NCBI GenBank assembly: GCA_964495075.1
Contig: CAZBUJ010000009.1
Span: 36,086 to 100,085, forward strand
Source of the DNA: an uncultured Phycisphaeraceae bacterium
GTDB lineage: Bacteria; Planctomycetota; Phycisphaerae; UBA1845
Length of the DNA stretch: 64,000 nucleotides
Direction of reading: 5' to 3'
In this document: piece by piece, positions 1 to 64,000 of the stretch
Numbering within the stretch: the first letter of the stretch is position 1
Layout of the letters: each line of letters opens with the position of its first letter
Notes under the pieces: model-generated
Database searches by the model: none
What the model saw: only the letters and a program-made list of their open reading frames with translations
Told to the model about the DNA's origin: nothing
Made by a program: the position numbers and the translations under genes

Positions 1-1
1 C

Positions 2-154
2 CTGGGGGTCTCCAAGCGGGACATCGCCCGTCAGATCTGCGTGAGTGAGCGGACCGTCAACACGCACTGCGCGAATATGATGGCCAAGCTCGACATCCAC
101 GATCGCGTGGGATTGACTCGGCTCGCCATTCGCGAGGGCATGGTGGACGCCTAG
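2..154 (+). CDS. LuxR/NarL-family HTH regulator, 3' end only (runs off the window)
   Basis: Manual translation LGVSKRDIARQICVSERTVNTHCANMMAKLDIHDRVGLTRLAIREGMVDA* matches the LuxR C-terminal HTH pattern. Confidence 0.9.
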   Translation: MGVSKRDIARQICVSERTVNTHCANMMAKLDIHDRVGLTRLAIREGMVDA

Positions 155-221
155 CAGCGCAGTGGAACCATCGTACGACACATGAGCGGCACGCAGTGTC
201 GCGGTTTGCGCGTGAACGATA

Positions 222-410
222 CCCGGCGCTGGCCGCGGCGGAGGCGGGCGGCATGTCGACGAGGCCGTCAACGACAACACGCGTGGTCTCGGGGGTGGTC
301 GGGTTCCAGTTTGGGCGCGAAGTTCACTCGGCGCTTACCGTAGTGGACGCGGGCGGTGCGTCGACGAGGCCGTCGATAAAAACGCGCATGGCGTCGGGGG
401 TGGTCGGGTT
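222..410. repeat. Diverged 84-bp direct repeat (222-305 and 327-410); the second copy is the last 28 codons of the 324..2237 gene
   Basis: NPTTPDAMRVFIDGLVDAPPAS versus NPTTPETTRVVVDGLVDMPPAS; 66/84 nt identical by manual alignment, offset 105 bp. Confidence 0.85.
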
Positions 411-2237
411 GAAGCTCGTCCGGCGGATATCGTCGGCGTTCTGGCGGCGCTGGTCGCGATCGGTGGCGGTGAGGTTCCAGAGCCGGCGCGTTTCAGCGTG
501 AATCTGCTCGGGTCTGTGGCAGACCGGCGAGGGGTCGGGCAGCCCGGCCAGCGGGTTCAGGTTCAAACCGCCCTCGCGGCCCACCACGATGGCCGGCACG
601 CCCGCGGCCACGGCCTCGTAGAGCACGGCCGAGCCGGACGAGATGATCAGCCGGGCACGGGCGAGCCATGTGTCCATGCTCCCGTCGACGAACTCGAAAT
701 GGTCCGGCATGCGGTCGACGCGGCAGTGGTGCATCAGGTCGGGCAGGCTCATCATCGGATGCGGTTTGACCTTCACCGCCAGATCGGTCGCGTCGCCCAG
801 ACCGGCGAGCACCTTCGACAGCAGTTCCACCGCCGATCCCAGCTCGAGCGGCAGGGCGACCAACACGCACGCGCGCTCCTCGCCGTTTCGGGGTGCAGCG
901 CCGGCGAGGTGGGCGTAGCGGAGGGCGGGGCCCTCCACGACTCGTTGCGGGTCCAGGCCGTCGCGCAGCAGGGCGTCGCGAGAACGCTGCCCGTTGCAGA
1001 CGATGCGGTCCGGGAGCGGGGCCCGGCTCGCCTCGACGGATGTCATGAAGTGGCACAACAGCAAGGGGGCGGGCAGGGGGTGCTGGAACCCGACGATCTT
1101 GACCGCCGGCCAGTGCCGACGGAAGCCGGCGATGGTCCCCCGCTCGGGGAGCATGTTCTCGTACCCTTCGATGAGCAGGTCCACGCGGACGCCCGCCCGC
1201 TTGAGTCGTCGCGGCAGCCGGGAAACGAGAATCCATTCCAGCACGTCGCGGTCCAGAGCGAAACGCAGCCGCTCCTCTTCGAACAGCGGCGTGACGTCCA
1301 GGTCGTCGAGCCCCACGCGGCCGCGCGGCAAGAACGCCTGCCGGAGCCCGACGCCGAGCGTGAACAGCAGATCGGAGAATCGATAGTACTCGTCGGCGTT
1401 CACGAATCGCCGCCGGTTGTCGTGCAACCATCGCCAGGCGTCGCGGTACGAGCGCTTCACGTTGTACAGCACCGGCAGGGTCAGCACCTCGTAATGCTGG
1501 GCCTCCAGCCACTCGCTCACGCCGACCAGCTGGCGGTCGCGAAACGTCCCGTCCTCCCGCAGGCACGCGTCGTCGACAAACGTGCGCAAGAGCACGGTGG
1601 GGCGATCGGAAACCTGCGGGCGGTCCGCACGGTGGCGTTTCACGTCGCGGGCCAGGCGGGCAACCGACCATCGGTGGCGCAGGAACCGGCCGGCGTGTCG
1701 GGCGAGGTTGGCGTACCGACGCAGCCGTACCCGCCACAGCGGCTGCGACGGCGTGATCCATCGCACCGGCCGATGCCGGGCCCGGGCGTGCCGGGCCAGG
1801 GCGTGCAGCGCGGCCCAGCTCTCGCTGACCAGACCGAGCGAACCTGGGTGGCGTTCCAGCAGTTCGACGCCGACGTGCAGGTGACAGCAGTGCAGAAACA
1901 GGGGGCTCACCATGGTGTTTCGCTCGGCCACCCGAGACGTCCACCAGGCCAGCGAGTCGTAACGCCGCCCCATGTCCGCCAGGAGTTCGAGGTACGGGCG
2001 GCGAAGCCGGTGGGCGGTGTCATCGAGGTGCCGCGTAATCGGCACTCGCTCGTGCCGCCCCGGGACGTCTTCCAGGCCGCGTTGCCAGGCCAGCAGTCGC
2101 AGGTAGTCCTGGCCCAGGTAGGCCCAGGGGATCACTCCGGCGGCGCGCTCCGGGCCGGTCACCTGATCCGGACGGCCGGAGGCGTGGGCGAGCCAGACGG
2201 TGCCGCGCCGTGGTGGCGCATCGCGGCGCGGTGTCAC
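324..2237 (-). CDS. Surface-carbohydrate biosynthesis protein, putative GT-B-fold ulosonate transferase
   Basis: GFQH and VKVKPHP motifs, C-terminal SSGSAVLYEAVAAGVP; GTG start overlaps the kdsB stop (GTGA). Confidence 0.6.
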   Translation of the reverse strand: MTPRRDAPPRRGTVWLAHASGRPDQVTGPERAAGVIPWAYLGQDYLRLLAWQRGLEDVPGRHERVPITRHLDDTAHRLRRPYLELLADMGRRYDSLAWWTSRVAERNTMVSPLFLHCCHLHVGVELLERHPGSLGLVSESWAALHALARHARARHRPVRWITPSQPLWRVRLRRYANLARHAGRFLRHRWSVARLARDVKRHRADRPQVSDRPTVLLRTFVDDACLREDGTFRDRQLVGVSEWLEAQHYEVLTLPVLYNVKRSYRDAWRWLHDNRRRFVNADEYYRFSDLLFTLGVGLRQAFLPRGRVGLDDLDVTPLFEEERLRFALDRDVLEWILVSRLPRRLKRAGVRVDLLIEGYENMLPERGTIAGFRRHWPAVKIVGFQHPLPAPLLLCHFMTSVEASRAPLPDRIVCNGQRSRDALLRDGLDPQRVVEGPALRYAHLAGAAPRNGEERACVLVALPLELGSAVELLSKVLAGLGDATDLAVKVKPHPMMSLPDLMHHCRVDRMPDHFEFVDGSMDTWLARARLIISSGSAVLYEAVAAGVPAIVVGREGGLNLNPLAGLPDPSPVCHRPEQIHAETRRLWNLTATDRDQRRQNADDIRRTSFNPTTPDAMRVFIDGLVDAPPASTTVSAE

Positions 2238-3007
2238 GACGTGACCCCTTCGGCTGATCGGGGCGTGTAGCGTTTCCGCCAGGCGTCGTGCTCCATCAGG
2301 GCCCGGACGATGGCCAGGTCCTCTGGAGTGTCGACGCTGACGGCGGCGTGCTTCGTTCGCACCGCCCGGATCCGCTCGCCGTGCTCGAGGATGCGCAGAT
2401 ACTCGTTGTACTCGATCCGTTCCAGTGGCGTGGGGGCCCAGGCCGCGAACCGCTTGAGAAACGGAGTGCGGAACGCGACGATGAAGCACATCTTCCAGAA
2501 CACGTTCACTTCGGACCGGGCGTCGCTGGGCAGGTCGGCACGGGAGCAATAGAGCACGTTGTCGTCGAGATCCAGCACGGCCTTGATGTCGGACGGACTG
2601 TTTCGCTTGTCGAACGGGCAGACGCCGAGGGCGACGTTGAGCGCGGGGTCGCCGGCCACCGCGTCCACGATGGCGTCGATATGCTCGGGGTCGACCAGCG
2701 GTTCATCGCCCTGGATGTTGACGGTGACGTCGGCCTGGACGGAGTCGACCGCTTCGGCCAGGCGGTCGGATCCGGTCGCATGGTGCGAGCCGGTCATGAT
2801 GACGTCGACGCCATGTCGGGCGGCCACGTCGCGGATCTCCTCGCTGTCGGTGGCGAGGTAGACGGCGTCCAGTCGCCGGGCGAGGGCCGCTCGCTTGCAG
2901 GTGTGGACGACCATGGGCAGGCCGGCGATGTCCGCCAGGGCCTTCCGCGGGAGTCGGCTCGATTCGAGCCTGGCCGGTACCATTCCGATGACCGTCATTC
3001 GCGCCAC
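2234..3007 (-). CDS. kdsB: CMP-Kdo synthetase-family cytidylyltransferase
   Basis: PARLESSRLPRKAL, TGSDR, NIQGDEP, LERIEYNEYLRILE, SVDTPED. Confidence 0.9.
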   Translation of the reverse strand: MARMTVIGMVPARLESSRLPRKALADIAGLPMVVHTCKRAALARRLDAVYLATDSEEIRDVAARHGVDVIMTGSHHATGSDRLAEAVDSVQADVTVNIQGDEPLVDPEHIDAIVDAVAGDPALNVALGVCPFDKRNSPSDIKAVLDLDDNVLYCSRADLPSDARSEVNVFWKMCFIVAFRTPFLKRFAAWAPTPLERIEYNEYLRILEHGERIRAVRTKHAAVSVDTPEDLAIVRALMEHDAWRKRYTPRSAEGVTS

Positions 3008-3010
3008 TCC

Positions 3011-3796
3011 TTACCGCCCCGTCACCTGGCGGAACTCGTCCACCGCATCCCGCATGGCGCGGTGCAGCACCGCGCAGTCGGGGAGGTAGGTGATGAACTG
3101 CATGCCGATGTTGATCATCCATTGAATGTCGTCGCGATCGCGGGCGACGAAGCCGCCGGCGGTCAGCCCCGCGTCGCGGATCTTCCGCACGCACGATTCG
3201 AGTTCGTGCCGCACCCGCGGATCGTCCACGTGCCCCGGCATCGCCATGGCCTGCGACAGGTCATAGGCCCCGATGTAGACGAGGTCGAGGTGCTCGGTCC
3301 TGAGCACGGCGTCCAGGTTGTCGATGCCGCGCCGGCCTTCCAGGATGGCGCCGACGAGGGTGCGGCTGTTCTGCCGGTCGGCGTGGGCGCGCATCGACGC
3401 GCCGGAGTAGCCGCCGGCCCGGGTGTAAGGGGAGAAGCCGCGTCGGCCGACGGGATGGTACTTGGACAACGCGACCGCCTCGACGGCGTCGTGAGCCGAC
3501 TCCACCCGCGCGACCAGCACCCCGTCGGCTCCCAGGTCGAGGGCCCGCAGGATCGTCGCCTCGTCGATCCGTCCCAGTCGAACGAGGGGGCTCACGCCTT
3601 CGGACTGGGCGGCCCGGATCATCTCCTCCGCGGTTTCGAAGCCGGCGGGTCCGTGCTCCAGATCGATGATGACGAAATCGAAGCCGGCCGATGCGGTTAC
3701 GTTCATGGCCGCCCCCGTCGGCAGTGCACACCAGGGGCCGAACACCGCTTCGCCGGCCGCCAGACGGTGCTTTAACGACGTTGTGGGTGTCATCAC
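3011..3796 (-). CDS. HpcH/HpaI class II pyruvate aldolase
   Basis: DLEHG, LVR, ALDLGA, YHPVGRRG, ILE, IGAYDLS. Confidence 0.9.
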   Translation of the reverse strand: MMTPTTSLKHRLAAGEAVFGPWCALPTGAAMNVTASAGFDFVIIDLEHGPAGFETAEEMIRAAQSEGVSPLVRLGRIDEATILRALDLGADGVLVARVESAHDAVEAVALSKYHPVGRRGFSPYTRAGGYSGASMRAHADRQNSRTLVGAILEGRRGIDNLDAVLRTEHLDLVYIGAYDLSQAMAMPGHVDDPRVRHELESCVRKIRDAGLTAGGFVARDRDDIQWMINIGMQFITYLPDCAVLHRAMRDAVDEFRQVTGR

Positions 3797-3828
3797 ACGG
3801 TTACCTCCTCGGGGCGGGATGCCTCCCG

Positions 3829-5364
3829 CTACGTTGCCGTCCTGAGCCGCTGATCAGTCCAGTACTCCACCGGCAGGTGGTACCAGAAGTGCTTGACCCG
3901 CAGCTTCGCCAACCGCGTGGCCAGTCGGCCCCGCCACCCGGCCGGTCGATCGCCCTCGCGTGGAGGACGGGTGGCGACGTCGTAGTAGTACTGGATGCGC
4001 GGCAACTGCGTGCGAAATCGTCGGGGGGTCCACGGAATGCCCGAGAAGGTGGCTTCGTCGCGAATCAGGAACTCACGCCAGTCCTCGAGCCGCGTGGGGA
4101 TGGCCAGGTTGTGCCGGGCGACCAGCCGGTCGTAGATCGGTGAGCCGGGATAGAGGCGGAACACGAACGGCCCGGCAATGTCCGTCTCGGGCCGCATGGT
4201 TTTCATCCGCAGGCATAGATTGTAGGTGTCCCTGATCTGATCGAGCGTTTCGCCTTCCAGGCCGACCATGAAGCTGTAGCGCGGGAAGATGCCGGTCCCG
4301 TCGAGCGTGCGCAGTGATCGCAGCGTCTGCGCAGGTGTGATGTCCTTGGCCAGCCGGTCCAGGACGTCCTGGTTGCCGCTCTCGCCGCCCATGACGAGCG
4401 AGCCGTGTCCGATGCGATCGAGCCGGCGGACCAGGTCCCGGTTGAGGTAGTCGTCCGAGAAGTGGTCGACGCGACACCACATCCGCCAGTTGAAGCGGAG
4501 GTTTTCCTTCTCGACCCGGTCGAGGAACGTGAGCACCCGCCGCTTGTTCACGAAGAAGTCTTCGTCGAGGAACAGGAACGTGTCCGCGCCGTGCTCCCGC
4601 TGCAGACGCTTGATCTCCTCGACGATGGACTCCGCGTCGCGATAGCGGTAGCGGCGTTTGAGAATGACGTTGATGCAGAACTGGCATCGGTAAGGGCATC
4701 CCAGGCCGGTGAGGATCGGCGCGATGCGGACCTTGCGGCCGGCGGCCGGGAACTCGCGCTGGTAGACCGACACGGTTCTCTTCGGCTGCACGTACTGCTC
4801 GATGTCGATCAGCGAGAAGTCGAAGTGGGGCAGAGCCCGGATGTCCTCCGGCTCCGCGCACTCGGTGATGACGGGCTGGCCGTCTTCGTCCCGGTACCCC
4901 ACCCCGCGAACGGCGTGAAGGCTCTGCCGCCCCCGCAGGACATGGGACAGCTTGACCGCCGTGATGGCGCCTTCGTTGACGACGATGATGTCGATGTTGG
5001 GGTCGGCCAGCGTCTGCTTCGGGAACAGGGTCGGGTGTGGTCCGCCCCAGACGACGCGGACGGAGGGGCACGTCTGCCGGACCGCCTTGGCGGCGGCGAG
5101 GGCGAGCGGCACCTGTGTGGTCATGACCGACAGGCCCACCCAGAGAATGTCCGCCTCGTGGGCCGCGACGTAGTCTGCGAGCCGGTCGAGGTAGTCTTTG
5201 TGGTAGCCCCCGTCGATGACGTGCACGTCGTAGCCGTTCTGCTTGAGCAGCGTGCCGATCAGCAGAACGGCGGTGCTGGGATACACGGATCCCGCGATGG
5301 CGTGCGTGCTGTTCACCGACGGCAGCAGGTTCACCAGGACGATCGTGTTTGCCCGTTCGCTCAT
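3829..5364 (-). CDS. Cobalamin-binding radical SAM protein (class B methylase-like)
   Basis: N-terminal B12-binding region (WGGPHPT, VVNEG), CPYRCQFC, DEDF, GGESG. Confidence 0.9.
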   Translation of the reverse strand: MSERANTIVLVNLLPSVNSTHAIAGSVYPSTAVLLIGTLLKQNGYDVHVIDGGYHKDYLDRLADYVAAHEADILWVGLSVMTTQVPLALAAAKAVRQTCPSVRVVWGGPHPTLFPKQTLADPNIDIIVVNEGAITAVKLSHVLRGRQSLHAVRGVGYRDEDGQPVITECAEPEDIRALPHFDFSLIDIEQYVQPKRTVSVYQREFPAAGRKVRIAPILTGLGCPYRCQFCINVILKRRYRYRDAESIVEEIKRLQREHGADTFLFLDEDFFVNKRRVLTFLDRVEKENLRFNWRMWCRVDHFSDDYLNRDLVRRLDRIGHGSLVMGGESGNQDVLDRLAKDITPAQTLRSLRTLDGTGIFPRYSFMVGLEGETLDQIRDTYNLCLRMKTMRPETDIAGPFVFRLYPGSPIYDRLVARHNLAIPTRLEDWREFLIRDEATFSGIPWTPRRFRTQLPRIQYYYDVATRPPREGDRPAGWRGRLATRLAKLRVKHFWYHLPVEYWTDQRLRTAT

Positions 5365-6143
5365 GCCGCGGATTCCGCTCGGGCCGCTACGGCCTGGATC
5401 TCGGCGATGCTCCCCACCACGTGGGGCGTGACCTGTTCCAGCCGGGCGCGGTCGGTCACCCCGCTGGCCACGCCGATGGCGGCCCGGCAGCCGGCGTTGC
5501 GTCCGGTCTGCACGTCGCCGATCGAGTCGCCGACCATGACGGTGTTACTCATTCGCACGCCGAGCGATTGGCCGATCAGGTACAGCACGTCTGGTGCCGG
5601 TTTGGAGCTGGCCACGCGATCCCCGCCGGCGATGCAGTCAATGGCGTCTTCGATGCCTAGCTGCCGCATGGCGAGCGAGGCGCGGTAGGTGCGATCGGTG
5701 GTGGCCACCGCGATGCGGCAGGCGGCCGCCTGGAGCCGGCGGATCAGCGCGTGCAGCCCTTCGATGGGTTGCACGATCTCGGCGAGGTGATCCCGCGACT
5801 GGATGTCCGCCTCGCGGAAGGCGTCGTGCAGCAGGTCGTGCACGTCGCCCAGACCTCGGGATTGCAGGTAGTCCGCGCCGGCCCGCAGGACGATCTCGCG
5901 CCCTTTGATCCCGACCGGTCCTTCCGGCTTGATCCGCATCCGCGGGACGTCGACGCCCATGCTGTCCATCAGGCCTTCGGTGGTGGGACGATCCAGTCCG
6001 AGTTGTTTCCGCACGAGTTCCGCCCGCAGGCGGATCATGTTGGACCAGTAGGTGTGGATGTCGATCAGCGTGCCGTCCTTGTCAAAGACGACGAGTTCGA
6101 TGCCCTCCAGTTCCGCATCGTTGACCACCAGTGTCGCGCGCAC
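5361..6143 (-). CDS. HAD-family phosphatase
   Basis: FDKDGTL, ATT, KPAPD, MVGDSIGD; GTG start behind AGGAGG. Confidence 0.9.
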   Translation of the reverse strand: MRATLVVNDAELEGIELVVFDKDGTLIDIHTYWSNMIRLRAELVRKQLGLDRPTTEGLMDSMGVDVPRMRIKPEGPVGIKGREIVLRAGADYLQSRGLGDVHDLLHDAFREADIQSRDHLAEIVQPIEGLHALIRRLQAAACRIAVATTDRTYRASLAMRQLGIEDAIDCIAGGDRVASSKPAPDVLYLIGQSLGVRMSNTVMVGDSIGDVQTGRNAGCRAAIGVASGVTDRARLEQVTPHVVGSIAEIQAVAARAESAA

Positions 6144-6144
6144 G

Positions 6145-7209
6145 TCAATCCCTCCTGATTCGGTCGATGTTGGTTTCCACGAGTCGCCGGGCCTTGGCCA
6201 CGGCACGAGCCAGCCGCGCGGAGTCCTCGTCGAGGTCGGGCCGCTGGATTTCTTCCCGCACCAGGTTGCGGGCGAAGGTTCCGATCGACACGCCGTTCAC
6301 GTCCACGCCGCACAGAGCGGCCAGCTCGCCGGTCCGGCTGTTCGTGCCCCCGGACAGGAGGATGCGGACGGGAACCTTGCTCTTGCGGATGACGGCGGCA
6401 CAATCGACCGAGCTCAGCGTGGTGTTGAAGTCGTCCGCGCCGCCGCTCATCGGCGCGCCGTCCGCCTGGATGATCAGGCGCTCGCCCGCCACGTCCCTCG
6501 CCCGGCGCACCCGCTCGACGAGGTGGTGGTTCGACAGGCGTGACCGGTCGAGGCACAGGCTGACGAACTGGTGGGGGAGGATTTCGTTGATGATGCGCCA
6601 GTCTCTCAGGACCACCTCGTCGTCGGGAACGACGGCGTGCAGTTCCAGGCTCTCGGCGCCGGCGGCGAGGCACTCGGGCACCACTTTCCGCAGGTCCACT
6701 TTCCGCGTGTAGAAGTGCACCGCCTCGCTGGGGCAGGCGTCGGCGCAGCGCCCGCACCCGATGCACCGGCCGGCGATGATTCTGTACGGGTCCTTGTCGA
6801 TCGCGAATTGATCGCAGTGTTCGTAACAGGCGCCGCACGCCACGCACGCGTCGTCCGCGATGCGGGCCTTGCGCGCGTGCGGGTCTCCGCGGAGTCCGAC
6901 GCTTACCGTGATGAAGGGACGCGTCGAGACCGATCGGCCGAGTGACGGGGCGAGGGCGGCGGCTCGCTCGATGCCGCGTCCGCTCGCCCGGACGACGTCG
7001 GCGTGGGCGGACACGTCGATGCCCAGCGCCCCGGCCAGCGTATAGACGAGCGAAAGCCGGTAGACCTCGTCGGGGTCTTCGTTGCCGGCTCCGCAGACGA
7101 CCTTGAAGTACTCGCCGCGGTCCAGGATGTTCCTCATCGCCTGGAAGCGGGTCGCGCGGGTCGTCGAGGCCCGGGCCGGCGCGGCGGATGTTGCCAAGGG
7201 ACTGGCCAT
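6145..7209 (-). CDS. LdpA-like 2x[4Fe-4S] protein
   Basis: KVVCGAGNED, GDPHARKA, CVACGACYEHC, CIGCGRCADACP, ELHA, QADGAPMSG, LSGGTN, GVSIG resemble cyanobacterial LdpA. Confidence 0.75.
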   Translation of the reverse strand: MASPLATSAAPARASTTRATRFQAMRNILDRGEYFKVVCGAGNEDPDEVYRLSLVYTLAGALGIDVSAHADVVRASGRGIERAAALAPSLGRSVSTRPFITVSVGLRGDPHARKARIADDACVACGACYEHCDQFAIDKDPYRIIAGRCIGCGRCADACPSEAVHFYTRKVDLRKVVPECLAAGAESLELHAVVPDDEVVLRDWRIINEILPHQFVSLCLDRSRLSNHHLVERVRRARDVAGERLIIQADGAPMSGGADDFNTTLSSVDCAAVIRKSKVPVRILLSGGTNSRTGELAALCGVDVNGVSIGTFARNLVREEIQRPDLDEDSARLARAVAKARRLVETNIDRIRRD

Positions 7210-7220
7210 GAACTCTCGCG

Positions 7221-8957
7221 TCACACGCTGCACGGTTGCAGGAAGTTCTCCATGCCCTTGTAGAACCGGTGATGGCTCGTGGGGGTGATGATGTGGACGC
7301 CTTCCTGTCCTCGATCGCGCACGTACTGGTCGATCTGGCAGAGGAACCGGTCGTTCCACTGGTGCCGCTCGGCCACCACCTCGTAGTCTTCCGGCTCGAG
7401 TTTTTCCTCGTAGAACAGGGCGCGGGTGACGGTGGCCTTGCCGAGATATCCGTCCATGCCGGCCACGAAGAGTCGCCGCGCCCCCATGACGATTGCGACG
7501 CCGAGCAGCAGCACGGAGATCGTGCGGCAGTTCGTCTGGATGCGACCGTCGACGATGTCGAAGTCGGCGTCCAGGACGTTTCGGAAACCGAGTGTCTCGT
7601 AACTCCGCTCCACGTACTCGGCGACCATGCTCGGGGGGATGTTCTCACCGATGAGCAGTCTGGAGTTCGGGCCGACGGTGTCGTGATACATGACGAAGCG
7701 GTTTTTGTTGTTGAACGCGTGGTAGGTCGGCTCGAACAGGCCCGACAGGCGGTTCGCCCCGAGCACGATGGGGTTGTACGTGTCGATGAACTCGCGGATC
7801 TGCCGGCGGTACTGCTTGAGGCTCGGCCCGTTGGCCAGGACGAGGAAGTCGCGGCCCGGGTGGCGGTTCACATAGGCCACGGCGGGGGCCGGCTTCGCCG
7901 ACTCGGCGGCGGCGACGGGCGGCCCGGCGGCGGCCTGGCGGCCCAGGCTGCCCACCACGCCGTTGCGGATCAGCTTGTTCACCAGTGACCGGTCGAAGCC
8001 GACCGGCTTGAGTTCATCAATGACTTCCAGTGCCTTCCAGATGTCCCCAATGGAGTACTCCTTCCGCTTGACCAGGTCGGCGGCGTAGTAGGGATGGCAC
8101 TTGAACATCCCGGAGATCATGTACGGCAGCTCGTAGCCCCAGGGCTGCGTTTTGCGGATGTGGACGTAGTAGCGGTCGATACACTCGAGCACCGGCACGA
8201 CGTTGTACTTCGCGCTGCCCTGCGTACAGAGGTAGGCCAGCAGCGCTTCGGTCGGCAGGTTTCCCGCCCCGCGGCCCATGCCGAAGATGGAACTGTCGAC
8301 GATGTCGACGCCGACGCGGATCGCCTCCAACGTGTTGGCGAACGCCATCTGCAGGTTGTTGTGCGGGTGGAAGCCGACTTTGACGCCGCCCAGTTCGAGG
8401 AACGGCTCGAACAGCGGGCCGATGTCGTTGGGGACCATCGAGCCGTAGCTGTCGGCGATGTAGAAGTAGTCCAGGCCGGCGCTGACGAGCGCGCGTTTCA
8501 GATCGGCTTTCTCCGGCTCGGTGTAACTCCCGAACGCCATGGCCTGCAGCGACGTGACGTAGCCCTTCGCCTTGATCTTGTCGAGCAGATTGATGGCGTC
8601 GTGGACCTGGGTCTTGTGGGCGGCGATCCGGACCATGCTGGCCAGGCTGCTGGCTTGCGGGTCGAGGTCGGACAGCTCGATCTCGCCGTAGTTGCCCATG
8701 ATGGCGATCTTGGGGCCCGGGATGCCTTCCATCGCGGCCCGGAGGCTGTCTTCAGAAGTGACACGCCATGGCCCGTAGACCTTGGGGTCGAACTGCCGAG
8801 GGCTGCCCCGGAACCCCAGCTCCACGTAGTCGACGCCGCTCTTGGAGAGGGCGCGGTACGACTCGCGAACCACGTTTGTGTCGAACCACCAGTTGTTCAC
8901 GTATCCGCCGTCGCGAATCGTGCAGTCGAGGATTTCCAGCTTGCCGTCCTGATTCAT
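7221..8957 (-). CDS. DRE-TIM (HMGL-like) aldolase fused to a C-terminal GT42/Maf-like domain
   Basis: LDCTIRDGGY, ADSYG, GFHPHNN, GMGRGAGNL; after an Ala/Pro linker, LANGPSL and AIVMGARRLFVAGMDGY; start could also be 8969. Confidence 0.8.
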   Translation of the reverse strand: MNQDGKLEILDCTIRDGGYVNNWWFDTNVVRESYRALSKSGVDYVELGFRGSPRQFDPKVYGPWRVTSEDSLRAAMEGIPGPKIAIMGNYGEIELSDLDPQASSLASMVRIAAHKTQVHDAINLLDKIKAKGYVTSLQAMAFGSYTEPEKADLKRALVSAGLDYFYIADSYGSMVPNDIGPLFEPFLELGGVKVGFHPHNNLQMAFANTLEAIRVGVDIVDSSIFGMGRGAGNLPTEALLAYLCTQGSAKYNVVPVLECIDRYYVHIRKTQPWGYELPYMISGMFKCHPYYAADLVKRKEYSIGDIWKALEVIDELKPVGFDRSLVNKLIRNGVVGSLGRQAAAGPPVAAAESAKPAPAVAYVNRHPGRDFLVLANGPSLKQYRRQIREFIDTYNPIVLGANRLSGLFEPTYHAFNNKNRFVMYHDTVGPNSRLLIGENIPPSMVAEYVERSYETLGFRNVLDADFDIVDGRIQTNCRTISVLLLGVAIVMGARRLFVAGMDGYLGKATVTRALFYEEKLEPEDYEVVAERHQWNDRFLCQIDQYVRDRGQEGVHIITPTSHHRFYKGMENFLQPCSV

Positions 8958-9068
8958 CGCGCGTGTCATCTGTCTCAAGAGTACCGGTCCAATCGTCCCG
9001 ACCGGGCCCCGGCGCGGGTGGCGATTGACGCCCCGCGGGGCGGCCCCGCCCTATCGAGACAACCGTAG

Positions 9069-9076
9069 TTATCGGC
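9069..9076 (-). promoter_or_regulatory. Putative sigma-28 -10 element for the aldolase-kdsB operon
   Basis: GCCGATAA on the minus strand about 110 bp upstream of the start; -35 weak. Confidence 0.5.
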
Positions 9077-9334
9077 TGTTCAGGCCGCGCGAGACGTGAC
9101 GTTTTTTTGGGGCGGGAGAGGGGAGGAGCGGAGCGGCGGGAAGCACCCATCACAAATGGCAAGTGGGGCCTCGCGGCTGGGCCGGTTCTGCCCACGGGCA
9201 TGCGTGCCGTGTTCGTGCCTGGTCCGACCAGCGACGGGGCTGCTGTATCCTTCTTCTCCGGCGGGAGTTGCGGGCGTTCTCGCCCGGACGAGGGTCCGGG
9301 TGCGCACTTCGGCAGGAACAGGGCGAGGCGGGTG

Positions 9335-9342
9335 GCCGATAA
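9335..9342 (+). promoter_or_regulatory. Putative sigma-28 -10 element for the GT4 pair
   Basis: GCCGATAA about 95 bp upstream of 9436; -35 weak. Confidence 0.5.
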
Positions 9343-9435
9343 CGAATGGAGTGATGCACCTGGTAACACGGAACGGCCCCGCGTCGGCGGCTCGGCGAGC
9401 GTCGCATCCGGCGAGGCGGTCGCCCGTGAGGTGAG

Positions 9436-11097
9436 GTGATCGTGCGCATCGTGGTGGTCTCCAATCTCTATCCGCCGCACGGCGTGGGCGGGTACGAGCT
9501 TCGGTGCCGGGCGTATGTCGATGGGCTGCGGCGGCGCGGGCATGACGTGCATGTCGTGACCAGCCGGCTCGACGACGACGACCAGACGGACCCGGATCCA
9601 CCTGGAATCGACCGGGCGTTGCACCTGTCGTGGTCTCCGCCCTATCCGCCGGAGGATGTGGCCGGGCTGCTCCGCTGCGAATGGGAGGACCGCCAGGCGA
9701 TCGCGGCGGTGGTAGATCGGGTGCGGCCGGACGTGATCGACATCTGGGGCATGGAGGCGTGCTCGCAATCGACGGTGGCGGCGTTGCTGGCCGGTCCGGT
9801 CCCCGTCCATCTGACCGTGGATGACATCTGGCTGCTCGATGGGTGTGCCCGGGACACGCTGTGCGGATTGACGGCGGTCGCGTCGGCGGCGGGGGTGGCG
9901 TTCACGCCGGCGATAGGCCGTGTTTGCCGCCTGGGTTTGACGCGGCCGTCACTCGGCACGGCGCCGGTTTGCTTCGTGTCATCGGCGTTGGCGGATCGGT
10001 ATCGGGCGGGCGGATTCAGTCATCCGCATCAGTGTGTTCGCATGGCGGGCATCGACGTGTCACCCTTCCGTGCGTTGGCCCCCCCGTCATCGCCGCCGCC
10101 GTTTGTCGTCGTCAATGTCGGGCAGTTGACCCGCCGGCGGGGGCAGGCGGACCTGATCGAGGCGGCGGCGCGGGTGGCCGTCGACGCGCGTTGTCCATGG
10201 CCGCTCGAGCTTCGCATCGTGGGGCCGGGCACGGCCGCGTACCGCGCGGAACTGGATGCGGTGGGGGCCCGGTGTGCGTGCGACCGGTTGACGGTCCATT
10301 TCGCCGGCGCGGTGCCGCCGGATGAGGTGGCCCGCGCCTACGCCGGGGCGCATCTGTTCGTGCATCCGTCGCGATTGCCGGAAGGGTTGCCGCGGGTGTT
10401 GATGGAGGCGATGTCGGCCGGTGTGCCGGTCGTGGCCACGGACACCGGCGGGCAACGGGATGTTCTGGCGGACGGGCGCTGGGGGAGGCTGGTGCCGCCC
10501 GGTCGGCCCGACGTGCTGGCCGACGCGATTCGGGGCGTGATCGGCGAGTGGCCGCGCTGGCGGGTGCGGGCGGATCAGGCGCGGGCGTACGCGCTCGAGC
10601 GGTTCGATCAGCAGGCGTGCATCGATCGTCACGAGCAGGACCTGAAGGAGTTGGAGGCGGCCGGTCGGCGGGCGCCGGCCGAGTCGCTGCCCGGGTCCCG
10701 TCCGAGTGACGCGGAGCTGAATGACTTCGCGGCGCGGCTGGGAGCGGCCGCGGAAGGGCGGGCGGACGCGTGTGACGTGGCGGGTGAGCCCGATGGGGTG
10801 TGGCGGTGGGCCGTCGTGCTGAAGCGGACCGGGCGACTGGCGGCGGCCGATGACTGGCTGGCACGGTTGCTCGCCGCGCATGAGTCGGATCCGACGCAGA
10901 CGCGGCGGGTGGCGTTTCATCGTGGCGAGCTGGCGATGGTGCAGGGTGAGTGGGAGCGAGCCGCGGATCTGTTGCGGGCGTGTCTGGCCGTGGCCCCGGA
11001 TCACGCCAAAGCGGCGTACGATCTGCGTCATGCGGAGGCGGGGCGGTTGCCGGCCCATCTGGCGGGACTGTGCCGCGCGATGGCGGTGCACGGCTAA
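9436..11097 (+). CDS. GT4 glycosyltransferase with C-terminal TPR-like helices
   Basis: SNLYPPHGVGGYE, PSRLPEGLPRVLMEAM; helical repeat tail. Confidence 0.88.
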   Translation: MIVRIVVVSNLYPPHGVGGYELRCRAYVDGLRRRGHDVHVVTSRLDDDDQTDPDPPGIDRALHLSWSPPYPPEDVAGLLRCEWEDRQAIAAVVDRVRPDVIDIWGMEACSQSTVAALLAGPVPVHLTVDDIWLLDGCARDTLCGLTAVASAAGVAFTPAIGRVCRLGLTRPSLGTAPVCFVSSALADRYRAGGFSHPHQCVRMAGIDVSPFRALAPPSSPPPFVVVNVGQLTRRRGQADLIEAAARVAVDARCPWPLELRIVGPGTAAYRAELDAVGARCACDRLTVHFAGAVPPDEVARAYAGAHLFVHPSRLPEGLPRVLMEAMSAGVPVVATDTGGQRDVLADGRWGRLVPPGRPDVLADAIRGVIGEWPRWRVRADQARAYALERFDQQACIDRHEQDLKELEAAGRRAPAESLPGSRPSDAELNDFAARLGAAAEGRADACDVAGEPDGVWRWAVVLKRTGRLAAADDWLARLLAAHESDPTQTRRVAFHRGELAMVQGEWERAADLLRACLAVAPDHAKAAYDLRHAEAGRLPAHLAGLCRAMAVHG

Positions 11098-11184
11098 CGA
11101 GAACGATGAACGGAACAGGTGGCGGGGAAGCCAGCGAAGGAAGCGGCGCGGGCGTCGGCCTTCGGCCGCGGGCGGGAGCGTCTG

Positions 11185-12366
11185 ATGCGAATTGGGATCC
11201 AACTGCTGTCGCATCGGGCCGGGCAGACCGGCGGACAGGAGATGAACATCGTTCGCATGCTCGCCCGGATGGTCCGGCAACTGGGCGATGACCGGCTCGT
11301 GCTGTTCCTGCGACCGGAGGTAGCGGGTGGGCCGTCGTGGCGGGCGATTGTGGCGGATCCGTGCGTCGAACTCGTTGTGGAAACGCCGGACGACCATTAC
11401 GGCGACGGTTACGAAGCGTGGAACCTCCGCCTGCTCGACGCGGCGCGGCTGGACGTCGTGTACTTCCCGCTCTTTTTCTTCTACCCGCGACCGCTGCCGT
11501 GGCCGGTGGTGGTGCACGTGCCCGACGTGCAGCACGAGTATTTCCCGGAGTACTTCCCCGCCGACCAGTTGAGGTGGCGGCGGGAGCGGATCGCCGAGTC
11601 GGTGGCACTGGCCGACGCGGTGATCACGTTTCCGCCGGCGGTGCCGGGCGTGCTGGCCAAGCTGGCATTCGATCGCGACAAGCTGCACGCGATCGATGCG
11701 GGGGGGTTTCTGCCGGAGGACATCGAGGCGGCCCTGACCTCGCCGGACTGTGCCGCACAATGCGTGGCGGATCAGCCGTTCTTCTTCTATCCCGCGGGCG
11801 ACTGGCCGCACAAGAACCACGAGACACTGTTGCGGGCGGCGGCCCGGATGGCGGCCGACGGTCGGCCGGAGCACTTCGTGTTCACCGGGATGGTGTCGCA
11901 GCGCGGCGCGGCGTTGCGGGCGCTCGCGGAGAGCCTGGAGGTGGGCGAGCGCGTGCACTGGCTGGGTTGCGTGCCACAGGACGAGTTGATTCGGTTGTAC
12001 CGTGCAGCGCGGTTGCTGGCGTTTCCGAGCCGGTTCGAAGGGTTCGGCATGCCCCTGGTCGAGGCGATGCAGCTAGGCTGTCCGATCGTCGCGTCGCGGG
12101 CCACCGGCGTGACCATGACCGCCGGCGACGCGGCGGCGTATTGCGACGATGATCCGGCGGCGTGGGCGGCGCGGCTGGCGGCGGTGTCTGACGACGCCTC
12201 GCTGCGTGAGGATCTGCGCCGTCGCGGTTTTGTTCAGGCGGAGCGGTACGATTGGGGCGTTAACGCGCGGCGGCACCTCGAGTTGCTGCGGGCCGTCGGG
12301 GCGACACGCGACGTGCGAGTTGCCAGTTGCTGCTCGCCGAGGAGGCGTCGCGGTTGGACAGGTTGA
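11185..12366 (+). CDS. GT4 glycosyltransferase (MtfB-like)
   Basis: DVQHEYFP, WPHKNH, PSRFEGFGMPLVEAM. Confidence 0.9.
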   Translation: MRIGIQLLSHRAGQTGGQEMNIVRMLARMVRQLGDDRLVLFLRPEVAGGPSWRAIVADPCVELVVETPDDHYGDGYEAWNLRLLDAARLDVVYFPLFFFYPRPLPWPVVVHVPDVQHEYFPEYFPADQLRWRRERIAESVALADAVITFPPAVPGVLAKLAFDRDKLHAIDAGGFLPEDIEAALTSPDCAAQCVADQPFFFYPAGDWPHKNHETLLRAAARMAADGRPEHFVFTGMVSQRGAALRALAESLEVGERVHWLGCVPQDELIRLYRAARLLAFPSRFEGFGMPLVEAMQLGCPIVASRATGVTMTAGDAAAYCDDDPAAWAARLAAVSDDASLREDLRRRGFVQAERYDWGVNARRHLELLRAVGATRDVRVASCCSPRRRRGWTG

Positions 12367-12436
12367 CGGCATGCAAGCCCTGTATGCACGGTGCGAGCAC
12401 AGGGTGTGCTGTTCGTGACGATTCACGCATTTCGGG

Positions 12437-14458
12437 TCATGCGCGGTGTGCAGTTGCGGTGTGGGAGCTGGTTTGCCTCGTCACAGTGCTGGTTGCGCCG
12501 TTTTTCAGGTCAAACAGCCATTTCATCACGCGGTCGGTGGGGTTGCCGGGGTCGGCGAAGACGTATCGGCGCACGTAGTCGCACGGGCTCGCCTGGGCGA
12601 GGTCGCCCACCAGGCCGGACGGGTTGGCAGCCAGGTCGCGACACGCGTCCAGCATCTCGGCTTCCGTCTTGCACCAGCAGAATGTGCGCTCGACGTCCGG
12701 CTTGAAGTGCTCGGCCAGCGCCGTCTGGTCCGGGTCGCAGAAGAGGATGAGCGGTTTGCCGAGGATCGCCGCCTCGTCCCATGTCGTGTTGCAGTGGATG
12801 TCGGTCAGGATCACGTCGGCGCCGGCCATGAGTTCGGCCAGCGGCGTGGTACTGTCCACGGTTACGCCGGGGATCGGGTCGCGCCCGAGCCGGAAGCGCA
12901 CACCGTCGGTGGCCGGTCCGAGCGTGGGCGGGAATGGGCGGTAGCAGACCGCGAGGTCCGCCCGGCCGGCCATGGCTCGAAGGCAGCGGAGGACGAGGTG
13001 ATAGCGGCGCGTGTCTTCCGGCGCGATGAAACCGGCAATCGTGTTCTGGTGACTCGTGCCGCCGATCCAGAGTGCCCGGCAGGGGCCCGGGTCCCGCTCG
13101 ATCCGCCCCGTCGGTGCGGATGCGTAGTTGCGCGATGAGCCCACGGGCACGAACGTCGAGCGAAGTGGCCAGCCCGCATCGTCGGGTCGCCGGATCCCAC
13201 GGCCGTAGCACAGGAAGTAGTCGCAGTCCTGGAACCCGCCCAGCTCGTGTGGCGGGTCGACGCACGTGCCATACGAGCCGCCGTGCTGGTAGAGGATCGT
13301 GGGAACGCCACGCTGCCGGCAGTGCCAGCAGAGCCGCTTGGCGAACAGGGTGACGGCGGCGATCATGCCGACCGCATCGGGCCGGAAATCGTCGAGGATA
13401 TCGTTGGCGAGATCGTCGCACAAAGCTATCGCGGCGCAACCCTGGGCTCCCCGATGAGCCAGGTGCGGTACGAGTGCGTGCCACAGTCTGGCATCGACGT
13501 CGCCGAGCGGGCGGAACAGATCGTACTGGCGACACCAACGCTCGATCGGCTCGACGAGGTCACCCCGGTCGGGCACGTCGTCGGCGGTGTGCCTCTCGTA
13601 GAGCCGCCAGCACCCCGTCGCGAGATCGCGCACCCGCGAGTGCACGACCGGCGGGACAGGGTCCGCGTGCAGCGTGCGCGACTCGAAGAGCAATGCCTGC
13701 GAGGTCGGGTCACGGACGAGACGCTGGACGACCGGCTCCCAGTCGTAACCGGCGGTGTCGATCGTCAGCAGGCGGAACCCGTCACACGGGGCGCGGGGTG
13801 CGGTCAGCGGCTTCACCGCGTGGTTGTGGGACCCGGCGGCGGGATCGACGGTTGCCGCCGACGCATGCGTCCCCAAAGCGTCGGTACGTGCTCCGGCGGT
13901 GTGGAACGCAATTCCTTCCGCCGACAGCCACTCCTTGAGGCTGGTGGTCCATGGGTTCTCGGTGTACCCCTGTCCGGCGAACCACACGTTGATCGTCTCG
14001 GGCAGGAACCGGCAGGCGGTTGGGCGGAGGGCCCGCACCGCCTCGCGCATGAGGAAGAACCGCGTGAACAGCGCGGTCATCGCGTACTGGATGATGTAGG
14101 ACTGGGCGGTCAGCAGCCCCGGGCCGTCCACCGCGAACCGCGGCCAGGCCTCGCGGAGGCGCGTATCCAGGGCTGTGCAGAGTGACCAGCACTGGTGCAT
14201 GAGGGCGTCGTGCACGTCGGTGGTGAGGCGTCGGACGTCGGCCACGCGGCCGACCGGCAGGTGGTCGATGCCGGCCCGCTCGAGGGCTTCGCAGGCCTCG
14301 GCCGTCATCGCGACCACGGTGTGCGTGGACAGAGCGTCCCCGTCGGCGGCGATGGGCTCTGCCTGGTGCTGGTCATCGACGAAGACGAGCGTTGTCCGAG
14401 TCACGTCGGTTGGATCGATCCTTGCCTGAGTCCGGTGCAGGTCGGGTGTTCGCCCCAT
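12437..14458 (-). CDS. Hypothetical GT-B-like capsule/ulosonate transferase
   Basis: 673 aa; GVPTILYQHGG, YRPFP, TTWDEAAILGKP; same general layout as 324..2237. Confidence 0.55.
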   Translation of the reverse strand: MGRTPDLHRTQARIDPTDVTRTTLVFVDDQHQAEPIAADGDALSTHTVVAMTAEACEALERAGIDHLPVGRVADVRRLTTDVHDALMHQCWSLCTALDTRLREAWPRFAVDGPGLLTAQSYIIQYAMTALFTRFFLMREAVRALRPTACRFLPETINVWFAGQGYTENPWTTSLKEWLSAEGIAFHTAGARTDALGTHASAATVDPAAGSHNHAVKPLTAPRAPCDGFRLLTIDTAGYDWEPVVQRLVRDPTSQALLFESRTLHADPVPPVVHSRVRDLATGCWRLYERHTADDVPDRGDLVEPIERWCRQYDLFRPLGDVDARLWHALVPHLAHRGAQGCAAIALCDDLANDILDDFRPDAVGMIAAVTLFAKRLCWHCRQRGVPTILYQHGGSYGTCVDPPHELGGFQDCDYFLCYGRGIRRPDDAGWPLRSTFVPVGSSRNYASAPTGRIERDPGPCRALWIGGTSHQNTIAGFIAPEDTRRYHLVLRCLRAMAGRADLAVCYRPFPPTLGPATDGVRFRLGRDPIPGVTVDSTTPLAELMAGADVILTDIHCNTTWDEAAILGKPLILFCDPDQTALAEHFKPDVERTFCWCKTEAEMLDACRDLAANPSGLVGDLAQASPCDYVRRYVFADPGNPTDRVMKWLFDLKNGATSTVTRQTSSHTATAHRA

Positions 14459-14704
14459 GTCGGTCGGACGGTGACCGCGGGGCCTCTCCGCCCGGCGGCG
14501 TCGGCCGCGTCGGGCGCCGAACGCCAGGTGTTCGCCCGTTGTTTATCGACCGGTGGTGTCGCCGAGGGGCAGCGGGAATGACCAATGACGAGCGACGGAT
14601 GGCGGATCGAGCCGATCGAAGGGGCGCCGCCATGGGGTGCGGGTTGCGGGTGACGGTTGACGCTAATCCGCTGTGCGGTGGTGTGTTGCGCGGTTCGATT
14701 GCGG

Positions 14705-14733
14705 TAAAGATTTGTCTCAGCGACTTCCGATAA
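14705..14733 (+). promoter_or_regulatory. Putative sigma-28 promoter of the NeuB operon
   Basis: TAAA-N17-TCCGATAA about 80 bp upstream of 14815. Confidence 0.55.
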
Positions 14734-14814
14734 CCAAGCAGTTTGTCATTGACCACAGTCGGGGTCCGCTCCGGCGCGGCCCGCCGGCCCCGGCGGCGGA
14801 GAAGGAGACCGGTT

Positions 14815-15513
14815 TTGACCACTGGCAGGCGTGTTGCCATCGTCATTCAGGCGCGGATGAAGTCCACCCGTCTGCCCGGCAAGGTGCTCAGGCCGATTGC
14901 CGGTCGGCCGATGCTCGACTACGTGCTGGACCGGGTGTTGCGATGCGAGCGGTGCAGCCGCGTCATCATCGCGACGTCGGATAATTACCAGGACGATGCC
15001 CTCGAAATCCTCTGCGCGATGCGGCGGTTGCCCTGTTATCGCGGTGATCACCGCGACGTGGCTCGCCGGTTCCTGGACGTGCTCGAGAAGTTCGAGCTGG
15101 ACGGCTTCGCGCGGGTGTGTGCCGACAGTCCGCTGATCGACCCGGCCTTGATCGACGAGGGGCTCGCCCGATTCCACGACGGAGCTCACGACGTTGTCAC
15201 CAATAACCTGCGGCGCACGTTTCCGGCGGGGCAGACGATCGAGATCGTCGACGCGGAAGCGTTCCGGCGGGCGTACCGGCGGATGGAGTCGGCCGCCCAT
15301 CGCGAGCACGTGACGCGCTATTTCTATGACCATCCGCAGGATTTCGACATTCTGAACCTGACCGCGGATGAGGACCACTCGGGTCTCAACCTGTCCGTCG
15401 ACACGCAGGAGGACTTCGATCGGGTGGTCGCGATCATTCGCGGGATGAAGCTGCCTCACTGGCGTTACCGTTGGAGCGACATCGTTGCCAACCTGTGCGC
15501 GACTTCACAATGA
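14815..15513 (+). CDS. SpsF-type acylneuraminate cytidylyltransferase
   Basis: IQARMKSTRLPGKVL, ADSPLIDP, REHVT, LSVDTQED; TTG start behind AAGGAG. Confidence 0.9.
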   Translation: MTTGRRVAIVIQARMKSTRLPGKVLRPIAGRPMLDYVLDRVLRCERCSRVIIATSDNYQDDALEILCAMRRLPCYRGDHRDVARRFLDVLEKFELDGFARVCADSPLIDPALIDEGLARFHDGAHDVVTNNLRRTFPAGQTIEIVDAEAFRRAYRRMESAAHREHVTRYFYDHPQDFDILNLTADEDHSGLNLSVDTQEDFDRVVAIIRGMKLPHWRYRWSDIVANLCATSQ

Positions 15514-16537
15514 GACCGACGCGCGGGCGACCGCGCGACCGTTGCGGGCGGCCGTCATCGGACTTGGCGTCGGCGAGGCTCACGTGGCCGGGCTCCAGCG
15601 CCACCCGCGATGCGAGGTCGTCGCCGTGTGCGACTTCTCGGAGGCCAAACGTGACAAGGCACGGCACGCGTACCCGAGCGTGGCGGTGCGGGAATCGTCC
15701 GAGTCGGTGCTGACCGACCCGGACATCGACGTCGTCTCGATCGCCTCGTACGACAACTACCACTACGAGCAGGTTGTCCAAGCACTCGAGCACGGCAAGC
15801 ACGTGTTCGTGGAGAAACCGTTGTGTTTCCGGGCCGAGGAGGCCCGCCACATCCGGACGCTGTTGAACGAACGCCCGTGTCTGACGCTGTCATCGAACCT
15901 GATCCTGCGGATGTGCCCGCGGTTCGCGGCGTTGCGGGAGGCGATCCGCCGCGGCGAGTACGGCGACCTGTTCCTGGTGGAGGGCGACTACCACTACGGT
16001 CGCCTGCACAAGATCACCGAGGGGTGGCGGGGCGCCATCGAGTGCTATTCGGTGGTGCACGGCGGCGCGATCCATATCGTCGACCTGCTGTTATGGCTGA
16101 CCGACAGCCGGATCGTTGAGGTGTCGGCGGTCGGCAACCGCGTGGCATCCCGGGGTTCTCAGTTCCGGTTCAATGACGCGGTGGTGGCGGCGCTCCGGTT
16201 CGACAACGGCGTGATCGGCAAGGTCGGCGTGTCGTACGGTTGCGTGCGCCCGCACTTCCATGGTCTGTCGATCCACGGGACGCGGGCGACGTTCGTCAAC
16301 GGGTGGCCGGACGGGTGGCGGTTCGAATCCCGTGACCCGCGGGTGGCACCCACGCGGATCGTGGACGCGTACCCCGGTGTGCACAAGGGGGATCTGCTCG
16401 CCAGTTTCATCGACGCGATTCTCGACGCACGCGACGCCGTCGTGAACACCGAGGACGTGTTCCGCACGATGTCGGTCTGTCTGGCTATCGAGGAGGCCGT
16501 GCATACGGGTACCGTGCAGCCCGTGGAGTACATCTGA
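15485..16537 (+). CDS. Gfo/Idh/MocA oxidoreductase
   Basis: IGLGVG, HVFVEKP, GAIHIVD; start uncertain. Confidence 0.9.
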   Translation: MPTCARLHNETDARATARPLRAAVIGLGVGEAHVAGLQRHPRCEVVAVCDFSEAKRDKARHAYPSVAVRESSESVLTDPDIDVVSIASYDNYHYEQVVQALEHGKHVFVEKPLCFRAEEARHIRTLLNERPCLTLSSNLILRMCPRFAALREAIRRGEYGDLFLVEGDYHYGRLHKITEGWRGAIECYSVVHGGAIHIVDLLLWLTDSRIVEVSAVGNRVASRGSQFRFNDAVVAALRFDNGVIGKVGVSYGCVRPHFHGLSIHGTRATFVNGWPDGWRFESRDPRVAPTRIVDAYPGVHKGDLLASFIDAILDARDAVVNTEDVFRTMSVCLAIEEAVHTGTVQPVEYI

Positions 16538-16621
16538 CGCTGGTCACCGGCGACCGGCGGCGTTCGAGGCATGGAGGCCTTGCGGCGAGTTCGATCGCCG
16601 CGCGTCAGGAGGACGTGACCG

Positions 16622-17830
16622 TTGGCATCACAGGCGATCCTTGAAACACCGACCGCGGCTGCCGCGCCCGCCGGCTCCGCGCCGGTTTCGATCCCCTTCG
16701 GCTGCCCATTGATCGATGACGCGGAAAAGCAGGCCGTCCTCCGCGTGCTCGACGGGCCGATTCTGACCCACGGTCCACTGGTCAAGCAGTTCGAGTTGGA
16801 TTTCGCCGCGTTCACCGGGGCGACGCACGCGGTGGCGACGTCGTCGTGTGCCGCCGCCCTGCAACTCGGGGCGTGGGCCCTGGGGGTCCGGCCGGGCGAC
16901 GAGGTGATCGTGTCGGCCCAGACGCACGTGGCCACCGCCCACGCGATCGAACTGTGCGGCGCCCGATGCGTATTCGTCGACTGCGCGCCGGGGTCGGGCC
17001 ATCTCGACTGCGACCGACTGGAATCCCTGATCACCGCCCGTACAAAGGCCATCGCCCTCGTGCACTACGGCGGGTTCCCCGCCCCGATGAGGCGGGTCAT
17101 GGCGATCGCCCGGCGGCATCACCTGTCCGTCATCGAGGACTGCGCGCTGGCACTGGGCGCGGCGATCGACGGGACGCACGTCGGCCTGTTCGGCGATCTC
17201 GGCTGCTTCTCGTTCTACCCGGTCAAACAGATGACGACGACCGAGGGTGGGATGCTGATTACCCGCCGGCCGGACATCGCCAACGCGGTGTCGCGCTACC
17301 GGGCGTTCGGCATCGACCGCAACGTCGTGAGCGAGCGCCCGCAGCCCGGGATGTACGACGTCCCGTCCATCGGGTGGAACTGCCGGATGAGCGAAATCGG
17401 CGCCGCCCTCGGCATCGAGCAACTCAAGAAGCTGCCCGCGTTTCTGGCGACCCGGCGGCGCAATTTCCGCGCCCTGGCGGACGGGCTGGCCGGCGTGGCC
17501 GGCGTCACGGTGCTCGGGGCGTCGGAACTGTTGGACCGCTGCGGATGCTATTGCCTGACCATGATGCTCGAGCCGCCGTTGATCGCCGTCCGCGCGGCGC
17601 TCATGCGGGCCTTGGAGACCCGCGGGGTCGGGACGAGTGTCTACTACCCGCACCCGGTCCCGCGTATGACCTATTACCGCTTGAAATACGGCAGCCGGGA
17701 GTCCGACTATCCGCTGGCCGCCCGGATCAGCGACGGCTCGATCGCGTTGCCGGTGGGCCCGCACGTGACGCCGTCCGACATCGAACGCATCGTGGCGTCG
17801 GTGAGCGACGCCATCGAGGAGGTGCATTGA
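16622..17830 (+). CDS. DegT/DnrJ/EryC1/StrS sugar aminotransferase
   Basis: IEDCA, SFYPVKQMTTTEGG (PLP Lys), GWNCRMSE; AGGAGG RBS. Confidence 0.93.
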   Translation: MASQAILETPTAAAAPAGSAPVSIPFGCPLIDDAEKQAVLRVLDGPILTHGPLVKQFELDFAAFTGATHAVATSSCAAALQLGAWALGVRPGDEVIVSAQTHVATAHAIELCGARCVFVDCAPGSGHLDCDRLESLITARTKAIALVHYGGFPAPMRRVMAIARRHHLSVIEDCALALGAAIDGTHVGLFGDLGCFSFYPVKQMTTTEGGMLITRRPDIANAVSRYRAFGIDRNVVSERPQPGMYDVPSIGWNCRMSEIGAALGIEQLKKLPAFLATRRRNFRALADGLAGVAGVTVLGASELLDRCGCYCLTMMLEPPLIAVRAALMRALETRGVGTSVYYPHPVPRMTYYRLKYGSRESDYPLAARISDGSIALPVGPHVTPSDIERIVASVSDAIEEVH

Positions 17831-17832
17831 GT

Positions 17833-18867
17833 ATGGATTCGCTCGACGCCAAACGAATCGTGCTGATCGGGGGCGCGGGATTCATCGGTCACAATCTCGC
17901 GCTGGGATTGCGCCGGCTCGGCTGCCACGTCGACGTCGTGGACAACCTGCAGGTGAACAACCTGCTGTCGGTCGCATCGGGTGATCCATACGCCCACAAC
18001 CGCGACCTCTACATGCGAATCGTCACGCAACGGCTAGACCTGTTGCGAGGCGCCGGCATCCCGCTGCATATCCAGGACGCCCGGGACTACCACGCCCTGT
18101 CGCACCTGCTGGAGCGGATTCAGCCGCAGGTCATCGTCCACCTGGCCGCCGTCTCGCACGCCGGGCTGGCCAACAAGGATCCGCACTCCACCTTCGATCA
18201 CAGCCTGCGCACGTTGGAGAACGCCCTGGACAACGCCCGGCCGGGCTGCCTCGATGTGGAGCGGTTCGTCTACTTCTCGTCGAGCATGGTGTACGGCCAT
18301 TTCCAGGGCGAGATGGTGACGGAGGACGTCCCGTGCGATCCCATCGGCATTTACGGCGCGTTGAAGCTGGCGGGCGAGCGGATGGTCATCGCGTACAACC
18401 AGGTGTTCGGCCTGCCGTACACGATCGTGCGGCCGTCGGCGTTGTACGGCGAGCGGTGCGTGAGTCGGCGGGTGGGGCAGGTGTTCATCGAGAACGCCCT
18501 GAAGGGCGCGGAGGTGCAGGTCCAGGGGGATGGGGCCGATCGACTGGACTTCACCTACGTGCAGGACGTGGTGAACGGCGTGGAACGTGTGCTGCGCAGC
18601 GACAACGCGATCAACGAAACGTTCAATATCACGTATGGGCAGTCCCGATCGCTTCGCGAGCTGGCGGAGACGCTGCAGGCGTACTTCCCGGACCTCGAGG
18701 TGCGGTGCGTGCCGCGCGATCGACTGACGCCCAAACGCGGTACGCTCTGCATCGACAAGGCGGCGTCCGCTATCGGTTACCAACCCCAGTACCCGCTGGA
18801 GGTGGGAATGGAGCACTACGTAAACTGGTACAAGGAAATGACTGATGCGTTATGTCCTGTGGGCTAA
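17833..18867 (+). CDS. NAD-dependent nucleotide-sugar epimerase/dehydratase
   Basis: GGAGFIG, SSSMVYG, YGALK, DFTYVQD. Confidence 0.92.
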   Translation: MDSLDAKRIVLIGGAGFIGHNLALGLRRLGCHVDVVDNLQVNNLLSVASGDPYAHNRDLYMRIVTQRLDLLRGAGIPLHIQDARDYHALSHLLERIQPQVIVHLAAVSHAGLANKDPHSTFDHSLRTLENALDNARPGCLDVERFVYFSSSMVYGHFQGEMVTEDVPCDPIGIYGALKLAGERMVIAYNQVFGLPYTIVRPSALYGERCVSRRVGQVFIENALKGAEVQVQGDGADRLDFTYVQDVVNGVERVLRSDNAINETFNITYGQSRSLRELAETLQAYFPDLEVRCVPRDRLTPKRGTLCIDKAASAIGYQPQYPLEVGMEHYVNWYKEMTDALCPVG

Positions 18868-19798
18868 CGGCAACCGGGGCGTTCGCTGTCTCGATGCGCT
18901 CGTGTCGGCGGGGTACCGACCCGCCCTGGTCGTCGTGCACGCCAACCGCGGTTCGCAGTGGTACGCGTCGGTGGAGGCGGAGGCGAACAAACTCATGCTG
19001 CCCACCGTGGCACCGGTGGACCCCAACGGTCCGGAGCACAAGGAACGGGTGCGCCGCGAGGACCCGGACGTCTTCATCCTGGCGGGTTACGGGCCGATTC
19101 TGAGCGAGGCGGTCCTCCAGATCCCGTCGCACCTTACCATCAACCTTCACGCGGGGAAGCTGCCCGAGTACCGCGGCTCGTCGCCCATGAACTGGGCGCT
19201 CCTCAATGGCGAGACGTCGTTTACGCTCTCCGTGATACGCGTTGACGCGGGCGTGGACACCGGCGACGTGCTGCTCGACCAGACGTTCCCCATCGCGATC
19301 GACGACACCATCGTCGATCTGCACCGCGTCGCCAACGAGCGGTTCCCCCAGATGCTGTTGCAGGTGGTGGAAAAGATCCATACCGAGTCCCTCCGGCCGC
19401 GGAAGCAGGACCCGACCCTGGCCCGGTACATGCCGCTCCGCTTCCCGGACGACGGCCTCGTGCTGTGGGACATGCTGACCGCCGAGGAGATTCACAACCG
19501 CATTCGAGCGCTGCGACCGCCCTACCCCGGCGCCTTCACGTTCTACAACGGGCGGCAGGTCACGCTGGTGTCGTCCCGGCTGCGCGACTTCGAACACCGC
19601 GGTGAACCGGGCCGGATCTATCGCAAGGCGGACCACGGTCTGCTCGTCTGCGCCCGTGACCGGTGCCTGTGGATCACCGAAGCGGTGTTCACGGACGACA
19701 GTATGGCACTGTCCGATGCGGTGACGCGTTACGACAAGCTGGCCACGATGCAGGGGGCAGCGCTGCGCTTCTATCGCAAGGGGGGGCAACCGTGCTGA
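18845..19798 (+). CDS. Sugar N-formyltransferase (Fmt-like, two domains)
   Basis: INLHAGKLPEYRGSSP, GVDTGD, IRAL..PYPGAF. Confidence 0.88.
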   Translation: MRYVLWANGNRGVRCLDALVSAGYRPALVVVHANRGSQWYASVEAEANKLMLPTVAPVDPNGPEHKERVRREDPDVFILAGYGPILSEAVLQIPSHLTINLHAGKLPEYRGSSPMNWALLNGETSFTLSVIRVDAGVDTGDVLLDQTFPIAIDDTIVDLHRVANERFPQMLLQVVEKIHTESLRPRKQDPTLARYMPLRFPDDGLVLWDMLTAEEIHNRIRALRPPYPGAFTFYNGRQVTLVSSRLRDFEHRGEPGRIYRKADHGLLVCARDRCLWITEAVFTDDSMALSDAVTRYDKLATMQGAALRFYRKGGQPC

Positions 19799-20817
19799 TC
19801 GACGGGTTCGACACGAACGACCGTGTGCTCGTGGTGGCCGAGATCGGCAACAACCACGAGGGGCGATACGCGGTGGCGGACGAGATGGTCTGTCGAGCGG
19901 CGGAGGCCGGGGCGGACGCCGTCAAGTTCCAGACGTTCCAGACCGAGCACTACGTGTCCCCTGCGGACACCGCCCGGTTCGAGCGGCTCAAGCAGTTCGA
20001 GCTGACCCGCGATGAGTTCGCCAGGCTGGCCGAGCGGGCGCGGGCCGAAGGGGTGCTCTTTCTCTCAACGCCGTTCGACCTGGGCAGCGCGGTCTTTCTC
20101 AACGCGCTGGTGGCCGCGTTCAAGATCGCGTCGGGCGACAACACGTTTATCCCGCTCATCGAGACGGTGGCGTGCACGGGCAGGCCGATTCTGCTCTCGT
20201 GCGGCATGGCGACCGTCGCCCAGTTGCGGCACGCCCGGTCGGCGGTGGAGCGGGTGTGGGCCGAAGAGGGCGTCGTGCAGGAGCTGGCCGTGCTCCATTG
20301 CGTGTCGAGCTACCCCGTGCCACCCGCGGAGGCGAATCTCGCCGCGATCCGCCACCTGCAGCAGGAGTTCGGAGCCACGGTGGGGTACTCCGACCACACG
20401 CTGGGCATCGAGGCGGCCGCGCTGTCGGTGGCCGTCGGTGCGCGGATCGTCGAGAAGCACTTCACGCTCGACAAGCAGTACTCGGACTTCCGTGATCACC
20501 AGTTGTCGGCCGACCCGTCGGAGCTGAGACAACTGGTCGAGCGGATTCGCGTGATCGAGACCCTGCTCGGCGGCGGTCGCAAGGTGCCGCAACCGAGCGA
20601 GGACGCGGCCCAGACGGCCTTGCGTCGATCGGTGGCCGCCGGTCGGGACTTGCCGGCGGGGACCACGCTGACCTGGAACGATATCACATGGCTCCGGCCG
20701 GGTGGGGGCGTGCCGCCGGGGCGGGAGGCGGCGGTGCTGGGCCGCACGGTGGCGTGTCCGGTGCGGCGCGGGCAGCCGCTGACCCTGGACATGCTCGCGC
20801 CGGTGGAGGTCGGATGA
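19792..20817 (+). CDS. NeuB/PseI/LegI-family nonulosonate synthase with SAF domain
   Basis: AEIGNNHEG, AVKFQ, STPFD, KIASGD, LHCVSSYP, GYSDHT, EKHFT, RRS. Confidence 0.95.
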   Translation: MLIDGFDTNDRVLVVAEIGNNHEGRYAVADEMVCRAAEAGADAVKFQTFQTEHYVSPADTARFERLKQFELTRDEFARLAERARAEGVLFLSTPFDLGSAVFLNALVAAFKIASGDNTFIPLIETVACTGRPILLSCGMATVAQLRHARSAVERVWAEEGVVQELAVLHCVSSYPVPPAEANLAAIRHLQQEFGATVGYSDHTLGIEAAALSVAVGARIVEKHFTLDKQYSDFRDHQLSADPSELRQLVERIRVIETLLGGGRKVPQPSEDAAQTALRRSVAAGRDLPAGTTLTWNDITWLRPGGGVPPGREAAVLGRTVACPVRRGQPLTLDMLAPVEVG

Positions 20818-21530
20818 AACTGGCGGTGCTGACAACCGAAACGACCCATCACGTGCACTTCGTGCGCGGGCTGAACGAAGTGCACCGCGTGGACTTGATC
20901 GTGGCCGAAACGCGCGGGCCCACGCCGCCGTTCGAGACGGCCCACCCCTTCGAGGCGGAACGGGACGTCTACGAGCGGCGCGCGTTTTTCGAGGGGGCCG
21001 ACGTTCGCCTGTCCGACGTTGCCGAGGTGCTCGAGGTCGAGTCCGCGAACGACGGGCGGGCGGTGGACGCGCTGGGCGGGCTCAACCCGGACGTGGTCGT
21101 CGTGTTCGGCACGGGGCGGCTGGGGCGCGAGGTACTCGCCCGGTGTCCGGATCGGACGATCAACCTGCACGGCGGCGACCCGGAGCACTATCGCGGGCTC
21201 GACACGCACCTGTGGGCGGTGTACCACGGCGACTTTGATCAGCTCATCGCCACGTTGCACTATGTCACCGAGGACCTCGACGCGGGCGACGTGATCGCCC
21301 AGACGCGAGTCCAGGTCGAGCCGGGCATGCCTCTGCACCAGCTCCGGGCCCGCAACACCGGCGCGTGCCTCGATCTGACCCTCGCCGCGCTGGATGCGTA
21401 CCGGCGGTCGGGACAGTTTATTCGACGTCCCCAGCGGCAGCGGGGGCGGTACTATTCGTTCATGCCCGCCGCGCTCAAACCCATGTGCGTGGAACGGTTT
21501 GAAACCTACACGAAGGGATTGACGTCATGA
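20814..21530 (+). CDS. Second formyltransferase (N-terminal domain only)
   Basis: INLHGGDPEHYRG, DLDAGD. Confidence 0.8.
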   Translation: MKLAVLTTETTHHVHFVRGLNEVHRVDLIVAETRGPTPPFETAHPFEAERDVYERRAFFEGADVRLSDVAEVLEVESANDGRAVDALGGLNPDVVVVFGTGRLGREVLARCPDRTINLHGGDPEHYRGLDTHLWAVYHGDFDQLIATLHYVTEDLDAGDVIAQTRVQVEPGMPLHQLRARNTGACLDLTLAALDAYRRSGQFIRRPQRQRGRYYSFMPAALKPMCVERFETYTKGLTS

Positions 21531-22486
21531 CGCTCGAACAGCGACTCGACGAACGTCGGCTGGCGGTTTTCCTGTTCCACGGAGTGGTGGAGGAATCGTC
21601 CTACCGCGTCCGTAACTACACCCGCAAGCATCTCGTGGTGGACGAGTTCGAACGCTGCATTCGCAGCCTGGCCGAGGCGGGCACGCCGTTATCCATGGAC
21701 GACGTGCTCCGCCATCTGATCAACCACGAACCGTTTCCGCGCCGATCGTTTGCGGTGACGTTTGACGACGGGTTCGCCAACAACCGGTCGATCGCCGCGC
21801 CGATCCTGCGCCGGTACGGCGTCCCCGCGACGATCTACGTGACCACGGGGTTCGTGGAGCGCAACGCGATGTCCTGGATCGACCGGATCGAGTGGGGCTT
21901 CGAGCGGGCGGCCCCCGGCTGCGTGCGGTTGCCCTGGTCCGACTCGCCGGCCGCGTTCAGCACGCCGGACGACCGCGTTCGCATCCTCGACGAGATCCGG
22001 ATCTACGCGAAGGCCACCCCGCGCATCGACCGCGAGGCGATGGCGGATGACCTGCTCGCCCAGTGCGGCGTGCCGGACGTGCGGACCAGCGACGACCCGT
22101 TGGACCGCAAGCTGACCTGGCGGGAGGTCCGCGAGCTGGCGGCCGACCCGCTGTTCAACATCGGCGGCCATGCCCACCATCACGCGATCCTGAGCCACCT
22201 GTCGCCCGAGGCACTGGAGAACGAGATCGACGCGAGCATCACCCTGCTGCACGACAAGGCGGGTGTCAAGCCGTGCCACTACGCCTACCCGGAGGGCTTG
22301 CGGCACTGCTACTCGCCGTCGGTGATCCTGACGCTGCGATCGTTCGGCGTGCAGTGCTGCCCCACCGCCATGGACGGCCTGAACGATGAGACGACTGACC
22401 CGTTCCAGCTACGCCGGATCCCGGTGGCGGGCGCCGGTGCCGCGGGCGGCAGCAACCAGCGATCGGTGGCGGAGGTGGCCGGCTGA
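21527..22486 (+). CDS. Polysaccharide deacetylase (CE4)
   Basis: TFDDG, IGGHAHHH, YAYPEG. Confidence 0.88.
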   Translation: MTLEQRLDERRLAVFLFHGVVEESSYRVRNYTRKHLVVDEFERCIRSLAEAGTPLSMDDVLRHLINHEPFPRRSFAVTFDDGFANNRSIAAPILRRYGVPATIYVTTGFVERNAMSWIDRIEWGFERAAPGCVRLPWSDSPAAFSTPDDRVRILDEIRIYAKATPRIDREAMADDLLAQCGVPDVRTSDDPLDRKLTWREVRELAADPLFNIGGHAHHHAILSHLSPEALENEIDASITLLHDKAGVKPCHYAYPEGLRHCYSPSVILTLRSFGVQCCPTAMDGLNDETTDPFQLRRIPVAGAGAAGGSNQRSVAEVAG

Positions 22487-22488
22487 CC

Positions 22489-24312
22489 ATGTGCGGAATC
22501 GCCGGATACATCGGGTATCGCCGACTGGACGACGGGCCGGTCGCCCGCACCCTGGAGCGGATGGCCACCCGCGGGCCGGATCACCGCGACCACGTGCACC
22601 TCGAGGAGGGCGATCTGCACGTTTACCTGCTGCACGCGCGGCTGAGCATCATCGACCTGGACGAGCGGGCCAACCAGCCCATGCAGCGCGATGGCTGCAC
22701 CATGATTTTCAACGGCGAGATCTACAACTACCGCGAGCTACGCCGCGACCTGGAAAGCGACGGGTCGGCGTTCGTCACCGACTCCGACAGCGAGGTGCTG
22801 CTGCAATCGTATCGCCGGTACGGTGCCCGGTGCGTGGATCGCTTCGAGGGCATGTGGGCGTTCGCGATCTACGATCGGCGGAGGGGCACGCTGCTGCTGT
22901 CGCGCGATCGCTTCGCCGAGAAGCCGTTGTACACGCTTCGCACCGCCGACGGCCTGTACTTCGCGTCGGAAGTCAAGTACCTGTTCCTGCTCTCGGGGCA
23001 GCGGCCGCGCGTCAACCTGCGGCACGTGTCGCGGTTTCTGGTGAACGGCTACACGGCGTTGTACAAGCAGGACGAGCGGTTTTTTCTCGACGTCGGCGAG
23101 GTGCCGTTCGCCACGAACGTCATGATCGACGCCGGCCTGCGCGAGACGCGTGAGCGGTACTGGACGCCCACCAGTTGCGTGCGCGAGATGTCGCTGGACG
23201 AGGCGATCGAGGCCACGCGGGCGCGGCTGCTCCACGCGCTGGAGCTGCGGATGCGGGCCGACGTGCCGTTGGCGTTCTGCCTCAGCGGCGGCGTGGATTC
23301 GGGGGCCCTGGTGTCGATCGCGGCCAAGTCGATGGGCCGCCACGTCGTCACCTTCTCGATCATCGACCGCGATGAGCGGTACGACGAGTCGGCCAACATC
23401 AACGCCACCGTCGCGGACCTCGGCTGCGAGAACGTGTCCATCGAGATCCCGAAACGCGGGGCCCTCGACCACATGGCCCGGCTGGTGGACGACCACGACG
23501 CCCCCGTGCACACGCTGTCGTACTACGTGCACTCGTTTCTGTCCGAGGCGATCGCGGAGCGGGGGTACAAGGTCGTGCTTTCCGGCAACGGGGCCGACGA
23601 ACTGTTCACCGGCTACTACGACCATTTCAACCTGCATCTGTACGAGATGCGCGAGCATCCGGAGTTCGCGCGATACCGCGGCGAGTGGGAGACCCACGTG
23701 CAGGGTCTCGTCCGCAACCCGCACCTCCAGCGGGGCGACCTGTTCTTCGAGCAGCCGGACTTCCGCGGGCACATCTGGCTCAACAACGAAGTATTCGCCG
23801 CGTTGCTGAAGACGGACTTCCGCGAGATGTTCACCGAGGAGCCGTACTGCGAACCGCTGCTCCGCAAGCGCATGCTCAATGAAATGTTCCACGAGATCAT
23901 CCCGCAGGCGCTGCATGAGGATGATCTCAACTCGATGCGGGTCTCGCTGGAGAACCGCAGCCCGTACCTCGACACCGGGCTGTTCGAGCTGGCCTACGCC
24001 ATCCCGCCCGAGCACCTCATCCGCAACGGCTACGGCAAGTACGTGCTTCGCGAGGCGGTGGCGGGCATCCTGAACGACCCGGTCCGACTCGATCGGCGGA
24101 AGGTGGGGTTCAACGCGGCATTCGTGTCGGTGGTGGACACGCGTTGCCCCGAGACGCGTGCCCGGCTGCTCGACGACAGCCCGGTCTTCGACCTGGTGGA
24201 TCGGGATGGGGTCGCGGCCCTGCTCGATATGCGGCCGTTGCCCAACAGCTACAGCAAATTCCTGTTCTCATTCGTGAACGTGAAGCTATTCCTCGAGCGG
24301 TTCGCCGCCTAG
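22489..24312 (+). CDS. asnB: AsnB-like glutamine amidotransferase
   Basis: MCGIAG, RGPD, RLSIID, FNGEIYN, LSGGVDS, SGNGADE. Confidence 0.93.
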   Translation: MCGIAGYIGYRRLDDGPVARTLERMATRGPDHRDHVHLEEGDLHVYLLHARLSIIDLDERANQPMQRDGCTMIFNGEIYNYRELRRDLESDGSAFVTDSDSEVLLQSYRRYGARCVDRFEGMWAFAIYDRRRGTLLLSRDRFAEKPLYTLRTADGLYFASEVKYLFLLSGQRPRVNLRHVSRFLVNGYTALYKQDERFFLDVGEVPFATNVMIDAGLRETRERYWTPTSCVREMSLDEAIEATRARLLHALELRMRADVPLAFCLSGGVDSGALVSIAAKSMGRHVVTFSIIDRDERYDESANINATVADLGCENVSIEIPKRGALDHMARLVDDHDAPVHTLSYYVHSFLSEAIAERGYKVVLSGNGADELFTGYYDHFNLHLYEMREHPEFARYRGEWETHVQGLVRNPHLQRGDLFFEQPDFRGHIWLNNEVFAALLKTDFREMFTEEPYCEPLLRKRMLNEMFHEIIPQALHEDDLNSMRVSLENRSPYLDTGLFELAYAIPPEHLIRNGYGKYVLREAVAGILNDPVRLDRRKVGFNAAFVSVVDTRCPETRARLLDDSPVFDLVDRDGVAALLDMRPLPNSYSKFLFSFVNVKLFLERFAA

Positions 24313-24327
24313 ACCCGGAGGGGAGGC

Positions 24328-25044
24328 ATGACGCCGGTCACGACAAAGCAAGCCGACTACCTGGCCACCAACCTCAGCTACCACCAGCGCGCCTATCGGA
24401 GCGGGTACGGCATTCAGTATCCCGAGGGGCACGTGGTCCGGTGCTACCACCGCGTGCTGCGCCACGAACTCGGGCTGGACGGCACGCACGGCGAGAACCT
24501 GCTGGACTTCGGCTGCGGCACCGGAACCCACTGCGCGTTCTTCGGGAGCAAAGGGTTCAACGTGTACGGCGTCGACGCGGACGAGACGGCGGTGCGCGCG
24601 TGCCAGGAGCGATTCCCGGCCATCGCCGGGCACTTCGAGGTCGTCGATCCCAAGCCACCCGCGGATCGCCGGCTGTTCGACGTCGATTTCGATATGGTGC
24701 TGTCCAACCAGGTGCTCTACTACCTCTCCAATACCGATCTGCGGGCGTGCGTGGACGGCCTGCACGCACAGGTCCGACCGGGCGGCGTGTTCATCGCGAC
24801 GATGATGGCCGAACACGGCTGCTTCCATGACTTCGCGGAGCCGGCGGACGACGGTTTGTGGCGGGTGAACGCGGGCCCGCTGACCGGACCGCAGCCGACG
24901 TACATCAACTTCACCCGTTCACCGGATGAGCTGTGCCGGCGGTTCGAGCCCTTCATGCCGCTGCACGTGGGGTATTACGACTTCGCGGTCGACGAGCGCG
25001 ACGGAAGTTCACTGCACTACCTGTTTATCGGGCGGAAGGGGTAG
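24328..25044 (+). CDS. Class I SAM methyltransferase
   Basis: LLDFGCGTG, YGVD, PGG. Confidence 0.88.
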   Translation: MTPVTTKQADYLATNLSYHQRAYRSGYGIQYPEGHVVRCYHRVLRHELGLDGTHGENLLDFGCGTGTHCAFFGSKGFNVYGVDADETAVRACQERFPAIAGHFEVVDPKPPADRRLFDVDFDMVLSNQVLYYLSNTDLRACVDGLHAQVRPGGVFIATMMAEHGCFHDFAEPADDGLWRVNAGPLTGPQPTYINFTRSPDELCRRFEPFMPLHVGYYDFAVDERDGSSLHYLFIGRKG

Positions 25045-25047
25045 ACC

Positions 25048-26109
25048 ATGACCACCAGGCAGGCATCACCGCCGATCCCATGCCGGCACGGCAAGCCGCT
25101 CGACTACGGGCGGCTCGGCAAGACCTTCCGCGACGGTGCGGACTTCATGCGGCACCTGAAACATGCGGCGGAGGAAGCGGTCGCCCGGGCCGAACGGGAA
25201 GGCGCGGTGCGAATGGTGGATCGCTGTCCGGCGTGCGGCTCGCCCAACGTGGTCGACCGCTTCAAGGCGTACGGGTTCCAGTATCGCCAGTGCACGGAGC
25301 GTTGTTGCCGGCACGGGTTCGTCGCCACGCTGATTGACGATTCGCTGCGCGAGGCGTTCTTCCGCGATGACGCGCGGTACAGCAATACCAACTACTGCGA
25401 TCCCGACAAGGCCGCGTTCCGGGTCGACCAGATCGCCCGCCCGAAGGTGGATCACGTGCTGGGCGCCACCGCGGCCGGCGCGTCACGGTGGCTGGACGTC
25501 GGCTGCGGAACCGGCGAGGTGCTGGCCGTCCTGCGCAGGATCGGAGGTTGGAACGCGATCGGCCTGGAGTTGTCGCCGCGCGACGCGGCGTTCGGGCGGG
25601 AGCAGTACCAGGTCGACATCCGGGAGCAGCGGCTGGACGCGTTCATCGCCCACCAGCCGGACGCGCGGTTCGATGTCGTCTCGTTCTTCGGCGTGCTGCA
25701 CTGCGTGGAGGACCCGGCCGCGTTGATCAAGGAGGCGGCGACGCAACTGACGGACGGTGGCCTCGTCGTGACCGAGGTGGCCCACTGCGACGCCTTGATC
25801 ACCCGGGCTGTGGAAACGTTCCCGGACCACCCGTCGGTATCGAGTTACAATGGCCTGACCACGCTGCACCAGTTTACCGTGGATTCGATCCAGGGCGTGC
25901 TGCGGTCGGCCGGGCTGGACCCGCTGTCGGCGTGGTTCTACGGGACGGATGTGCACGAAGTGCTCAATCAGTGGTGCTTCCGTGATGCGCGATTCGCGGG
26001 CAGCCCCTTGGAGATCGCCTTGCGGGAGCTGGCCCCGGCGCTGCAGCAGGCGGTGGACGAGGGCCAGCGCAGTTCCAACATGCTCTGGATCGCCCGGAAG
26101 TCGGGGTGA
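25048..26109 (+). CDS. Class I SAM methyltransferase with N-terminal Zn site
   Basis: CPACG and CTERCC, WLDVGCGTG, VLHCVEDP. Confidence 0.88.
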   Translation: MTTRQASPPIPCRHGKPLDYGRLGKTFRDGADFMRHLKHAAEEAVARAEREGAVRMVDRCPACGSPNVVDRFKAYGFQYRQCTERCCRHGFVATLIDDSLREAFFRDDARYSNTNYCDPDKAAFRVDQIARPKVDHVLGATAAGASRWLDVGCGTGEVLAVLRRIGGWNAIGLELSPRDAAFGREQYQVDIREQRLDAFIAHQPDARFDVVSFFGVLHCVEDPAALIKEAATQLTDGGLVVTEVAHCDALITRAVETFPDHPSVSSYNGLTTLHQFTVDSIQGVLRSAGLDPLSAWFYGTDVHEVLNQWCFRDARFAGSPLEIALRELAPALQQAVDEGQRSSNMLWIARKSG

Positions 26110-26213
26110 TACGCCGGTGGCCGCGCCGCCACCGTGCGACGGCTGTGACGGTGGATGATCAGGCACGATGCCGGCCGTGACGGGAACCGGTGTCGGCCGT
26201 GGAGGAATAGCCT

Positions 26214-28007
26214 ATGAGAGTCATCCTGGGGATCCAGGAGGCCCACGACGCCTCGGCCGCCGTGATGGCAGATGGAAAGATCATCGCCGGCGCGCAGGAA
26301 GAACGTTTCACCGGCCTCAAAGGCGACTACGGATTCCCCCAGCACGCCATCGGCGCCTGTCTGAAAGAGGTCGGACTGTCCACGGCGGACGTGGACGAAG
26401 TGGTGCTCGCGTCACACACGTGGAACCCGGTCCTGACCAAGATCAAGCGCAACGCTAATTTCTCCGTGGCCGACTGGGTCAAGGAGCAGCGCGACTACTG
26501 GAGGCCCCGGTTCTACGAGGAGAAGAGCCCGGTCTACTACGACGTGTTCAAGGCCCGCGACGACTTCCGGTACGACGACACCTATCCCATGGATCACCTC
26601 CTACAGGGGTACATGGACCCGCTGGAGATGGAGGAGCTGAGGGGCTTGCGGGTCGCCGTGGCCGCCGAGCGGCTCGGGCTGTCACCCACCAAGATCCGCA
26701 CGGTGACCCACGAGGACTGCCACAAGTTCTACGCGTACTTCGGGTCGCCGATCCGCCACAAGGCGTTGGTGCTGACCGCGGAGGGGTGCGGCGACTACTC
26801 GAACGGCACCGTCTCCGTGTTCACCCCGAACGAGCATGCCGAGTTGGCGTCGATGAAGGACAACCATCTCGGCCACGTGTACCAGTACGTCACGCTGCTG
26901 CTGGGCATGAAGCCGGTGCAGCACGAGTACAAGGTAATGGGGCTCGCCGCCTACGCCAACGACCGTGAACGGCAGCGCAGTTACAGGGTCTTCGAGAACG
27001 TGCTGAAGGTGGACGGCCTGAAGATCGGCTTCGATTGCCGCCCGCCGGACCTTTACTTCCACTTCCGCGACGCCCTGGAAGGGCACCGGTTCGACGGGAT
27101 CGCCGGGGCGGCCCAGGAGTTCCTCGAGCGGGTCCTCTGCCAGTGGGTGACCAACTGTGTGAAGCATACCGGGTTGCGGCAGGTGGTGTTCGCGGGCGGC
27201 GTGGCCCAGAACATCAAGGGCTGCAAGGTGATGGCCGAGCAGGCGTGCGTGGACAATCTCTACGTGTGCCCGTCCGCGGGTGACACCACCCTGCCCATCG
27301 GAGCGTGCTACGCCGCCATGTGGGAGCACCTCGAACGGACGGGTGGCGATTTCAGCATGATCCAGCCGTTGGAGCACGTGTATCTCGGGCCGTCGTTCTC
27401 CCGCGAAGAGATGCGGCGCGGCTTGCAGCGGGCCGACCTCGGGCCGGGTTTCTCCGTCACCGAAGGCGTGGGTCCCGAGCGGATCGCCCTATTGCTGGCC
27501 GACGGCAAGATCATCGCCCGCTGTGCCGGCCGGATGGAGTACGGCATGCGGGCCCTGGGCAACCGGTCGATCCTGGCCGACCCGCGTCGCCCGGACACCG
27601 TGCGGCGGATCAACGACGCGATCAAGTACCGCGATTTTTGGATGCCGTTCTCGCCGACGATCCTCGACCGGCGGGCGTCGGAGTACCTCCACAATCCGAA
27701 GGGACTGCGGAGCCCGCACATGACCCTGGCGTTCGACAGCACGGACCTCGCCCGGCGGGAATTGATTGCGGCCCTCCATCCGGGTGATTTCACCGGTCGA
27801 CCGCAGATCCTCGAGCGGCACGTGAACCCGGAGTACTACGAGCTGATCCAGGCGTTCGAGAGGGTCACCGGCGTCGGGGCGCTGCTCAACACGAGCTTCA
27901 ACCTGCATGGCGACCCGATCGTGCGCGGTCCGGACGAGGCGCTGCGGACGCTGAAGCAGTCGGACGTGGACGGTCTGCTGCTCGAGGACATTCTGATCAT
28001 GAGGTAG
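26214..28007 (+). CDS. NodU/CmcH-family carbamoyltransferase
   Basis: HDAS, QEERF, EYKVMGLA, AGGVAQN, RALGNRS, RPQ, LLNTSFNLHG. Confidence 0.95.
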   Translation: MRVILGIQEAHDASAAVMADGKIIAGAQEERFTGLKGDYGFPQHAIGACLKEVGLSTADVDEVVLASHTWNPVLTKIKRNANFSVADWVKEQRDYWRPRFYEEKSPVYYDVFKARDDFRYDDTYPMDHLLQGYMDPLEMEELRGLRVAVAAERLGLSPTKIRTVTHEDCHKFYAYFGSPIRHKALVLTAEGCGDYSNGTVSVFTPNEHAELASMKDNHLGHVYQYVTLLLGMKPVQHEYKVMGLAAYANDRERQRSYRVFENVLKVDGLKIGFDCRPPDLYFHFRDALEGHRFDGIAGAAQEFLERVLCQWVTNCVKHTGLRQVVFAGGVAQNIKGCKVMAEQACVDNLYVCPSAGDTTLPIGACYAAMWEHLERTGGDFSMIQPLEHVYLGPSFSREEMRRGLQRADLGPGFSVTEGVGPERIALLLADGKIIARCAGRMEYGMRALGNRSILADPRRPDTVRRINDAIKYRDFWMPFSPTILDRRASEYLHNPKGLRSPHMTLAFDSTDLARRELIAALHPGDFTGRPQILERHVNPEYYELIQAFERVTGVGALLNTSFNLHGDPIVRGPDEALRTLKQSDVDGLLLEDILIMR

Positions 28008-28010
28008 GGC

Positions 28011-29156
28011 ATGCGATACTGCCGCCAATGCTGGATCCCGGACACCAAGCCGCACGCGCGGTTCGACGAGCGCGGTGTCTGCTCCGCCTGCCTCGCGCAC
28101 GCTCGCAAGCAGGCGGCACGGCACGCGATCGACTGGACGCAGCGGCAGGCCGAGTTCGACGCCCTGCTTGACGAAGTAAAGGGCCGGCGGGCACCGTTCT
28201 ACGACGTGGTGGTACCGGTCAGCGGCGGCAAGGACAGCATCACGCAAGTCCACCGCCTCCTGGGCCGTGACCTGCGCATCCTGGCCGTCCACGTCGACTA
28301 CGGAATCAAGACGGAGATCGGCTGGCGTAACCTGCAGCGCATTCCGAGCATGGGGGCGGACCTGTCGATCCACCGACCGGAGCTGTCGCTGCACGGCGAG
28401 TTGATTCGCCTGGGGTTCGAGGACTTCGGTGACCCGGACCTGCTCAGTCATACCCTGTTGCACGCGTACCCGTTGCACGTGGCGTTGCGGTTCCAGGTGC
28501 CGCTGGTGCTGCTCGGCGAGAATTCGGCGTTCGAGTACGGCGGTGACCCGGACCTCGCGTGCCGCCGCACCATGAACCGGGCGTGGTTCTCGCGGTACGC
28601 CGCCAACAACGGGAAAGACGCCCCCTTCGTGGCCGAGCGATATGGCATCCCCTTCGAGCGGCTGCGGCTCTATGACTTCCCCGAGGAGCTTGACTCGGCG
28701 CCGACGCACGCCGTGTTCATGAGCTACTACTTCTTCTGGGACAGCCACGCCCATCTGGCCATCGCCCGGCAGCACGGGTTCGAATCGCTCGACGAGCCCG
28801 GAGAGGGCACGTTCCGCAACTTCGTCGGCATCGACGAGAAGATCAATCGCATTCACCAGTACTTCAAGGTGCTGAAGTTCGGGTACGGACGGGCGACCGA
28901 CCATGCGTGCGAGGACATTCGCAACGGGCGTCTGACCCGCGAGGAGGCGCGGGAACTGATCCGCCGGCATGACCTGGTCCCGCTGTCGGACCATTACGTG
29001 GACGATTTCGTCCAGTTTGTCGGCGTCACCCGCGAGCGGTTTTTCGAAGTGCTGGAACGGAACCGCAACCCCAAGATCTGGACCCGGTCCGCCGACGGCG
29101 AGTGGTTTGTCGACGGGCACCTGGTGGATGCGGAACCGGTGGGAGCGACGTCATGA
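28011..29156 (+). CDS. N-acetyl sugar amidotransferase (WbpG/PseA-like)
   Basis: YCRQC, GVCSAC, PP-loop SGGKDS, GEN, LKFGYGRAT. Confidence 0.9.
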   Translation: MRYCRQCWIPDTKPHARFDERGVCSACLAHARKQAARHAIDWTQRQAEFDALLDEVKGRRAPFYDVVVPVSGGKDSITQVHRLLGRDLRILAVHVDYGIKTEIGWRNLQRIPSMGADLSIHRPELSLHGELIRLGFEDFGDPDLLSHTLLHAYPLHVALRFQVPLVLLGENSAFEYGGDPDLACRRTMNRAWFSRYAANNGKDAPFVAERYGIPFERLRLYDFPEELDSAPTHAVFMSYYFFWDSHAHLAIARQHGFESLDEPGEGTFRNFVGIDEKINRIHQYFKVLKFGYGRATDHACEDIRNGRLTREEARELIRRHDLVPLSDHYVDDFVQFVGVTRERFFEVLERNRNPKIWTRSADGEWFVDGHLVDAEPVGATS

Positions 29157-29542
29157 AAGTGGAACAGCTTGCCACGGCGCGGGAGTTCTCCACGCGGAGC
29201 CGGAACGCGTCGACGTTGCAGCATTGTGCGAACATCGAGTTGGAACCGGACGAGCAAGTGACGTTCGTCGGCGCGCACGGCGGAGGCTACGACGTCGTGC
29301 GGAAATCGTGGGGTTACTATGCCACGCCGTCGCTCAACGGCCGACTCCGTGATCACGGCCTGCGGGCCGCCCTCGTGCGAAACCCCGCCGGACGCGCCTA
29401 TCTCCTGCTGGTCGAGCGCGACCGGGAATCGGACTTCGCCGCGTACCTTCGGCAGGACGGTCAGCGGCTGATCTGCTGGCTGGATGAGGACGAGGCCATC
29501 GACCGGCTGGCTGGTGCGATGCAGAACACGGACATCCAATGA
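29153..29542 (+). CDS. Hypothetical protein (129 aa)
   Basis: ATGA overlap with the upstream stop; LEPDEQVTF, YDVVRKSWGYYATPSLNGRL. Confidence 0.75.
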   Translation: MKVEQLATAREFSTRSRNASTLQHCANIELEPDEQVTFVGAHGGGYDVVRKSWGYYATPSLNGRLRDHGLRAALVRNPAGRAYLLLVERDRESDFAAYLRQDGQRLICWLDEDEAIDRLAGAMQNTDIQ

Positions 29543-29570
29543 GGCGCCGACCGGCGCCGGTGGGAGCGAC

Positions 29571-30686
29571 ATGAGCATCTGTAGTCAAGCTGAGAATCCG
29601 TGCCCGGCGTGCGAGACGGCCGGTACGTTCGACGACCGGGCCGACGCCGCCCGGCGAATGACTCTCGCTTTGGCCGACGCCCGCCGGCGCGGCCTGGACC
29701 CGGTCGCCTTGTACGGCGCCGGCGCCCACACCGCGAAGGTCGTCGAGTCCCTGTTTCATTCGCCGGTTCGCATCGCGGCATTCGTGGACGACGATCGCCT
29801 CCGGCAGGGGCGTGCGGTGTTCGGCTGGGAGGTCGTGGCGCCGGCGCGGGCGGTTGAGCGGGGCGTCCGGGCCGTCGTCCTGAACAGTGATTGGTGTGAG
29901 CCCCAGTTGCTCGAGCGATGCGGCGTGTTCGAGCAGGCCGGCATCCCGGTGCTGCGGCTCTACGCTGATCGGGTGCGGCGGCCGCCGGCCCCGACGACGG
30001 TGCCCGAGATCGAACGGGCAATGGCCGGCCCGTTCCCGCTGTGCCGCGACGCGGTGCACACGTACTGGCGGAGCCGCGGGGCGTCCGAGGCGTCGGCGGA
30101 GAACGCGCCGGACCAGTACACCACGAACATAGCGTGGAGTCAGATGCTGGCGGACTGGATGCAGGAGGCGGGCGTTGGGCCATCCGATGCGATTCTCGAG
30201 CTGGGCTGCAACATCGGTCGCAACCTGGCAGTGCTGAACCGGCGCGGGTCCCGCCGACTGCACGCGATCGAAATCAATCCGCACGCCGTCGCCGCCATGA
30301 GCCTCCACTATCCGGACACGAGTGGGCGGGTCGACGTCACCATCGGTTCGTTTGAAGACGTCTTGCCCGGCATCGCCGACGACGCGTATCACGCCGTCTT
30401 CAGCATGGCGGTGCTGGAGCACGTGCATCCCGACTCGGATGCGATCTTCGAGCACGTGGTGCGGATTGCCGGACGGTATATTGTCACCATCGAGGATGAA
30501 GCGACGGCGACTCCGCGTCACTTCGCTCGCGACTACCGCGAGGTGTTCGAGAGCCGCGGGTGCCGGCAGGTGCGGATGCTCGACTTCGACCAGGTGAGCG
30601 CGGAGGAGTTCAATCTCGCCGGCTTCTCGCACGGCCACGTGGCGCGGCTGTTCGAGGTCGGCGACGGATCAGAGGGCAAACGGTAG
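29571..30686 (+). CDS. SAM methyltransferase with N-terminal Rossmann-like module
   Basis: VALYGAGAHT..FVDD module; ILELGCNIGRNL, MAVLEHVHP. Confidence 0.85.
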   Translation: MSICSQAENPCPACETAGTFDDRADAARRMTLALADARRRGLDPVALYGAGAHTAKVVESLFHSPVRIAAFVDDDRLRQGRAVFGWEVVAPARAVERGVRAVVLNSDWCEPQLLERCGVFEQAGIPVLRLYADRVRRPPAPTTVPEIERAMAGPFPLCRDAVHTYWRSRGASEASAENAPDQYTTNIAWSQMLADWMQEAGVGPSDAILELGCNIGRNLAVLNRRGSRRLHAIEINPHAVAAMSLHYPDTSGRVDVTIGSFEDVLPGIADDAYHAVFSMAVLEHVHPDSDAIFEHVVRIAGRYIVTIEDEATATPRHFARDYREVFESRGCRQVRMLDFDQVSAEEFNLAGFSHGHVARLFEVGDGSEGKR

Positions 30687-30691
30687 GGAGT

Positions 30692-30760
30692 AGAGGCTAT
30701 CCCGAGACTCTTGTGGCACTGTCTTGGCACCGGTGTTGTTCCGGCCTCGGCGTAGCTTCC
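30692..30760. repeat. MITE/REP-like element, copy A (degenerate)
   Basis: gctatccc..tgtggcac..tggcaccggtgtt..tagcttcc, collinear with 34852-34922. Confidence 0.65.
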
Positions 30761-30789
30761 CGAGGGGCACCGCGCGCAAGGGAGTTGAT

Positions 30790-33225
30790 TCAGGCCGGCC
30801 CGAGGGCTTCGACCATCCACTCGCACAGCCGTCGCATCAGGGCCTGGTGACCGAACGCCTCCAGCATTCGCTGTCGCATCCGGCGGGCGGTTTCCCGGCG
30901 CTCTTCCTCGTTGGTCAGAAATCGCTGGAGTTGCCCCGCGAGTTCGTCGGCCGAGCCGAAGGTGACGGCGTCAAGGTCCGGCCAGACGCGCAGCGAGGCC
31001 ATCTGCACGTCGCTCCGTTCGCTCACCGCCCGGGCCGACGCCACGTGCTCCGGAGTGATGGTCTCCTCGACGAAGGGGTCGGTGCCCATCATTTTGCGGA
31101 CGGCCACGTACCACTCGTTCGCCGGCGGGGGCAACACTTCGGGCCAGCAGACGGTGTCGCCTGGCTTGACCCGGCCTTCGCACAGCGCTTCGTTCACGGG
31201 GCGGGCGGATCGGTCGGAATAGTCCACGGCGTGCCGGCGCAGCAGCAGGAACCCGCCCGCAGCGAGGCCGTCGAGCACCCGCTGGTGCATGGCGTTGTTG
31301 CAGCCGGCGTGCAGGTTCACCCTGGCCGCCCGCACCGCCCGGCCCAGCTCCGGGCCGTGCTTGAGATACCCGGCCGCGTACGTGGAGAACGTCGGGTGCG
31401 TGTCCCAGCCGTTGCCGTAGAGGCGGAAGACGTGGCCGGTCGCATCGGCCCAGCGGGCGGTCCACTCGATCGTCTGGCGGCGGATGAGTTGATCGACGAT
31501 CGGGTGGATGAAGGTGTTGACCAGCGGCTCGCGCTGCGGCGGCCCCAGCTGGATTCCGAGGGCCGCCGCCGAGCGATCCAGGTAGGCGTACTTGTCGAGT
31601 CCGCCGTTGAGGTCCCCGTGTTGGGCGAGGGCGATCAGTTCCTCGTACATCGCGTCGATCAGTCGCTGCATTCCGGCGTCGCAGTGCGTGCGAAACTCGT
31701 TGTGGACCGCGTCGGGGGCCCGCCCGCGGTTCGTGGCGAATGCGACGTCACAGGCGTACGGCGAGTCCGGCTCGAGCGGACCGTCGCCGGCCAGCACGGC
31801 CTCGATGTCGACGCCTTCGTCGAAGAAGACGGCCGGGTCCGTAGCCATCTTGCATTCCAGGAACTGGTCGGCCGGGTAGCCGTAACCTTCCGACAACTCG
31901 TTACGCCCGAATCCCATGCAGAAATCGAGCGGGCCCATGGCTTCGCCCGTCTGGCGGTCGCACAACCACGGGAGGCGATCCTGGATCCACGTGACGAACG
32001 GAATGTTGTCGGTCACGCCGTCTCGCTGACCGGCGCGGGTGTGGTCGATCATGAGGACCAGGTCGGGCTCGAAGTCGCGGATCGTGCTGAGGATGGTCTC
32101 CGGCGTGAGTCGGGCGTGGTTGCTGGGTTCGATCAGCAGGCGCGTGGGGCAGCCCAGGGCGTCGAACGCCCGAATCGTGTCACGCATCGAGTACTGCAGT
32201 ACCGTCGTGAAGCGGCACGTCACGCCGAGCACACGCAGCGGCGGGGCGTTGCCGTGCACCGCATCACGGTACCGCTGTTGCCACCAACGCCGGTCGCGTC
32301 CGGCGTACTTCGTCTCGACCGCTTCCCGAAGAGTCATGCAGCGCGCTTGTACCCGCGCGCCCAGTTTTTCCAGGAGCGGCGTCAGGCCTGTGCCGTTGGG
32401 TGGCGGGCCCCACAGGCCGGCTCGGACGACGGCCTGCGGCGGCGCGTTGGTCATGTCGTCTTCGATGATCTTGGCGAGTACGTCGAAGGCCTCGGGACCG
32501 AGGCAGAACCGTACGCGTTCGTCGGCCAGCAGGGCACGCCAGTCGCTCAGGTGAAAGGCGACGGCCACACCCAGCCAGGACGGCTCGATCTGGTAGAGCA
32601 CCGCGCTGGCGCCGAGGAAGGTGTTCGCCGTGGCGGCATGGAGCCAGGGCAGGTGGTGGCCCAGACCGATCCCCTCGATCGCCATGGCCGGCGGGATGCG
32701 GCCGTTCAGTTGGGCGGCCAGCTCCGCCGCCGGCGGTTGCGGGACGTGGTTGGCGAATCGCGGTCGCCAGCCGCCTTCCCGGTCGATCCGGCGGTCGAAT
32801 ACCTGGTACAGTCCGTGCGCGGTCTGGTGCAGCTCGAGAAACCGCCGCTCCGCCCGCCACGCGGCGGCCACGTCGTCGGCGAAGTCGCGGTGCTCGCGGG
32901 CGGCGGCCAGGTTGGCTTCGAACGGCTGGTTGAATCGGCTCCACGCGATCTGGCCGTCGTGCCGGGTCGCGGCGAGCTGCCGGCGCAGGGCCGCGAAGGC
33001 GGGCTGCTGCCGGACGGACTCGGACAGCCCCTCGCCCAGGGCGGCGGCCCGCCGCAGCAGGCCGACTTCCGCCAGACGGCGCATCAGCAGGAACCGGAGC
33101 TCGTCGTGCGGCTCGCCTTGCGACAGCACCGCCGTGGCGCCCGTGACGAACGGCCCCAACTCCCCTCGGCGTCCCAGCGCGAGCAGTTCGTCGACCGTGG
33201 TCGTGGGTGTGAGCGTCGTTTGCAT
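30790..33225 (-). CDS. Large Maf-like/CgeB-type glycosyltransferase
   Basis: GIGLGHHL in the N-terminal part; TWIQD, LYGNGW, VNLH, HQRVLDGLAAGGFLL (CgeB-like C-terminus). Confidence 0.7.
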   Translation of the reverse strand: MQTTLTPTTTVDELLALGRRGELGPFVTGATAVLSQGEPHDELRFLLMRRLAEVGLLRRAAALGEGLSESVRQQPAFAALRRQLAATRHDGQIAWSRFNQPFEANLAAAREHRDFADDVAAAWRAERRFLELHQTAHGLYQVFDRRIDREGGWRPRFANHVPQPPAAELAAQLNGRIPPAMAIEGIGLGHHLPWLHAATANTFLGASAVLYQIEPSWLGVAVAFHLSDWRALLADERVRFCLGPEAFDVLAKIIEDDMTNAPPQAVVRAGLWGPPPNGTGLTPLLEKLGARVQARCMTLREAVETKYAGRDRRWWQQRYRDAVHGNAPPLRVLGVTCRFTTVLQYSMRDTIRAFDALGCPTRLLIEPSNHARLTPETILSTIRDFEPDLVLMIDHTRAGQRDGVTDNIPFVTWIQDRLPWLCDRQTGEAMGPLDFCMGFGRNELSEGYGYPADQFLECKMATDPAVFFDEGVDIEAVLAGDGPLEPDSPYACDVAFATNRGRAPDAVHNEFRTHCDAGMQRLIDAMYEELIALAQHGDLNGGLDKYAYLDRSAAALGIQLGPPQREPLVNTFIHPIVDQLIRRQTIEWTARWADATGHVFRLYGNGWDTHPTFSTYAAGYLKHGPELGRAVRAARVNLHAGCNNAMHQRVLDGLAAGGFLLLRRHAVDYSDRSARPVNEALCEGRVKPGDTVCWPEVLPPPANEWYVAVRKMMGTDPFVEETITPEHVASARAVSERSDVQMASLRVWPDLDAVTFGSADELAGQLQRFLTNEEERRETARRMRQRMLEAFGHQALMRRLCEWMVEALGPA

Positions 33226-33244
33226 CGGTGCCGTCTTCGGTGAC

Positions 33245-33298
33245 GTATCGGCACCGGTCGGCGATCGCCTAAAGGCGTTTCGGGGCCGGTGCCGATAA
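33245..33298. promoter_or_regulatory. Symmetric divergent sigma-28-type promoter pair
   Basis: Plus strand TAAA-N17-GCCGATAA; minus strand TTTA-N17-GCCGATAC; 12-bp inverted arms at 33246-33257 and 33286-33297. Confidence 0.65.
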
Positions 33299-33403
33299 TC
33301 TCCGGACGGTCGGGCCTGGAGAGGGTGTGCCCCGGGCCGACCCCCGCCGACACTCCGGCGACCGGCTGGCGGCAGGACAAGCGTGGAACGCGAGCGTGAC
33401 CTC

Positions 33404-34807
33404 ATGCCGGACCGGCCCGACATCTCCATCATCACTCCGTGTTACAACGCGGAGGACACGATCGACGATACGCTGGCGTCGATTTGCGGGCAAACGCATA
33501 CCAACTGGGAAGCGATCTGCATCGATGACGAGTCCACGGACGCCACCCCGGAGCGACTCGCCGAGCACGCACGGCGCGACGCGCGGATCCGTGTGCTGCA
33601 CGGTCCGCACGGTGGACCCGGACCCGCCCGTAACCTCGGCGTGGCGGCCGCCCGGGCCGACCGGCTGCTGTTCGTCGACGCGGACGACCAGCTTCGGCCC
33701 GATGCCGTGGCGGTGCTGCTCGAAATGGCCGGGCGATGCGACGACCGCACACTCGTCGTCGCCGGCTATGAACTCCTGGATGAGGTCGGCCGACCGTTGT
33801 CGCTGTACCGGTTTCCCCGCGTGGATCACTTCAGCGTGGATGGGCTGCTGCGTGGCAACCCGTTGACTCCGATGACTTTGGTTCCGGCCGCGATGCTCGA
33901 CGCAGAGGCGTTCGATGCCCGCCAGGAGGTGCAGCCTTGCGCGGACTGGGACTTGTGGTTGCGGTTGGCGTCGACGGGCGCGAAATGCGTGGCCGTACCC
34001 CGCGTGCTGTTTCGTTATCGCCTGCGCGCCCTCAGCATGAGCCATCACGCGGATGCGACCCACGCGGCGGCCCGGTACGTGGTGGAACGATGGCTGCCCC
34101 GGGCGACCGATCCCGGGTCCCTGCACGATGCTCGGCATCGCACGGCGTACAACGGCGGAGCGGTCGCTCTCGCGGCGGGCGATCCGCGTGCGATCGATCG
34201 TTTCCTGGCCGATCTGCCGGAACTGGATCCGAGTGACGAGTTCCTCGCGCACGTGGTTGGCTGTCTGCAATACGCCTTCGTGTTCGTACGCGGTGCCATC
34301 GGGCAGGCCTGGCACGACCGCGCCGACGATTGGCTCGCGGAGATTCGCGACTGGGTACAGGCGACACCGATCGCCCCGCACGCCGGTCGGATGCTGGCCC
34401 AGCCGGTCGGCTTCGCGGTGGATTCACGTCGGCCGCTGGCGGCGGCGACGGATTTCATCGACCGCCACGTGGCGGCGACGGTCGTGGTGTACGGGTTGGG
34501 GACGAACGGGTTGATCGTCCTGGAGCATCTCCGCGGTGATCGGGGAATCGACGCGGCCCGCCTGCGGGCGGCGGACGACCGGTTGACGGACGATCAACTC
34601 GCGGTGGCCGGAGTGGCTCGAGTCGATCCGCGCCGGTGGGACGGCTGGCCGCCCGACACGGTGGTGCTGGTGACGCCCAATGACCACGAGTTGATCTGCC
34701 GCCACCTGGCGCGAGCTGGCGGCCGCGAAGGCCGTCATTTTCTCGTGGTGCCGACCGCGCGGAGCGTAGCCGGCCCCCGCGCCGCCTGGCACGGGCTCCC
34801 CGCCTGA
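33404..34807 (+). CDS. GT2 glycosyltransferase with C-terminal Rossmann-like module
   Basis: ISIITPCYN, IDDESTD, ARNLG, FVDADD, DWDLWLR; tail VVVYGLGTNG. Confidence 0.9.
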   Translation: MPDRPDISIITPCYNAEDTIDDTLASICGQTHTNWEAICIDDESTDATPERLAEHARRDARIRVLHGPHGGPGPARNLGVAAARADRLLFVDADDQLRPDAVAVLLEMAGRCDDRTLVVAGYELLDEVGRPLSLYRFPRVDHFSVDGLLRGNPLTPMTLVPAAMLDAEAFDARQEVQPCADWDLWLRLASTGAKCVAVPRVLFRYRLRALSMSHHADATHAAARYVVERWLPRATDPGSLHDARHRTAYNGGAVALAAGDPRAIDRFLADLPELDPSDEFLAHVVGCLQYAFVFVRGAIGQAWHDRADDWLAEIRDWVQATPIAPHAGRMLAQPVGFAVDSRRPLAAATDFIDRHVAATVVVYGLGTNGLIVLEHLRGDRGIDAARLRAADDRLTDDQLAVAGVARVDPRRWDGWPPDTVVLVTPNDHELICRHLARAGGREGRHFLVVPTARSVAGPRAAWHGLPA

Positions 34808-34851
34808 CCCGACCGCAGGCCGTGTCCTCCCGACCTGCGGATCAACTGTTC

Positions 34852-34922
34852 TGGAAGCTATCCCCAAACCCGTGTGGCACCCGCCTGGCACCGGTGTTTC
34901 CTCGGCTCCGGGATAGCTTCCA
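34852..34922. repeat. MITE/REP-like element, copy B, with perfect 13-bp terminal inverted repeats
   Basis: TGGAAGCTATCCC ... GGGATAGCTTCCA. Confidence 0.75.
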
Positions 34923-35111
34923 CTCGCTCGGCCGAAGGCCGCAAGCCTGTCGTAGCCCTGCAGCGGCTGACGGCAAAACGGAGGGCGGGTCCTCCATGCC
35001 GAAAACGGCGGCGATCCCAAAGAGAGGTTGCGGGAACGGTACGCACGGAAGTTGGCCCCGCACGGCCATGCGCTCCGGTCTGCTCCTATCCGGTCTCTCG
35101 GCCGAGGGCCG

Positions 35112-35720
35112 TCAGATACCGGCGAGTACGGCGAGGCGGATCAGGTCGGCCAGCGTTTCGGACTCGGTTTTGTGCATGATGCGGGCACGGTGTGCCTCGA
35201 CCGTCCGCGTGCTGATCCCGAGTCGTGCGGCGATCTCCTTGCTGAGCAGCCCTTCCGCCACCATCTCAAGGACTTCCCGTTCGCGTTCCGTCAGCTGTTT
35301 GAGGCGGGTCCCGGCGTGGGCTCGGCGGGCGGCCTCGGCTTTCACGCGGTGGTCTTTCTGGAGTGCGCCCCGGACGCAAGTCAGCAGCGTCTGGCCGTCG
35401 AACGGTTTTTCAAGGAAATCGACGGCGCCGGCCTTCATCGCGCGGATCGCGATCGGCACGTCGGCGTGGCCCGTGATCATGATCACCGGCAGATCCACGT
35501 GGCGGGCTTTCAGTTGCTCCTGCAATTCAAGCCCGGTCATGCCCTGGAGCCGAACGTCCAGCACGACGCACCCTTGCATCCCATCGCTGCACGCGGCCAG
35601 GAACTCTTCGGCCGACGCATAGAGCTGGTGAGCGAGGCCCGACCGGCTGAGAAGCCATCCCATCGAGTCACGGAACGCCGGGTCATCATCCACAACGAAT
35701 ACGATCGGTTCCTGGCACAT
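35112..35720 (-). CDS. FixJ-family response regulator (REC plus LuxR HTH)
   Basis: VVDDD, LDVRL, ITGHAD, FLEKP, LTEREREV, STRTVEAHR. Confidence 0.95.
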   Translation of the reverse strand: MCQEPIVFVVDDDPAFRDSMGWLLSRSGLAHQLYASAEEFLAACSDGMQGCVVLDVRLQGMTGLELQEQLKARHVDLPVIMITGHADVPIAIRAMKAGAVDFLEKPFDGQTLLTCVRGALQKDHRVKAEAARRAHAGTRLKQLTEREREVLEMVAEGLLSKEIAARLGISTRTVEAHRARIMHKTESETLADLIRLAVLAGI

Positions 35721-35855
35721 TAGAAGAAGCATGGGTCTCGTGTCCCATGCAACGTATGTTAGTGGCGGACCAACGGCGGCGTAATACGTATTTCTACGGA
35801 TGCAAGCGATTCCAGGGCCCCTTTTTCCGACTCGGTGCGGCTTTATCTCGCTCGA

Positions 35856-37757
35856 TTATGACTTGGGGGCCGCCGGCGCCCGACCTGCGGACGGCAGCGT
35901 AAACTGAAATGAAGTGCCGTGCGGGTCGTGGTGACGGGCCGTCAACCGCCCGCCATGGTCTTCGATGATCGACCGGCAGATGGCCAGGCCGAGTCCAAGC
36001 CCTTCGGCCCGGGTGGTGTAGTATGGGTCGAAAACCCGTTCGAGCTGATCGTCGGTCAATCCGGTGCCGTTGTCGGTGACCGTGATCTGCACGAGGCGAT
36101 CCGTGCTGTGACGGGTCTGGATCATGATGGTCGGGTTACGGATGTTTTCGGCCACGAGGGCCTCCACCGCATTCTTGAGCAGGTTCGTGACGACCTGCTG
36201 GAGCAGGACGCGGTCGCCGACGGTGTGGGGGGCCGGGTCCGCGAGGTCCGCGGTGACCACCACCCCGGCGACGGAGGTCTCGTGGTCGAGCAGCTCGATG
36301 ACATCGCGGACCACGTCGTTCAAGTTCACTTCGGTCAGTTCCCGCTCGCGTCGGCCGACGAAACGGCGGGTCCGACGGATCACGCGGGCCGCCCGGCGGG
36401 CCTCGGCCGCGATGCGGCCCATCGCGTCCAGCAGGGTGTCCCGGCTCCCAGTGTCGTCACGGATCATGGCGGCGCAGCCCGCGGCGTAGTTGCTGATCGC
36501 CCCCAGTGGCTGATTGAGCTCGTGGGCCATGGTGGTGGCCATCTCGCCGATCGTGCTCAACCGTGACAGGTGGGCGAGGTCGGCCAGTCGTGACCGCGCC
36601 AATTCCTCCGCCCGCTTCATCTCGGTCGCGTCGCGGGTGATGGCCAGGATCTCGACGACCGAGCCGGACTGCGGATCGCGGATGCTCCGCGATTTCGAGT
36701 CCACCCACACGAACGAGCCGTCCGCCCGGCGAAGGCGGCACCGGATGTGGACGTCGCCCACCCCCTGCCGGATGACTTGGTGCCGGTCATGCACCATCGG
36801 GAGGTCCTCCGGATGGACGAAATCGAAGATGTTTCGCCCGATTATCTCCGATGGGGCGCGCCCCAGGAGTGAACGGCAGGCCGGTGAGGCATATCGACAG
36901 ACACCTTCGGTGTCGTGCCGCGTGATCATGTCCGAAGCATGGTCGGCCAGCAGGCGGTAGCGGGCTTCGCTGTCCTGCAGGGCTTCTTCCGCGCGGCGAT
37001 GTTCGGTGAGGTCGCTGAGGACGGCGAAGAGCCCGGCCACGTTTCCGTTCTCGTCGACGTCGGGGACATAGCTCGCTCGCATCCACCGCTGTCCCCAGGG
37101 GGAGACGGCAATATCCGCCTCGAATGTGACCGGCACGCCCGCGAGCGCGAGGTCCATGTGCGGCTTGACCTGGGTGGCGTAGACGGACTCGCCCACCACG
37201 TCGCGCACGTGTCGCCCCACGATGTCCGTCCATTGTTCGGCGCGCCAGATTTCATATTGTCGATTGGCGAACTGGTAGTACCCGTTCGAGTCGATGTAGG
37301 CGATCAGCGAGGCCACGTTCTCCATGACGAGCCGGAGCTGGGATGCCCTTCGCCGCGCGTTGGCCTCGGCCGCCTTGAGGGCGGTGATGTCGAATCCCGC
37401 CCCGTACACGTGCGTGACGCGTCCCGCCTCGGGGTCCTGCTCCGGTCGAGCGGCGTCGCGCACCCAACGGATCTCGCCCGATTGCCCGACGGCGCGGAGG
37501 ACGCGGACATCATCCCGACCGGCCAGCAAAGCGGCTTTGCGCTCCGCCGCGATCGGCGCGTCGTCGGCGTGCAGCGTCAGTCCGAGGCCGTCACACCCGA
37601 TCACGTGCCGCTCCTCGTAGGCGAACAGGCGCCGGAAGCCGGGCGAGACCCATTCATAGAGCAGGCGTCCGTCCAGCGTCACGTTCAGGGCGTACAGGTA
37701 GTCGGCCGCCAGTTCCGCCGCCCGGTGCAGGGCCGCGTTGCGCTCATCGGGCTGCAT
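35856..37757 (-). CDS. Cytoplasmic multi-PAS sensor histidine kinase (FixL-like)
   Basis: Three PAS/PAC-like units, AHELNQPL H-box, NLLKNA, DNGTG, GLGLGL; no TM segment seen. Confidence 0.93.
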   Translation of the reverse strand: MQPDERNAALHRAAELAADYLYALNVTLDGRLLYEWVSPGFRRLFAYEERHVIGCDGLGLTLHADDAPIAAERKAALLAGRDDVRVLRAVGQSGEIRWVRDAARPEQDPEAGRVTHVYGAGFDITALKAAEANARRRASQLRLVMENVASLIAYIDSNGYYQFANRQYEIWRAEQWTDIVGRHVRDVVGESVYATQVKPHMDLALAGVPVTFEADIAVSPWGQRWMRASYVPDVDENGNVAGLFAVLSDLTEHRRAEEALQDSEARYRLLADHASDMITRHDTEGVCRYASPACRSLLGRAPSEIIGRNIFDFVHPEDLPMVHDRHQVIRQGVGDVHIRCRLRRADGSFVWVDSKSRSIRDPQSGSVVEILAITRDATEMKRAEELARSRLADLAHLSRLSTIGEMATTMAHELNQPLGAISNYAAGCAAMIRDDTGSRDTLLDAMGRIAAEARRAARVIRRTRRFVGRRERELTEVNLNDVVRDVIELLDHETSVAGVVVTADLADPAPHTVGDRVLLQQVVTNLLKNAVEALVAENIRNPTIMIQTRHSTDRLVQITVTDNGTGLTDDQLERVFDPYYTTRAEGLGLGLAICRSIIEDHGGRLTARHHDPHGTSFQFTLPSAGRAPAAPKS

Positions 37758-37816
37758 GATGATCCTCTGCCAATCGCCGATGCGAATGCCGGGTCGGGAC
37801 GTGGCCGGCAACCCGA

Positions 37817-37824
37817 TTATCGGC
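37817..37824 (-). promoter_or_regulatory. Putative sigma-28 -10 element upstream of the PAS kinase
   Basis: GCCGATAA 60 bp upstream of ATG 37757. Confidence 0.5.
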
Positions 37825-37994
37825 ACATCGCCAAGGGACTATTCTGACCGATCGTGCCCGGCACGGCGATGCCGTATTTGTACGCAATTGGAGGCCAGAT
37901 GTGTAGTGCCGTGCAGCGAATGCCCGATGAGTGTGGCAAGGGGGTCGAATTGTTCCAGGGGCCGCAATCCAGGCGGGGAGGTACTTACAACACG

Positions 37995-38056
37995 GCCTGC
38001 GGTGACGCGTGGCGCCCCTGGGACCCGACCGACCACAACACCGCAGGCGTTTTTTT
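37995..38056 (+). terminator. Hairpin with T-tract, oriented opposite to the flanking genes
   Basis: GCCTGCGGTG (37995-38004) pairs with CACCGCAGGC (38039-38048), followed by GTTTTTTT. Confidence 0.45.
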
Positions 38057-38156
38057 GGGTGCGGCCACTGGCCAGCGGTGGGATGATATAGAGTGGCCGG
38101 TCCAGGGGTGGTGGGCTACCCCGCCGGGCCGTCGCGTGTGCCGCGAGCCAATCCCG

Positions 38157-39656
38157 CTACTCTGCGGTTTCCTCTTCGAACTCCACCTTGCGGCTATTGA
38201 GTTCGGTAACCGAGCCGGTGAGCTGGTTGACCGCGGCCACCACCGTGTGGTTCTTGATCTTGCGTTTGTGAATGCGGATGGGTCCCTTCATTTCCTTGAC
38301 GAACGACGTGACGCGGTCGTCGATGCGGACGGTCACGCCCTGGCAGACCTTGGAACTGACCAGCACGTAGGGCCCGAAGTCCTCCGCCGTCTCGTGTTCG
38401 CCCGACGGTACGTAGACGGCCGCCATGCCGTCCTTGACGCGTTGCTCGACCTTGTTGATCTCGGCCTCGATGGAGTCCGCCTGGAACATGAGCTCGGTGG
38501 CCCGTTCCCGCTGATGCTGGGCGAGGTGCTTGGCCTGCGCCATGAGCGGGGAAACGGTTTCCCGGATCCGCTCGATCGCCTTACGCCGCCGCGCGTTCTC
38601 GATCTCCGCCACCTTGGCCTCGCGGAGCAGGTCTTCCCGCACCCCCACCGCCACGTCGGTCGGCACGCCGGCATCGCTGCCCACGACCTTGGCCTCAATG
38701 GCCACCCGGGCGTACACCTTGCCGCCAATCACCGCCCCGTTGGGGATCAACAGCCGGGATTCCGTATTGACACGGCTGTTGAGCACTTCCTTGCCGATCG
38801 TGATGTCGCCCTCCGCGTCGACTTGGGCTTCCGCGCAGAACTTGGCGGCGATCGTACCGCCGGACCGGACAAAACCCTTGTCCCGGTTGAGGATGCCACC
38901 CCGCACTTCGATATGCTCCGCAGCGTCCACTTCCGCCGCTTCGATTGCCCCGCCCACCGTGAGCCACCGGTCCGTCCGGACCTGGAACAGGTCCTGGATG
39001 TTGCCCCGCACGTTGACCGGCGTGGGCGAGTTGATGTGGCCGACGGAGAAATCCACGTTCTCCGTGATCTCAAGCACGGTGACGACGGTGATGCGTCCGT
39101 CCGCGACGTTGACCCGACCGGCCTCCTGGGCGACGACGGTGGTGCCGTCCTCCGCCAGGACGACGTTTTCGTTCAGTTCGATTTCGCTGGGCGCCTTTCG
39201 GATGGGGATTTCGTTGCCGTGGACGTCTATGCCGGGCGTGGCCGGGACGGCGGGCGTGATGTGGCCGATGGTGTCCCCCGCGTTCACCATCACGAACTTG
39301 GAGACGTCGTAGTGGCTGAGACGCCTTTCGTCTTCGTCCTCGTTGATGGCCTCCTCGCGAGGGGCGATGGGTTCATACCACTCAAAGGTAGCATCCTTGC
39401 CCTCATCGAGTGGGCGGCCTTTGGCGATCAGTACGGGTTCATACGCGTGCCTTCCAGCGGTGATTCGCGCGATGTACTCCTGGATCCGGGAGGTGACGGC
39501 GTCGTCAACCATGATCCTGGCCTGCTCGAGGGCGACCACTACGTCGCTGGTGGTGACGTGTTTGAAGTCGGCCTCGTCGCGCAGGCGGATCGTCGCCGTG
39601 AGGTGGTCTTCCGCTACCACGACGCGAAATGGTGTACTGACCTTTGTCGTACTCAT
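38157..39656 (-). CDS. FapA/DUF342-family protein
   Basis: IAKGRP..GKDA, PGIDVHG, NVDFSVGHI, beta-helix-like repeats, coiled coil; downstream of cheY. Confidence 0.88.
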   Translation of the reverse strand: MSTTKVSTPFRVVVAEDHLTATIRLRDEADFKHVTTSDVVVALEQARIMVDDAVTSRIQEYIARITAGRHAYEPVLIAKGRPLDEGKDATFEWYEPIAPREEAINEDEDERRLSHYDVSKFVMVNAGDTIGHITPAVPATPGIDVHGNEIPIRKAPSEIELNENVVLAEDGTTVVAQEAGRVNVADGRITVVTVLEITENVDFSVGHINSPTPVNVRGNIQDLFQVRTDRWLTVGGAIEAAEVDAAEHIEVRGGILNRDKGFVRSGGTIAAKFCAEAQVDAEGDITIGKEVLNSRVNTESRLLIPNGAVIGGKVYARVAIEAKVVGSDAGVPTDVAVGVREDLLREAKVAEIENARRRKAIERIRETVSPLMAQAKHLAQHQRERATELMFQADSIEAEINKVEQRVKDGMAAVYVPSGEHETAEDFGPYVLVSSKVCQGVTVRIDDRVTSFVKEMKGPIRIHKRKIKNHTVVAAVNQLTGSVTELNSRKVEFEEETAE

Positions 39657-39686
39657 GCCGAGCCCCTTCGGCATCGGCCCGGTGGA

Positions 39687-40061
39687 TTATGTTTGGGCGG
39701 ACACTTTGGCCATCGTCTGGTTGATCTTCTCCGACAGCGTTTCGCCGGTGAACGGCTTGACCACGTAGTTGTTGACGCCCGCCTTGATGGCCTCGACCAC
39801 TCTTGACTTCTCCGCCTCGGTCGTGCACATGATGATTGGCGTGGTCTTGTCCGTTTCGCGGACCTTGCGGACCATCGTGATGCCGTCCATATTGGGCATG
39901 TTCCAGTCGACGAGCATGAGTTCGGGCTTCTCGGCCGCGATGCGAGACAGGGCCTCCACGCCGTCGCCGGCCTCGATCACGTCGGTGTAGCCGATCTCCG
40001 CGAGCACGTTCTTCTGGATGTTGCGAATGGTGCGGGAGTCGTCGACAAGTAAGATCTTCAT
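39687..40061 (-). CDS. cheY: CheY-like single-domain response regulator
   Basis: LLVDDS, VDWNMPNMDG, MCTTE, YVVKPF; ATGA overlap with cheX. Confidence 0.92.
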   Translation of the reverse strand: MKILLVDDSRTIRNIQKNVLAEIGYTDVIEAGDGVEALSRIAAEKPELMLVDWNMPNMDGITMVRKVRETDKTTPIIMCTTEAEKSRVVEAIKAGVNNYVVKPFTGETLSEKINQTMAKVSAQT

Positions 40062-40564
40062 GATGAGGCTCCTGCGCTCGCGGCGGCCCGTTCCGATACC
40101 CCTGGTCTGTCCGTGGTCATTCCGATTTCGACGTACACGGAGCCGAATTCCGTTTCGCACGGTATCACGACGCGCGGGACCGACCGCGAGGTCGAGACAA
40201 CATGCTCCTTGCCGATGATTACATTCGGAAGCGAGATACTGACGCTCATCCCGCGGAATTCCTTCTTGGCGTTGCCGGCCACCATGTTGGCCAGTTCGCC
40301 AATGGCGTCCGCGAAGTCGGGGTGATGCTGATCGATCGGCACGCCCGCGAACTTCGACGCGGCTTCTATCGCCACTCGTTCCGGAAAGCTCAGGACCACG
40401 CTGCCCGCCGCGTCACCCGAGAAGCCGATGACGCCCGAGACGTCAGCCGAGGCACTCGGATCGTGCTTCACGAACGGCTTGCCGACCTGCACCTTCGTCT
40501 GCACCATGGTTTCGAAGACGCGTTTGATCGCCAGAACAAAGGGGTTGATATACTGGACGTCCAT
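40058..40564 (-). CDS. cheX: CheX chemotaxis phosphatase
   Basis: YINPF, DVSGVIG, DAIGELANMVAG (E-x2-N). Confidence 0.95.
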   Translation of the reverse strand: MDVQYINPFVLAIKRVFETMVQTKVQVGKPFVKHDPSASADVSGVIGFSGDAAGSVVLSFPERVAIEAASKFAGVPIDQHHPDFADAIGELANMVAGNAKKEFRGMSVSISLPNVIIGKEHVVSTSRSVPRVVIPCETEFGSVYVEIGMTTDRPGVSERAAASAGASS

Positions 40565-40636
40565 TGAGCCCTCATTGCCGTTAAGGGTGGATACCCGCCA
40601 GAAGGCAAGTGCGGCCGGCCCTTGCCCGCTGATTTC

Positions 40637-40664
40637 AGATCGACCGTTCCCGATCGTTAGTTTA
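40637..40664 (-). promoter_or_regulatory. Putative sigma-28 promoter of cheX-cheY-fapA
   Basis: TAAA-N16-GTCGATCT on the minus strand. Confidence 0.45.
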
Positions 40665-41002
40665 GCTGCCCTGTACGGAGGACGCCTCGGCGATGCACCG
40701 CGGTCGGCTGGAAGAGCCGCCCATGACTTATCGGAACCGGGCCGGCCGGAACACGGTGCTTCACGCCGGATCGCAACGCCGCCCCGGACGACCCGGCGGC
40801 GCGACGCCGCGCGGGAAGCCGATCGGTGGGCCTCGCTGCCCCGCCAATCGGTCCACCGGACGGTGCGGCGCGGCTCCGGGGCAACCCGTCGAATTCCGCG
40901 TCAGAACGCTCCAACGAGTTCAGTTTCCCTTGCCCTGCCAAGGGCGATTGCCGGAAACAGGCTCCAAACGGCCGAAAGGACCGCCAAGTCCGCATTTCTT
41001 CC

Positions 41003-41031
41003 TTGCGACGCGAATGGGGCGCAGCTAGAAT
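41003..41031 (+). promoter_or_regulatory. Putative sigma-70 promoter of the histone gene
   Basis: TTGCGA-N17-TAGAAT. Confidence 0.55.
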
Positions 41032-41104
41032 CCTGCCCGAATCGAGGGACTCGAAAGCTCGGAAGTGCGTCACGGATTTGTCAACGCAAAAGGAGTGTCG
41101 TTCG

Positions 41105-41326
41105 ATGGCGAAGAAGAAAAAGGCGAAGAAGGCCAAAGCGTCCCGATCGAGGAAGGACGTGCTCGTGGTGGCCAGCAAGGTCAAGGCCTACATGCACAGC
41201 AAGAAGATGAATACGTCGGCCGATGCCATCGCCAGCCTTTCGGAGCAGGTGTATTCCATGCTCGACGCGGCGGCCGAAAGGACCAAGGCGAACGGGCGGA
41301 AGACCGTCAAGCCCCAGGACATCTGA
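41105..41326 (+). CDS. Bacterial histone-fold protein (Bd0055-like) with Lys-rich N-terminal tail
   Basis: VLVVASKVK, MNTSADAI and C-terminal ANGRKTVKPQDI (RKTVxxxD histone L2 motif); AAGGAG RBS; 73 aa. Confidence 0.9.
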   Translation: MAKKKKAKKAKASRSRKDVLVVASKVKAYMHSKKMNTSADAIASLSEQVYSMLDAAAERTKANGRKTVKPQDI

Positions 41327-41381
41327 CCGCACGCCGGTGACATCGCCGGATGGAGCCGCGGATCAGCGGTCTCAGAATCCA

Positions 41382-41415
41382 AGGCAGGTGACCCGCCCGG
41401 TCACCTGCCTCCTTT
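41382..41415 (+). terminator. Intrinsic terminator-like hairpin between convergent genes; target of the IIC intron
   Basis: Perfect 12-bp stem AGGCAGGTGACC / GGTCACCTGCCT, 5-nt loop, short T run. Confidence 0.75.
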
Positions 41416-41417
41416 GT

Positions 41418-42331
41418 GTGTGCCGAGCATGTTTGGCAACTCGGGGGTGCGAGTCCCCCGTCCAACCTGATGGAGGTGAAGGACAAGCGGGTGCTCAGGC
41501 TCATCCGGGCGTTCTTGAACGCCGGGGGTGATGGAGAACGGGCTGGTCAGTCCGACCGACGAGGGCGCGCCGCAAGGCGGCCCCTTGTCGCCGTTACTCT
41601 CGAACCTGGTGTTGGACGAGTTGGACCGAGAGCTGGAGAAGCGAGGTCATCGGTTCGCGCGCTACGCGGACGACGGCAACATTTATGTCCGCAGCGAGCG
41701 GGCCGGCCAGCGGGTGATGGCCAGCGTGACGCAGTTCATCACACGCCGGCTCAAGCTCAAGGTCAACGAGACCAAGAGCGCGGTGGCCCGTCCCTGGGAC
41801 CGCAAGTTCCTGGGATTCAGCTTCACCAGCGGCCGGGAGCCCAAACGGCGGATCGCGCCGAAGGCCCGCCAGCGGTTCAAGGCGCGAGTTCGGGAGCTGA
41901 CGCGTCGGACGCGAGGAATCAGCCTGCAGGAGATGGTCAACCAACTGGCCGACTACCTGCGGGGCTGGCGAAGCTACTTTGGCTCTTGTCAGACGCCCTC
42001 GGTGCTCCGGCATCTGGACTCGTGGGTTCGGCGGCGACTCCGCTGTGTCCAGTGGAAGCAGTGGAAGCGTGGCAAGCGACGGTTCGCGGAACTGCGTCGT
42101 CTCGGGGTGGGTAAGAACCTGGCGGCTCAGACCGCCGGGAGCCCCCACGGCCCCTGGCGGATCAGCCGCAGCCCCGCCTTGTCCTTCGCCATGCCGGACG
42201 CCTTCTTCGTAGCACTGGGACTACCCCTGCTCGCCGCTCGTTGACAGCTCAACCCGCTCGAACTGCCGTGTACGGACCCGTACGCACGGTGGTGTGACAG
42301 GGACAGCCCGTGAGGGCCTACCTATGTCGAT
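41418..42331 (+). mobile_element. Group IIC intron, internally deleted
   Basis: 5' end GTGTGCCGAGCATG..GGGTGCGAGTCCC; DV GAACTGCCGTGTACGGACCCGTACGCACGGTGGTG; DVI ending CTATGTCGAT; located just after a stem-loop. Confidence 0.9.
41476..42244 (+). pseudogene. ltrA: Truncated, frameshifted group II intron RT/maturase
   Basis: DKRVLRLIRAFLNAG, frameshift in a G run near 41525, then PQGGPLSP, RYADD, FLGFSF and maturase domain; N-terminal RT subdomains missing. Confidence 0.88.
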
Positions 42332-42779
42332 TGTCGCGTTGTTTGGCCCACGCGGTCCGGCGGGTGGCCAGTTGGTCGCACCGCGGGCACCGCACGCCGT
42401 CGCCGACCGGTTTCCACGGGCCGGTCCCGTGCCGGTACTGCACCAGCCGGCTCCGACCGTCGGGGTCCTGCTCGTAGCGGACGAAGCACTCGAAGCTCCC
42501 GTGCTTGCGGCACGTGAAAGGCAAGACGATGTCCGCGAACTGGCCATCGCGGGAACAGGGAAGGGGCTTGTAGCCGCCCGGCGCTTGGAAGCGTTCCCCG
42601 GACGGGCACTCCCACGTCACCGTCAGGTCGGTGATGTTGCGCTGCCGGGGCGGCTGGGGCGTGTGCTTGCCGATGTACAATCGCCATCCGACGAAGATCG
42701 CCAGAGCGGCTACGACCACCATCACGAAACTGATCATGGCGGTGGTGCGCTGCGGTTTGTCGTTCCGGATTCTGACCAT
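42318..42779 (-). CDS. Membrane-anchored Cys-rich hypothetical protein; last codons interrupted by the intron
   Basis: N-terminal TM segment; CPSG, CSRDG, CRKHG, CPRC. Confidence 0.7.
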   Translation of the reverse strand: MVRIRNDKPQRTTAMISFVMVVVAALAIFVGWRLYIGKHTPQPPRQRNITDLTVTWECPSGERFQAPGGYKPLPCSRDGQFADIVLPFTCRKHGSFECFVRYEQDPDGRSRLVQYRHGTGPWKPVGDGVRCPRCDQLATRRTAWAKQRDNRHR

Positions 42780-42944
42780 GCCTCGTGGACGTCTCCCGGC
42801 TTTCGACGCGGGCGAGCCGCCGCCGATCCTACCGCGCCGGGCCGTGCGAACAAACCCCAACCGCGCACTCGCGACGACGGCCAGACGGTCAGTCCGGAGT
42901 CAGTCAATACGGAATCAGACAGTACGGTGCCAATCAGCCCGGGA

Positions 42945-43841
42945 TCATTCGGGTGAGCGACCGGGATTGGACGACGGCTGGGGGACCGCGCCCGTCCACC
43001 AGAAGGTCTGGGCGTGTGCGAATGAATAGTGCGGCTTTTGCAGTTCGAGGCACAGCGGGCACTCGCCGCCGGCGCAGTCCGGGTAAAAGCTCTCGATGGG
43101 CAGGCGCATCATGAGATCGGTCCGCACGCGACGCACATTGCCCCCCATGGTCACCGTGTTGATGCCGCCAAAATGGCGGGCCGTCAGCCAGGGGACCGAC
43201 GCGGACGGCGAGCCCGCGTCGAAGCTGTCATCCCACGGGAGCCGACCCAGCGACCGATGGGTCAGCCAGGCTTCCGCCGGATTCGTGCTCACGCCCGTCA
43301 CCACGTCCGGTCCGACGTCGGCCAGCAGAAGTGTGTCGAGGGGACGCTTCGGCTGATAGCGATCCATGTAGGCGAGGTAGCCGTCCGGACTCGACTGAAT
43401 GAAGTCACTCAGTCCGTAACTGCTGTCGACGATGGGCTCACCTAACGCGTTGAGCGTGGCCGGGTGCAGATCGTCCGGACACCGCAGCAGATGTGGATCA
43501 CCCAGGTATTTCGGAGTCAGCTTGGCGAACCAACTATCCGCCGGATCCAATGAAGACCGCGATGGACTCAACGTCGAAATCGGAATCCATCCGTCGTTGT
43601 CGATCCGGTAGGTATGTAGCGCCTGGTAAACTTCCTTCAGGTTGTGCATACAAACGGCGTTCGAGGCTTGACGCATCGCCCGGGCAAGAGAGGGGACCAG
43701 GATGGCCACAAGAAGGGAGATGATCAACATCACCATCAACAATTCAAGGAGGGTAAACCCTCTCCGTCCCGACTTGGGCAGACGGAATATACAACCCCGC
43801 GCGCTGCTGGTTCGACCACGCATGGAACCTGTTCCCACCAT
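42945..43841 (-). CDS. Prepilin-type N-terminal cleavage protein (planctomycete DUF1559-like)
   Basis: RRGFTLLELLMV..ILVPSL..C.HNL; RCPDD; RHFGGIN (H-X9-DG-like); start uncertain. Confidence 0.88.
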   Translation of the reverse strand: MVGTGSMRGRTSSARGCIFRLPKSGRRGFTLLELLMVMLIISLLVAILVPSLARAMRQASNAVCMHNLKEVYQALHTYRIDNDGWIPISTLSPSRSSLDPADSWFAKLTPKYLGDPHLLRCPDDLHPATLNALGEPIVDSSYGLSDFIQSSPDGYLAYMDRYQPKRPLDTLLLADVGPDVVTGVSTNPAEAWLTHRSLGRLPWDDSFDAGSPSASVPWLTARHFGGINTVTMGGNVRRVRTDLMMRLPIESFYPDCAGGECPLCLELQKPHYSFAHAQTFWWTGAVPQPSSNPGRSPE

Positions 43842-43962
43842 CTAAGACTACACTGAACTTCCTCTCATTGCAAGGGTTAAGAGGGTTTCCGGATCGAACG
43901 GACCCACGCCGCTTCGCTATCCGGGCGGTGGGCGAACGGGTATAATCCGGCGGGTTGGAATC

Positions 43963-45849
43963 GTGGAGACCCACGGCGACGCAAGCCCCTGCGAGCCGGG
44001 TGCCCGAACTGAAATCCCTGTGAATGTAAGTGGGACTTGCCGTTTGAACTCGTTACAAGATCTTATAAGTTCTGAACTTCTGCCGTTTGTCCGGCAGCCG
44101 GCTCAGTACATCGGCCGCGAGATCAACCAGATCGTGGCGGACGGAGAATGGGACCGGGCAGAGGTGCGCGTCGCGCTCGCGTTCCCCGATGCGTACGCCC
44201 TGGGGATCAGTCATCTGGGTAACCAGATCCTTTACTGGCTCTGCAATCGCACGCCGGGCGTGGTGGCCGAACGGGTCTATTGTCCCCAACTCGACGCCGA
44301 GCGGCGGATGCGGGACCGTGGTATTCCGCTCTTCACCTGGGACACGCGGCGGCCGGTGACATCCGCCGACATCCTCGGGATCTCGCTACAGTACGAGATG
44401 CTCTACACGAACGTGCTCACGCTGCTGGACTTGGCCGGCATTCCGCAACGGGCGGCCGACCGGGACGCGTCGCACCCGCTGGTGCTCGGCGGCGGGCCGC
44501 AAGCCGACAACCCCGAACCAGTGGCCGGTTTCTTCGACCTGATCGTGAACGGGGACGGCGAGGTGGCCATGTCGAGCATCCTCGACACGTACCGCCGTCT
44601 CAAGCGGGACGGGGCCCGGCGATCGGAGATCGTGCGGGTGCTGGCCCAGCGGTACGAGTGGCTGTACGCGCCGTCGCTGTACCGCGTACGGTATCACGCC
44701 GACGGCACGGTGGCCGGGATCGAGCCGACCGTGGAGGGCATCGCGTGCCCGGTGCGGCGTTGTCAGACGCCGGGGTTCGAATCGTCGGCGGTGCCCGAAC
44801 GGCCGCTCGTGCCGCACGTGCAGGCGGTGCACGAGCGGGTCAGCATCGAGGTCATGCGCGGCTGTCCTCAGCGATGTCGATTCTGTCACGCCGGGTATAC
44901 CAAGCGGCCGCTTCGCTGGCGGAGCGTCGACCGCATCCTGGAGATAGCGGAGGCGGCGTACCAGGCCACCGGGTTCGACGAGATCGGGTTGCTGTCGCTG
45001 TCAACGGCGGATTATCCCAAGCTGCGGGAACTGGCGGAACAGGTGGAACGTCGGTTCAGCGGGCGCAAGGTGAGCATCTCGGTGCCGTCGCTTCGGGTCG
45101 ACAAGATGCTGAGCGACGTGCCGCTGATGGTCAACCCCGTTCGTAAGAGCGGATTGACCATCGCGGTGGAGGCGGCCCGCGACGACATGCGGGAGTCCAT
45201 CCTCAAGAAAGTGACGGACGGGCGTCTGCTCGACGGGGTCCGTGCCGCCTACGAAGCGGGCTGGCGGAGCGTCAAACTCTACTTCATGGCCGGTTTCCCC
45301 GGCGAGCGCGAGACCGACATCGAGGGCATCTGGGAGCTCAGCCGCGCGGTGAGCGAGGCGCGGCGGGCGGTGTGCGGCAAGCCAGCCACCGTGAACGCCG
45401 CCGTTGGCTGGCTGGTGCCCAAGCCGCACACGCCGATGCAGTGGGCCGCCCAGGCGACCGAAGCGTACTTCCGATCGGTTCGCGACCGGCTGCGGTCGAA
45501 GTCTCGCCGGCGCGGCGCGGTCAAGCTCAAGATGCCGCGGATCGACCGCTCGATTCTGGAAGGCGCCTTCGCCCGTGGCGACCGGCGGCTGGCCCGGGTG
45601 ATCGAGACGGCCTGGCGGCTCGGCGCCAGGTTCGACGGCTGGGACGAGCACTTCCGCCCGGACCTGTGGGATCGCGCGTTTGATGAGAACGGGCTGGACA
45701 AAGCCTGGTACGCCCATCGTGAGCGTGACCGGGACGAGGTCTTTCCGTGGGCCCACCTCGTCGGCGCACGGCAGGGCGACGCATACCTGTGGGACCAGTA
45801 CAAGGAGGAGATTGCCGGAATCGCGAATCGCCAGACAGCGCCGGGGTAG
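43963..45849 (+). CDS. TIGR03960-type B12-binding radical SAM protein
   Basis: QPAQYIGREIN, FPDAYALGISHLG, RGCPQRCRFC, PSLR, PKPHTP, GARFDGW; true start may be near 44044. Confidence 0.9.
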   Translation: METHGDASPCEPGARTEIPVNVSGTCRLNSLQDLISSELLPFVRQPAQYIGREINQIVADGEWDRAEVRVALAFPDAYALGISHLGNQILYWLCNRTPGVVAERVYCPQLDAERRMRDRGIPLFTWDTRRPVTSADILGISLQYEMLYTNVLTLLDLAGIPQRAADRDASHPLVLGGGPQADNPEPVAGFFDLIVNGDGEVAMSSILDTYRRLKRDGARRSEIVRVLAQRYEWLYAPSLYRVRYHADGTVAGIEPTVEGIACPVRRCQTPGFESSAVPERPLVPHVQAVHERVSIEVMRGCPQRCRFCHAGYTKRPLRWRSVDRILEIAEAAYQATGFDEIGLLSLSTADYPKLRELAEQVERRFSGRKVSISVPSLRVDKMLSDVPLMVNPVRKSGLTIAVEAARDDMRESILKKVTDGRLLDGVRAAYEAGWRSVKLYFMAGFPGERETDIEGIWELSRAVSEARRAVCGKPATVNAAVGWLVPKPHTPMQWAAQATEAYFRSVRDRLRSKSRRRGAVKLKMPRIDRSILEGAFARGDRRLARVIETAWRLGARFDGWDEHFRPDLWDRAFDENGLDKAWYAHRERDRDEVFPWAHLVGARQGDAYLWDQYKEEIAGIANRQTAPG

Positions 45850-45890
45850 ACCGGTACGGAGTCGCGGCGCAGGGTGCCGCACGGGAAACG

Positions 45891-46170
45891 TATGGCGCCC
45901 CATCGTGGCCCCGAGCCGTACACCGGCCACCGTCAATGAGGTCGTCGCTGGGCGGAAGGTGAGTGGGGTCTCGGAGGCGGATGTCACGAACCTCTTCGGG
46001 GGTCCAGGCCGCGGACGGCAGCTCCGCCATGTCAAGCACCGAATCGGAGACCCGCGTATCCTCAATCTGGTTCGATGGTGGCTGAAGGCCGGTGTCCCGG
46101 AGGATGGAACGCCGGGCCCGAACGAAGAGGGACGCCATAAGGAGGTTCGATCAGTGCACGGCTGAGCAAT
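45891..46170 (+). pseudogene. Heavily decayed group II intron RT fragment
   Basis: EADVTNLF, HRIGDPRILNLVRWWLKAGV, then a frameshifted TP*GGSIS..LSN (PQGG motif with Q changed to stop). Confidence 0.8.
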
Positions 46171-46201
46171 AGTCCATTCGCCAATCGTCATGCGGCCGCG
46201 C

Positions 46202-47728
46202 TCATCCCTGCCGCGTGAACCCCTTTTCGCTGAGGATCAGGCGTACCGGGTAGAGATGTTTGAACTCCCAATCCTCGTAGGCGATCTCGAGCATGGTCGC
46301 GATCTTCGGCTTGGGCAGAACGCTGACCCGCTTGCGGCCGTTCCAGATGATTTCGATGGGTTGCGTAAGGTCGATCAGCTCCGGGCCCAGCCGCAATTCG
46401 ACGTGCGTGGTCCGGGTCGTCTCGATGGTGATGGTCTGCCCCTCGATTCGCCCGCCGATGTAGGCCAGCTTGCTCTTGAGCACCTCGGTGGCGTAGGTAT
46501 AGAAATCGGTCGTCGGCGCGGACAGGATCGAGATCTGCGAGGACTGCCACGGCTCGCCATCAAACCCCCGCTGCAGAAGCCACCCGATCCGCCCCTGGGC
46601 CGGGTACCGGAACCAGTGCGACACCTCCCGCTGAGACGGATCGCGGCGATGGTCCATCACCCCATCGAACGCGGTCTTATAGTCGGGTGCCTTCCTGGAT
46701 TCTGACTCGTCATGCTCGATCGCGGCCACCGGCAGCCGCAGGCGGTTGGCCTCAGCAACCAGCAAGCGGTTGCGCGAGATGACGTCGTGGTACGCCAGCG
46801 AGAATCCCTCGACTTCGCCCGCCAATACCGACAATACGTCGTCGCGTTGGCTGCTCTGCGTGGTCGCCCCCGCACGGGGTGCTTGCTCGCGGTCCTCCCC
46901 ATCTTCACCGAGCCATATGATGAGCGCCGGCGTGTGCATCAGGTTGGGCAACAGGATGTCGTACATCGGCTGCGGATAGGGAACGTCCAGGCTGCCCCCA
47001 AATGACACCAGCCCGGCCACCCAGTGCGTGTACAAGACGGCCATGCTCAGCGTGTCCGTCGCGCCATGTCCTTGGCCGAACAGGAACACGCGGTCGGTAT
47101 CCACGTGGAACCGCCGTCGGATTTCGCGAAGCAACCGAACGGGCTCACGTGAGTCAGCCAACGGCGCGTCGAACGCGGCCCCTCGGCACTTTTGAACGGA
47201 TGCGACGATGAACTGTTCTTCCGGCCTGGCGTGCGGGTCGGCTTCCAAATGCTCAAACAGGTGCAGCGGGGCGAGACCGACCGCGGGCTTGTTGGAGCCC
47301 ACGCCCGCGACCGGCAAGCAGAGGAGTAGCGGATACGCCTTATGTGGGTCGGGGGCGTCGCCATCACATGCCGGAAGCACAACGTGCACCGTCCGCTTCG
47401 CCCCATCTGGCGTTTCGTACACAAAGGACGATTTTCGCCCTCCCACCGGCTCCCAGACGCAGACCCTACGAATCGCCGCTGCGACTTCATCGACCCCGAC
47501 CCCCTCCATCTCCTCGATCGCGACCGCCCGTTCCTGTCTCCGCTCCGCGTTGTCTTCGAGAAAGTACGCCCGCACCATTTCATCCATCAACTGCACGGCC
47601 GGCTGCGAAGTAGCCTGCGTTGCGGGCTGCACTGTCGGCTTCGAGGCGGGTTGGGACGCCGGCGGCTCCGCCCCCGCGCCGACCCACATGCTGGCCAGCG
47701 TCACGACCAAAAGCTCCGCCAGCGACAT
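46202..47728 (-). CDS. Secreted alpha/beta-hydrolase-fold protein, probably catalytically degenerate
   Basis: Signal peptide, ATQP-type linker, KAYPLLLCL, HVDTDRVFLFGQGHG. Confidence 0.65.
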   Translation of the reverse strand: MSLAELLVVTLASMWVGAGAEPPASQPASKPTVQPATQATSQPAVQLMDEMVRAYFLEDNAERRQERAVAIEEMEGVGVDEVAAAIRRVCVWEPVGGRKSSFVYETPDGAKRTVHVVLPACDGDAPDPHKAYPLLLCLPVAGVGSNKPAVGLAPLHLFEHLEADPHARPEEQFIVASVQKCRGAAFDAPLADSREPVRLLREIRRRFHVDTDRVFLFGQGHGATDTLSMAVLYTHWVAGLVSFGGSLDVPYPQPMYDILLPNLMHTPALIIWLGEDGEDREQAPRAGATTQSSQRDDVLSVLAGEVEGFSLAYHDVISRNRLLVAEANRLRLPVAAIEHDESESRKAPDYKTAFDGVMDHRRDPSQREVSHWFRYPAQGRIGWLLQRGFDGEPWQSSQISILSAPTTDFYTYATEVLKSKLAYIGGRIEGQTITIETTRTTHVELRLGPELIDLTQPIEIIWNGRKRVSVLPKPKIATMLEIAYEDWEFKHLYPVRLILSEKGFTRQG

Positions 47729-47751
47729 CGCCGAAGCCTCCCCGCAAGTGC

Positions 47752-48270
47752 TTACTGGTGATCGACCACCACGGTATACCCTCCCCCCTGCGCCTTGTAC
47801 GTAAACACGATCTCTGCGCCGCAGTCGAACACCAGCCCTTGCTGCACGACCCGGGCCGGGCCGCGGCCGCGCTCCTCGCCGGTGTCCGGATCGAGGAATC
47901 GCCCACCCGCCACGCCGAGCGTCAACCCGTCCTCACAGGCCACCTCGATGTGGTCGGCCGTCAACGGAATGAGCAGCCCTGTACCCGCCACGCCGACCCC
48001 CTCGGTCACCAAGTTGTTGGGCAGCATCAGTTGGTCGACGGTCGCCCCCGCGCCTTGGGGAAGCACGTAGAACTGCGTCTCCACCACCGTGTCGGTTTCG
48101 TTGACAAACGACACCCGTACCAGGGATTCGTCGTCGGCCGTCGCTGGCACCGGTGCCCCCGCCCCCGAGCCGGCCAGCGGGGCGACGCCCGTTTCGCAAC
48201 CGCCACCCAGTCCCACCGTCGCCAGAACCAGCAATAAACCCATGCCATCGCTGCATTTACGATCAACCAT
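47752..48270 (-). CDS. Putative lipoprotein
   Basis: Hydrophobic stretch ending GLGGGC; start at 48270 or 48243. Confidence 0.65.
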   Translation of the reverse strand: MVDRKCSDGMGLLLVLATVGLGGGCETGVAPLAGSGAGAPVPATADDESLVRVSFVNETDTVVETQFYVLPQGAGATVDQLMLPNNLVTEGVGVAGTGLLIPLTADHIEVACEDGLTLGVAGGRFLDPDTGEERGRGPARVVQQGLVFDCGAEIVFTYKAQGGGYTVVVDHQ

Positions 48271-48448
48271 CCGTGTCTCCTGGCTGAAATGCCCGTGCTC
48301 GCCAATCGGCCGCGACCCGGTCCGCGCCCTCGGATCACTCGATTCGCGGCGAAGCGCCACCACCAGTGTACCGGGCGGCCTTCGCGGGGCAATGGTGGAG
48401 TTCTACAGTAAGCCCTGGCAGCGCCGTGGGTAACGGTGTCCCGTTCGA

Positions 48449-48476
48449 TTGACAGGTATGCGGCACGGTTTATAAT
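48449..48476 (+). promoter_or_regulatory. Consensus sigma-70 promoter
   Basis: TTGACA-N16-TATAAT. Confidence 0.8.
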
Positions 48477-48546
48477 GCTCGAAGTTGGCCGAAGGGGAGG
48501 TCCAAACGAGCTGGATTGCCCCAATCGAGGAGAGTTTGCGCCTGTT

Positions 48547-49686
48547 ATGGCAACGGTTACGCTGGTTGAAGTCAGTAAAGTGTACGGGGGAGACCGGGAG
48601 GTCCGCGCCGTCAACAACATCTCACTCGATATTGCGGACCGGGAGTTCCTCGTCCTGGTCGGCCCGTCCGGGTGCGGCAAGAGCACCACATTGCGGATGA
48701 TCGCAGGGCTGGAGGAGGTCACCGAAGGCACCATTCGCATCGGCGAACGCGTGGTCAACGATGTCGCCCCCAAGGATCGTGACATCGCGATGGTCTTCCA
48801 GAACTACGCCTTGTACCCGCACATGACCGTGTTCAACAACATGGCCTTCGGACTCAAGATGCGGAAGGTCCCCAAGGCGCAAATCAAGGAGAAGGTGCAG
48901 AAGGCGGCCCGGATGCTCAGCATCGAGCATTTGCTCCAGCGCAAGCCGAAGCAGCTATCCGGCGGCGAGCGGCAGCGGGTGGCGGTCGGCCGAGCGATCG
49001 TCCGCAGCCCGAAGGCCTTCCTGTTCGATGAGCCGCTCTCCAATCTCGACGCCCGCCTCCGGGTCCAGATGCGGGCGGAACTGAAAAAGCTACACCGTGA
49101 ATTGAATACCACCGCGATCTACGTGACGCACGACCAGGAAGAGGCGATGACTCTGGGCGACCGGATCGTGGTGATGAAATCCGGGGTGGTGCACCAATGT
49201 GCCACGCCCCTGGAGGTCTACGGGCGCCCCGTGGACCGTTTCGTTGCATCGTTTGTAGGGACCCCGCCGATGAACTTCATCGAGGGGCGTTTGCGGCGAT
49301 CTGACGGGGCACTCTGCTTCGACGACGGGAGCGACACGCTCCGGCTCTCGGACCGGCTCCAGCAGCGGCTGGCCGGTCGCGAGAACCAGCCGATCGTGCT
49401 GGGGGCGAGGCCGGAGACGCTGGCGCTAGCGAGTGCGTCGGGCAACGGCAACCGGTTGCCGATGCGGATCACCGTCGTCGAGACTCTGGGACCGGAACAG
49501 GATGTTTACCTGCAGACCCGATCGGGGGTGCAGGTCGTGGCCCGCGTGCCCGCCGAGGTCCGGGTGACCGAGGGTGCGGAGGCCGAGGTGCGCTTCGATG
49601 TGAATCGCGTGCACCTGTTTGAGCCGGGAGACAACGGCGTGAACATCAGTTTGGACGGACAGGGAGCGCGGACCAGTGCGGCCTGA
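48547..49686 (+). CDS. MalK/UgpC/MsmX-type sugar ABC ATPase
   Basis: GPSGCGKS, LSGGERQR, DEPLSNLD, YVTHDQ, TOBE-like tail. Confidence 0.96.
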   Translation: MATVTLVEVSKVYGGDREVRAVNNISLDIADREFLVLVGPSGCGKSTTLRMIAGLEEVTEGTIRIGERVVNDVAPKDRDIAMVFQNYALYPHMTVFNNMAFGLKMRKVPKAQIKEKVQKAARMLSIEHLLQRKPKQLSGGERQRVAVGRAIVRSPKAFLFDEPLSNLDARLRVQMRAELKKLHRELNTTAIYVTHDQEEAMTLGDRIVVMKSGVVHQCATPLEVYGRPVDRFVASFVGTPPMNFIEGRLRRSDGALCFDDGSDTLRLSDRLQQRLAGRENQPIVLGARPETLALASASGNGNRLPMRITVVETLGPEQDVYLQTRSGVQVVARVPAEVRVTEGAEAEVRFDVNRVHLFEPGDNGVNISLDGQGARTSAA

Positions 49687-49805
49687 GCCAGGCCAGCACT
49701 CGCGGCCGTCGCGTCCCGGGCGCGACGGAATCCGGACCGGGCGCATCGGAGGGCAGAATCCGATGCCTTAGGACTCTGACCAACCCCGTTCTTTCGTCCG
49801 TTCAG

Positions 49806-49838
49806 AGTGGGTTTGCCCGGTGCACTGCCCACTTTTTT
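49806..49838 (+). promoter_or_regulatory. Leader hairpin/attenuator of the nusA operon (rimP-leader-like)
   Basis: AGTGGG..CCCACT followed by a T run, about 95 bp before nusA. Confidence 0.6.
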
Positions 49839-49933
49839 GTTGCTGGTAGGCGGGTAGGACAATTTGGCAATTCGGCAATTTGGACGTGCACGGACGTCGT
49901 TTCATCCGTGCCTAGAAGAACGGACGCAGAACG

Positions 49934-51469
49934 ATGATCAACAGTCAGGAAGTCCTCCGCATCGTCGACTCGATCTGTCGCGACAAGGCCATCGACAAGG
50001 AGATGGTCTACGAAGACCTGGAGGCGGCGATGGTGTCCGCGGCCCGCAAGGCCTACGGACAGACGGAAGACGTCACCATCAAAATCGACCGGATGACCGG
50101 CGAGATACACGCGATGATGGAAGGCGAGCGGATCACCATGCAGAACCTGGGCCGCATCGCCGCCCAGACCTTCAAGCAGGTTATGATCCAGCGGATCCGC
50201 GAAGCCGAACGCGGCAGCATCTTCGACGAGTACTCCGACAAGGTCGGAACGATCGTCACCGGCACGGTGGCCCGGTTCGAGAGCGGGGCGCTGGTGGTCT
50301 CGCTGGGCCGGGCGGAAGGGTTCCTGCCCCGCAGCGAACAGATCCCCGGCGAGACGCACCACCCGGGCGATCGCATCCGGGCGATGGTGCTCGACGTGGA
50401 GGAGAAACCCAACCAGGTCCGCATCGTCCTGACCCGCAGCCACCCGGACTACATCCGGAGACTGTTCGAGTTGGAGGTCCCGGAGGTCGGCGAGCGCATC
50501 ATCGAGATCCGGGCCCTCGCTCGCGAAGCCGGATACCGCACCAAGGTGGCCGTCTCCTCGATCGACACAAAAGTCGACGCGGTCGGGGCCTGCGTGGGGG
50601 TCCGCGGCAGCCGGATCCGCAACATCGTGGACGAACTCGGGGGCGAGAAGATCGACATCGTGCGCTGGAACGAGTCGTCGCAGATTCTGATCGCCAACGC
50701 GCTGAAACCCGCGGAGGTGCAGGAGATCGCGCTCTGCTTCGAATTGAACCGCGCGACGGTCGTGGTGTCGGAGGATCAACTATCGCTGGCCATCGGCAAG
50801 CGCGGCCAGAACGTACGCCTCGCCGCCCGTCTGACCGGCTGGGACATCGATATTCTCACGCCGGCCGAGTACAACAAGGGGCTCGACGAAATGGAGAAGG
50901 CCCTGCGGTCGATCGAGGGAGTCGAGGATGTGATGCTCGACAAGCTGATGGCCATGGGCGTCATCTCGGTGGCCGACATCGAGGAGATCGGGACCGAGCC
51001 GCTGGTCAAGGAACTCGAAGTCTCGGATGAACTGGCGGAGCGGATTATCGTAGTTGCCGTGGAAGCGGCGAGACGGCTGGCCGCCGAGGCGGAGGAGGCG
51101 AAGCGCTTGGCCGCGGAAGCGGAAGCGGCGCAGGCGGCCGCGGCCAAGGCGGCCGACGCGGCGGCCGCCGGCGAAGGGGCCGGCTTGGAAACCGCCGACG
51201 TGGCCACGGTCGAGGCCCCGCTGGGCATCGACGCGGGACCCGCGGCGGTGGAGTCGGATACGCCGGACGCCGCCGATGCGGAGCGTGCGGGGGCGGATGC
51301 GCCGCCGGCCGGCTCGACGGTACCGGTCGCCGCCACGGAAAGCGAATCGGAAGAAGCCACTCGGACCGCCGGACCTCCGGCGTCCGAGGCGGAAGGGATT
51401 GAAGCGGTGCCCGACGAGTCGACCCGGCGGTCGCCGGCGTCGTCGTCCGGGCAGGAACAGGCGGAGTAA
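49934..51469 (+). CDS. nusA: Transcription factor NusA with acidic Ala-rich tail
   Basis: GRIAAQ, S1 domain, REAGYRTK, GACVGVRGSR, LAIGKRGQNVRLA. Confidence 0.98.
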   Translation: MINSQEVLRIVDSICRDKAIDKEMVYEDLEAAMVSAARKAYGQTEDVTIKIDRMTGEIHAMMEGERITMQNLGRIAAQTFKQVMIQRIREAERGSIFDEYSDKVGTIVTGTVARFESGALVVSLGRAEGFLPRSEQIPGETHHPGDRIRAMVLDVEEKPNQVRIVLTRSHPDYIRRLFELEVPEVGERIIEIRALAREAGYRTKVAVSSIDTKVDAVGACVGVRGSRIRNIVDELGGEKIDIVRWNESSQILIANALKPAEVQEIALCFELNRATVVVSEDQLSLAIGKRGQNVRLAARLTGWDIDILTPAEYNKGLDEMEKALRSIEGVEDVMLDKLMAMGVISVADIEEIGTEPLVKELEVSDELAERIIVVAVEAARRLAAEAEEAKRLAAEAEAAQAAAAKAADAAAAGEGAGLETADVATVEAPLGIDAGPAAVESDTPDAADAERAGADAPPAGSTVPVAATESESEEATRTAGPPASEAEGIEAVPDESTRRSPASSSGQEQAE

Positions 51470-51581
51470 AGGTTGACGAACCGCGGAGACAAGTGTGACG
51501 TTGGCTCGATTCCGGCCGGCGGGGGCGCCACGCGAGAGCGCCCCGGACCGGGCGGTTATGAAGAACGGAAGGATCGAGACC

Positions 51582-54404
51582 TTGGCTGACAAAATGCGCG
51601 TTCACATCCTGGCGAAGGAACTGAACGTCACGAGCAAGGCGATCCTGGCGAAGTGCGCCGCGGAGGGGCTCAGCGTGAAGAACCATATGTCCACGCTGAC
51701 GGCGGGGCAGACGGCCACGCTGCGTGAATGGTTCTCGGAAGGGGCGCACGAAACGACGGTCGAGGTCGCCGACCGGGTGAACCTCGACAAGGTGCGGGCG
51801 CCGCGGCGGCGTCGCAGGCCCAAGACCGCCGAAGCCGCCACCGCGACGGCCGAAATGCCGGCCACTACGCAGGTCGGCGTGACGGAAGCGGGCCCGCCCG
51901 CGACCTCGGTCCAGGCGCCGCTGGAGGCCGAGGAGACCCCCGACGAGAAGGGGGCACCGGCCACCGCGCTGGTGGCGGACGCACCGCCCACCGCGGTTGA
52001 GGTGACCGCCCCGCCGACGGCCGACATCACGCCGGATACGCTGGTCGGCGCCGAACCCGCCGGCCCGCCGGCCGGTCCGTCGGTCACAGCCCCGACGGAG
52101 CCGGCCCCGGACACCACCACCGAGCCGGCCACCGCCGCCCGCGTCGCCGCGGAGGCGCCGCGGGAGGGCACCGAGGCGCCGCCGCCGCTACTCGAAGCGC
52201 CGGCCGAGGCCGAGGAGAAGGAAGACGTCACGCTTCAACCGGCCGGACCGCAGAATGTTCCGCAGCCGGCCCGGCTGCGCGGACCCCGCGTGGTGCGCTA
52301 CGAGGCACCCGAAACAAACCTCTACCCGCCGCGGCGGTCCGGAGCGCGGCGATCAGAGTTGGGCAGTCCCGCCGCCGCGGCCGAAACCCCGACCGGTGAG
52401 GCACCGCCGGGTCGCGGTCGAGGCAAGGCCGCCGGGAAACGGCGCGGGGGGCGCACCCACGAGCGGCGAGCCGGCCGCGGCTCCGATGCCGGTACCGACA
52501 AGATCAAGGAATGGCGCGATCGGGACCTGATCGAGCGCCGGGAGCGACTCGCCGGGGCGACCGGCCGGCGGATCCATACCCGTCGCTTCGAACTCCAGCA
52601 GTCCCACCAGCCATCCGCCCCGCCCCAGAAGAAGACGAAAGCGGAGATTCAGGAACCGTTCACGCTGAAGGACTTCTGTGCCGCCATCGGCGTCCCGTTC
52701 CTGTCGGTGTTCAACGTGTTGAAACGCGATCACAACGTGCTAGCGAACGTGAATAGCAGCATCGACAAGGAGACGGCGGAACTCGTCGCCTTGGAGTTTG
52801 GCGTGGAACTGACCGTCGCGGAAGCCCGGACCTCGCTCGACGTCCTGAAGGAGGAGTTCGAGAAGCGGGAACGCAGAGGCCTCCAGCCACGATCGCCGGT
52901 GGTCACCATGCTCGGTCACGTGGACCACGGCAAGACCAGCTTGCTGGACGCCATCCGGCGCACGCAGGTGGCGGAGGGTGAGGACGGTGGTATCACGCAG
53001 CATATCAGCTCCTACCACCTGATGACGCCCGCCGGTCCGCTGACGTTCCTCGACACGCCAGGCCACGAGGCGTTCACCGCCATGCGGGCCCGGGGCGCGC
53101 AGTTGACGGACATCGTCGTGCTGGTGGTGGCGGCGGACGACGGGGTCATGCCGCAAACGGTCGAGGCGATCAACCACGCCAAGGCGGCCGGGGTACCGAT
53201 CGTCGTCGCGTTGAACAAGATCGACCTGGGCGACCACAAGGTGGTCGAGATCTACGGTCAGCTGGCGAGCCACGGGCTCACGCCGAGCGGAGACTGGGGC
53301 GGCGACACCGACGTCATCCGCACGTCGGCCACCGGCGGGCAGGGCATCGACGAGTTGCTCGAGCACCTGGTGGCGATGGGCGAGGTGCTCGAAGTCCAGG
53401 CGGATCCGACCATCGAGGCGATGGGAACGGCGATCGAGGCGGAGACCAAGGCCGGCGTCGGCCCGGTGGTTCGCCTGCTCGTGCAGGAAGGCACCCTGAC
53501 GAAAGGTGACACGGTCGTGTGCGGGAACGCGGCCGGCAAGGTCCGGGCGTTGCACAACGACCGGGGCGAACTGATCGAGTCGGCGGGCCCGTCCATGCCC
53601 GTGGAAATCTGGGGCCTGGAAGACGTCCCCATGGCCGGCGACAAGCTGTTCCAGGTGGACTCGATGCACCGCGCCAAGCAGATCGCTCAAGAGGTCGCCC
53701 ATCGCCGCCTGGAGGAGACCCGGTCGGAGTCGCGCAAGGCCACCTCGCTCGAGGACCTCTTCAAGCGTCGAGACGCGGAAGAGACTCCCGAGCTGAACGT
53801 GATCGTCAAGGCGGATGTGGACGGTTCGGTGGACGTCCTGCGACACACGCTGGGCGAAATCCCGAGCGACAAGGTTCGGCTGAGTATTCGGCACGCGGCC
53901 GTCGGCGCGGTCAACGACAGCGACGTGATCCTGGCCGAGGCGGCTACTGCCATCATCATCGCCTTCCGCGTAACGACGCAGATGGGGGCGCGGAAGCTGG
54001 CCGAGATGCGTCACGTGGACATTCGGTACTACCGCGTGGTCTACGAGGTGGTGGACGAGATCGTCAAGGCGATGGAAGGCAAGCTCGCGCCGGAAGAGAA
54101 GGAAGAGCAGCGGGCGACGGCCGAGGTTCGGCAAGTGTTCAAGATCGGGAAGCTCGGCTTCGTGGCCGGTTGCATGGTAACGAACGGCTTGGTCTCGCGG
54201 AATCACTTTTGTCGCGTGCTCCGTGAGGGGATCGTGGTTCGCGACGGCTGCGCGATCGACTCGCTGCGGCACTTCAAGGATGACGCAAAAGAGGTTCGCG
54301 CCGGGATGGAATGCGGGATACGACTCGAGGGTTTTGATGACCTTAAGCCAGGGGACATCATCGAGACCTACGAGATCGTCAAGATTGCCAGAACGCTGGC
54401 GTAG
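51582..54404 (+). CDS. infB: Translation initiation factor IF-2
   Basis: [36 protein letters not shown]. Confidence 0.98.
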
Positions 54405-54433
54405 CGTTTCCGTCGGCGACGGATCCCGAGCTA

Positions 54434-55684
54434 ATGATCGAATTCAAGGCTGAGTGCGGGCACACGATTCGCGTAAAAGACGAGGACGCCGGAAAGGTCG
54501 TGCGCTGCTCGTATTGCGGGCGCGAGACGCAGGCTCCCGACAGCCGGGACGGCGCGGGTTCGGACGAACTGGAGTACCTGTTCTCCGAAGTCGAGCGGAC
54601 GGGCGTGTACGAGACCCCGTCGGACCGCCAGCGCGTCAAACGCATGCGGAGAAAGGGCGGGACGCCGAAGCCAAGTGGCAAGCCGCGGCCCACGGCTTCA
54701 AACCCGTTCGGCCTCGTCCTCAAGCTGTGTTACGTGTGCCTGATCATCGCGATCGTGATTTTCGTGGGCAAGAAGCTCTATCGCACGTTCTACCCGGACG
54801 AGAAGGGCAGGCGGCAGGTGGCCCGGCGGACGGCGGAATCGGAGGAGAGGGGCGGTGGCGGCGCCTCCTCGCACGGCGGCGGGCTTGGGCTGTTGCGGCC
54901 CAGACTGCCGGGGGGCGGCTGCGGGATCTACGTGAACTCCGTGCCCGGCGGCGCCGACGTCTACATCACCGATAAGGGACGGATCGGCCGCGGCGACTCG
55001 ATCTTCCGGGTCCCGTCGGACCAGGTGGTCGCTTCGCTGCAAAGCGGGAATCTCGCCGAGCGGTTGAAGGCGGGTCATGACTACGACATCTACGTGACAC
55101 TGCGGATTAACGATCCGACCCTGATGCGGCTGCCGGGCTATCCCGCCTTGCGCCGCAAGTTCGAGGAGACGGGCGACGAGCGGTTGTTCGAGGGGTACTT
55201 CCTGCCGGACGGCGCGGTGAGCGTGCAAACGGATCGCCAGCCGAACCGACCGGAGGTTATCGTTCGGAAGTACGAGTGCAAGGTCTTTGATCGCACTTGG
55301 AGCCCGGTGGTGGCGCTGTTCCTGCCGGAACTGCCGCTGCCGGACCTCATCCGCCACCTGCCGCGCGAGAAGGTGTTCGGGTTCCGCGAGCAGGACGTGC
55401 AGCAGGAGTTGGAGTACTACGGCATCCCCGCCGCCGATCGCAAGTTTATGATCGACATCCTGTCCCGGATCGGGATCGTGCCTTGGCAGGACGACGAAGA
55501 CGGGTACTACCGCATCTTCGCGATCAACCTCTCGGACGGCTCGATCTATTGCCGACCGGGGCGGTTCGGGACGCCCGATCGCGGATCCTCGTCGAGCGGA
55601 CCGGGCACCGAGCCGGCGCCCCCGCGCCGCGCGACGGTCGAGCGGTTGTCGGCCGGCCTCGCCGGCGTCGGGTATGACCCGTGA
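54434..55684 (+). CDS. Zn-ribbon plus single-TM hypothetical protein
   Basis: ECGHTIRV..AGKVVRCSYCG, then one TM helix. Confidence 0.75.
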   Translation: MIEFKAECGHTIRVKDEDAGKVVRCSYCGRETQAPDSRDGAGSDELEYLFSEVERTGVYETPSDRQRVKRMRRKGGTPKPSGKPRPTASNPFGLVLKLCYVCLIIAIVIFVGKKLYRTFYPDEKGRRQVARRTAESEERGGGGASSHGGGLGLLRPRLPGGGCGIYVNSVPGGADVYITDKGRIGRGDSIFRVPSDQVVASLQSGNLAERLKAGHDYDIYVTLRINDPTLMRLPGYPALRRKFEETGDERLFEGYFLPDGAVSVQTDRQPNRPEVIVRKYECKVFDRTWSPVVALFLPELPLPDLIRHLPREKVFGFREQDVQQELEYYGIPAADRKFMIDILSRIGIVPWQDDEDGYYRIFAINLSDGSIYCRPGRFGTPDRGSSSSGPGTEPAPPRRATVERLSAGLAGVGYDP

Positions 55685-55962
55685 CGGTGGGCGTGTTGAC
55701 ACTGGACTTGGCGATTTACGAATCGCACAGTCTGAAAGACAAGCGGCGAGTGATCAAGAGTCTCAAGGATCGCCTGGCCGCCCGGTTCAACGTCTCGATC
55801 GCGGAAGTGGGCCGTTTGGATTCGCGACAGCGGGCGGTGCTGGGGATTGCGGTGGTCAACAAGGACCCCCATTACCTGCACGGCTGCCTGGACAAGATCG
55901 TCGACTTCGTACGGGCGGATCCGCGGGTCAGCGTGATCGAGTATGAGAAGGAAACACGGTGA
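55681..55962 (+). CDS. ylxP: DUF503 (YlxP) protein
   Basis: SHSLKDKRRVIKSLK..FNVSIAEV; usual position between infB and rbfA. Confidence 0.92.
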   Translation: MTVGVLTLDLAIYESHSLKDKRRVIKSLKDRLAARFNVSIAEVGRLDSRQRAVLGIAVVNKDPHYLHGCLDKIVDFVRADPRVSVIEYEKETR

Positions 55963-56002
55963 GGCGGCGTGCCGGCAGCGTCGCCCACGCGATGGAACGG
56001 AT

Positions 56003-56437
56003 ATGTCATCGTTTCGTCTGGACAAGATGGCGAGCTTCATTCGGATGCTGGTGAGTGAAGCCATCGCCAACAAGGTGAACGACCCGCGGGTGTCCCGGTT
56101 CGCGAGTGTCACTCGGGTGGCCGTCAGCGGAGACCTCCAGTCGGCGAAGGTGTACGTCAGTGTCATGGGCACGGCGGCCGACCAGCGGCGGACGATGGCC
56201 GGACTCGAGCACGCCCGCGGGCACATTCAGCGGTGGGTCGGGAGCCAGTTGCGGGTGCGACACGTGCCGGAGATCCGCTTCCTTGCCGACGAGTCGATCA
56301 AGGGGGCGGTGGAAACGGTTCGCCAGATCGACGAGTCGATGCAGGAGTTGACGGAACACGAGCCGGCGCCCGGGCTGGATCGGCCGTCCCCGGTCCCGCC
56401 CCGCACCACCGATGATTCCCATGGAGTACCTGCATGA
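56003..56437 (+). CDS. rbfA: Ribosome-binding factor A
   Basis: VNDPR, VSGDLQSAKVYVS, LRVRHVPEIRF.AD. Confidence 0.95.
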   Translation: MSSFRLDKMASFIRMLVSEAIANKVNDPRVSRFASVTRVAVSGDLQSAKVYVSVMGTAADQRRTMAGLEHARGHIQRWVGSQLRVRHVPEIRFLADESIKGAVETVRQIDESMQELTEHEPAPGLDRPSPVPPRTTDDSHGVPA

Positions 56438-57171
56438 AGAACGGGGCCGAATACGCAAAACGAATCAAACGCCTGTTCAAGCAATTGCAGCGCGAGGACA
56501 AGGCGGATTCCGATGCGCCGGCCGAACCCACCAGCGTGACGGAACAGTTGATCATCGCGGTCCTGAGTGTCAACACGACCGCGGAGCAGGGACGCCGCGC
56601 CTACCGGCGCCTGCGCGACCGCATGGTGGACCTGAACGAAATCCGGGTCTCGTCACCGGCGGAGATCACGCAATCGGTCCGCGACCTGATCCCGACGAGC
56701 ACCGAACGATCCAAGGCCCTCGTCACCACGCTCAACTCGGTGTTTCAGCATGAGCATTGCGTGGACCTGGAGCGCCTGCACGCCATGGGCGTCCGGGACG
56801 CGCGGCGCTACCTCGAGAGCTTGCACGGCATCGATCCCTACACCGTGGCGTTCGTGCTGCTCTGGAGCCTCGGGGGGCATGCGATCCCCGTGAGCAACCG
56901 CCTGCTGGAGGCCCTGCGAGCCGACGACCTCATCGCGCCCGACTGCCAGGTGGCCGCGGTCCAGTCGTTCCTCGAACGACACGTGAGCGCCGCCGACGCC
57001 AAGCAGTTCTGCCGATTGATGGAACGGTTCGCCGCCTCCCGGATCAAGTCGGGGTCGGGCAAGCGAAGCAGTGCGTCCAAGCGTGGTACCAGGAAGACGG
57101 CGAAGAAGCACGTCAAGAAGGGATCCCCATCGGGCGCCGCCAATCGCAAGAAATCAAAACCGCGAAGCTAG
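56434..57171 (+). CDS. HhH-GPD (endonuclease III-like) protein lacking catalytic residues, with basic tail
   Basis: DLNEIRVS, LESLHGIDPYT, HAIPVS; no Fe-S Cys cluster. Confidence 0.75.
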   Translation: MKNGAEYAKRIKRLFKQLQREDKADSDAPAEPTSVTEQLIIAVLSVNTTAEQGRRAYRRLRDRMVDLNEIRVSSPAEITQSVRDLIPTSTERSKALVTTLNSVFQHEHCVDLERLHAMGVRDARRYLESLHGIDPYTVAFVLLWSLGGHAIPVSNRLLEALRADDLIAPDCQVAAVQSFLERHVSAADAKQFCRLMERFAASRIKSGSGKRSSASKRGTRKTAKKHVKKGSPSGAANRKKSKPRS

Positions 57172-57172
57172 G

Positions 57173-60100
57173 ATGATGATGATGCGCATACCGCATCCGC
57201 CCTGCGATGTCCGTGCGTTTCGGGGCCTCGTAGCGGTCGCCATGATCGCCGCCGTGGGGGCGACCGCCGCCTGCCAGGTACCGCGGCCCGCGCCGGTCGA
57301 ACCGCCGGCACAAGCCGCGGAAGAACCGTCGGGCCTGGACGCCCGCGCCACCCTCACCCTCGACGAAATCCAGCCGCCCCCCCCGATGCCGTGGGGCGGC
57401 ACCACTACCCAGCCCGCCGTCCCGCGGGCAACCGACGACCTGCTGGACCGCGCGCGCGAACTCGAGTACGAGAGCCGGTACACGGAAGCGGCCATCGAAC
57501 TGGAGAAAGGACTCGCCGACGCCCCGTCGTCCATCCTGATTCGAAGCACCCTCGCCCGCTTGTACGCCCTCTCCGGCACGGAGGATCGGGCCCGGGCCTA
57601 CGCCCGCCTCGCCGTCGAAGCGCGCCCCGACGACGGCATCGCCCACTACGTGCTGGCCATGCTGGCCGTCGCCGGCGGAAAACCGGAGGAGGCGATCCGG
57701 GAATTCCGCATCGCCCTGCTGTGCCCCGACGTCGCCGGTCAACCCGCACGGGCCGCCCTGGCACACTACCGATTGGCCTTACTGCTGGAAGGGGAAGGCT
57801 ACTTCGCCGCCGCCCTGGCCGAACAACGGGCCTATGAATCGCGCCTGGCGGACGTGACGGAAGACCCGCCCGGCGATCCGGAACTGGCCAAGATCGTCCA
57901 GGTCAACGGGCGGACGGCGGCCGAGCCGATCGCCCGCTTGTGCGAACGGCTGGGACGCGATGACGAAGCGGCCGATGCTCTCGCCCGCATGCTCGACCGC
58001 GAACGGCCCGATGAGCCCGCCGTCCGCGCGCGGTACGCGCGGATACTGGCCCGGTCGGGACGATTCGACGCCGCCCTGGCGCAGGCGCGGGCCATCCAAG
58101 GCGACACTCGCCTTCGCGTCGCCCTGCTCAGCGAAATCCATGCCGGGGCCGGACAACCCCGCCAGGCCATTCAGGACTTCGAGCAACTCCGCCGCGACGA
58201 CCCGGATGACCCGGTGCTCGCCGACGCCCTTGCCGACGCGTATGCCGAGGCCGGACGGTGGACCGAAGCCGTACTCGTGCTCCGCACCTTTGCCGAGACA
58301 CACCCTGATTCGCCGGATGCCGCCTGGCTGCTTTACGAGTTCCTCGTGCGGCAGGCCAAGTGGTGTGCGGCGGTCGACGCGGCGGCCGAACAACTCGCAC
58401 GACGACTGGACTCGTTCCCATCGGCCCGCGCACGGATGACCGAACTCGCTTCGCACCCCGGTGCGGTCGCCGCGGTACTCGAAGCGGACCGGGTCCCGGG
58501 GAGCGAAGTCTCCGCGGCCCGCGAGTACCTGGTCGGCTGCATCGCGGCCGACGCCAGCGACAGGGACACGGCCTGGAGCCGACTGGAACGAAGCCTCAAG
58601 CATGCGCCGGGCTTCGCAGGGCCGCGAATCGAGCTCGGTCGCATCCTGCTGAAGGAGTACCGGTGGGACGATGCCATCCAGTTTGCCCAGACTTCGGGCG
58701 AGCCGCATCCCCAACTCGAACGGATCCTCGGCGACGCCTGCGCCGGGCTCGACGACTTCGAGCAGGCGGTCGAACACTACACCCGCGCCATCCGGGAGAA
58801 CCGATCGGACGTCGCCACGATGCGCACGCTGGCCGCCCTCTTCGAGCGAAACGACGAGCCGCTCCAGGCCCGGCGGGAATACGAGCTGTTGCTCCGCGAG
58901 AACCCGTGGGACGCGGAGGCCCGGGCCGCGCTGGCCACGCTCTACCTGCAAGCCGGGGAACGGGCGGCGGCCGTGGAGCAGGCGAACACGCTCCGTCGCA
59001 TGGCGGCTCCCGCTCAGACACTCGCCCGCGTCGAAGCCCGTCTCGCCTTCCAACCGCAGCAACCGGACCACGAGCGGTTCCGCCAGATGCTGCTCGACGC
59101 CGTCGGAGACGACCCGATGGAGCCCGAAACGGCGTACCTGCTGGCGTCGAGCTTCATCGCTGAACGCGACTTCGACGCCGCCGAGCCCTACGTGCAACGC
59201 GGACTGGCCGGCGACCCCGATCACCAGGACCTGCTCGAACTCGATACCTGGATCCTTCGCCACCGCCTGGAATTCGCCGAGGCCGAAAGGCGACTGCGCC
59301 GGCTCGTGGAACGCTGGCCCAACCGCACGCTCTGGCTCAACCACCTGCTGCACACGCTTCTCGTGCAGCAGAAACACGAGGACGTCATCACGCTGGCCCA
59401 GTCCATGCTGACCCACAACTCGCTGGACCGGGAGGACCGCCAACGGTGCCGCGTGGAACTGGTCGACGCGCTGCGGGCGATGGGTCGGGCGGACGAGGCC
59501 GTCGAACTTGCCTTGCGCTGGTGCGTCGACGAGCCCGACAACAGCGCTCTCCGCGCACTGCTGATCACGACCATGCTGCGCGAGGGTCGGCGTGACGCCG
59601 CCCTGACCACGGCGCGTCGGTGGTACGACGAATCCGACGGGCAGACGGAGCGCGAGGTGCTCCTCGAAGTGCTCACCGAGAGCAAGCAGTACGACCGGGC
59701 CGCCCAGTACCTGCTCGGCTGGCTGCAGAAAGACCCGTTGAACGACGATCTTCTCGCCGACCTGATCTTCACCCTGATCGCCGCCGAGCGCTTCGACGAC
59801 GCGCTCGAGCTGGCGGAGGCCAACTACGATCGCCCGGGCAGCCGCATCACGTACGAGCTCGCGGCCCTCCAGGCCTACAACGCGGCCGGCCGCCACGACG
59901 ATGCGATCCGTCTGCTCCGGCAGTGGATCTACCGGAGCGAGCGCGGCCTGAGCACCGAGTTCCCCCTGGATCTGCCGCAAGCGCGGCGGTTCCTGGTGGT
60001 CGCCCTGATGGCTCAGGACCGCATCAACGACGCCCGCAAGAACCTGAACCGGTGGCTCGACCAGGAACGCAACCCGCTCAACAAGGTGTCGTACCTCACC

Positions 60101-60631
60101 CTGCTGTCGGAGTGCGATCGCCGGGCCGGACGCCTCGAACAGTCCTTCGAGTCGCTGGAACTGGCCCACAGCCTCAATCCGCTTGACGTGAACACCTGCA
60201 ACGGCCTCGGCTACACGTGGGCGGATGCGGGACGGCGATTGGAGGAGGCGGAGGCGATGATCCGGTACGCGGTGGCGAACGAGCCGCGCAACGCCGCCTT
60301 TCTCGACAGCCTCGGCTGGGTTCTGTACAAAAAAGGGGATCACACGGGGGCCGTGTACTGGCTGGAACTGGCCCGCGGCGCCGACGCGACCGGTGATGCG
60401 GTGATTCTCGATCACCTGGGCGACGCGTACTGGCGATCCGGAAACTCGAAGGCGGCCATGGTGGAGTGGCGAGCCGCGGCGGATGCGGCTCGCCGGATGG
60501 TCGGCGCGGGAAAAAGCGACGACCCGAGCCATCTCGAGGTCCTGGAGCGAACGCCGACGAAGATCGAGGCCGCCTCGAAGGGCGAACAACCCCCGGTCGC
60601 GCCGATCGGGTCGGCTGGCGAACAAGAATAA
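57173..60631 (+). CDS. Large TPR lipoprotein
   Basis: Lipobox-like TAAC, many TPRs, C-terminal NGLGYTWAD..FLDSLGWV..DHLGD. Confidence 0.88.
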   Translation: MMMMRIPHPPCDVRAFRGLVAVAMIAAVGATAACQVPRPAPVEPPAQAAEEPSGLDARATLTLDEIQPPPPMPWGGTTTQPAVPRATDDLLDRARELEYESRYTEAAIELEKGLADAPSSILIRSTLARLYALSGTEDRARAYARLAVEARPDDGIAHYVLAMLAVAGGKPEEAIREFRIALLCPDVAGQPARAALAHYRLALLLEGEGYFAAALAEQRAYESRLADVTEDPPGDPELAKIVQVNGRTAAEPIARLCERLGRDDEAADALARMLDRERPDEPAVRARYARILARSGRFDAALAQARAIQGDTRLRVALLSEIHAGAGQPRQAIQDFEQLRRDDPDDPVLADALADAYAEAGRWTEAVLVLRTFAETHPDSPDAAWLLYEFLVRQAKWCAAVDAAAEQLARRLDSFPSARARMTELASHPGAVAAVLEADRVPGSEVSAAREYLVGCIAADASDRDTAWSRLERSLKHAPGFAGPRIELGRILLKEYRWDDAIQFAQTSGEPHPQLERILGDACAGLDDFEQAVEHYTRAIRENRSDVATMRTLAALFERNDEPLQARREYELLLRENPWDAEARAALATLYLQAGERAAAVEQANTLRRMAAPAQTLARVEARLAFQPQQPDHERFRQMLLDAVGDDPMEPETAYLLASSFIAERDFDAAEPYVQRGLAGDPDHQDLLELDTWILRHRLEFAEAERRLRRLVERWPNRTLWLNHLLHTLLVQQKHEDVITLAQSMLTHNSLDREDRQRCRVELVDALRAMGRADEAVELALRWCVDEPDNSALRALLITTMLREGRRDAALTTARRWYDESDGQTEREVLLEVLTESKQYDRAAQYLLGWLQKDPLNDDLLADLIFTLIAAERFDDALELAEANYDRPGSRITYELAALQAYNAAGRHDDAIRLLRQWIYRSERGLSTEFPLDLPQARRFLVVALMAQDRINDARKNLNRWLDQERNPLNKVSYLTLLSECDRRAGRLEQSFESLELAHSLNPLDVNTCNGLGYTWADAGRRLEEAEAMIRYAVANEPRNAAFLDSLGWVLYKKGDHTGAVYWLELARGADATGDAVILDHLGDAYWRSGNSKAAMVEWRAAADAARRMVGAGKSDDPSHLEVLERTPTKIEAASKGEQPPVAPIGSAGEQE

Positions 60632-60643
60632 GGAGGCACGGAT

Positions 60644-61396
60644 ATGTCCGGGCATTCCAAGTGGTCGACTATCAAGCATAAAAAGGCCGCCCTGGACGCC
60701 AAGCGCGGCAAGGCCTGGGGCAAAATAGCCCGCAACATCACGCTGGCGGCCCGCCAGCACGGCGGAGACATGTCGGCCAACCCGTCCCTCCGCCTCGCGG
60801 TGGAAAAGGCCAAGGGCGCCAACATGCCCAAGGACACCATCGAGAAAGCGATCAAGAAGGGGACGGGCGAGCTGGAAGGGGAATCGTACGAGGAGGTCGT
60901 CTACGAAGGGTACGGACCCGGCGGTGTGGCCGTCCTGTGCCAGGTCGTGACCGACAACCGCCATCGGACGGCACCGGAGATCAAGAAGATCCTCGAACGA
61001 GGCGGCGGCAACCTGGGTGCCCCCAACTGCGTGGCCTGGATGTTCCAGAAGAAGGGCGTGTTCGCCGTCAGTACGGAAGTCGCCGACGAGGAAAAGGTCA
61101 TGGAGGTGGCGTTGGAGAACGGCGCCGAGGACGTAACCTCCTCCGACATGGTGCACGAGATCACATGTGACCCCGAGGCGTACCACGATCTGGCGGCCGC
61201 ATTCGAGAGGGCCGGGATCGCCGTGCAGAGTTCGGATGTCACCATGGTGGCCTCCAGCCAGGTGACGCTCGATCTGGACAAGGCACGCAAGGTGCTCAAG
61301 CTCATGGAGGCGCTGGAGGACCACGACGACGTCGACAGCGTCTCCTCCAACTTCGATATCCCGGATGACGTGATGGCCCGACTGGCCGGCGGGTGA
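60644..61396 (+). CDS. yebC: YebC/PmpR-family protein
   Basis: MSGHSKW, YEGYGPGG, TDNRHRT, LEDHDDV. Confidence 0.97.
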   Translation: MSGHSKWSTIKHKKAALDAKRGKAWGKIARNITLAARQHGGDMSANPSLRLAVEKAKGANMPKDTIEKAIKKGTGELEGESYEEVVYEGYGPGGVAVLCQVVTDNRHRTAPEIKKILERGGGNLGAPNCVAWMFQKKGVFAVSTEVADEEKVMEVALENGAEDVTSSDMVHEITCDPEAYHDLAAAFERAGIAVQSSDVTMVASSQVTLDLDKARKVLKLMEALEDHDDVDSVSSNFDIPDDVMARLAGG

Positions 61397-61408
61397 CGCG
61401 GCGACCGA

Positions 61409-61870
61409 TCAGGCGTCGCCGTCCGTCTCCGGATCCAACCCGTACAGATGCGCCACCACGCGGCGCAATTCGTCCGGCAACGCGGCCGGCGATGCGCCGC
61501 GGCTGTCCGCGTGCCCGGGCGATCCCGGCAGGCCGCTCGTCTTCCGCGCCGCCAGCGCCGCCTGCGTCTCCGCCCGCCGTTGCTCTGCGATGATCTTCGA
61601 CAGCGCGGTCAGATCCTTCAACGGCAACTCCTCACCGCCGTCCATTAACAGCGTGAACACACGTCCCAGCAGCGCGAGATAAGCGCCGCGCCCCCACGCG
61701 TCGGGGTCGCGGAAGGCCAGGTCGCTGGCCAGGCTCGACACGGATCGACCGGCCCGGGCAAGACGTTCCCGGAACGCGGTGGTCTCCGGCCCGTCGGGCG
61801 GTGGACAGTCGGCCGGTGCGGGCCCGGTCGGCGCCGGGGATTCGGGGTGCGACGCGGGTCGAGCGTTCAT
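61409..61870 (-). CDS. Hypothetical protein, weakly like the C-terminal half of Mu gp27/DUF3486
   Basis: ATGA-coupled; helical; ends LPDELRRVVAHLYGL. Confidence 0.5.
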   Translation of the reverse strand: MNARPASHPESPAPTGPAPADCPPPDGPETTAFRERLARAGRSVSSLASDLAFRDPDAWGRGAYLALLGRVFTLLMDGGEELPLKDLTALSKIIAEQRRAETQAALAARKTSGLPGSPGHADSRGASPAALPDELRRVVAHLYGLDPETDGDA

Positions 61871-62184
61871 TGCTCGAGAGCCGGATCCCGGATGCAGCGA
61901 TCCGCTAGCTCCACACCGCTCGGTGTCAGGCGGAACCAGCGGTGCTTCCACGGAGTCAGGCGTTCGTCGGCCTCCGTGTCGCTCACGGCTCGCCGGATGT
62001 ATTCCTTCTCTGTCAGGTACGCCAGGTCGCGTTTGAGATCCTCCCACTCGAGGGTGGGGAACAGGCACATCAGCGTGCGCAGCAACGACTCCGCCTGAAA
62101 CGCGGCCGGATAGATCATCTTCAATGCCACCAGGATCTCGTTTCGTACCCGTTTGATCTGCCACGTGCCACGACCGTTCGCCAT
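61867..62184 (-). CDS. Mu gp26-like winged-helix protein
   Basis: R..IL..L, DLAYL.EK.YI, RLT.SG.ELA..DP pattern. Confidence 0.6.
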   Translation of the reverse strand: MANGRGTWQIKRVRNEILVALKMIYPAAFQAESLLRTLMCLFPTLEWEDLKRDLAYLTEKEYIRRAVSDTEADERLTPWKHRWFRLTPSGVELADRCIRDPALEQ

Positions 62185-62274
62185 ACCAAACCCCTTCCGG
62201 CAAACCCGCTCGTCGCTTTCCGTCATTCGCCACCCGCCATTCGTACATCGCCCTCCGCCCCAATTCGCGCTTCG

Positions 62275-62598
62275 CTATTCGCTGGTCCGCCCCCGGCTCT
62301 CCAGGCGGGCGAGGGTCTGCGACATGCGATCGATGTGCTGACGGGCGACCATCGATTCCCGCAGCCATTCCTCTTTCGTCGCGTAATCCCGTTCGAACTG
62401 TCGCACCGCGGAACGGAGGGACTCCAGGCTCGATGCCAGCGTGTCGAACCGCCGCGTGGTCTCGAGGCGGCTGGCCTGCTGCGCGTCGCGGATGGTTCGC
62501 AAGTGGATGGCCACGATGGTGACGTGGACCGCCACCAACGGAGCCAGCACGGCCAGCACCGGGGCCACGTCGTTCCACCAGTTCGAGATTCCGAGCAC
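62275..62598 (-). CDS. TM plus coiled-coil protein (Mu gp25/DUF2730-like)
   Basis: N-terminal TM helix, coiled coil, DYATKEEW; GTG start behind AGGAG. Confidence 0.55.
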   Translation of the reverse strand: MLGISNWWNDVAPVLAVLAPLVAVHVTIVAIHLRTIRDAQQASRLETTRRFDTLASSLESLRSAVRQFERDYATKEEWLRESMVARQHIDRMSQTLARLESRGRTSE

Positions 62599-62623
62599 CA
62601 CTTGGCTCCTGTTCCCGCCCGAT

Positions 62624-62881
62624 TCACCGCGTGGAGAGACAATCGACGGCCACCGTGAGCAAGCAGAGCAACCGATGGGCCGTGTCCGCACGGACGATGC
62701 CGTCCGCCAGGTCGCGGCGAAACCGCACGACGTCGGGGTGAAATCGCAGGGATCGGGCATTCGTCGCGCGGGGCGGCGCGCCGAGAACGGCGTCGATGGC
62801 GTCTCGGGCCCCGACATCGTCCGCCAGCAGGACGGACAGCCGCTCAATCAACTCGTCCAGGCTCTGCGTGGGTTGAGGCAT
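62624..62881 (-). CDS. Hypothetical protein (85 aa)
   Basis: ATG behind AGGAG; in the same operon. Confidence 0.6.
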   Translation of the reverse strand: MPQPTQSLDELIERLSVLLADDVGARDAIDAVLGAPPRATNARSLRFHPDVVRFRRDLADGIVRADTAHRLLCLLTVAVDCLSTR

Positions 62882-63410
62882 CACGGTCTCCTGTGGTCGG
62901 GCCTTGCGCGGATTGTTGCCGGGCGACAAGGTCACCGAGGTAGCGTCGCGCCTCGTCGGACAGCGTCGTGCTCTCGACGGCCAGGCGGCGCAGACCGTCG
63001 GCGATCTCCCGGAGTACCACGACGTCATCGCTCATCGCGGTGTAGCGAGTCCATTCGACGTCCCGGTCGTGGCGCAGGCGGCGGACGGCCTCGCGGAACG
63101 CATCCGCGTGCCGGGCCGCCAACCGCGCGTCCTCGTGGTCGCGACGCACGCGTTCGATGAACGCGTCGACCACGGCGTCTTCCCGCCGTGCGTCTGCGTC
63201 GGACACGTCCCGGTGGTACTCGTCCAGTGCAACCGTCATGCCGGCCGCGATCCGATCGATCGCCGTCGCCGCCGACATCTCGACCCGCGCGTCGCCGCCA
63301 CAGCCGGACACCACCAACGCGATCGAAACGATCAACCGCGTCGCCGTGTCACCCGGTCCGGGCCGGCGATACTGATGCGACAAGCTCTGCACGGCTTCAT
63401 CCTCGACCAA
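62844..63410 (-). CDS. Putative coiled-coil lipoprotein
   Basis: LIVSIALVVSGC lipobox followed by long helices; start uncertain. Confidence 0.6.
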   Translation of the reverse strand: MVEDEAVQSLSHQYRRPGPGDTATRLIVSIALVVSGCGGDARVEMSAATAIDRIAAGMTVALDEYHRDVSDADARREDAVVDAFIERVRRDHEDARLAARHADAFREAVRRLRHDRDVEWTRYTAMSDDVVVLREIADGLRRLAVESTTLSDEARRYLGDLVARQQSAQGPTTGDRDASTHAEPGRVD

Positions 63411-63777
63411 GAGCGACCGGAGTCCGGCCTCGCGCGTTGGGCAACCGTCACCTGCATAACCGGAGGCGTGATCAAACGCGTCGGGCGGTCAGATGAACCG
63501 GGGAGGAGGAATGGCGAGTGGCAAACAGTGAAAAAGGGCCGCCGAGTCCCCGCGTGGCGCCACGATCCCGCATCTCAGACATTGGTACCGACGCGGGAGT
63601 CCGTCGGGTTACGTGTGGCTTTGGTGGTCGTTGAGGGGCGTCGAACCGGCACAATTTATGCACGTCCCGCGTTACCGAGCCGGTCGGTTACGTTATAATG
63701 CGGAGTGTGCCTTATCGGCCCGGCGTGCGGGGGAGACCGCTGGCCCGAAATCGAGGCGACAGGACGCACATGTAGTG

Positions 63778-64000
63778 GTGAGCGAGACGGGAACACACTT
63801 CGTGCGGGTGTTGTGTGTAGTGCCAACGCCCGATAACTCGACGCACCCGCTCCTGCTGGCGGCCAACGATCTCGATGCGCGCGTTGAGACGGCGGGCGAC
63901 GTGTATGTCGCGCTGGCCCGGCTGGGCAGTCCCGGGGCCCCGTGTTTCGACGCCGTGCTGGTCGACGTGACCGGTGTCGACGCGGCGGAGATGGAGTTTT
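63778..64000 (+). CDS. 5' part of a protein with an atypical receiver-like domain (runs off the window)
   Basis: Manual translation ..VETAGDVYVALARLG..FDAVLVDV..; TATAAT at 63694-63699. Confidence 0.5.
   Translation, partial: MSETGTHFVRVLCVVPTPDNSTHPLLLAANDLDARVETAGDVYVALARLGSPGAPCFDAVLVDVTGVDAAEMEF

Follow-up and report, generated by a model that had tools for sequence, protein, structure and literature searches.

The described systems closest to the locus studied here are the Kdo pathway (KdsD-KdsA-KdsC-KdsB, with WaaA or KpsC/KpsS as CMP-Kdo transferase), the nonulosonic acid pathways (NeuB/PseI/LegI and NeuA/PseF/LegF, with Maf or GT42 transferases), in which a CMP-activated alpha-keto sugar acid is supplied to glycans of the surface or of flagellin, and the 4-hydroxy-2-oxovalerate aldolase DmpG/BphI, which is tightly coupled to a redox partner (DmpF/BphJ). 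We analysed a stretch of 64,000 nucleotides (the window) from an uncultured Phycisphaeraceae bacterium, in which a seven-gene operon appears to follow the same succession of synthase, phosphatase, CMP activation and transfer as the Kdo pathway, with a true KdsB-family member and with a HAD-superfamily phosphatase in the KdsC position. However, this phosphatase is of the HAD-IA and not of the KdsC type, genes for an Fe-S protein, a second aldolase and a B12-radical SAM enzyme are added, and pyruvate aldolases would take the place of a PEP-dependent synthase in forming the C-C bond. The product would be, as in the nonulosonic acid pathways, a CMP-activated alpha-keto sugar acid for glycans, but the operon lacks a synthase of the NeuB type, its cytidylyltransferase is of the KdsB type and its Maf-like domain is fused to an aldolase. 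The first-pass annotation of this DNA knew of no described pathway with this gene set, and our literature search likewise found no published description of an aldolase-based CMP-ulosonic acid route.

The seven tightly packed, co-oriented genes reported in that annotation are borne out as intact and almost gap-free minus-strand frames at 324-8957 (Table 1), with coordinates refined using the N-termini of relatives, by which the start of the HAD gene was also placed. They are transcribed in the order G1 (aldolase plus Maf-like protein), LdpA-like, HAD, B12-radical SAM, HpcH, KdsB-type and G7, and the successive spacers are 11 nt, 1 nt, a 4-nt overlap, 32 nt, 3 nt and 33 nt. In all seven open frames the GC content varies by codon position as in coding DNA; six pass the GC3 filter, and the one that fails, the LdpA-like frame, is confirmed by homology. 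Two plus-strand GT4 glycosyltransferase genes run divergently from the operon across an intergenic region that is presumed to act as its promoter region, and neither a sigma-70 consensus site nor an Rfam match was found there.

Table 1. Features of the operon and of the nearby NeuB-type cluster, in window coordinates
Feature	Position	Strand	Profile match or context
G7, ~625 aa, putative glycosyltransferase, TIGR04326/DUF6716 kind	324..2200	-	DUF6716 27.5 bits (cut-off 27)
KdsB-type CMP-ulosonate cytidylyltransferase, 257 aa	2234..3007	-	CTP_transf_3 E 2e-44
HpcH/HpaI-family class II pyruvate aldolase, 261 aa	3011..3796	-	HpcH_HpaI E 2e-27
Cobalamin-binding radical SAM enzyme, 511 aa	3829..5364	-	B12-binding E 1e-18, Radical_SAM E 1e-19
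HAD-IA phosphatase-type hydrolase, 260 aa	5361..6143	-	Hydrolase E 3e-25, HAD_2 E 4e-23
LdpA-like/DUF561-like protein, 354 aa, 2x[4Fe-4S] ferredoxin insert	6145..7209	-	LdpA_C E 5e-11
G1, 578 aa, DRE-TIM metallo-aldolase plus predicted PF01973 (MptE/Maf-like) domain	7221..8957	-	HMGL-like E 5e-27
Intergenic region, presumed promoter	8958..9435	.	between the operon and two divergent GT4 genes
CTP_transf_3 gene of the NeuB cluster	14734-15513		
NeuB-family gene	19660-20817		own CTP_transf_3 gene in cluster

The N-terminal domain of G1 is HMGL-like and belongs to the DRE-TIM fold family of DmpG/BphI, with the Asp and His-x-His metal ligands and the catalytic residues conserved in sequence comparison; the 4-hydroxy-2-oxo acid skeleton handled by these aldolases corresponds to C1-C4 of every 3-deoxy-2-ulosonic acid. 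Nevertheless, G1 differs from DmpG in its score on TIGR03217 (110 bits against a cut-off of 286), in having 'RDGGY' in place of 'RDGSH' (His to Tyr), in the absence of a Pfam-reported communication domain, in its Maf-like C-terminus, in an operon lacking DmpF and in its biosynthetic context. Its closest solved relative, ahead of the DmpG-type aldolases, is 3DXI, a 'putative aldolase' (E 7e-62 with the family profile) that shares 'RDGGY', but whose 320-residue chain covers only residues 6-316 of G1. 3DXI is a structural-genomics entry with no assigned function, and no paper on it was found, the literature matches being unrelated uses of the string. The C-terminal domain is assigned to PF01973, the family that includes the Maf transferases, from matches in 56 of 66 G1 family members at E<=0.1 (best 8e-9); the window's G1 itself scores below the threshold (E 0.032, 14.4 bits against 34.6). 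The domains named in the first-pass annotation were found, but this Maf-like part and the GT-B-like G7 are weaker than it stated. A Maf-like domain fused to an aldolase was not found in the published literature. The G1 family is large (4734 matches at E<=1e-3 among 7999 scored), and the nearest relative of the window's G1 (66–67% identical) lies in a PfkB-type cassette without LdpA-like, HAD and HpcH genes. G1 does not track its partners closely, which counts against the route favoured below and suggests that its role is generic rather than setting the identity of the sugar.

In the LdpA-like family, LdpA_C is present in 34 of 34 members and DUF561 in 28 of 34, and eight invariant cysteines form two CxxCxxCxxxC motifs of the 2x[4Fe-4S] ferredoxin kind; the window protein reaches 143.6 bits on NF045992 (LdpA), under the cut-off of 450. 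The HAD protein keeps the DxD nucleophile motif (D42, D44) together with K202, D227 and D231 across 39 sequences, and the CxxxCxxC motif (C223, C227, C230) is conserved in the B12-radical SAM protein. Moreover, HpcH, whose best solved relatives are 3QZ6, GarL and YfaU, keeps D45, E47, H48, R73, E153 and D179 across 31 sequences. Judged by their conserved catalytic residues, G1, HpcH and the HAD, KdsB-type and radical SAM enzymes look active. The large proteins encoded after KdsB in related cassettes are homologues of G7 (hhalign probability 100%, families u654 and u601), and the assignment of G7 as a GT-B-like glycosyltransferase is marginal, coming from weak profile matches (67 bits on TIGR04326 against a cut-off of 250, besides that in Table 1).

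As the nearest characterised relatives of the two aldolases (DmpG/BphI, HpaI, GarL and YfaU) are catabolic, and a single-domain G1-like gene adjoins ring-cleavage genes on a Priestia plasmid, the operon could instead be a catabolic or salvage unit, in which the aldolases cleave keto-deoxy sugar acids and the gene order reflects degradation or recycling. We regard this as highly improbable. Both aldolases fall under every equivalog cut-off for the catabolic enzymes (for HpcH those of HpaI, GarL and RhmA), the DmpG partner dehydrogenase is absent from the operon and Pfam reports no communication domain in G1, and the aldolase shares its chain with a Maf-like domain and, in some organisms, with one of the KdsB type. 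Furthermore, the neighbours are glycan-assembly genes: around the cassettes the aldolases stand among glycosyltransferases, flippases, ABC exporters and sugar-nucleotide enzymes, a biosynthetic setting that goes against a purely catabolic role.

The co-occurrence of these genes across phyla, on which the first-pass proposal depended, was examined in 80 fetched loci of G1 relatives with 10 kb on either side. G1, LdpA-like, HAD, HpcH and cassette-type KdsB genes recur on one strand within 6.7-8.9 kb, and in the same order, in 25 of the 80, an arrangement far beyond chance; a G7-like gene is present in 24 of these complete cassettes, and close orthologues of the B12-radical SAM gene, an optional member, in eight. 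According to the record titles, the complete cassettes span at least eight phylum-level lineages, two of them archaeal (Desulfobacterota, Planctomycetota, Omnitrophota, Elusimicrobia, Saganbacteria, Margulisiibacteriota, Bdellovibrionales, Methanobacteriota and Hydrothermarchaeota), and the cassette is also found in a Parcubacteria genome. In another 18 loci the gene set is partial, and most of these contigs break off within the cassette. A close G1 is present in 63 loci. In 57 of these a HAD-like or PfkB gene lies within 5 kb, and in 48 a CTP_transf_3 gene; of the 15 without the latter, 12 have less than 4 kb of downstream sequence, and the other three (L002, L060 and L061) lack it within this distance despite adequate downstream sequence. 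With the E. coli proteins as tblastn queries, KdsA had no match in the 80 loci or the whole window, and KdsD had none in the whole window and a match in a single one of the 80 loci.

Fused proteins also connect these functions. Two proteins (P0127, 781 aa, and P0170, 774 aa) join an HMGL-like domain to a C-terminal KdsB-type domain, and residues 2-479 of P0127 align to residues 5-504 of G1 (E 3e-57). In addition, ten proteins of 882-889 aa unite HMGL-like and LdpA-type domains, and the aldolase and Maf-like parts of one of them, P0290, align to G1 (E 2e-49). In some variant cassettes HpcH is replaced by a non-homologous class I KDG-aldolase/NanA-like gene beside G1, and in others a KDG/KDGal-kinase-like PfkB gene stands beside G1, which points to 2-keto-3-deoxy sugar acids as intermediates. 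The cultured Leisingera caerulea carries on a plasmid a minimal triad, in which a G1-like gene, a gene annotated by NCBI as 3-deoxy-manno-octulosonate cytidylyltransferase and a HAD hydrolase gene lie in a row, within a polysaccharide cluster that has no annotated NeuB.

The annotation of the Leisingera homologue raises the question of whether the cassette simply supplies a non-LPS glycan with CMP-Kdo, or with a C8 analogue very similar to it, through a side route that does not use PEP, as with the capsule-specific KpsU, the extra genes only supplying arabinose-type precursors. The window's KdsB homologue passes TIGR00466 (173 bits against 155.2) and NF003952 (235 against 193), is 38% identical to E. 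coli KdsB with the family invariants retained, and the solved structures most closely related to it are without exception CMP-Kdo synthetases. In the tree, however, it falls in a 48-member clade (support 0.975) on a long stem that leaves out E. coli KdsB, the only verified housekeeping reference (the remaining 113 sequences, in neither of the two cassette clades, are unnamed); to that extent it does not cluster with housekeeping KdsB. Moreover, the cassette is present in archaea and in a Parcubacteria genome, where to our knowledge Kdo-containing LPS is not expected. The Fe-S redox protein, the second aldolase and the optional B12-radical SAM enzyme are unneeded for Kdo, and, with KdsD matching in one of the 80 loci, the cassette has no arabinose-5-phosphate isomerase. 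We consider the CMP-Kdo reading unlikely, though the clade retains nearly all family-wide invariant residues, some of them in the sugar-binding half, so that the sugar may be Kdo itself or differ little from it. In support of the CMP-Kdo reading, Maf enzymes are reported to accept CMP-Kdo and can transfer Kdo (bioRxiv 10.1101/2020.06.03.131540). The pyruvate-aldolase route to a CMP-ulosonate proposed in the first-pass annotation is partly supported: the co-occurrence, the separate KdsB clade and the biosynthetic context, which were the points at which that annotation held it could fail, did not refute it, and the fusions and variant cassettes add to its support, while the non-canonical sugar that it also proposed is conjectural and the data are compatible with Kdo or a close analogue.

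That annotation was also right that the operon has no kdsA, kdsD or neuB, but it left unmentioned a NeuB-type cluster 6-20 kb away in the same glycan island. At 14.7-29 kb the window encodes a NeuB-family synthase, a PseC-like aminotransferase, formyltransferases, a WbuX amidotransferase and a CTP_transf_3 protein. The operon might therefore make no ulosonic acid of its own and only tailor the neighbouring NeuB-derived nonulosonic acid, for example by adding a side chain or by extension or methylation of the backbone. NeuB occurs in 16 of the 63 close-G1 loci, B12-radical SAM paralogues often adjoin NeuB in relatives, and CMP-activated C10 ulosonic acids are described in Magnetospirillum gryphiswaldense in a preprint whose consulted passages name no genes for them (bioRxiv 10.64898/2026.04.20.719630). 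We nevertheless find tailoring improbable, because NeuB is present in four of the 25 complete cassette loci and absent from the other 21 within the fetched 10 kb on either side, the cassette cytidylyltransferase is KdsB-type and not NeuA/PseF-type, the NeuB cluster of the window has a separate one, and the Leisingera triad lies in a cluster without annotated NeuB.

We hold with moderate confidence that the cassette makes a Kdo-like 3-deoxy-2-ulosonic acid without KdsA or NeuB, which would be activated with CMP and put on a surface glycan. In the chemical steps that we infer, a metal-dependent pyruvate aldolase, either the DRE-TIM domain of G1 or HpcH, would build the 4-hydroxy-2-oxo acid skeleton from pyruvate and an aldose or its phosphate. 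G1 is favoured as the core synthase since the minimal G1-KdsB-HAD triads have no other aldolase, and HpcH would then make or reshape the precursor. The LdpA-like protein, fused to G1 in some organisms, would carry out an aldolase-coupled redox step and, by analogy with the DmpG-DmpF pair of aldolase and dehydrogenase, may deliver or take up an aldehyde. Like KdsC, the HAD enzyme would take off a phosphate; a decoration, most likely a C-methyl group, would come from the optional B12-radical SAM enzyme; the KdsB-type enzyme would form the CMP-sugar; and the Maf-like domain of G1, G7 or both would transfer the sugar to the acceptor. Against this scheme, one of the two aldolases is beyond the need of a simple route, the step order is a guess, and it is not obvious that the cassettes with a kinase and those with a phosphatase follow the same logic. 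The cassette, of which the operon of this Phycisphaeraceae bacterium is one copy, is widespread and has spread horizontally.

The seven co-oriented genes on the minus strand between positions 324 and 8957 are intact, and the domains named for them in the first-pass annotation were borne out by Pfam and NCBIfam, with two reservations on G1 and G7 that are described with these proteins. Along the transcript, the successive genes are separated by 11 nt, 1 nt, a 4-nt overlap, 32 nt, 3 nt and 33 nt. Spurious open frames are common in the window because its G+C content is about 67%; coding frames were chosen by codon-position GC and homology, and the start codons of the seven genes were set by the N-termini of their relatives. 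A further frame on the same strand (2–280), which has no family match, begins 43 nt past G7 and exits the window edge with 93 amino acid residues visible, and the operon may continue past this edge. Rfam gave no match over the whole window. A promoter scan found no site, and terminator-like sites occur at chance level (4 observed, 3.7 expected).

Genes of the operon and of the neighbouring glycan genes in the window, with profile scores where these define the assignment
Feature	Position	Strand	Length or score
G1 (DRE-TIM aldolase with putative C-terminal Maf-like domain)	7221-8957	-	578 aa
LdpA-like	6145-7209	-	354 aa
HAD	5361-6143	-	260 aa
B12-radical SAM	3829-5364	-	511 aa
HpcH	3011-3796	-	261 aa
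KdsB-type	2234-3007	-	257 aa
G7 (large protein after KdsB)	324-2200	-	about 625 aa
Two GT4 glycosyltransferases	9436-12366	divergent from operon
CTP_transf_3 gene of the nonulosonic-acid-type cluster	14734-15513	+
NeuB-family synthase	19660-20817	+	296 bits, below cut-off 399
PseC-like aminotransferase	in 14734-29156	+	283 bits, below cut-off 423
WbuX amidotransferase	in 14734-29156	+	268 bits, above cut-off 203

In its N-terminal part, G1 passes the PF00682 profile for HMGL-like proteins of the DRE-TIM metallolyase superfamily (95.3 bits, cut-off 29), and in all of 66 sequences D11, R15, E46, H197 and H199 are unchanged, among them the Asp and His-x-His residues that bind the metal. The closest solved relative of this domain is 3DXI, a 'putative aldolase' without assigned function, followed by the DmpG-type aldolases. 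G1 fails TIGR03217, the profile of the DmpG/BphI 4-hydroxy-2-oxovalerate aldolase (109.8 bits, cut-off 286); moreover, the His of the DmpG motif 'RDGSH' is replaced by an invariant Tyr in the alignment to 1NVM, and the operon has no gene for a DmpF-type partner dehydrogenase. Within the DRE-TIM enzymes, G1 is not a DmpG equivalog. The Maf-like label of its C-terminus is weaker than first claimed, as PF01973 (Maf/MptE-like) scores 14.4 bits on the window's own G1, under the cut-off of 34.6 (E = 0.032); across the G1 family the same profile matches 56 of 66 members at E ≤ 0.1 (best 8e-9), and it is also found in the precomputed database annotation of several G1 relatives. The motifs 'ANGPSL' and 'MDGY' of this domain show what we take to be a resemblance to the GT42 enzyme Cst-II. 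A phmmer search of the C-terminal 252 amino acids against PDB sequences returned no match, comparison by hhalign with those of the 100 largest ORF families in the related loci that have several members reached a probability of 2.8% at best, and a search for shorter stand-alone relatives of the domain gave 19 matches, mostly fragments from short contigs. The G1 family as a whole gave 4734 matches at E ≤ 1e-3 (7999 candidates scored). The 119 relatives other than the window's own protein among the matches listed are 52–72% identical; G1 relatives occur in uncultured bacteria and archaea, and where they are named in databases they are called 'aldolase catalytic domain-containing protein', '4-hydroxy 2-oxovalerate aldolase' or 'hypothetical protein'.

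The catalytic residues of HpcH, HAD, KdsB and the radical SAM enzyme are kept family-wide. HpcH passes PF03328 (HpcH/HpaI class II aldolase; 96.4 bits, cut-off 25); H48, R73, E153 and D179, which presumably serve catalysis and metal binding as in HpaI, are conserved among 31 sequences. It scores under the cut-offs of the catabolic equivalogs HpaI (138.4 against 368.8), GarL (121.6 against 393) and RhmA (110.8 against 441), and we hold it very improbable that the operon serves catabolism or salvage. In the B12-radical SAM enzyme, the B12-binding and Radical_SAM domains both exceed their cut-offs and the CxxxCxxC motif (C223, C227, C230) is conserved, and the protein lies under every named equivalog cut-off. 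The LdpA-like protein has an LdpA_C domain (43 bits, cut-off 22.2) and two ferredoxin-type Fe-S cluster motifs, and does not reach the cut-off for the cyanobacterial clock protein LdpA (NF045992; 143.6 bits against 450); in its family LdpA_C matches all 34 members and DUF561 28 of them. Its profile matched PDB sequences in the ferredoxin insert only, and the motifs SGGTN and GxSIGTxAR would, by inference only, belong to a phosphate- or flavin-binding TIM barrel. The literature found on 3DXI and LdpA/DUF561 consisted of unrelated papers. The glycosyltransferase label of G7 also proved weaker than claimed: G7 scores 27.5 bits on DUF6716 (cut-off 27) and 67.2 bits on TIGR04326 (cut-off 250), DUF6716 matches 9 of the 15 family members and Capsule_synth 2, weakly, and the family profile finds nothing significant among PDB sequences (KpsC at E 2.2). 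Thus G7 is only marginally a putative glycosyltransferase. Some phosphonate pathway gene sets combine a cytidylyltransferase, a B12-radical SAM enzyme and an HMGL-like enzyme. A phosphonate pathway was rejected for this operon, in which the TIM-barrel gene is of the HpcH family and none of the seven genes has a Pfam or NCBIfam match to PEP mutase.

The KdsB homologue passes TIGR00466 (173 bits, cut-off 155.2) and NF003952 (235.2 bits, cut-off 193), falls slightly short of NF009905 (244.2 bits against 255) and is 38% identical to E. coli KdsB. In a tree of 177 sequences, in which E. coli KdsB is the only verified housekeeping reference, it belongs to a clade of 48 members (support 0.975, stem 0.34) that leaves out the E. 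coli enzyme. Of the positions invariant throughout the KdsB family, the cassette clade shares 31, among them P8, R10, K19, D100, E101, R157, E210 and D235 in E. coli numbering, and the three positions that separate it from other KdsB proteins are weak and give no evidence of altered sugar specificity. Scores and residues place the gene in the KdsB family, whereas its position in the tree and the genes linked to it do not. When compared with 1.84 billion cluster representatives, the homologue found only three at 259–341 bits; the next match has 219 bits, and the scores go down to about 150 at the 150th among the matches listed. The accessible text of PMC3149649 names a Kdo-binding domain and carries no residue list. 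Since nearly all family-wide invariants are kept in the clade, the substrate would be Kdo-like, and Kdo itself is possible. An alternative route to ordinary CMP-Kdo would agree with these residues, and the separation from E. coli KdsB in the tree speaks on the other side; we regard such a route as unlikely.

The distribution of the cassette was followed by scanning 185,579 species genomes for G1, which gave 455 relatives, of which 80 loci were kept with flanks of at most 10 kb; genes were counted per locus with family HMMs built on those 80 loci. A close, full-length G1 is found in 63 of them. The first-pass annotation had proposed that the LdpA-like protein, the HMGL-like aldolase, HpcH and KdsB be sought together across phyla, and this co-occurrence is real: in 25 of the 80 loci, G1, LdpA-like, HAD, HpcH and cassette-type KdsB genes lie on one strand within 6.7–8.9 kb. 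A G7-like gene stands behind KdsB in 24 of these 25 complete cassettes, and the families of G7 and of the large proteins u654 and u601, which are found in that position in related loci, are homologous (hhalign probability 100%). The B12-radical SAM orthologue is present in 8 of the 25. The idea that the LdpA-like protein does no more than donate electrons to the radical SAM enzyme was rejected, since the former is constant and the latter optional. Partial sets occur in 18 further loci, where in most cases the contig breaks off within the cassette. The complete cassettes are distributed among Desulfobacterota, Planctomycetota (including Scalindua), Omnitrophota, Elusimicrobia, Saganbacteria, Margulisiibacteriota and Bdellovibrionales, together with two archaea, of the Methanobacteriota and Hydrothermarchaeota, and partial copies are found in genomes of Parcubacteria, Chloroflexi/Dehalococcoidales, Marinimicrobia and Neomarinimicrobiota. 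The proteins are 45–70% identical across these lineages, which indicates that the cassette was spread horizontally. Furthermore, a CTP_transf_3 gene lies within 5 kb of the close G1 in 48 of the 63 loci, and in 12 of the 15 loci without one, less than 4 kb of sequence follows downstream; 57 of the 63 have a HAD-like or PfkB gene within 5 kb. KdsA has no match in the 80 loci or the window, KdsD is found in one locus and a KdsC-like gene in two.

Several of these functions are fused in other proteins. The homologues P0127 (781 aa) and P0170 (774 aa) join an HMGL-like domain to a C-terminal KdsB-type domain, and ten others of 882–889 aa (P0290–P0299) join it to an LdpA-like C-terminal part that is 42–44% identical to the window's LdpA-like gene product. 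Alignment to G1 confirmed the Maf-like part in two of these fusions only, P0127, which aligns to G1 residues 5–504, and P0290, whose aldolase and Maf-like parts both align. In P0195, a HAD-IA domain is fused to a KdsB-type domain. CMP-Kdo is unstable, and the aldolase-transferase-cytidylyltransferase fusions hint at a direct hand-over (channelling) of the CMP-sugar. A minimal triad is present in the cultured marine alphaproteobacterium Leisingera caerulea, where a G1-like gene, a gene annotated as 3-deoxy-manno-octulosonate cytidylyltransferase and a HAD hydrolase gene lie within a capsule/EPS-type cluster on the plasmid NZ_CP081095.1 (11986–14988; locus L085). Some G1 loci without LdpA-like, HAD and HpcH genes carry a PfkB kinase with best matches to KDG/KDGal kinases (313 and 164 bits), and others have a class I KDG-aldolase/NanA-like gene adjoining HAD-G1-CTP_transf_3. 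Since non-homologous pyruvate aldolases and a keto-deoxy-acid kinase appear in the same context, these variants point to 2-keto-3-deoxy sugar acids as the intermediates. Another variant, in loci L060 and L061, has G1-LdpA-HAD without a KdsB-type or HpcH gene; it continues with a gene of the sugar C-methyltransferase type and one for a thiamine enzyme resembling acetolactate synthase, and an SDR is seen in L061. On the G1 tree the cassette types are clustered, with 21 changes where 500 shuffles gave 31.9 on average and never fewer than 27, and are also interleaved, the window's nearest G1 relative (L001) being in a PfkB-type cassette. In addition, a second module lies just upstream of G1 in L008, L010, L031, L034, L043 and L066, consisting of a short PseF-like CTP_transf_3, a D-2-hydroxyacid (phosphoglycerate-type) dehydrogenase, an MBL-fold hydrolase, a protein of about 655 aa without family match and sometimes an SDR; it looks like another CMP-activation cassette. 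In addition, G1 is often preceded (L003, L016, L017, L023, L025) by consecutive genes for a 'LIC12162 family transferase' (TIGR04331, 524 bits), a B12-radical SAM enzyme and a Wzx-type flippase. Other B12-binding radical SAM paralogues, 21–33% identical to the window's enzyme, are located near NeuB (L003, L006, L036, L054 and others). These may bear on the unexplained CMP-activated C10 ulosonic acids of Magnetospirillum, which a 2026 preprint (bioRxiv 10.64898/2026.04.20.719630) presents as undescribed, with no genes named in its accessible text.

The operon of the window belongs to a glycan island of some 35 kb, of which it forms one arm. Beyond the two GT4 genes, a nonulosonic-acid-type cluster (14734–29156) lies beside the operon and is followed by further glycosyltransferases; apart from the tabulated genes, it encodes a GFO/IDH/MocA oxidoreductase, two formyltransferase-like proteins, a polysaccharide deacetylase, an AsnB-type amidotransferase, two methyltransferases and a carbamoyltransferase. 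Its NeuB-family synthase and PseC-like aminotransferase are below every equivalog cut-off. The earlier statement that neuB is missing holds for the operon but not for the locus, in view of this NeuB-family gene; for kdsA and kdsD, also stated to be missing, tblastn with the E. coli proteins gave no match over the 64 kb. The proximity of the two clusters would allow the cassette to tailor the product of the neighbouring NeuB, a reading that we consider quite improbable, as NeuB lies within the fetched flanks of only 4 of the 25 complete cassettes. Two large minus-strand frames inside the island, 12437–14458 (673–701 aa), without Pfam or NCBIfam match, and 30790–33441 (883 aa), with a C-terminal Glyco_trans_1_2 stretch as its only match, have no kin among the ORF families of the 80 loci. 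After the island, the minus strand encodes a histidine kinase with a PAS domain and the flagellar assembly protein FapA (35856–39686); no flagellin gene is among the annotated frames of the window, and a link of the operon to flagellin glycosylation is speculative. Further on, a frame for a reverse transcriptase/maturase like those of group II introns (41519–42244, plus strand) covers only RVT_1 profile positions 113–204 and GIIM; it is probably a truncated remnant, and Rfam finds no group II intron in the window.

To our knowledge, every described route to Kdo and nonulosonic acids begins with a PEP-dependent synthase. The cassette would work like the KdsA-KdsC-KdsB and NeuB-NeuA pathways, but without the PEP-dependent synthase that defines them. 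Overall, the observation is confirmed and its earlier interpretation, that the operon makes, activates and transfers a non-canonical 2-keto acid sugar by pyruvate aldolases, is partly supported. We consider it somewhat better than an even chance that the cassette is a PEP-independent pyruvate-aldolase route to a CMP-activated, Kdo-like ulosonic acid that is put on a surface glycan. In such a route, a pyruvate aldolase would join pyruvate to an aldose or aldose phosphate and yield a 4-hydroxy-2-oxo acid skeleton. The core synthase would be the DRE-TIM domain of G1, because it is the sole aldolase in the minimal triads, and HpcH, or the class I aldolase of the variants, would make or reshape the precursor. 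The LdpA-like Fe-S protein may couple a redox reaction to this step, perhaps by supplying the aldolase with an aldehyde in the way that DmpF supplies DmpG; HAD would take off the phosphate, the optional B12-radical SAM enzyme may add a decoration, KdsB would form the CMP-sugar, and the Maf-like domain of G1, G7 or both would transfer it. Transfer of Kdo by Maf enzymes is possible according to the accessible text of bioRxiv 10.1101/2020.06.03.131540. A full-text literature search found no published description of the cassette gene set or of the G1 fusion protein. More tentatively, and with somewhat less than even probability, we propose that the cassette represents a third way to ulosonic acids, unrecognised so far and distinct from the PEP-dependent KdsA and NeuB routes. 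In it, a DRE-TIM metallo-aldolase fused to a Maf-like transferase would be physically coupled to an Fe-S redox partner and a KdsB-type activator, the product, made from pyruvate and put on cell surfaces, would be new and sometimes C-methylated, and the system is horizontally spread across bacterial and archaeal phyla. Gene-based surveys look for KdsA or NeuB, and a pyruvate-aldolase route, if real, would escape them; its signature protein, G1, has thousands of relatives in public data. The cassette provides a concrete candidate gene set for the CMP-activated ulosonic acids from mass-spectrometry surveys, and its enzymes could serve the synthesis of unusual keto-deoxy sugars. If the third-way reading is true, the cassette could explain some of the unassigned CMP-linked alpha-keto acids of environmental microbes.

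Follow-up and report, generated by a model that had tools for sequence, protein, structure and literature searches.

The 64,000-nucleotide stretch of DNA that was analysed, here called the window, comes from an uncultured Phycisphaeraceae bacterium and encodes a 73-amino-acid protein that we consider likely to be a singlet alpha3-truncated face-to-face (FtF) histone of the HLp class, acting as a DNA-wrapping tetramer with a non-specific electrostatic tail. It is a typical member of the published FtF class and not a new type of histone. The lysine-rich tail ahead of the histone fold is very probably part of the translated protein, judging from the start sites of related loci, and this tail keeps its composition while its sequence changes in a nearly neutral way.

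The histone gene is present in one copy in the source genome (6.1 Mb, 94.4% complete), and its features are listed in Table 1. The consensus scan found one sigma-70-like site upstream of the gene, as compared with a mean of 0.1 in 50 shuffles, and the promoter blocks CTTGC and TAGAATCC are kept at the same distance in all six upstream regions that were aligned (L001, L004-L007 and L009; L003 is absent from this comparison). Hairpin arms comparable to those of the putative terminator, GGCAGGTG...CACCTGCC, are found 3' of the histone gene in L004 and L005. A sequence-only reading of this DNA had described a monocistronic gene of 73 amino acids with a promoter, a ribosome-binding site and a terminator, hidden within a longer open reading frame. 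This description agrees with our results: a sigma-70-like site, an AAGGAG site and a hairpin were all located, a monocistronic gene is supported, and the six-frame ORF list contains an enclosing frame of 166 amino acids that begins with GTG (40826-41326). We rejected this longer ORF as a true gene. The conserved promoter lies inside it and, being conserved at a fixed distance, places the transcript start, expected a few bases after 41031, within the ORF, which rules it out; additionally, its upstream peptide is not conserved, and stop codons in relatives close the frame at or just before the methionine of the tail.

Table 1. Features of the histone locus, with positions counted from the first letter of the window.
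Feature	Position	Strand	Details
Histone gene	41105..41326	+	73 codons + TGA; ATG at 41105 and TGA at 41324-41326 give a 73-aa protein (ORF reading of the window)
Shine-Dalgarno site AAGGAG	41090..41095	+	9 nt 5' of the ATG
Sigma-70-like promoter TTGCGA-17 nt-TAGAAT	41003..41031	+	Consensus scan; within the spurious 166-aa ORF
Intrinsic-terminator-like hairpin	41382..41410, T-rich run up to 41420	+	12 pairs, 8 of them G-C; consensus scan
Lys-rich N-terminal tail, codons 1-17	41105..41155	+	Composition; disorder in the AF2 model
Predicted alpha3-truncated histone fold, codons 18-73	41156..41323	+	AF2 model, Foldseek, phmmer

Contigs of relatives from two RNA-Seq runs cover positions 41085-41238 and 41113-41293 at 80% likeness, with strand, starts and level unreadable. 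This cover takes in the ribosome-binding site and the codons of the tail, and its loose ends are other Lys-rich codings. RNA-labelled runs make up 4-7% of the sampled words and are represented by contigs only, and DNA can occur in RNA libraries; because of this, and because the contigs carry neither starts nor strand nor level, we do not count their cover as evidence of expression. The absence of such cover upstream of 41071 carries no meaning.

An ATG at the start of the tail, with a GGAG-type site 6-11 nt upstream, is present in all 13 related loci (L001 and L003-L014), which come from the same taxonomic order, and in every one of them it opens M-A-[K/R/A]-K. Two loci of a more distant histone type (L015 and L016, 42% identity) lie outside this start-site motif and are not among the 13. 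The open frame begins at the tail methionine itself in L012 and one codon earlier in L010, which excludes a longer N-terminus in those relatives. With neither the ATG nor the Shine-Dalgarno site missing from any of the 13 loci, translation very probably includes the tail, and the earlier claim that the tail belongs to the protein, which a translation start further downstream would have contradicted, is supported by these start sites. A tail-less product could conceivably arise from a GTG at codon 19, which follows a purine-rich stretch; a GTG at this position is not conserved, being found in 5 of the 13 loci.

The AF2 model of the protein, built with 150 homologues, has a mean pLDDT of 83.7 and contains two helices (residues 23-32 and 39-62), with a short turn at the C-terminal end. 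Pfam PF00808 (CBFD_NFYB_HMF) is reached marginally, with 22.0 bits against a gathering cut-off of 21.4 (E 2e-4, residues 43-73 only), while the NCBIfam archaea_histone profile (17.1 bits, cut-off 50) and Pfam PF09123 for pseudodimeric histones (DUF1931, 14.8 bits, cut-off 21.8) stay below their thresholds, and the protein, with its 73 amino acids, consists of a single fold. The top Foldseek match of the model is HLp (9qt0_A, E 1.5e-5, target-normalised TM 0.91, 52% identity over 56 aligned columns, rmsd 1.1 A), followed by HBb (47-48% identity over 56-57 structure-aligned columns) and then by archaeal HTkC (29-30%), and all leading matches are bacterial or archaeal alpha3-truncated histones. 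The histone fold proposed earlier therefore stands, as predicted by structure modelling and by the profile search alike.

In order to place the protein among the known classes, we compared it with the two bacterial histones that have been solved. HLp of Leptospira perolatii is reported to form stable tetramers, each wrapping about 60 bp of DNA, with dimer-dimer contacts of R49, S52 and N53 against F63, T61 and R55; R49, N53 and R55 are described as conserved tetramer residues, and R55 pairs with D62 in the RD clamp (Hu et al. 2025, PMC12701072; PDB 9QT0, 9QT1 and 9QT2). In the phmmer alignment the equivalents of R49, N53, R55 and D62 are R59, N63, R65 and D72. R59 is invariant among 150 aligned homologues, N63, R65 and D72 are each conserved in at least 90% of them, and the full R-N-R-D set is present in 119 of the 119 close homologues that were scored. 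Other positions differ: S52, T61 and F63 of the HLp tetramer interface correspond to A62, Q71 and I73 here, and the DNA-contacting K21 corresponds to H31. The two proteins also have in common a singlet alpha3-truncated fold, A-S-K at the start of alpha1 and, going by the published description of HLp, the DNA-contact equivalents K27, T37 and T67. They differ at the N-terminus, where HLp is described as having only a short stretch whose first 6-7 residues are disordered; the N-terminal part of HLp that phmmer aligns is not Lys-rich, whereas our protein has 17 residues with a net charge of +10.

The sequence-only reading had likened the core to Bd0055 of Bdellovibrio bacteriovorus (HBb; PDB 8CMP, 8FVX and 9EZZ), which is reported to bind DNA as a dimer (PMC11317129, PMC12701072). 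That likeness is real. Bd0055 (8CMP, 8FVX) is found by phmmer in the PDB with an E-value of about 6e-7, its identity over the fold is 47-48%, and it has both the truncated fold and the RKT..D motif of loop 2 in common with our protein, although without an evident Lys-rich tail in its aligned part. It is not the best match, since HLp (9QT0, query residues 12-72) is found with an E-value of 5.4e-15, better by about eight orders of magnitude. A histone of the Bd0055 type, bending or coating DNA as a dimer, would also be expected to lack the residues discussed above: equivalents of R48 and N52 are missing from bacterial dimer histones as these are described in Schwab et al. 2024 (PMC11390915), and Bd0055 has S and D in the phmmer alignment where our protein has R59 and N63. 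In the HTkC preprint, loss of the equivalent arginine (R45A) is reported to give an HBb-like bending phenotype. Together with a four-copy model that closes through the R59/N63 region, these results make the dimer reading very improbable. Therefore, on the strength of its FtF residues and its greater nearness to HLp than to Bd0055, we file the protein as an FtF histone, and the earlier assignment to the Bd0055 type has to be given up. Of the features of the FtF class, it shows the truncated fold, the dimer-dimer residues, the RD clamp and a homotetramer predicted in silico.

This homotetramer received a complex-prediction score of 0.86, as compared with 0.00 for the best of three controls. The mark applied is attained by 20 of 30 proteins with a structure solved as one-chain pairs, and by 1 of 23 with a single-chain structure. 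The four-copy runs have at least 98% of their contacts in common, with a partner pLDDT of at least 81. The predicted dimer-dimer contact is made by residues 58-59, 62-63 and 69-72, which include the FtF positions, and uses the interface of HLp; the tail takes part in no interface. Because the HLp tetramer had already been solved, success of the four-copy model may only reflect likeness to it and is not independent proof, and both the predicted fold and the predicted tetramer may lean on that structure.

Residues 1-17 contain 8 Lys, 2 Arg and 2 Ser, a composition given earlier that our recount reproduces, and they contain no Asp or Glu; residues 1-13 are predicted to be disordered (pLDDT below 50 in the AF2 model). 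The G+C content is 66.8% for the window and 65% for the intergenic DNA upstream of the histone gene. Among the 100,678 stop-free 17-residue windows in six frames only 5 have at least 8 Lys, and all 5 overlap the histone tail, so that the composition of the tail is far beyond what chance would give in this DNA. The same kind of extension is widespread among homologues. A word-indexed search returned 187 homologues at E <=0.001, and 116 of the 120 that were listed have an extension of 10-25 residues ahead of helix 1. In 119 close homologues the tail has a median length of 16 amino acids (range 5 to 55) and is composed of 45% K, 10% R, 19% A, 8% S and 7% G, with D and E together at about 1%; its net charge is at least +4 in 117 of them, and 116 open with M-[APV]-[KRA]-[KR].

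An exhaustive search of representatives at 50% identity returned 416 relatives at E <=0.001. We scored 94 of these, all single-fold and of no more than 100 amino acids, taking a basic tail to be one of at least 8 amino acids with a net charge of +4 or more. Such a tail is present in 41 of 77 representatives with the R-N-R signature, as opposed to 3 of 17 without the full signature, and tail-less and acidic-tailed relatives are found as well. Some tails reach 42 residues, and some consist of AKKAP-type repeats (P0179). Alignment A1 holds 32 of the 94 eligible representatives and omits P0067, P0088 and P0090, whose starts are miscalled or truncated. The premise of the sequence-only reading, that histones of this class are essentially tail-less, is true of the two characterised proteins only and does not hold for the close homologues. 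According to Schwab et al. 2024 (PMC11390915), Planctomycetota are among the phyla with FtF histones, and bacterial FtF histones commonly have tails, most of them positively charged, a description that matches our gene exactly. With basic tails already in print as a common property, the protein is to be seen as a typical member of its class and not as a discovery. According to Hocher et al. 2023 (PMC10627809), most bacterial singlet histones are without long tails, and histone genes persist in Planctomycetota.

The survey of homologues also brought up proteins of other composition. Doublets, with two histone-fold stretches, account for 37 of the best 149 of the 416 representatives. Five proteins (P0162, P0186, P0229, P0231 and P0249) have a Cys-rich N-terminal domain that resembles the ZZ histones as described by Schwab et al. 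2024, and three others (P0123, P0145 and P0146) have hydrophobic, signal-like N-termini. The more distant histone-fold gene of L015 (G032:C265) and L016 (G038:C87) has open frames of 122-133 amino acids, and genome G038 carries both histone types.

Eight pairs of loci with tails of equal length, L003 not being among them, were compared for substitutions. The pN/pS of the tail is 0.62-0.99 in six of these pairs and 0.21 and 0.00 in the other two, as opposed to 0.15-0.34 for the core in the same eight pairs. Conservation within the tail is confined to the MAKKK opening, and composition and charge are kept. A sequence that drifts while its composition is maintained fits an electrostatic DNA-binding arm better than a modification code. 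At the same time, near-neutral evolution and a length that varies from 5 to 55 amino acids mean that a large part of the tail may be dispensable.

The distribution of the histone is patchy. It is found in 14 of 41 genomes of relatives, with 4 of 5 in the genus and 7 of 24 in the family, and among 401 genomes sampled across the phylum it occurs in 185, or in 123 of the 244 of high quality. These counts, like the others given here, are uncorrected for relatedness. The source genome also carries one HU gene (88.5 bits). Given its patchy distribution and the presence of HU, the histone is not an indispensable sole organiser of the nucleoid. Leptospira, the genus of HLp, is reported to be without HU (PMC12701072); with HU encoded here, the histone is probably one of several nucleoid proteins.

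The tail could be read in other ways than as a non-specific arm. One is that it serves as a regulated, eukaryote-like platform, whose Lys and Ser residues are acetylated, methylated or phosphorylated by dedicated enzymes and which switches the compaction of the nucleoid. The 8 Lys, 2 Arg and 2 Ser of a largely disordered segment would offer suitable sites, and acetylation control has been reported for the Lys-rich tails of other bacterial nucleoid proteins (HupS/CobB1, PMC11229371). A candidate enzyme is also at hand, as the source genome encodes one SET-domain protein (L017, G000:C16:21596-21847, 37.4 bits against a Pfam cut-off of 22.4, open frame of 280 amino acids). However, among the 401 phylum genomes sampled, 105 have SET genes, and these show no association with the histone: both are found in 45 genomes, where 48.4 are expected (odds ratio 0.84, p 0.49, uncorrected for relatedness), and we dropped the SET-domain link as support for a modifiable tail. 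Eukaryotic tails have conserved residues that are modified in a position-specific manner, whereas in this family composition alone is conserved; with no conserved positions beyond MAKKK, a tail pN/pS near neutrality in most pairs and a length that ranges from 5 to 55 amino acids, a position-specific code is unlikely. The characterization of the tail as eukaryote-like and modifiable thus finds no backing in conserved positions or in the company of SET genes, and we regard a regulated platform as unlikely. A related idea, that reversible acetylation or methylation of lysines on the four tails acts as a charge switch, tuning the hold of the tetramer and the bridging of DNA, appears to us quite unlikely.

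An alternative in which the tail does little by itself, as an "easy come, easy go" extension gained when an upstream start codon was recruited, is also unlikely in our view. Such an origin has been proposed for tails of prokaryotic nucleoid proteins in the review by Hocher and Warnecke 2024 (PMC10919886), where Lys-rich tails are said to arise easily in this way, those of some Leptospira histones included. A tail pN/pS near 1 in several pairs, the existence of tail-less and acidic-tailed representatives and the occurrence of a basic tail in only about half of those with the FtF signature would all agree with this, and Lys codons just after the ATG might also aid the start of translation. On the other hand, composition is tight in 119 homologues (K and R together 55%), a basic tail recurs in homologues across the phylum, and in a setting this rich in G+C drift should erode an AAG/AAA-rich tract and not create one. 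Considering these points, an electrostatic arm on an FtF tetramer remains the reading that we prefer.

The mechanism that we propose for tetramer formation, DNA wrapping and tail function is inferred from HLp and from the anatomy of the protein. Two chains would form the usual histone handshake dimer, and two dimers would close into a tetramer through the C-terminal end of alpha2, loop 2 and the alpha3 turn (R59, N63, R65 and residues 69-72). DNA would then run around the basic rim of the tetramer without sequence specificity, as in HLp, where wrapping of about 60 bp has been shown experimentally, and conserved A23-S24-K25, K27, T37 and T67 would provide the rim contacts. The disordered tail, with a net charge of about +10 per chain, would bring about +40 to each tetramer. 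As the model has it, the tail leaves the fold at the start of alpha1, beside the A23-S24-K25 motif for DNA contact. It most likely serves as a non-specific electrostatic arm, which would raise affinity, offset phosphate charge on the DNA that is wrapped or lies nearby and promote bridging or compaction, and it would thus be nearer to the Lys/Ala-rich extensions of linker histone H1 and of some HU proteins than to a position-specific modification platform.

Mycobacterial HupB, Streptomyces HupS, Deinococcus HU and linker histone H1 all combine a K/A/S/P-rich, low-complexity disordered arm with a small DNA-binding fold. The folds themselves (HU and winged helix, respectively) are unrelated to the histone fold. 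The AKKAP-type repeats of some homologues (P0179) are a further likeness to these extensions. Tailed histones of Asgard archaea and eukaryotic core histones are described as having a disordered basic N-terminal tail before the histone fold, as our protein does; unlike it, they are nucleosomal and have a full alpha3. In the literature that we searched, we found no experimental work on planctomycete histones or on the function of bacterial histone tails, and no biochemically characterised member with a MAKKK-type tail.

The genomic neighborhood suggests no functional link between the histone gene and the genes that flank it. Upstream, on the opposite strand and divergent from the histone gene, are FapA (N-terminal domain and beta-solenoid), a CheY-like receiver and a CheX phosphatase (38157-40564). 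In the ORF list, the CheX and receiver frames share about 100 bases, and therefore one of the two starts given there probably lies too far upstream. A 5'-truncated and frameshifted remnant of a group II intron (41416-42331) directly follows the histone terminator on the same strand. Its ORF at 41528-42244 contains only the end of RVT_1 (profile positions 113-204 of 205) together with a GIIM maturase domain, and the preceding fragment is in another reading frame; the match to domains V and VI of Intron_gpII at 42261-42331 has 35.6 bits, below the gathering score of 40 (E 1.1e-4). Further downstream, on the reverse strand (42945-43841), a protein of 298 amino acids carries an N-terminal prepilin-type methylation motif (N_methyl, E 1e-6).

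Bacterial histones have been characterised only recently, and neither of the two solved examples, HBb and HLp, has a long basic tail. The planctomycete branch with Lys-rich tails is a large one, with 187 homologues and a histone in 185 of 401 genomes of the phylum, and it is experimentally untouched in the literature searched. That such tails are common is already in print, and what this locus offers is a clean, well-delimited example, well suited to a first experiment that compares a bacterial histone with and without its tail. If a charge switch did operate here, these bacteria would have evolved, independently of eukaryotes, a way of controlling nucleoid compaction through histone tails. 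More generally, a comparison of the protein with and without its tail would show how a histone tail functions in the absence of the eukaryotic machinery.
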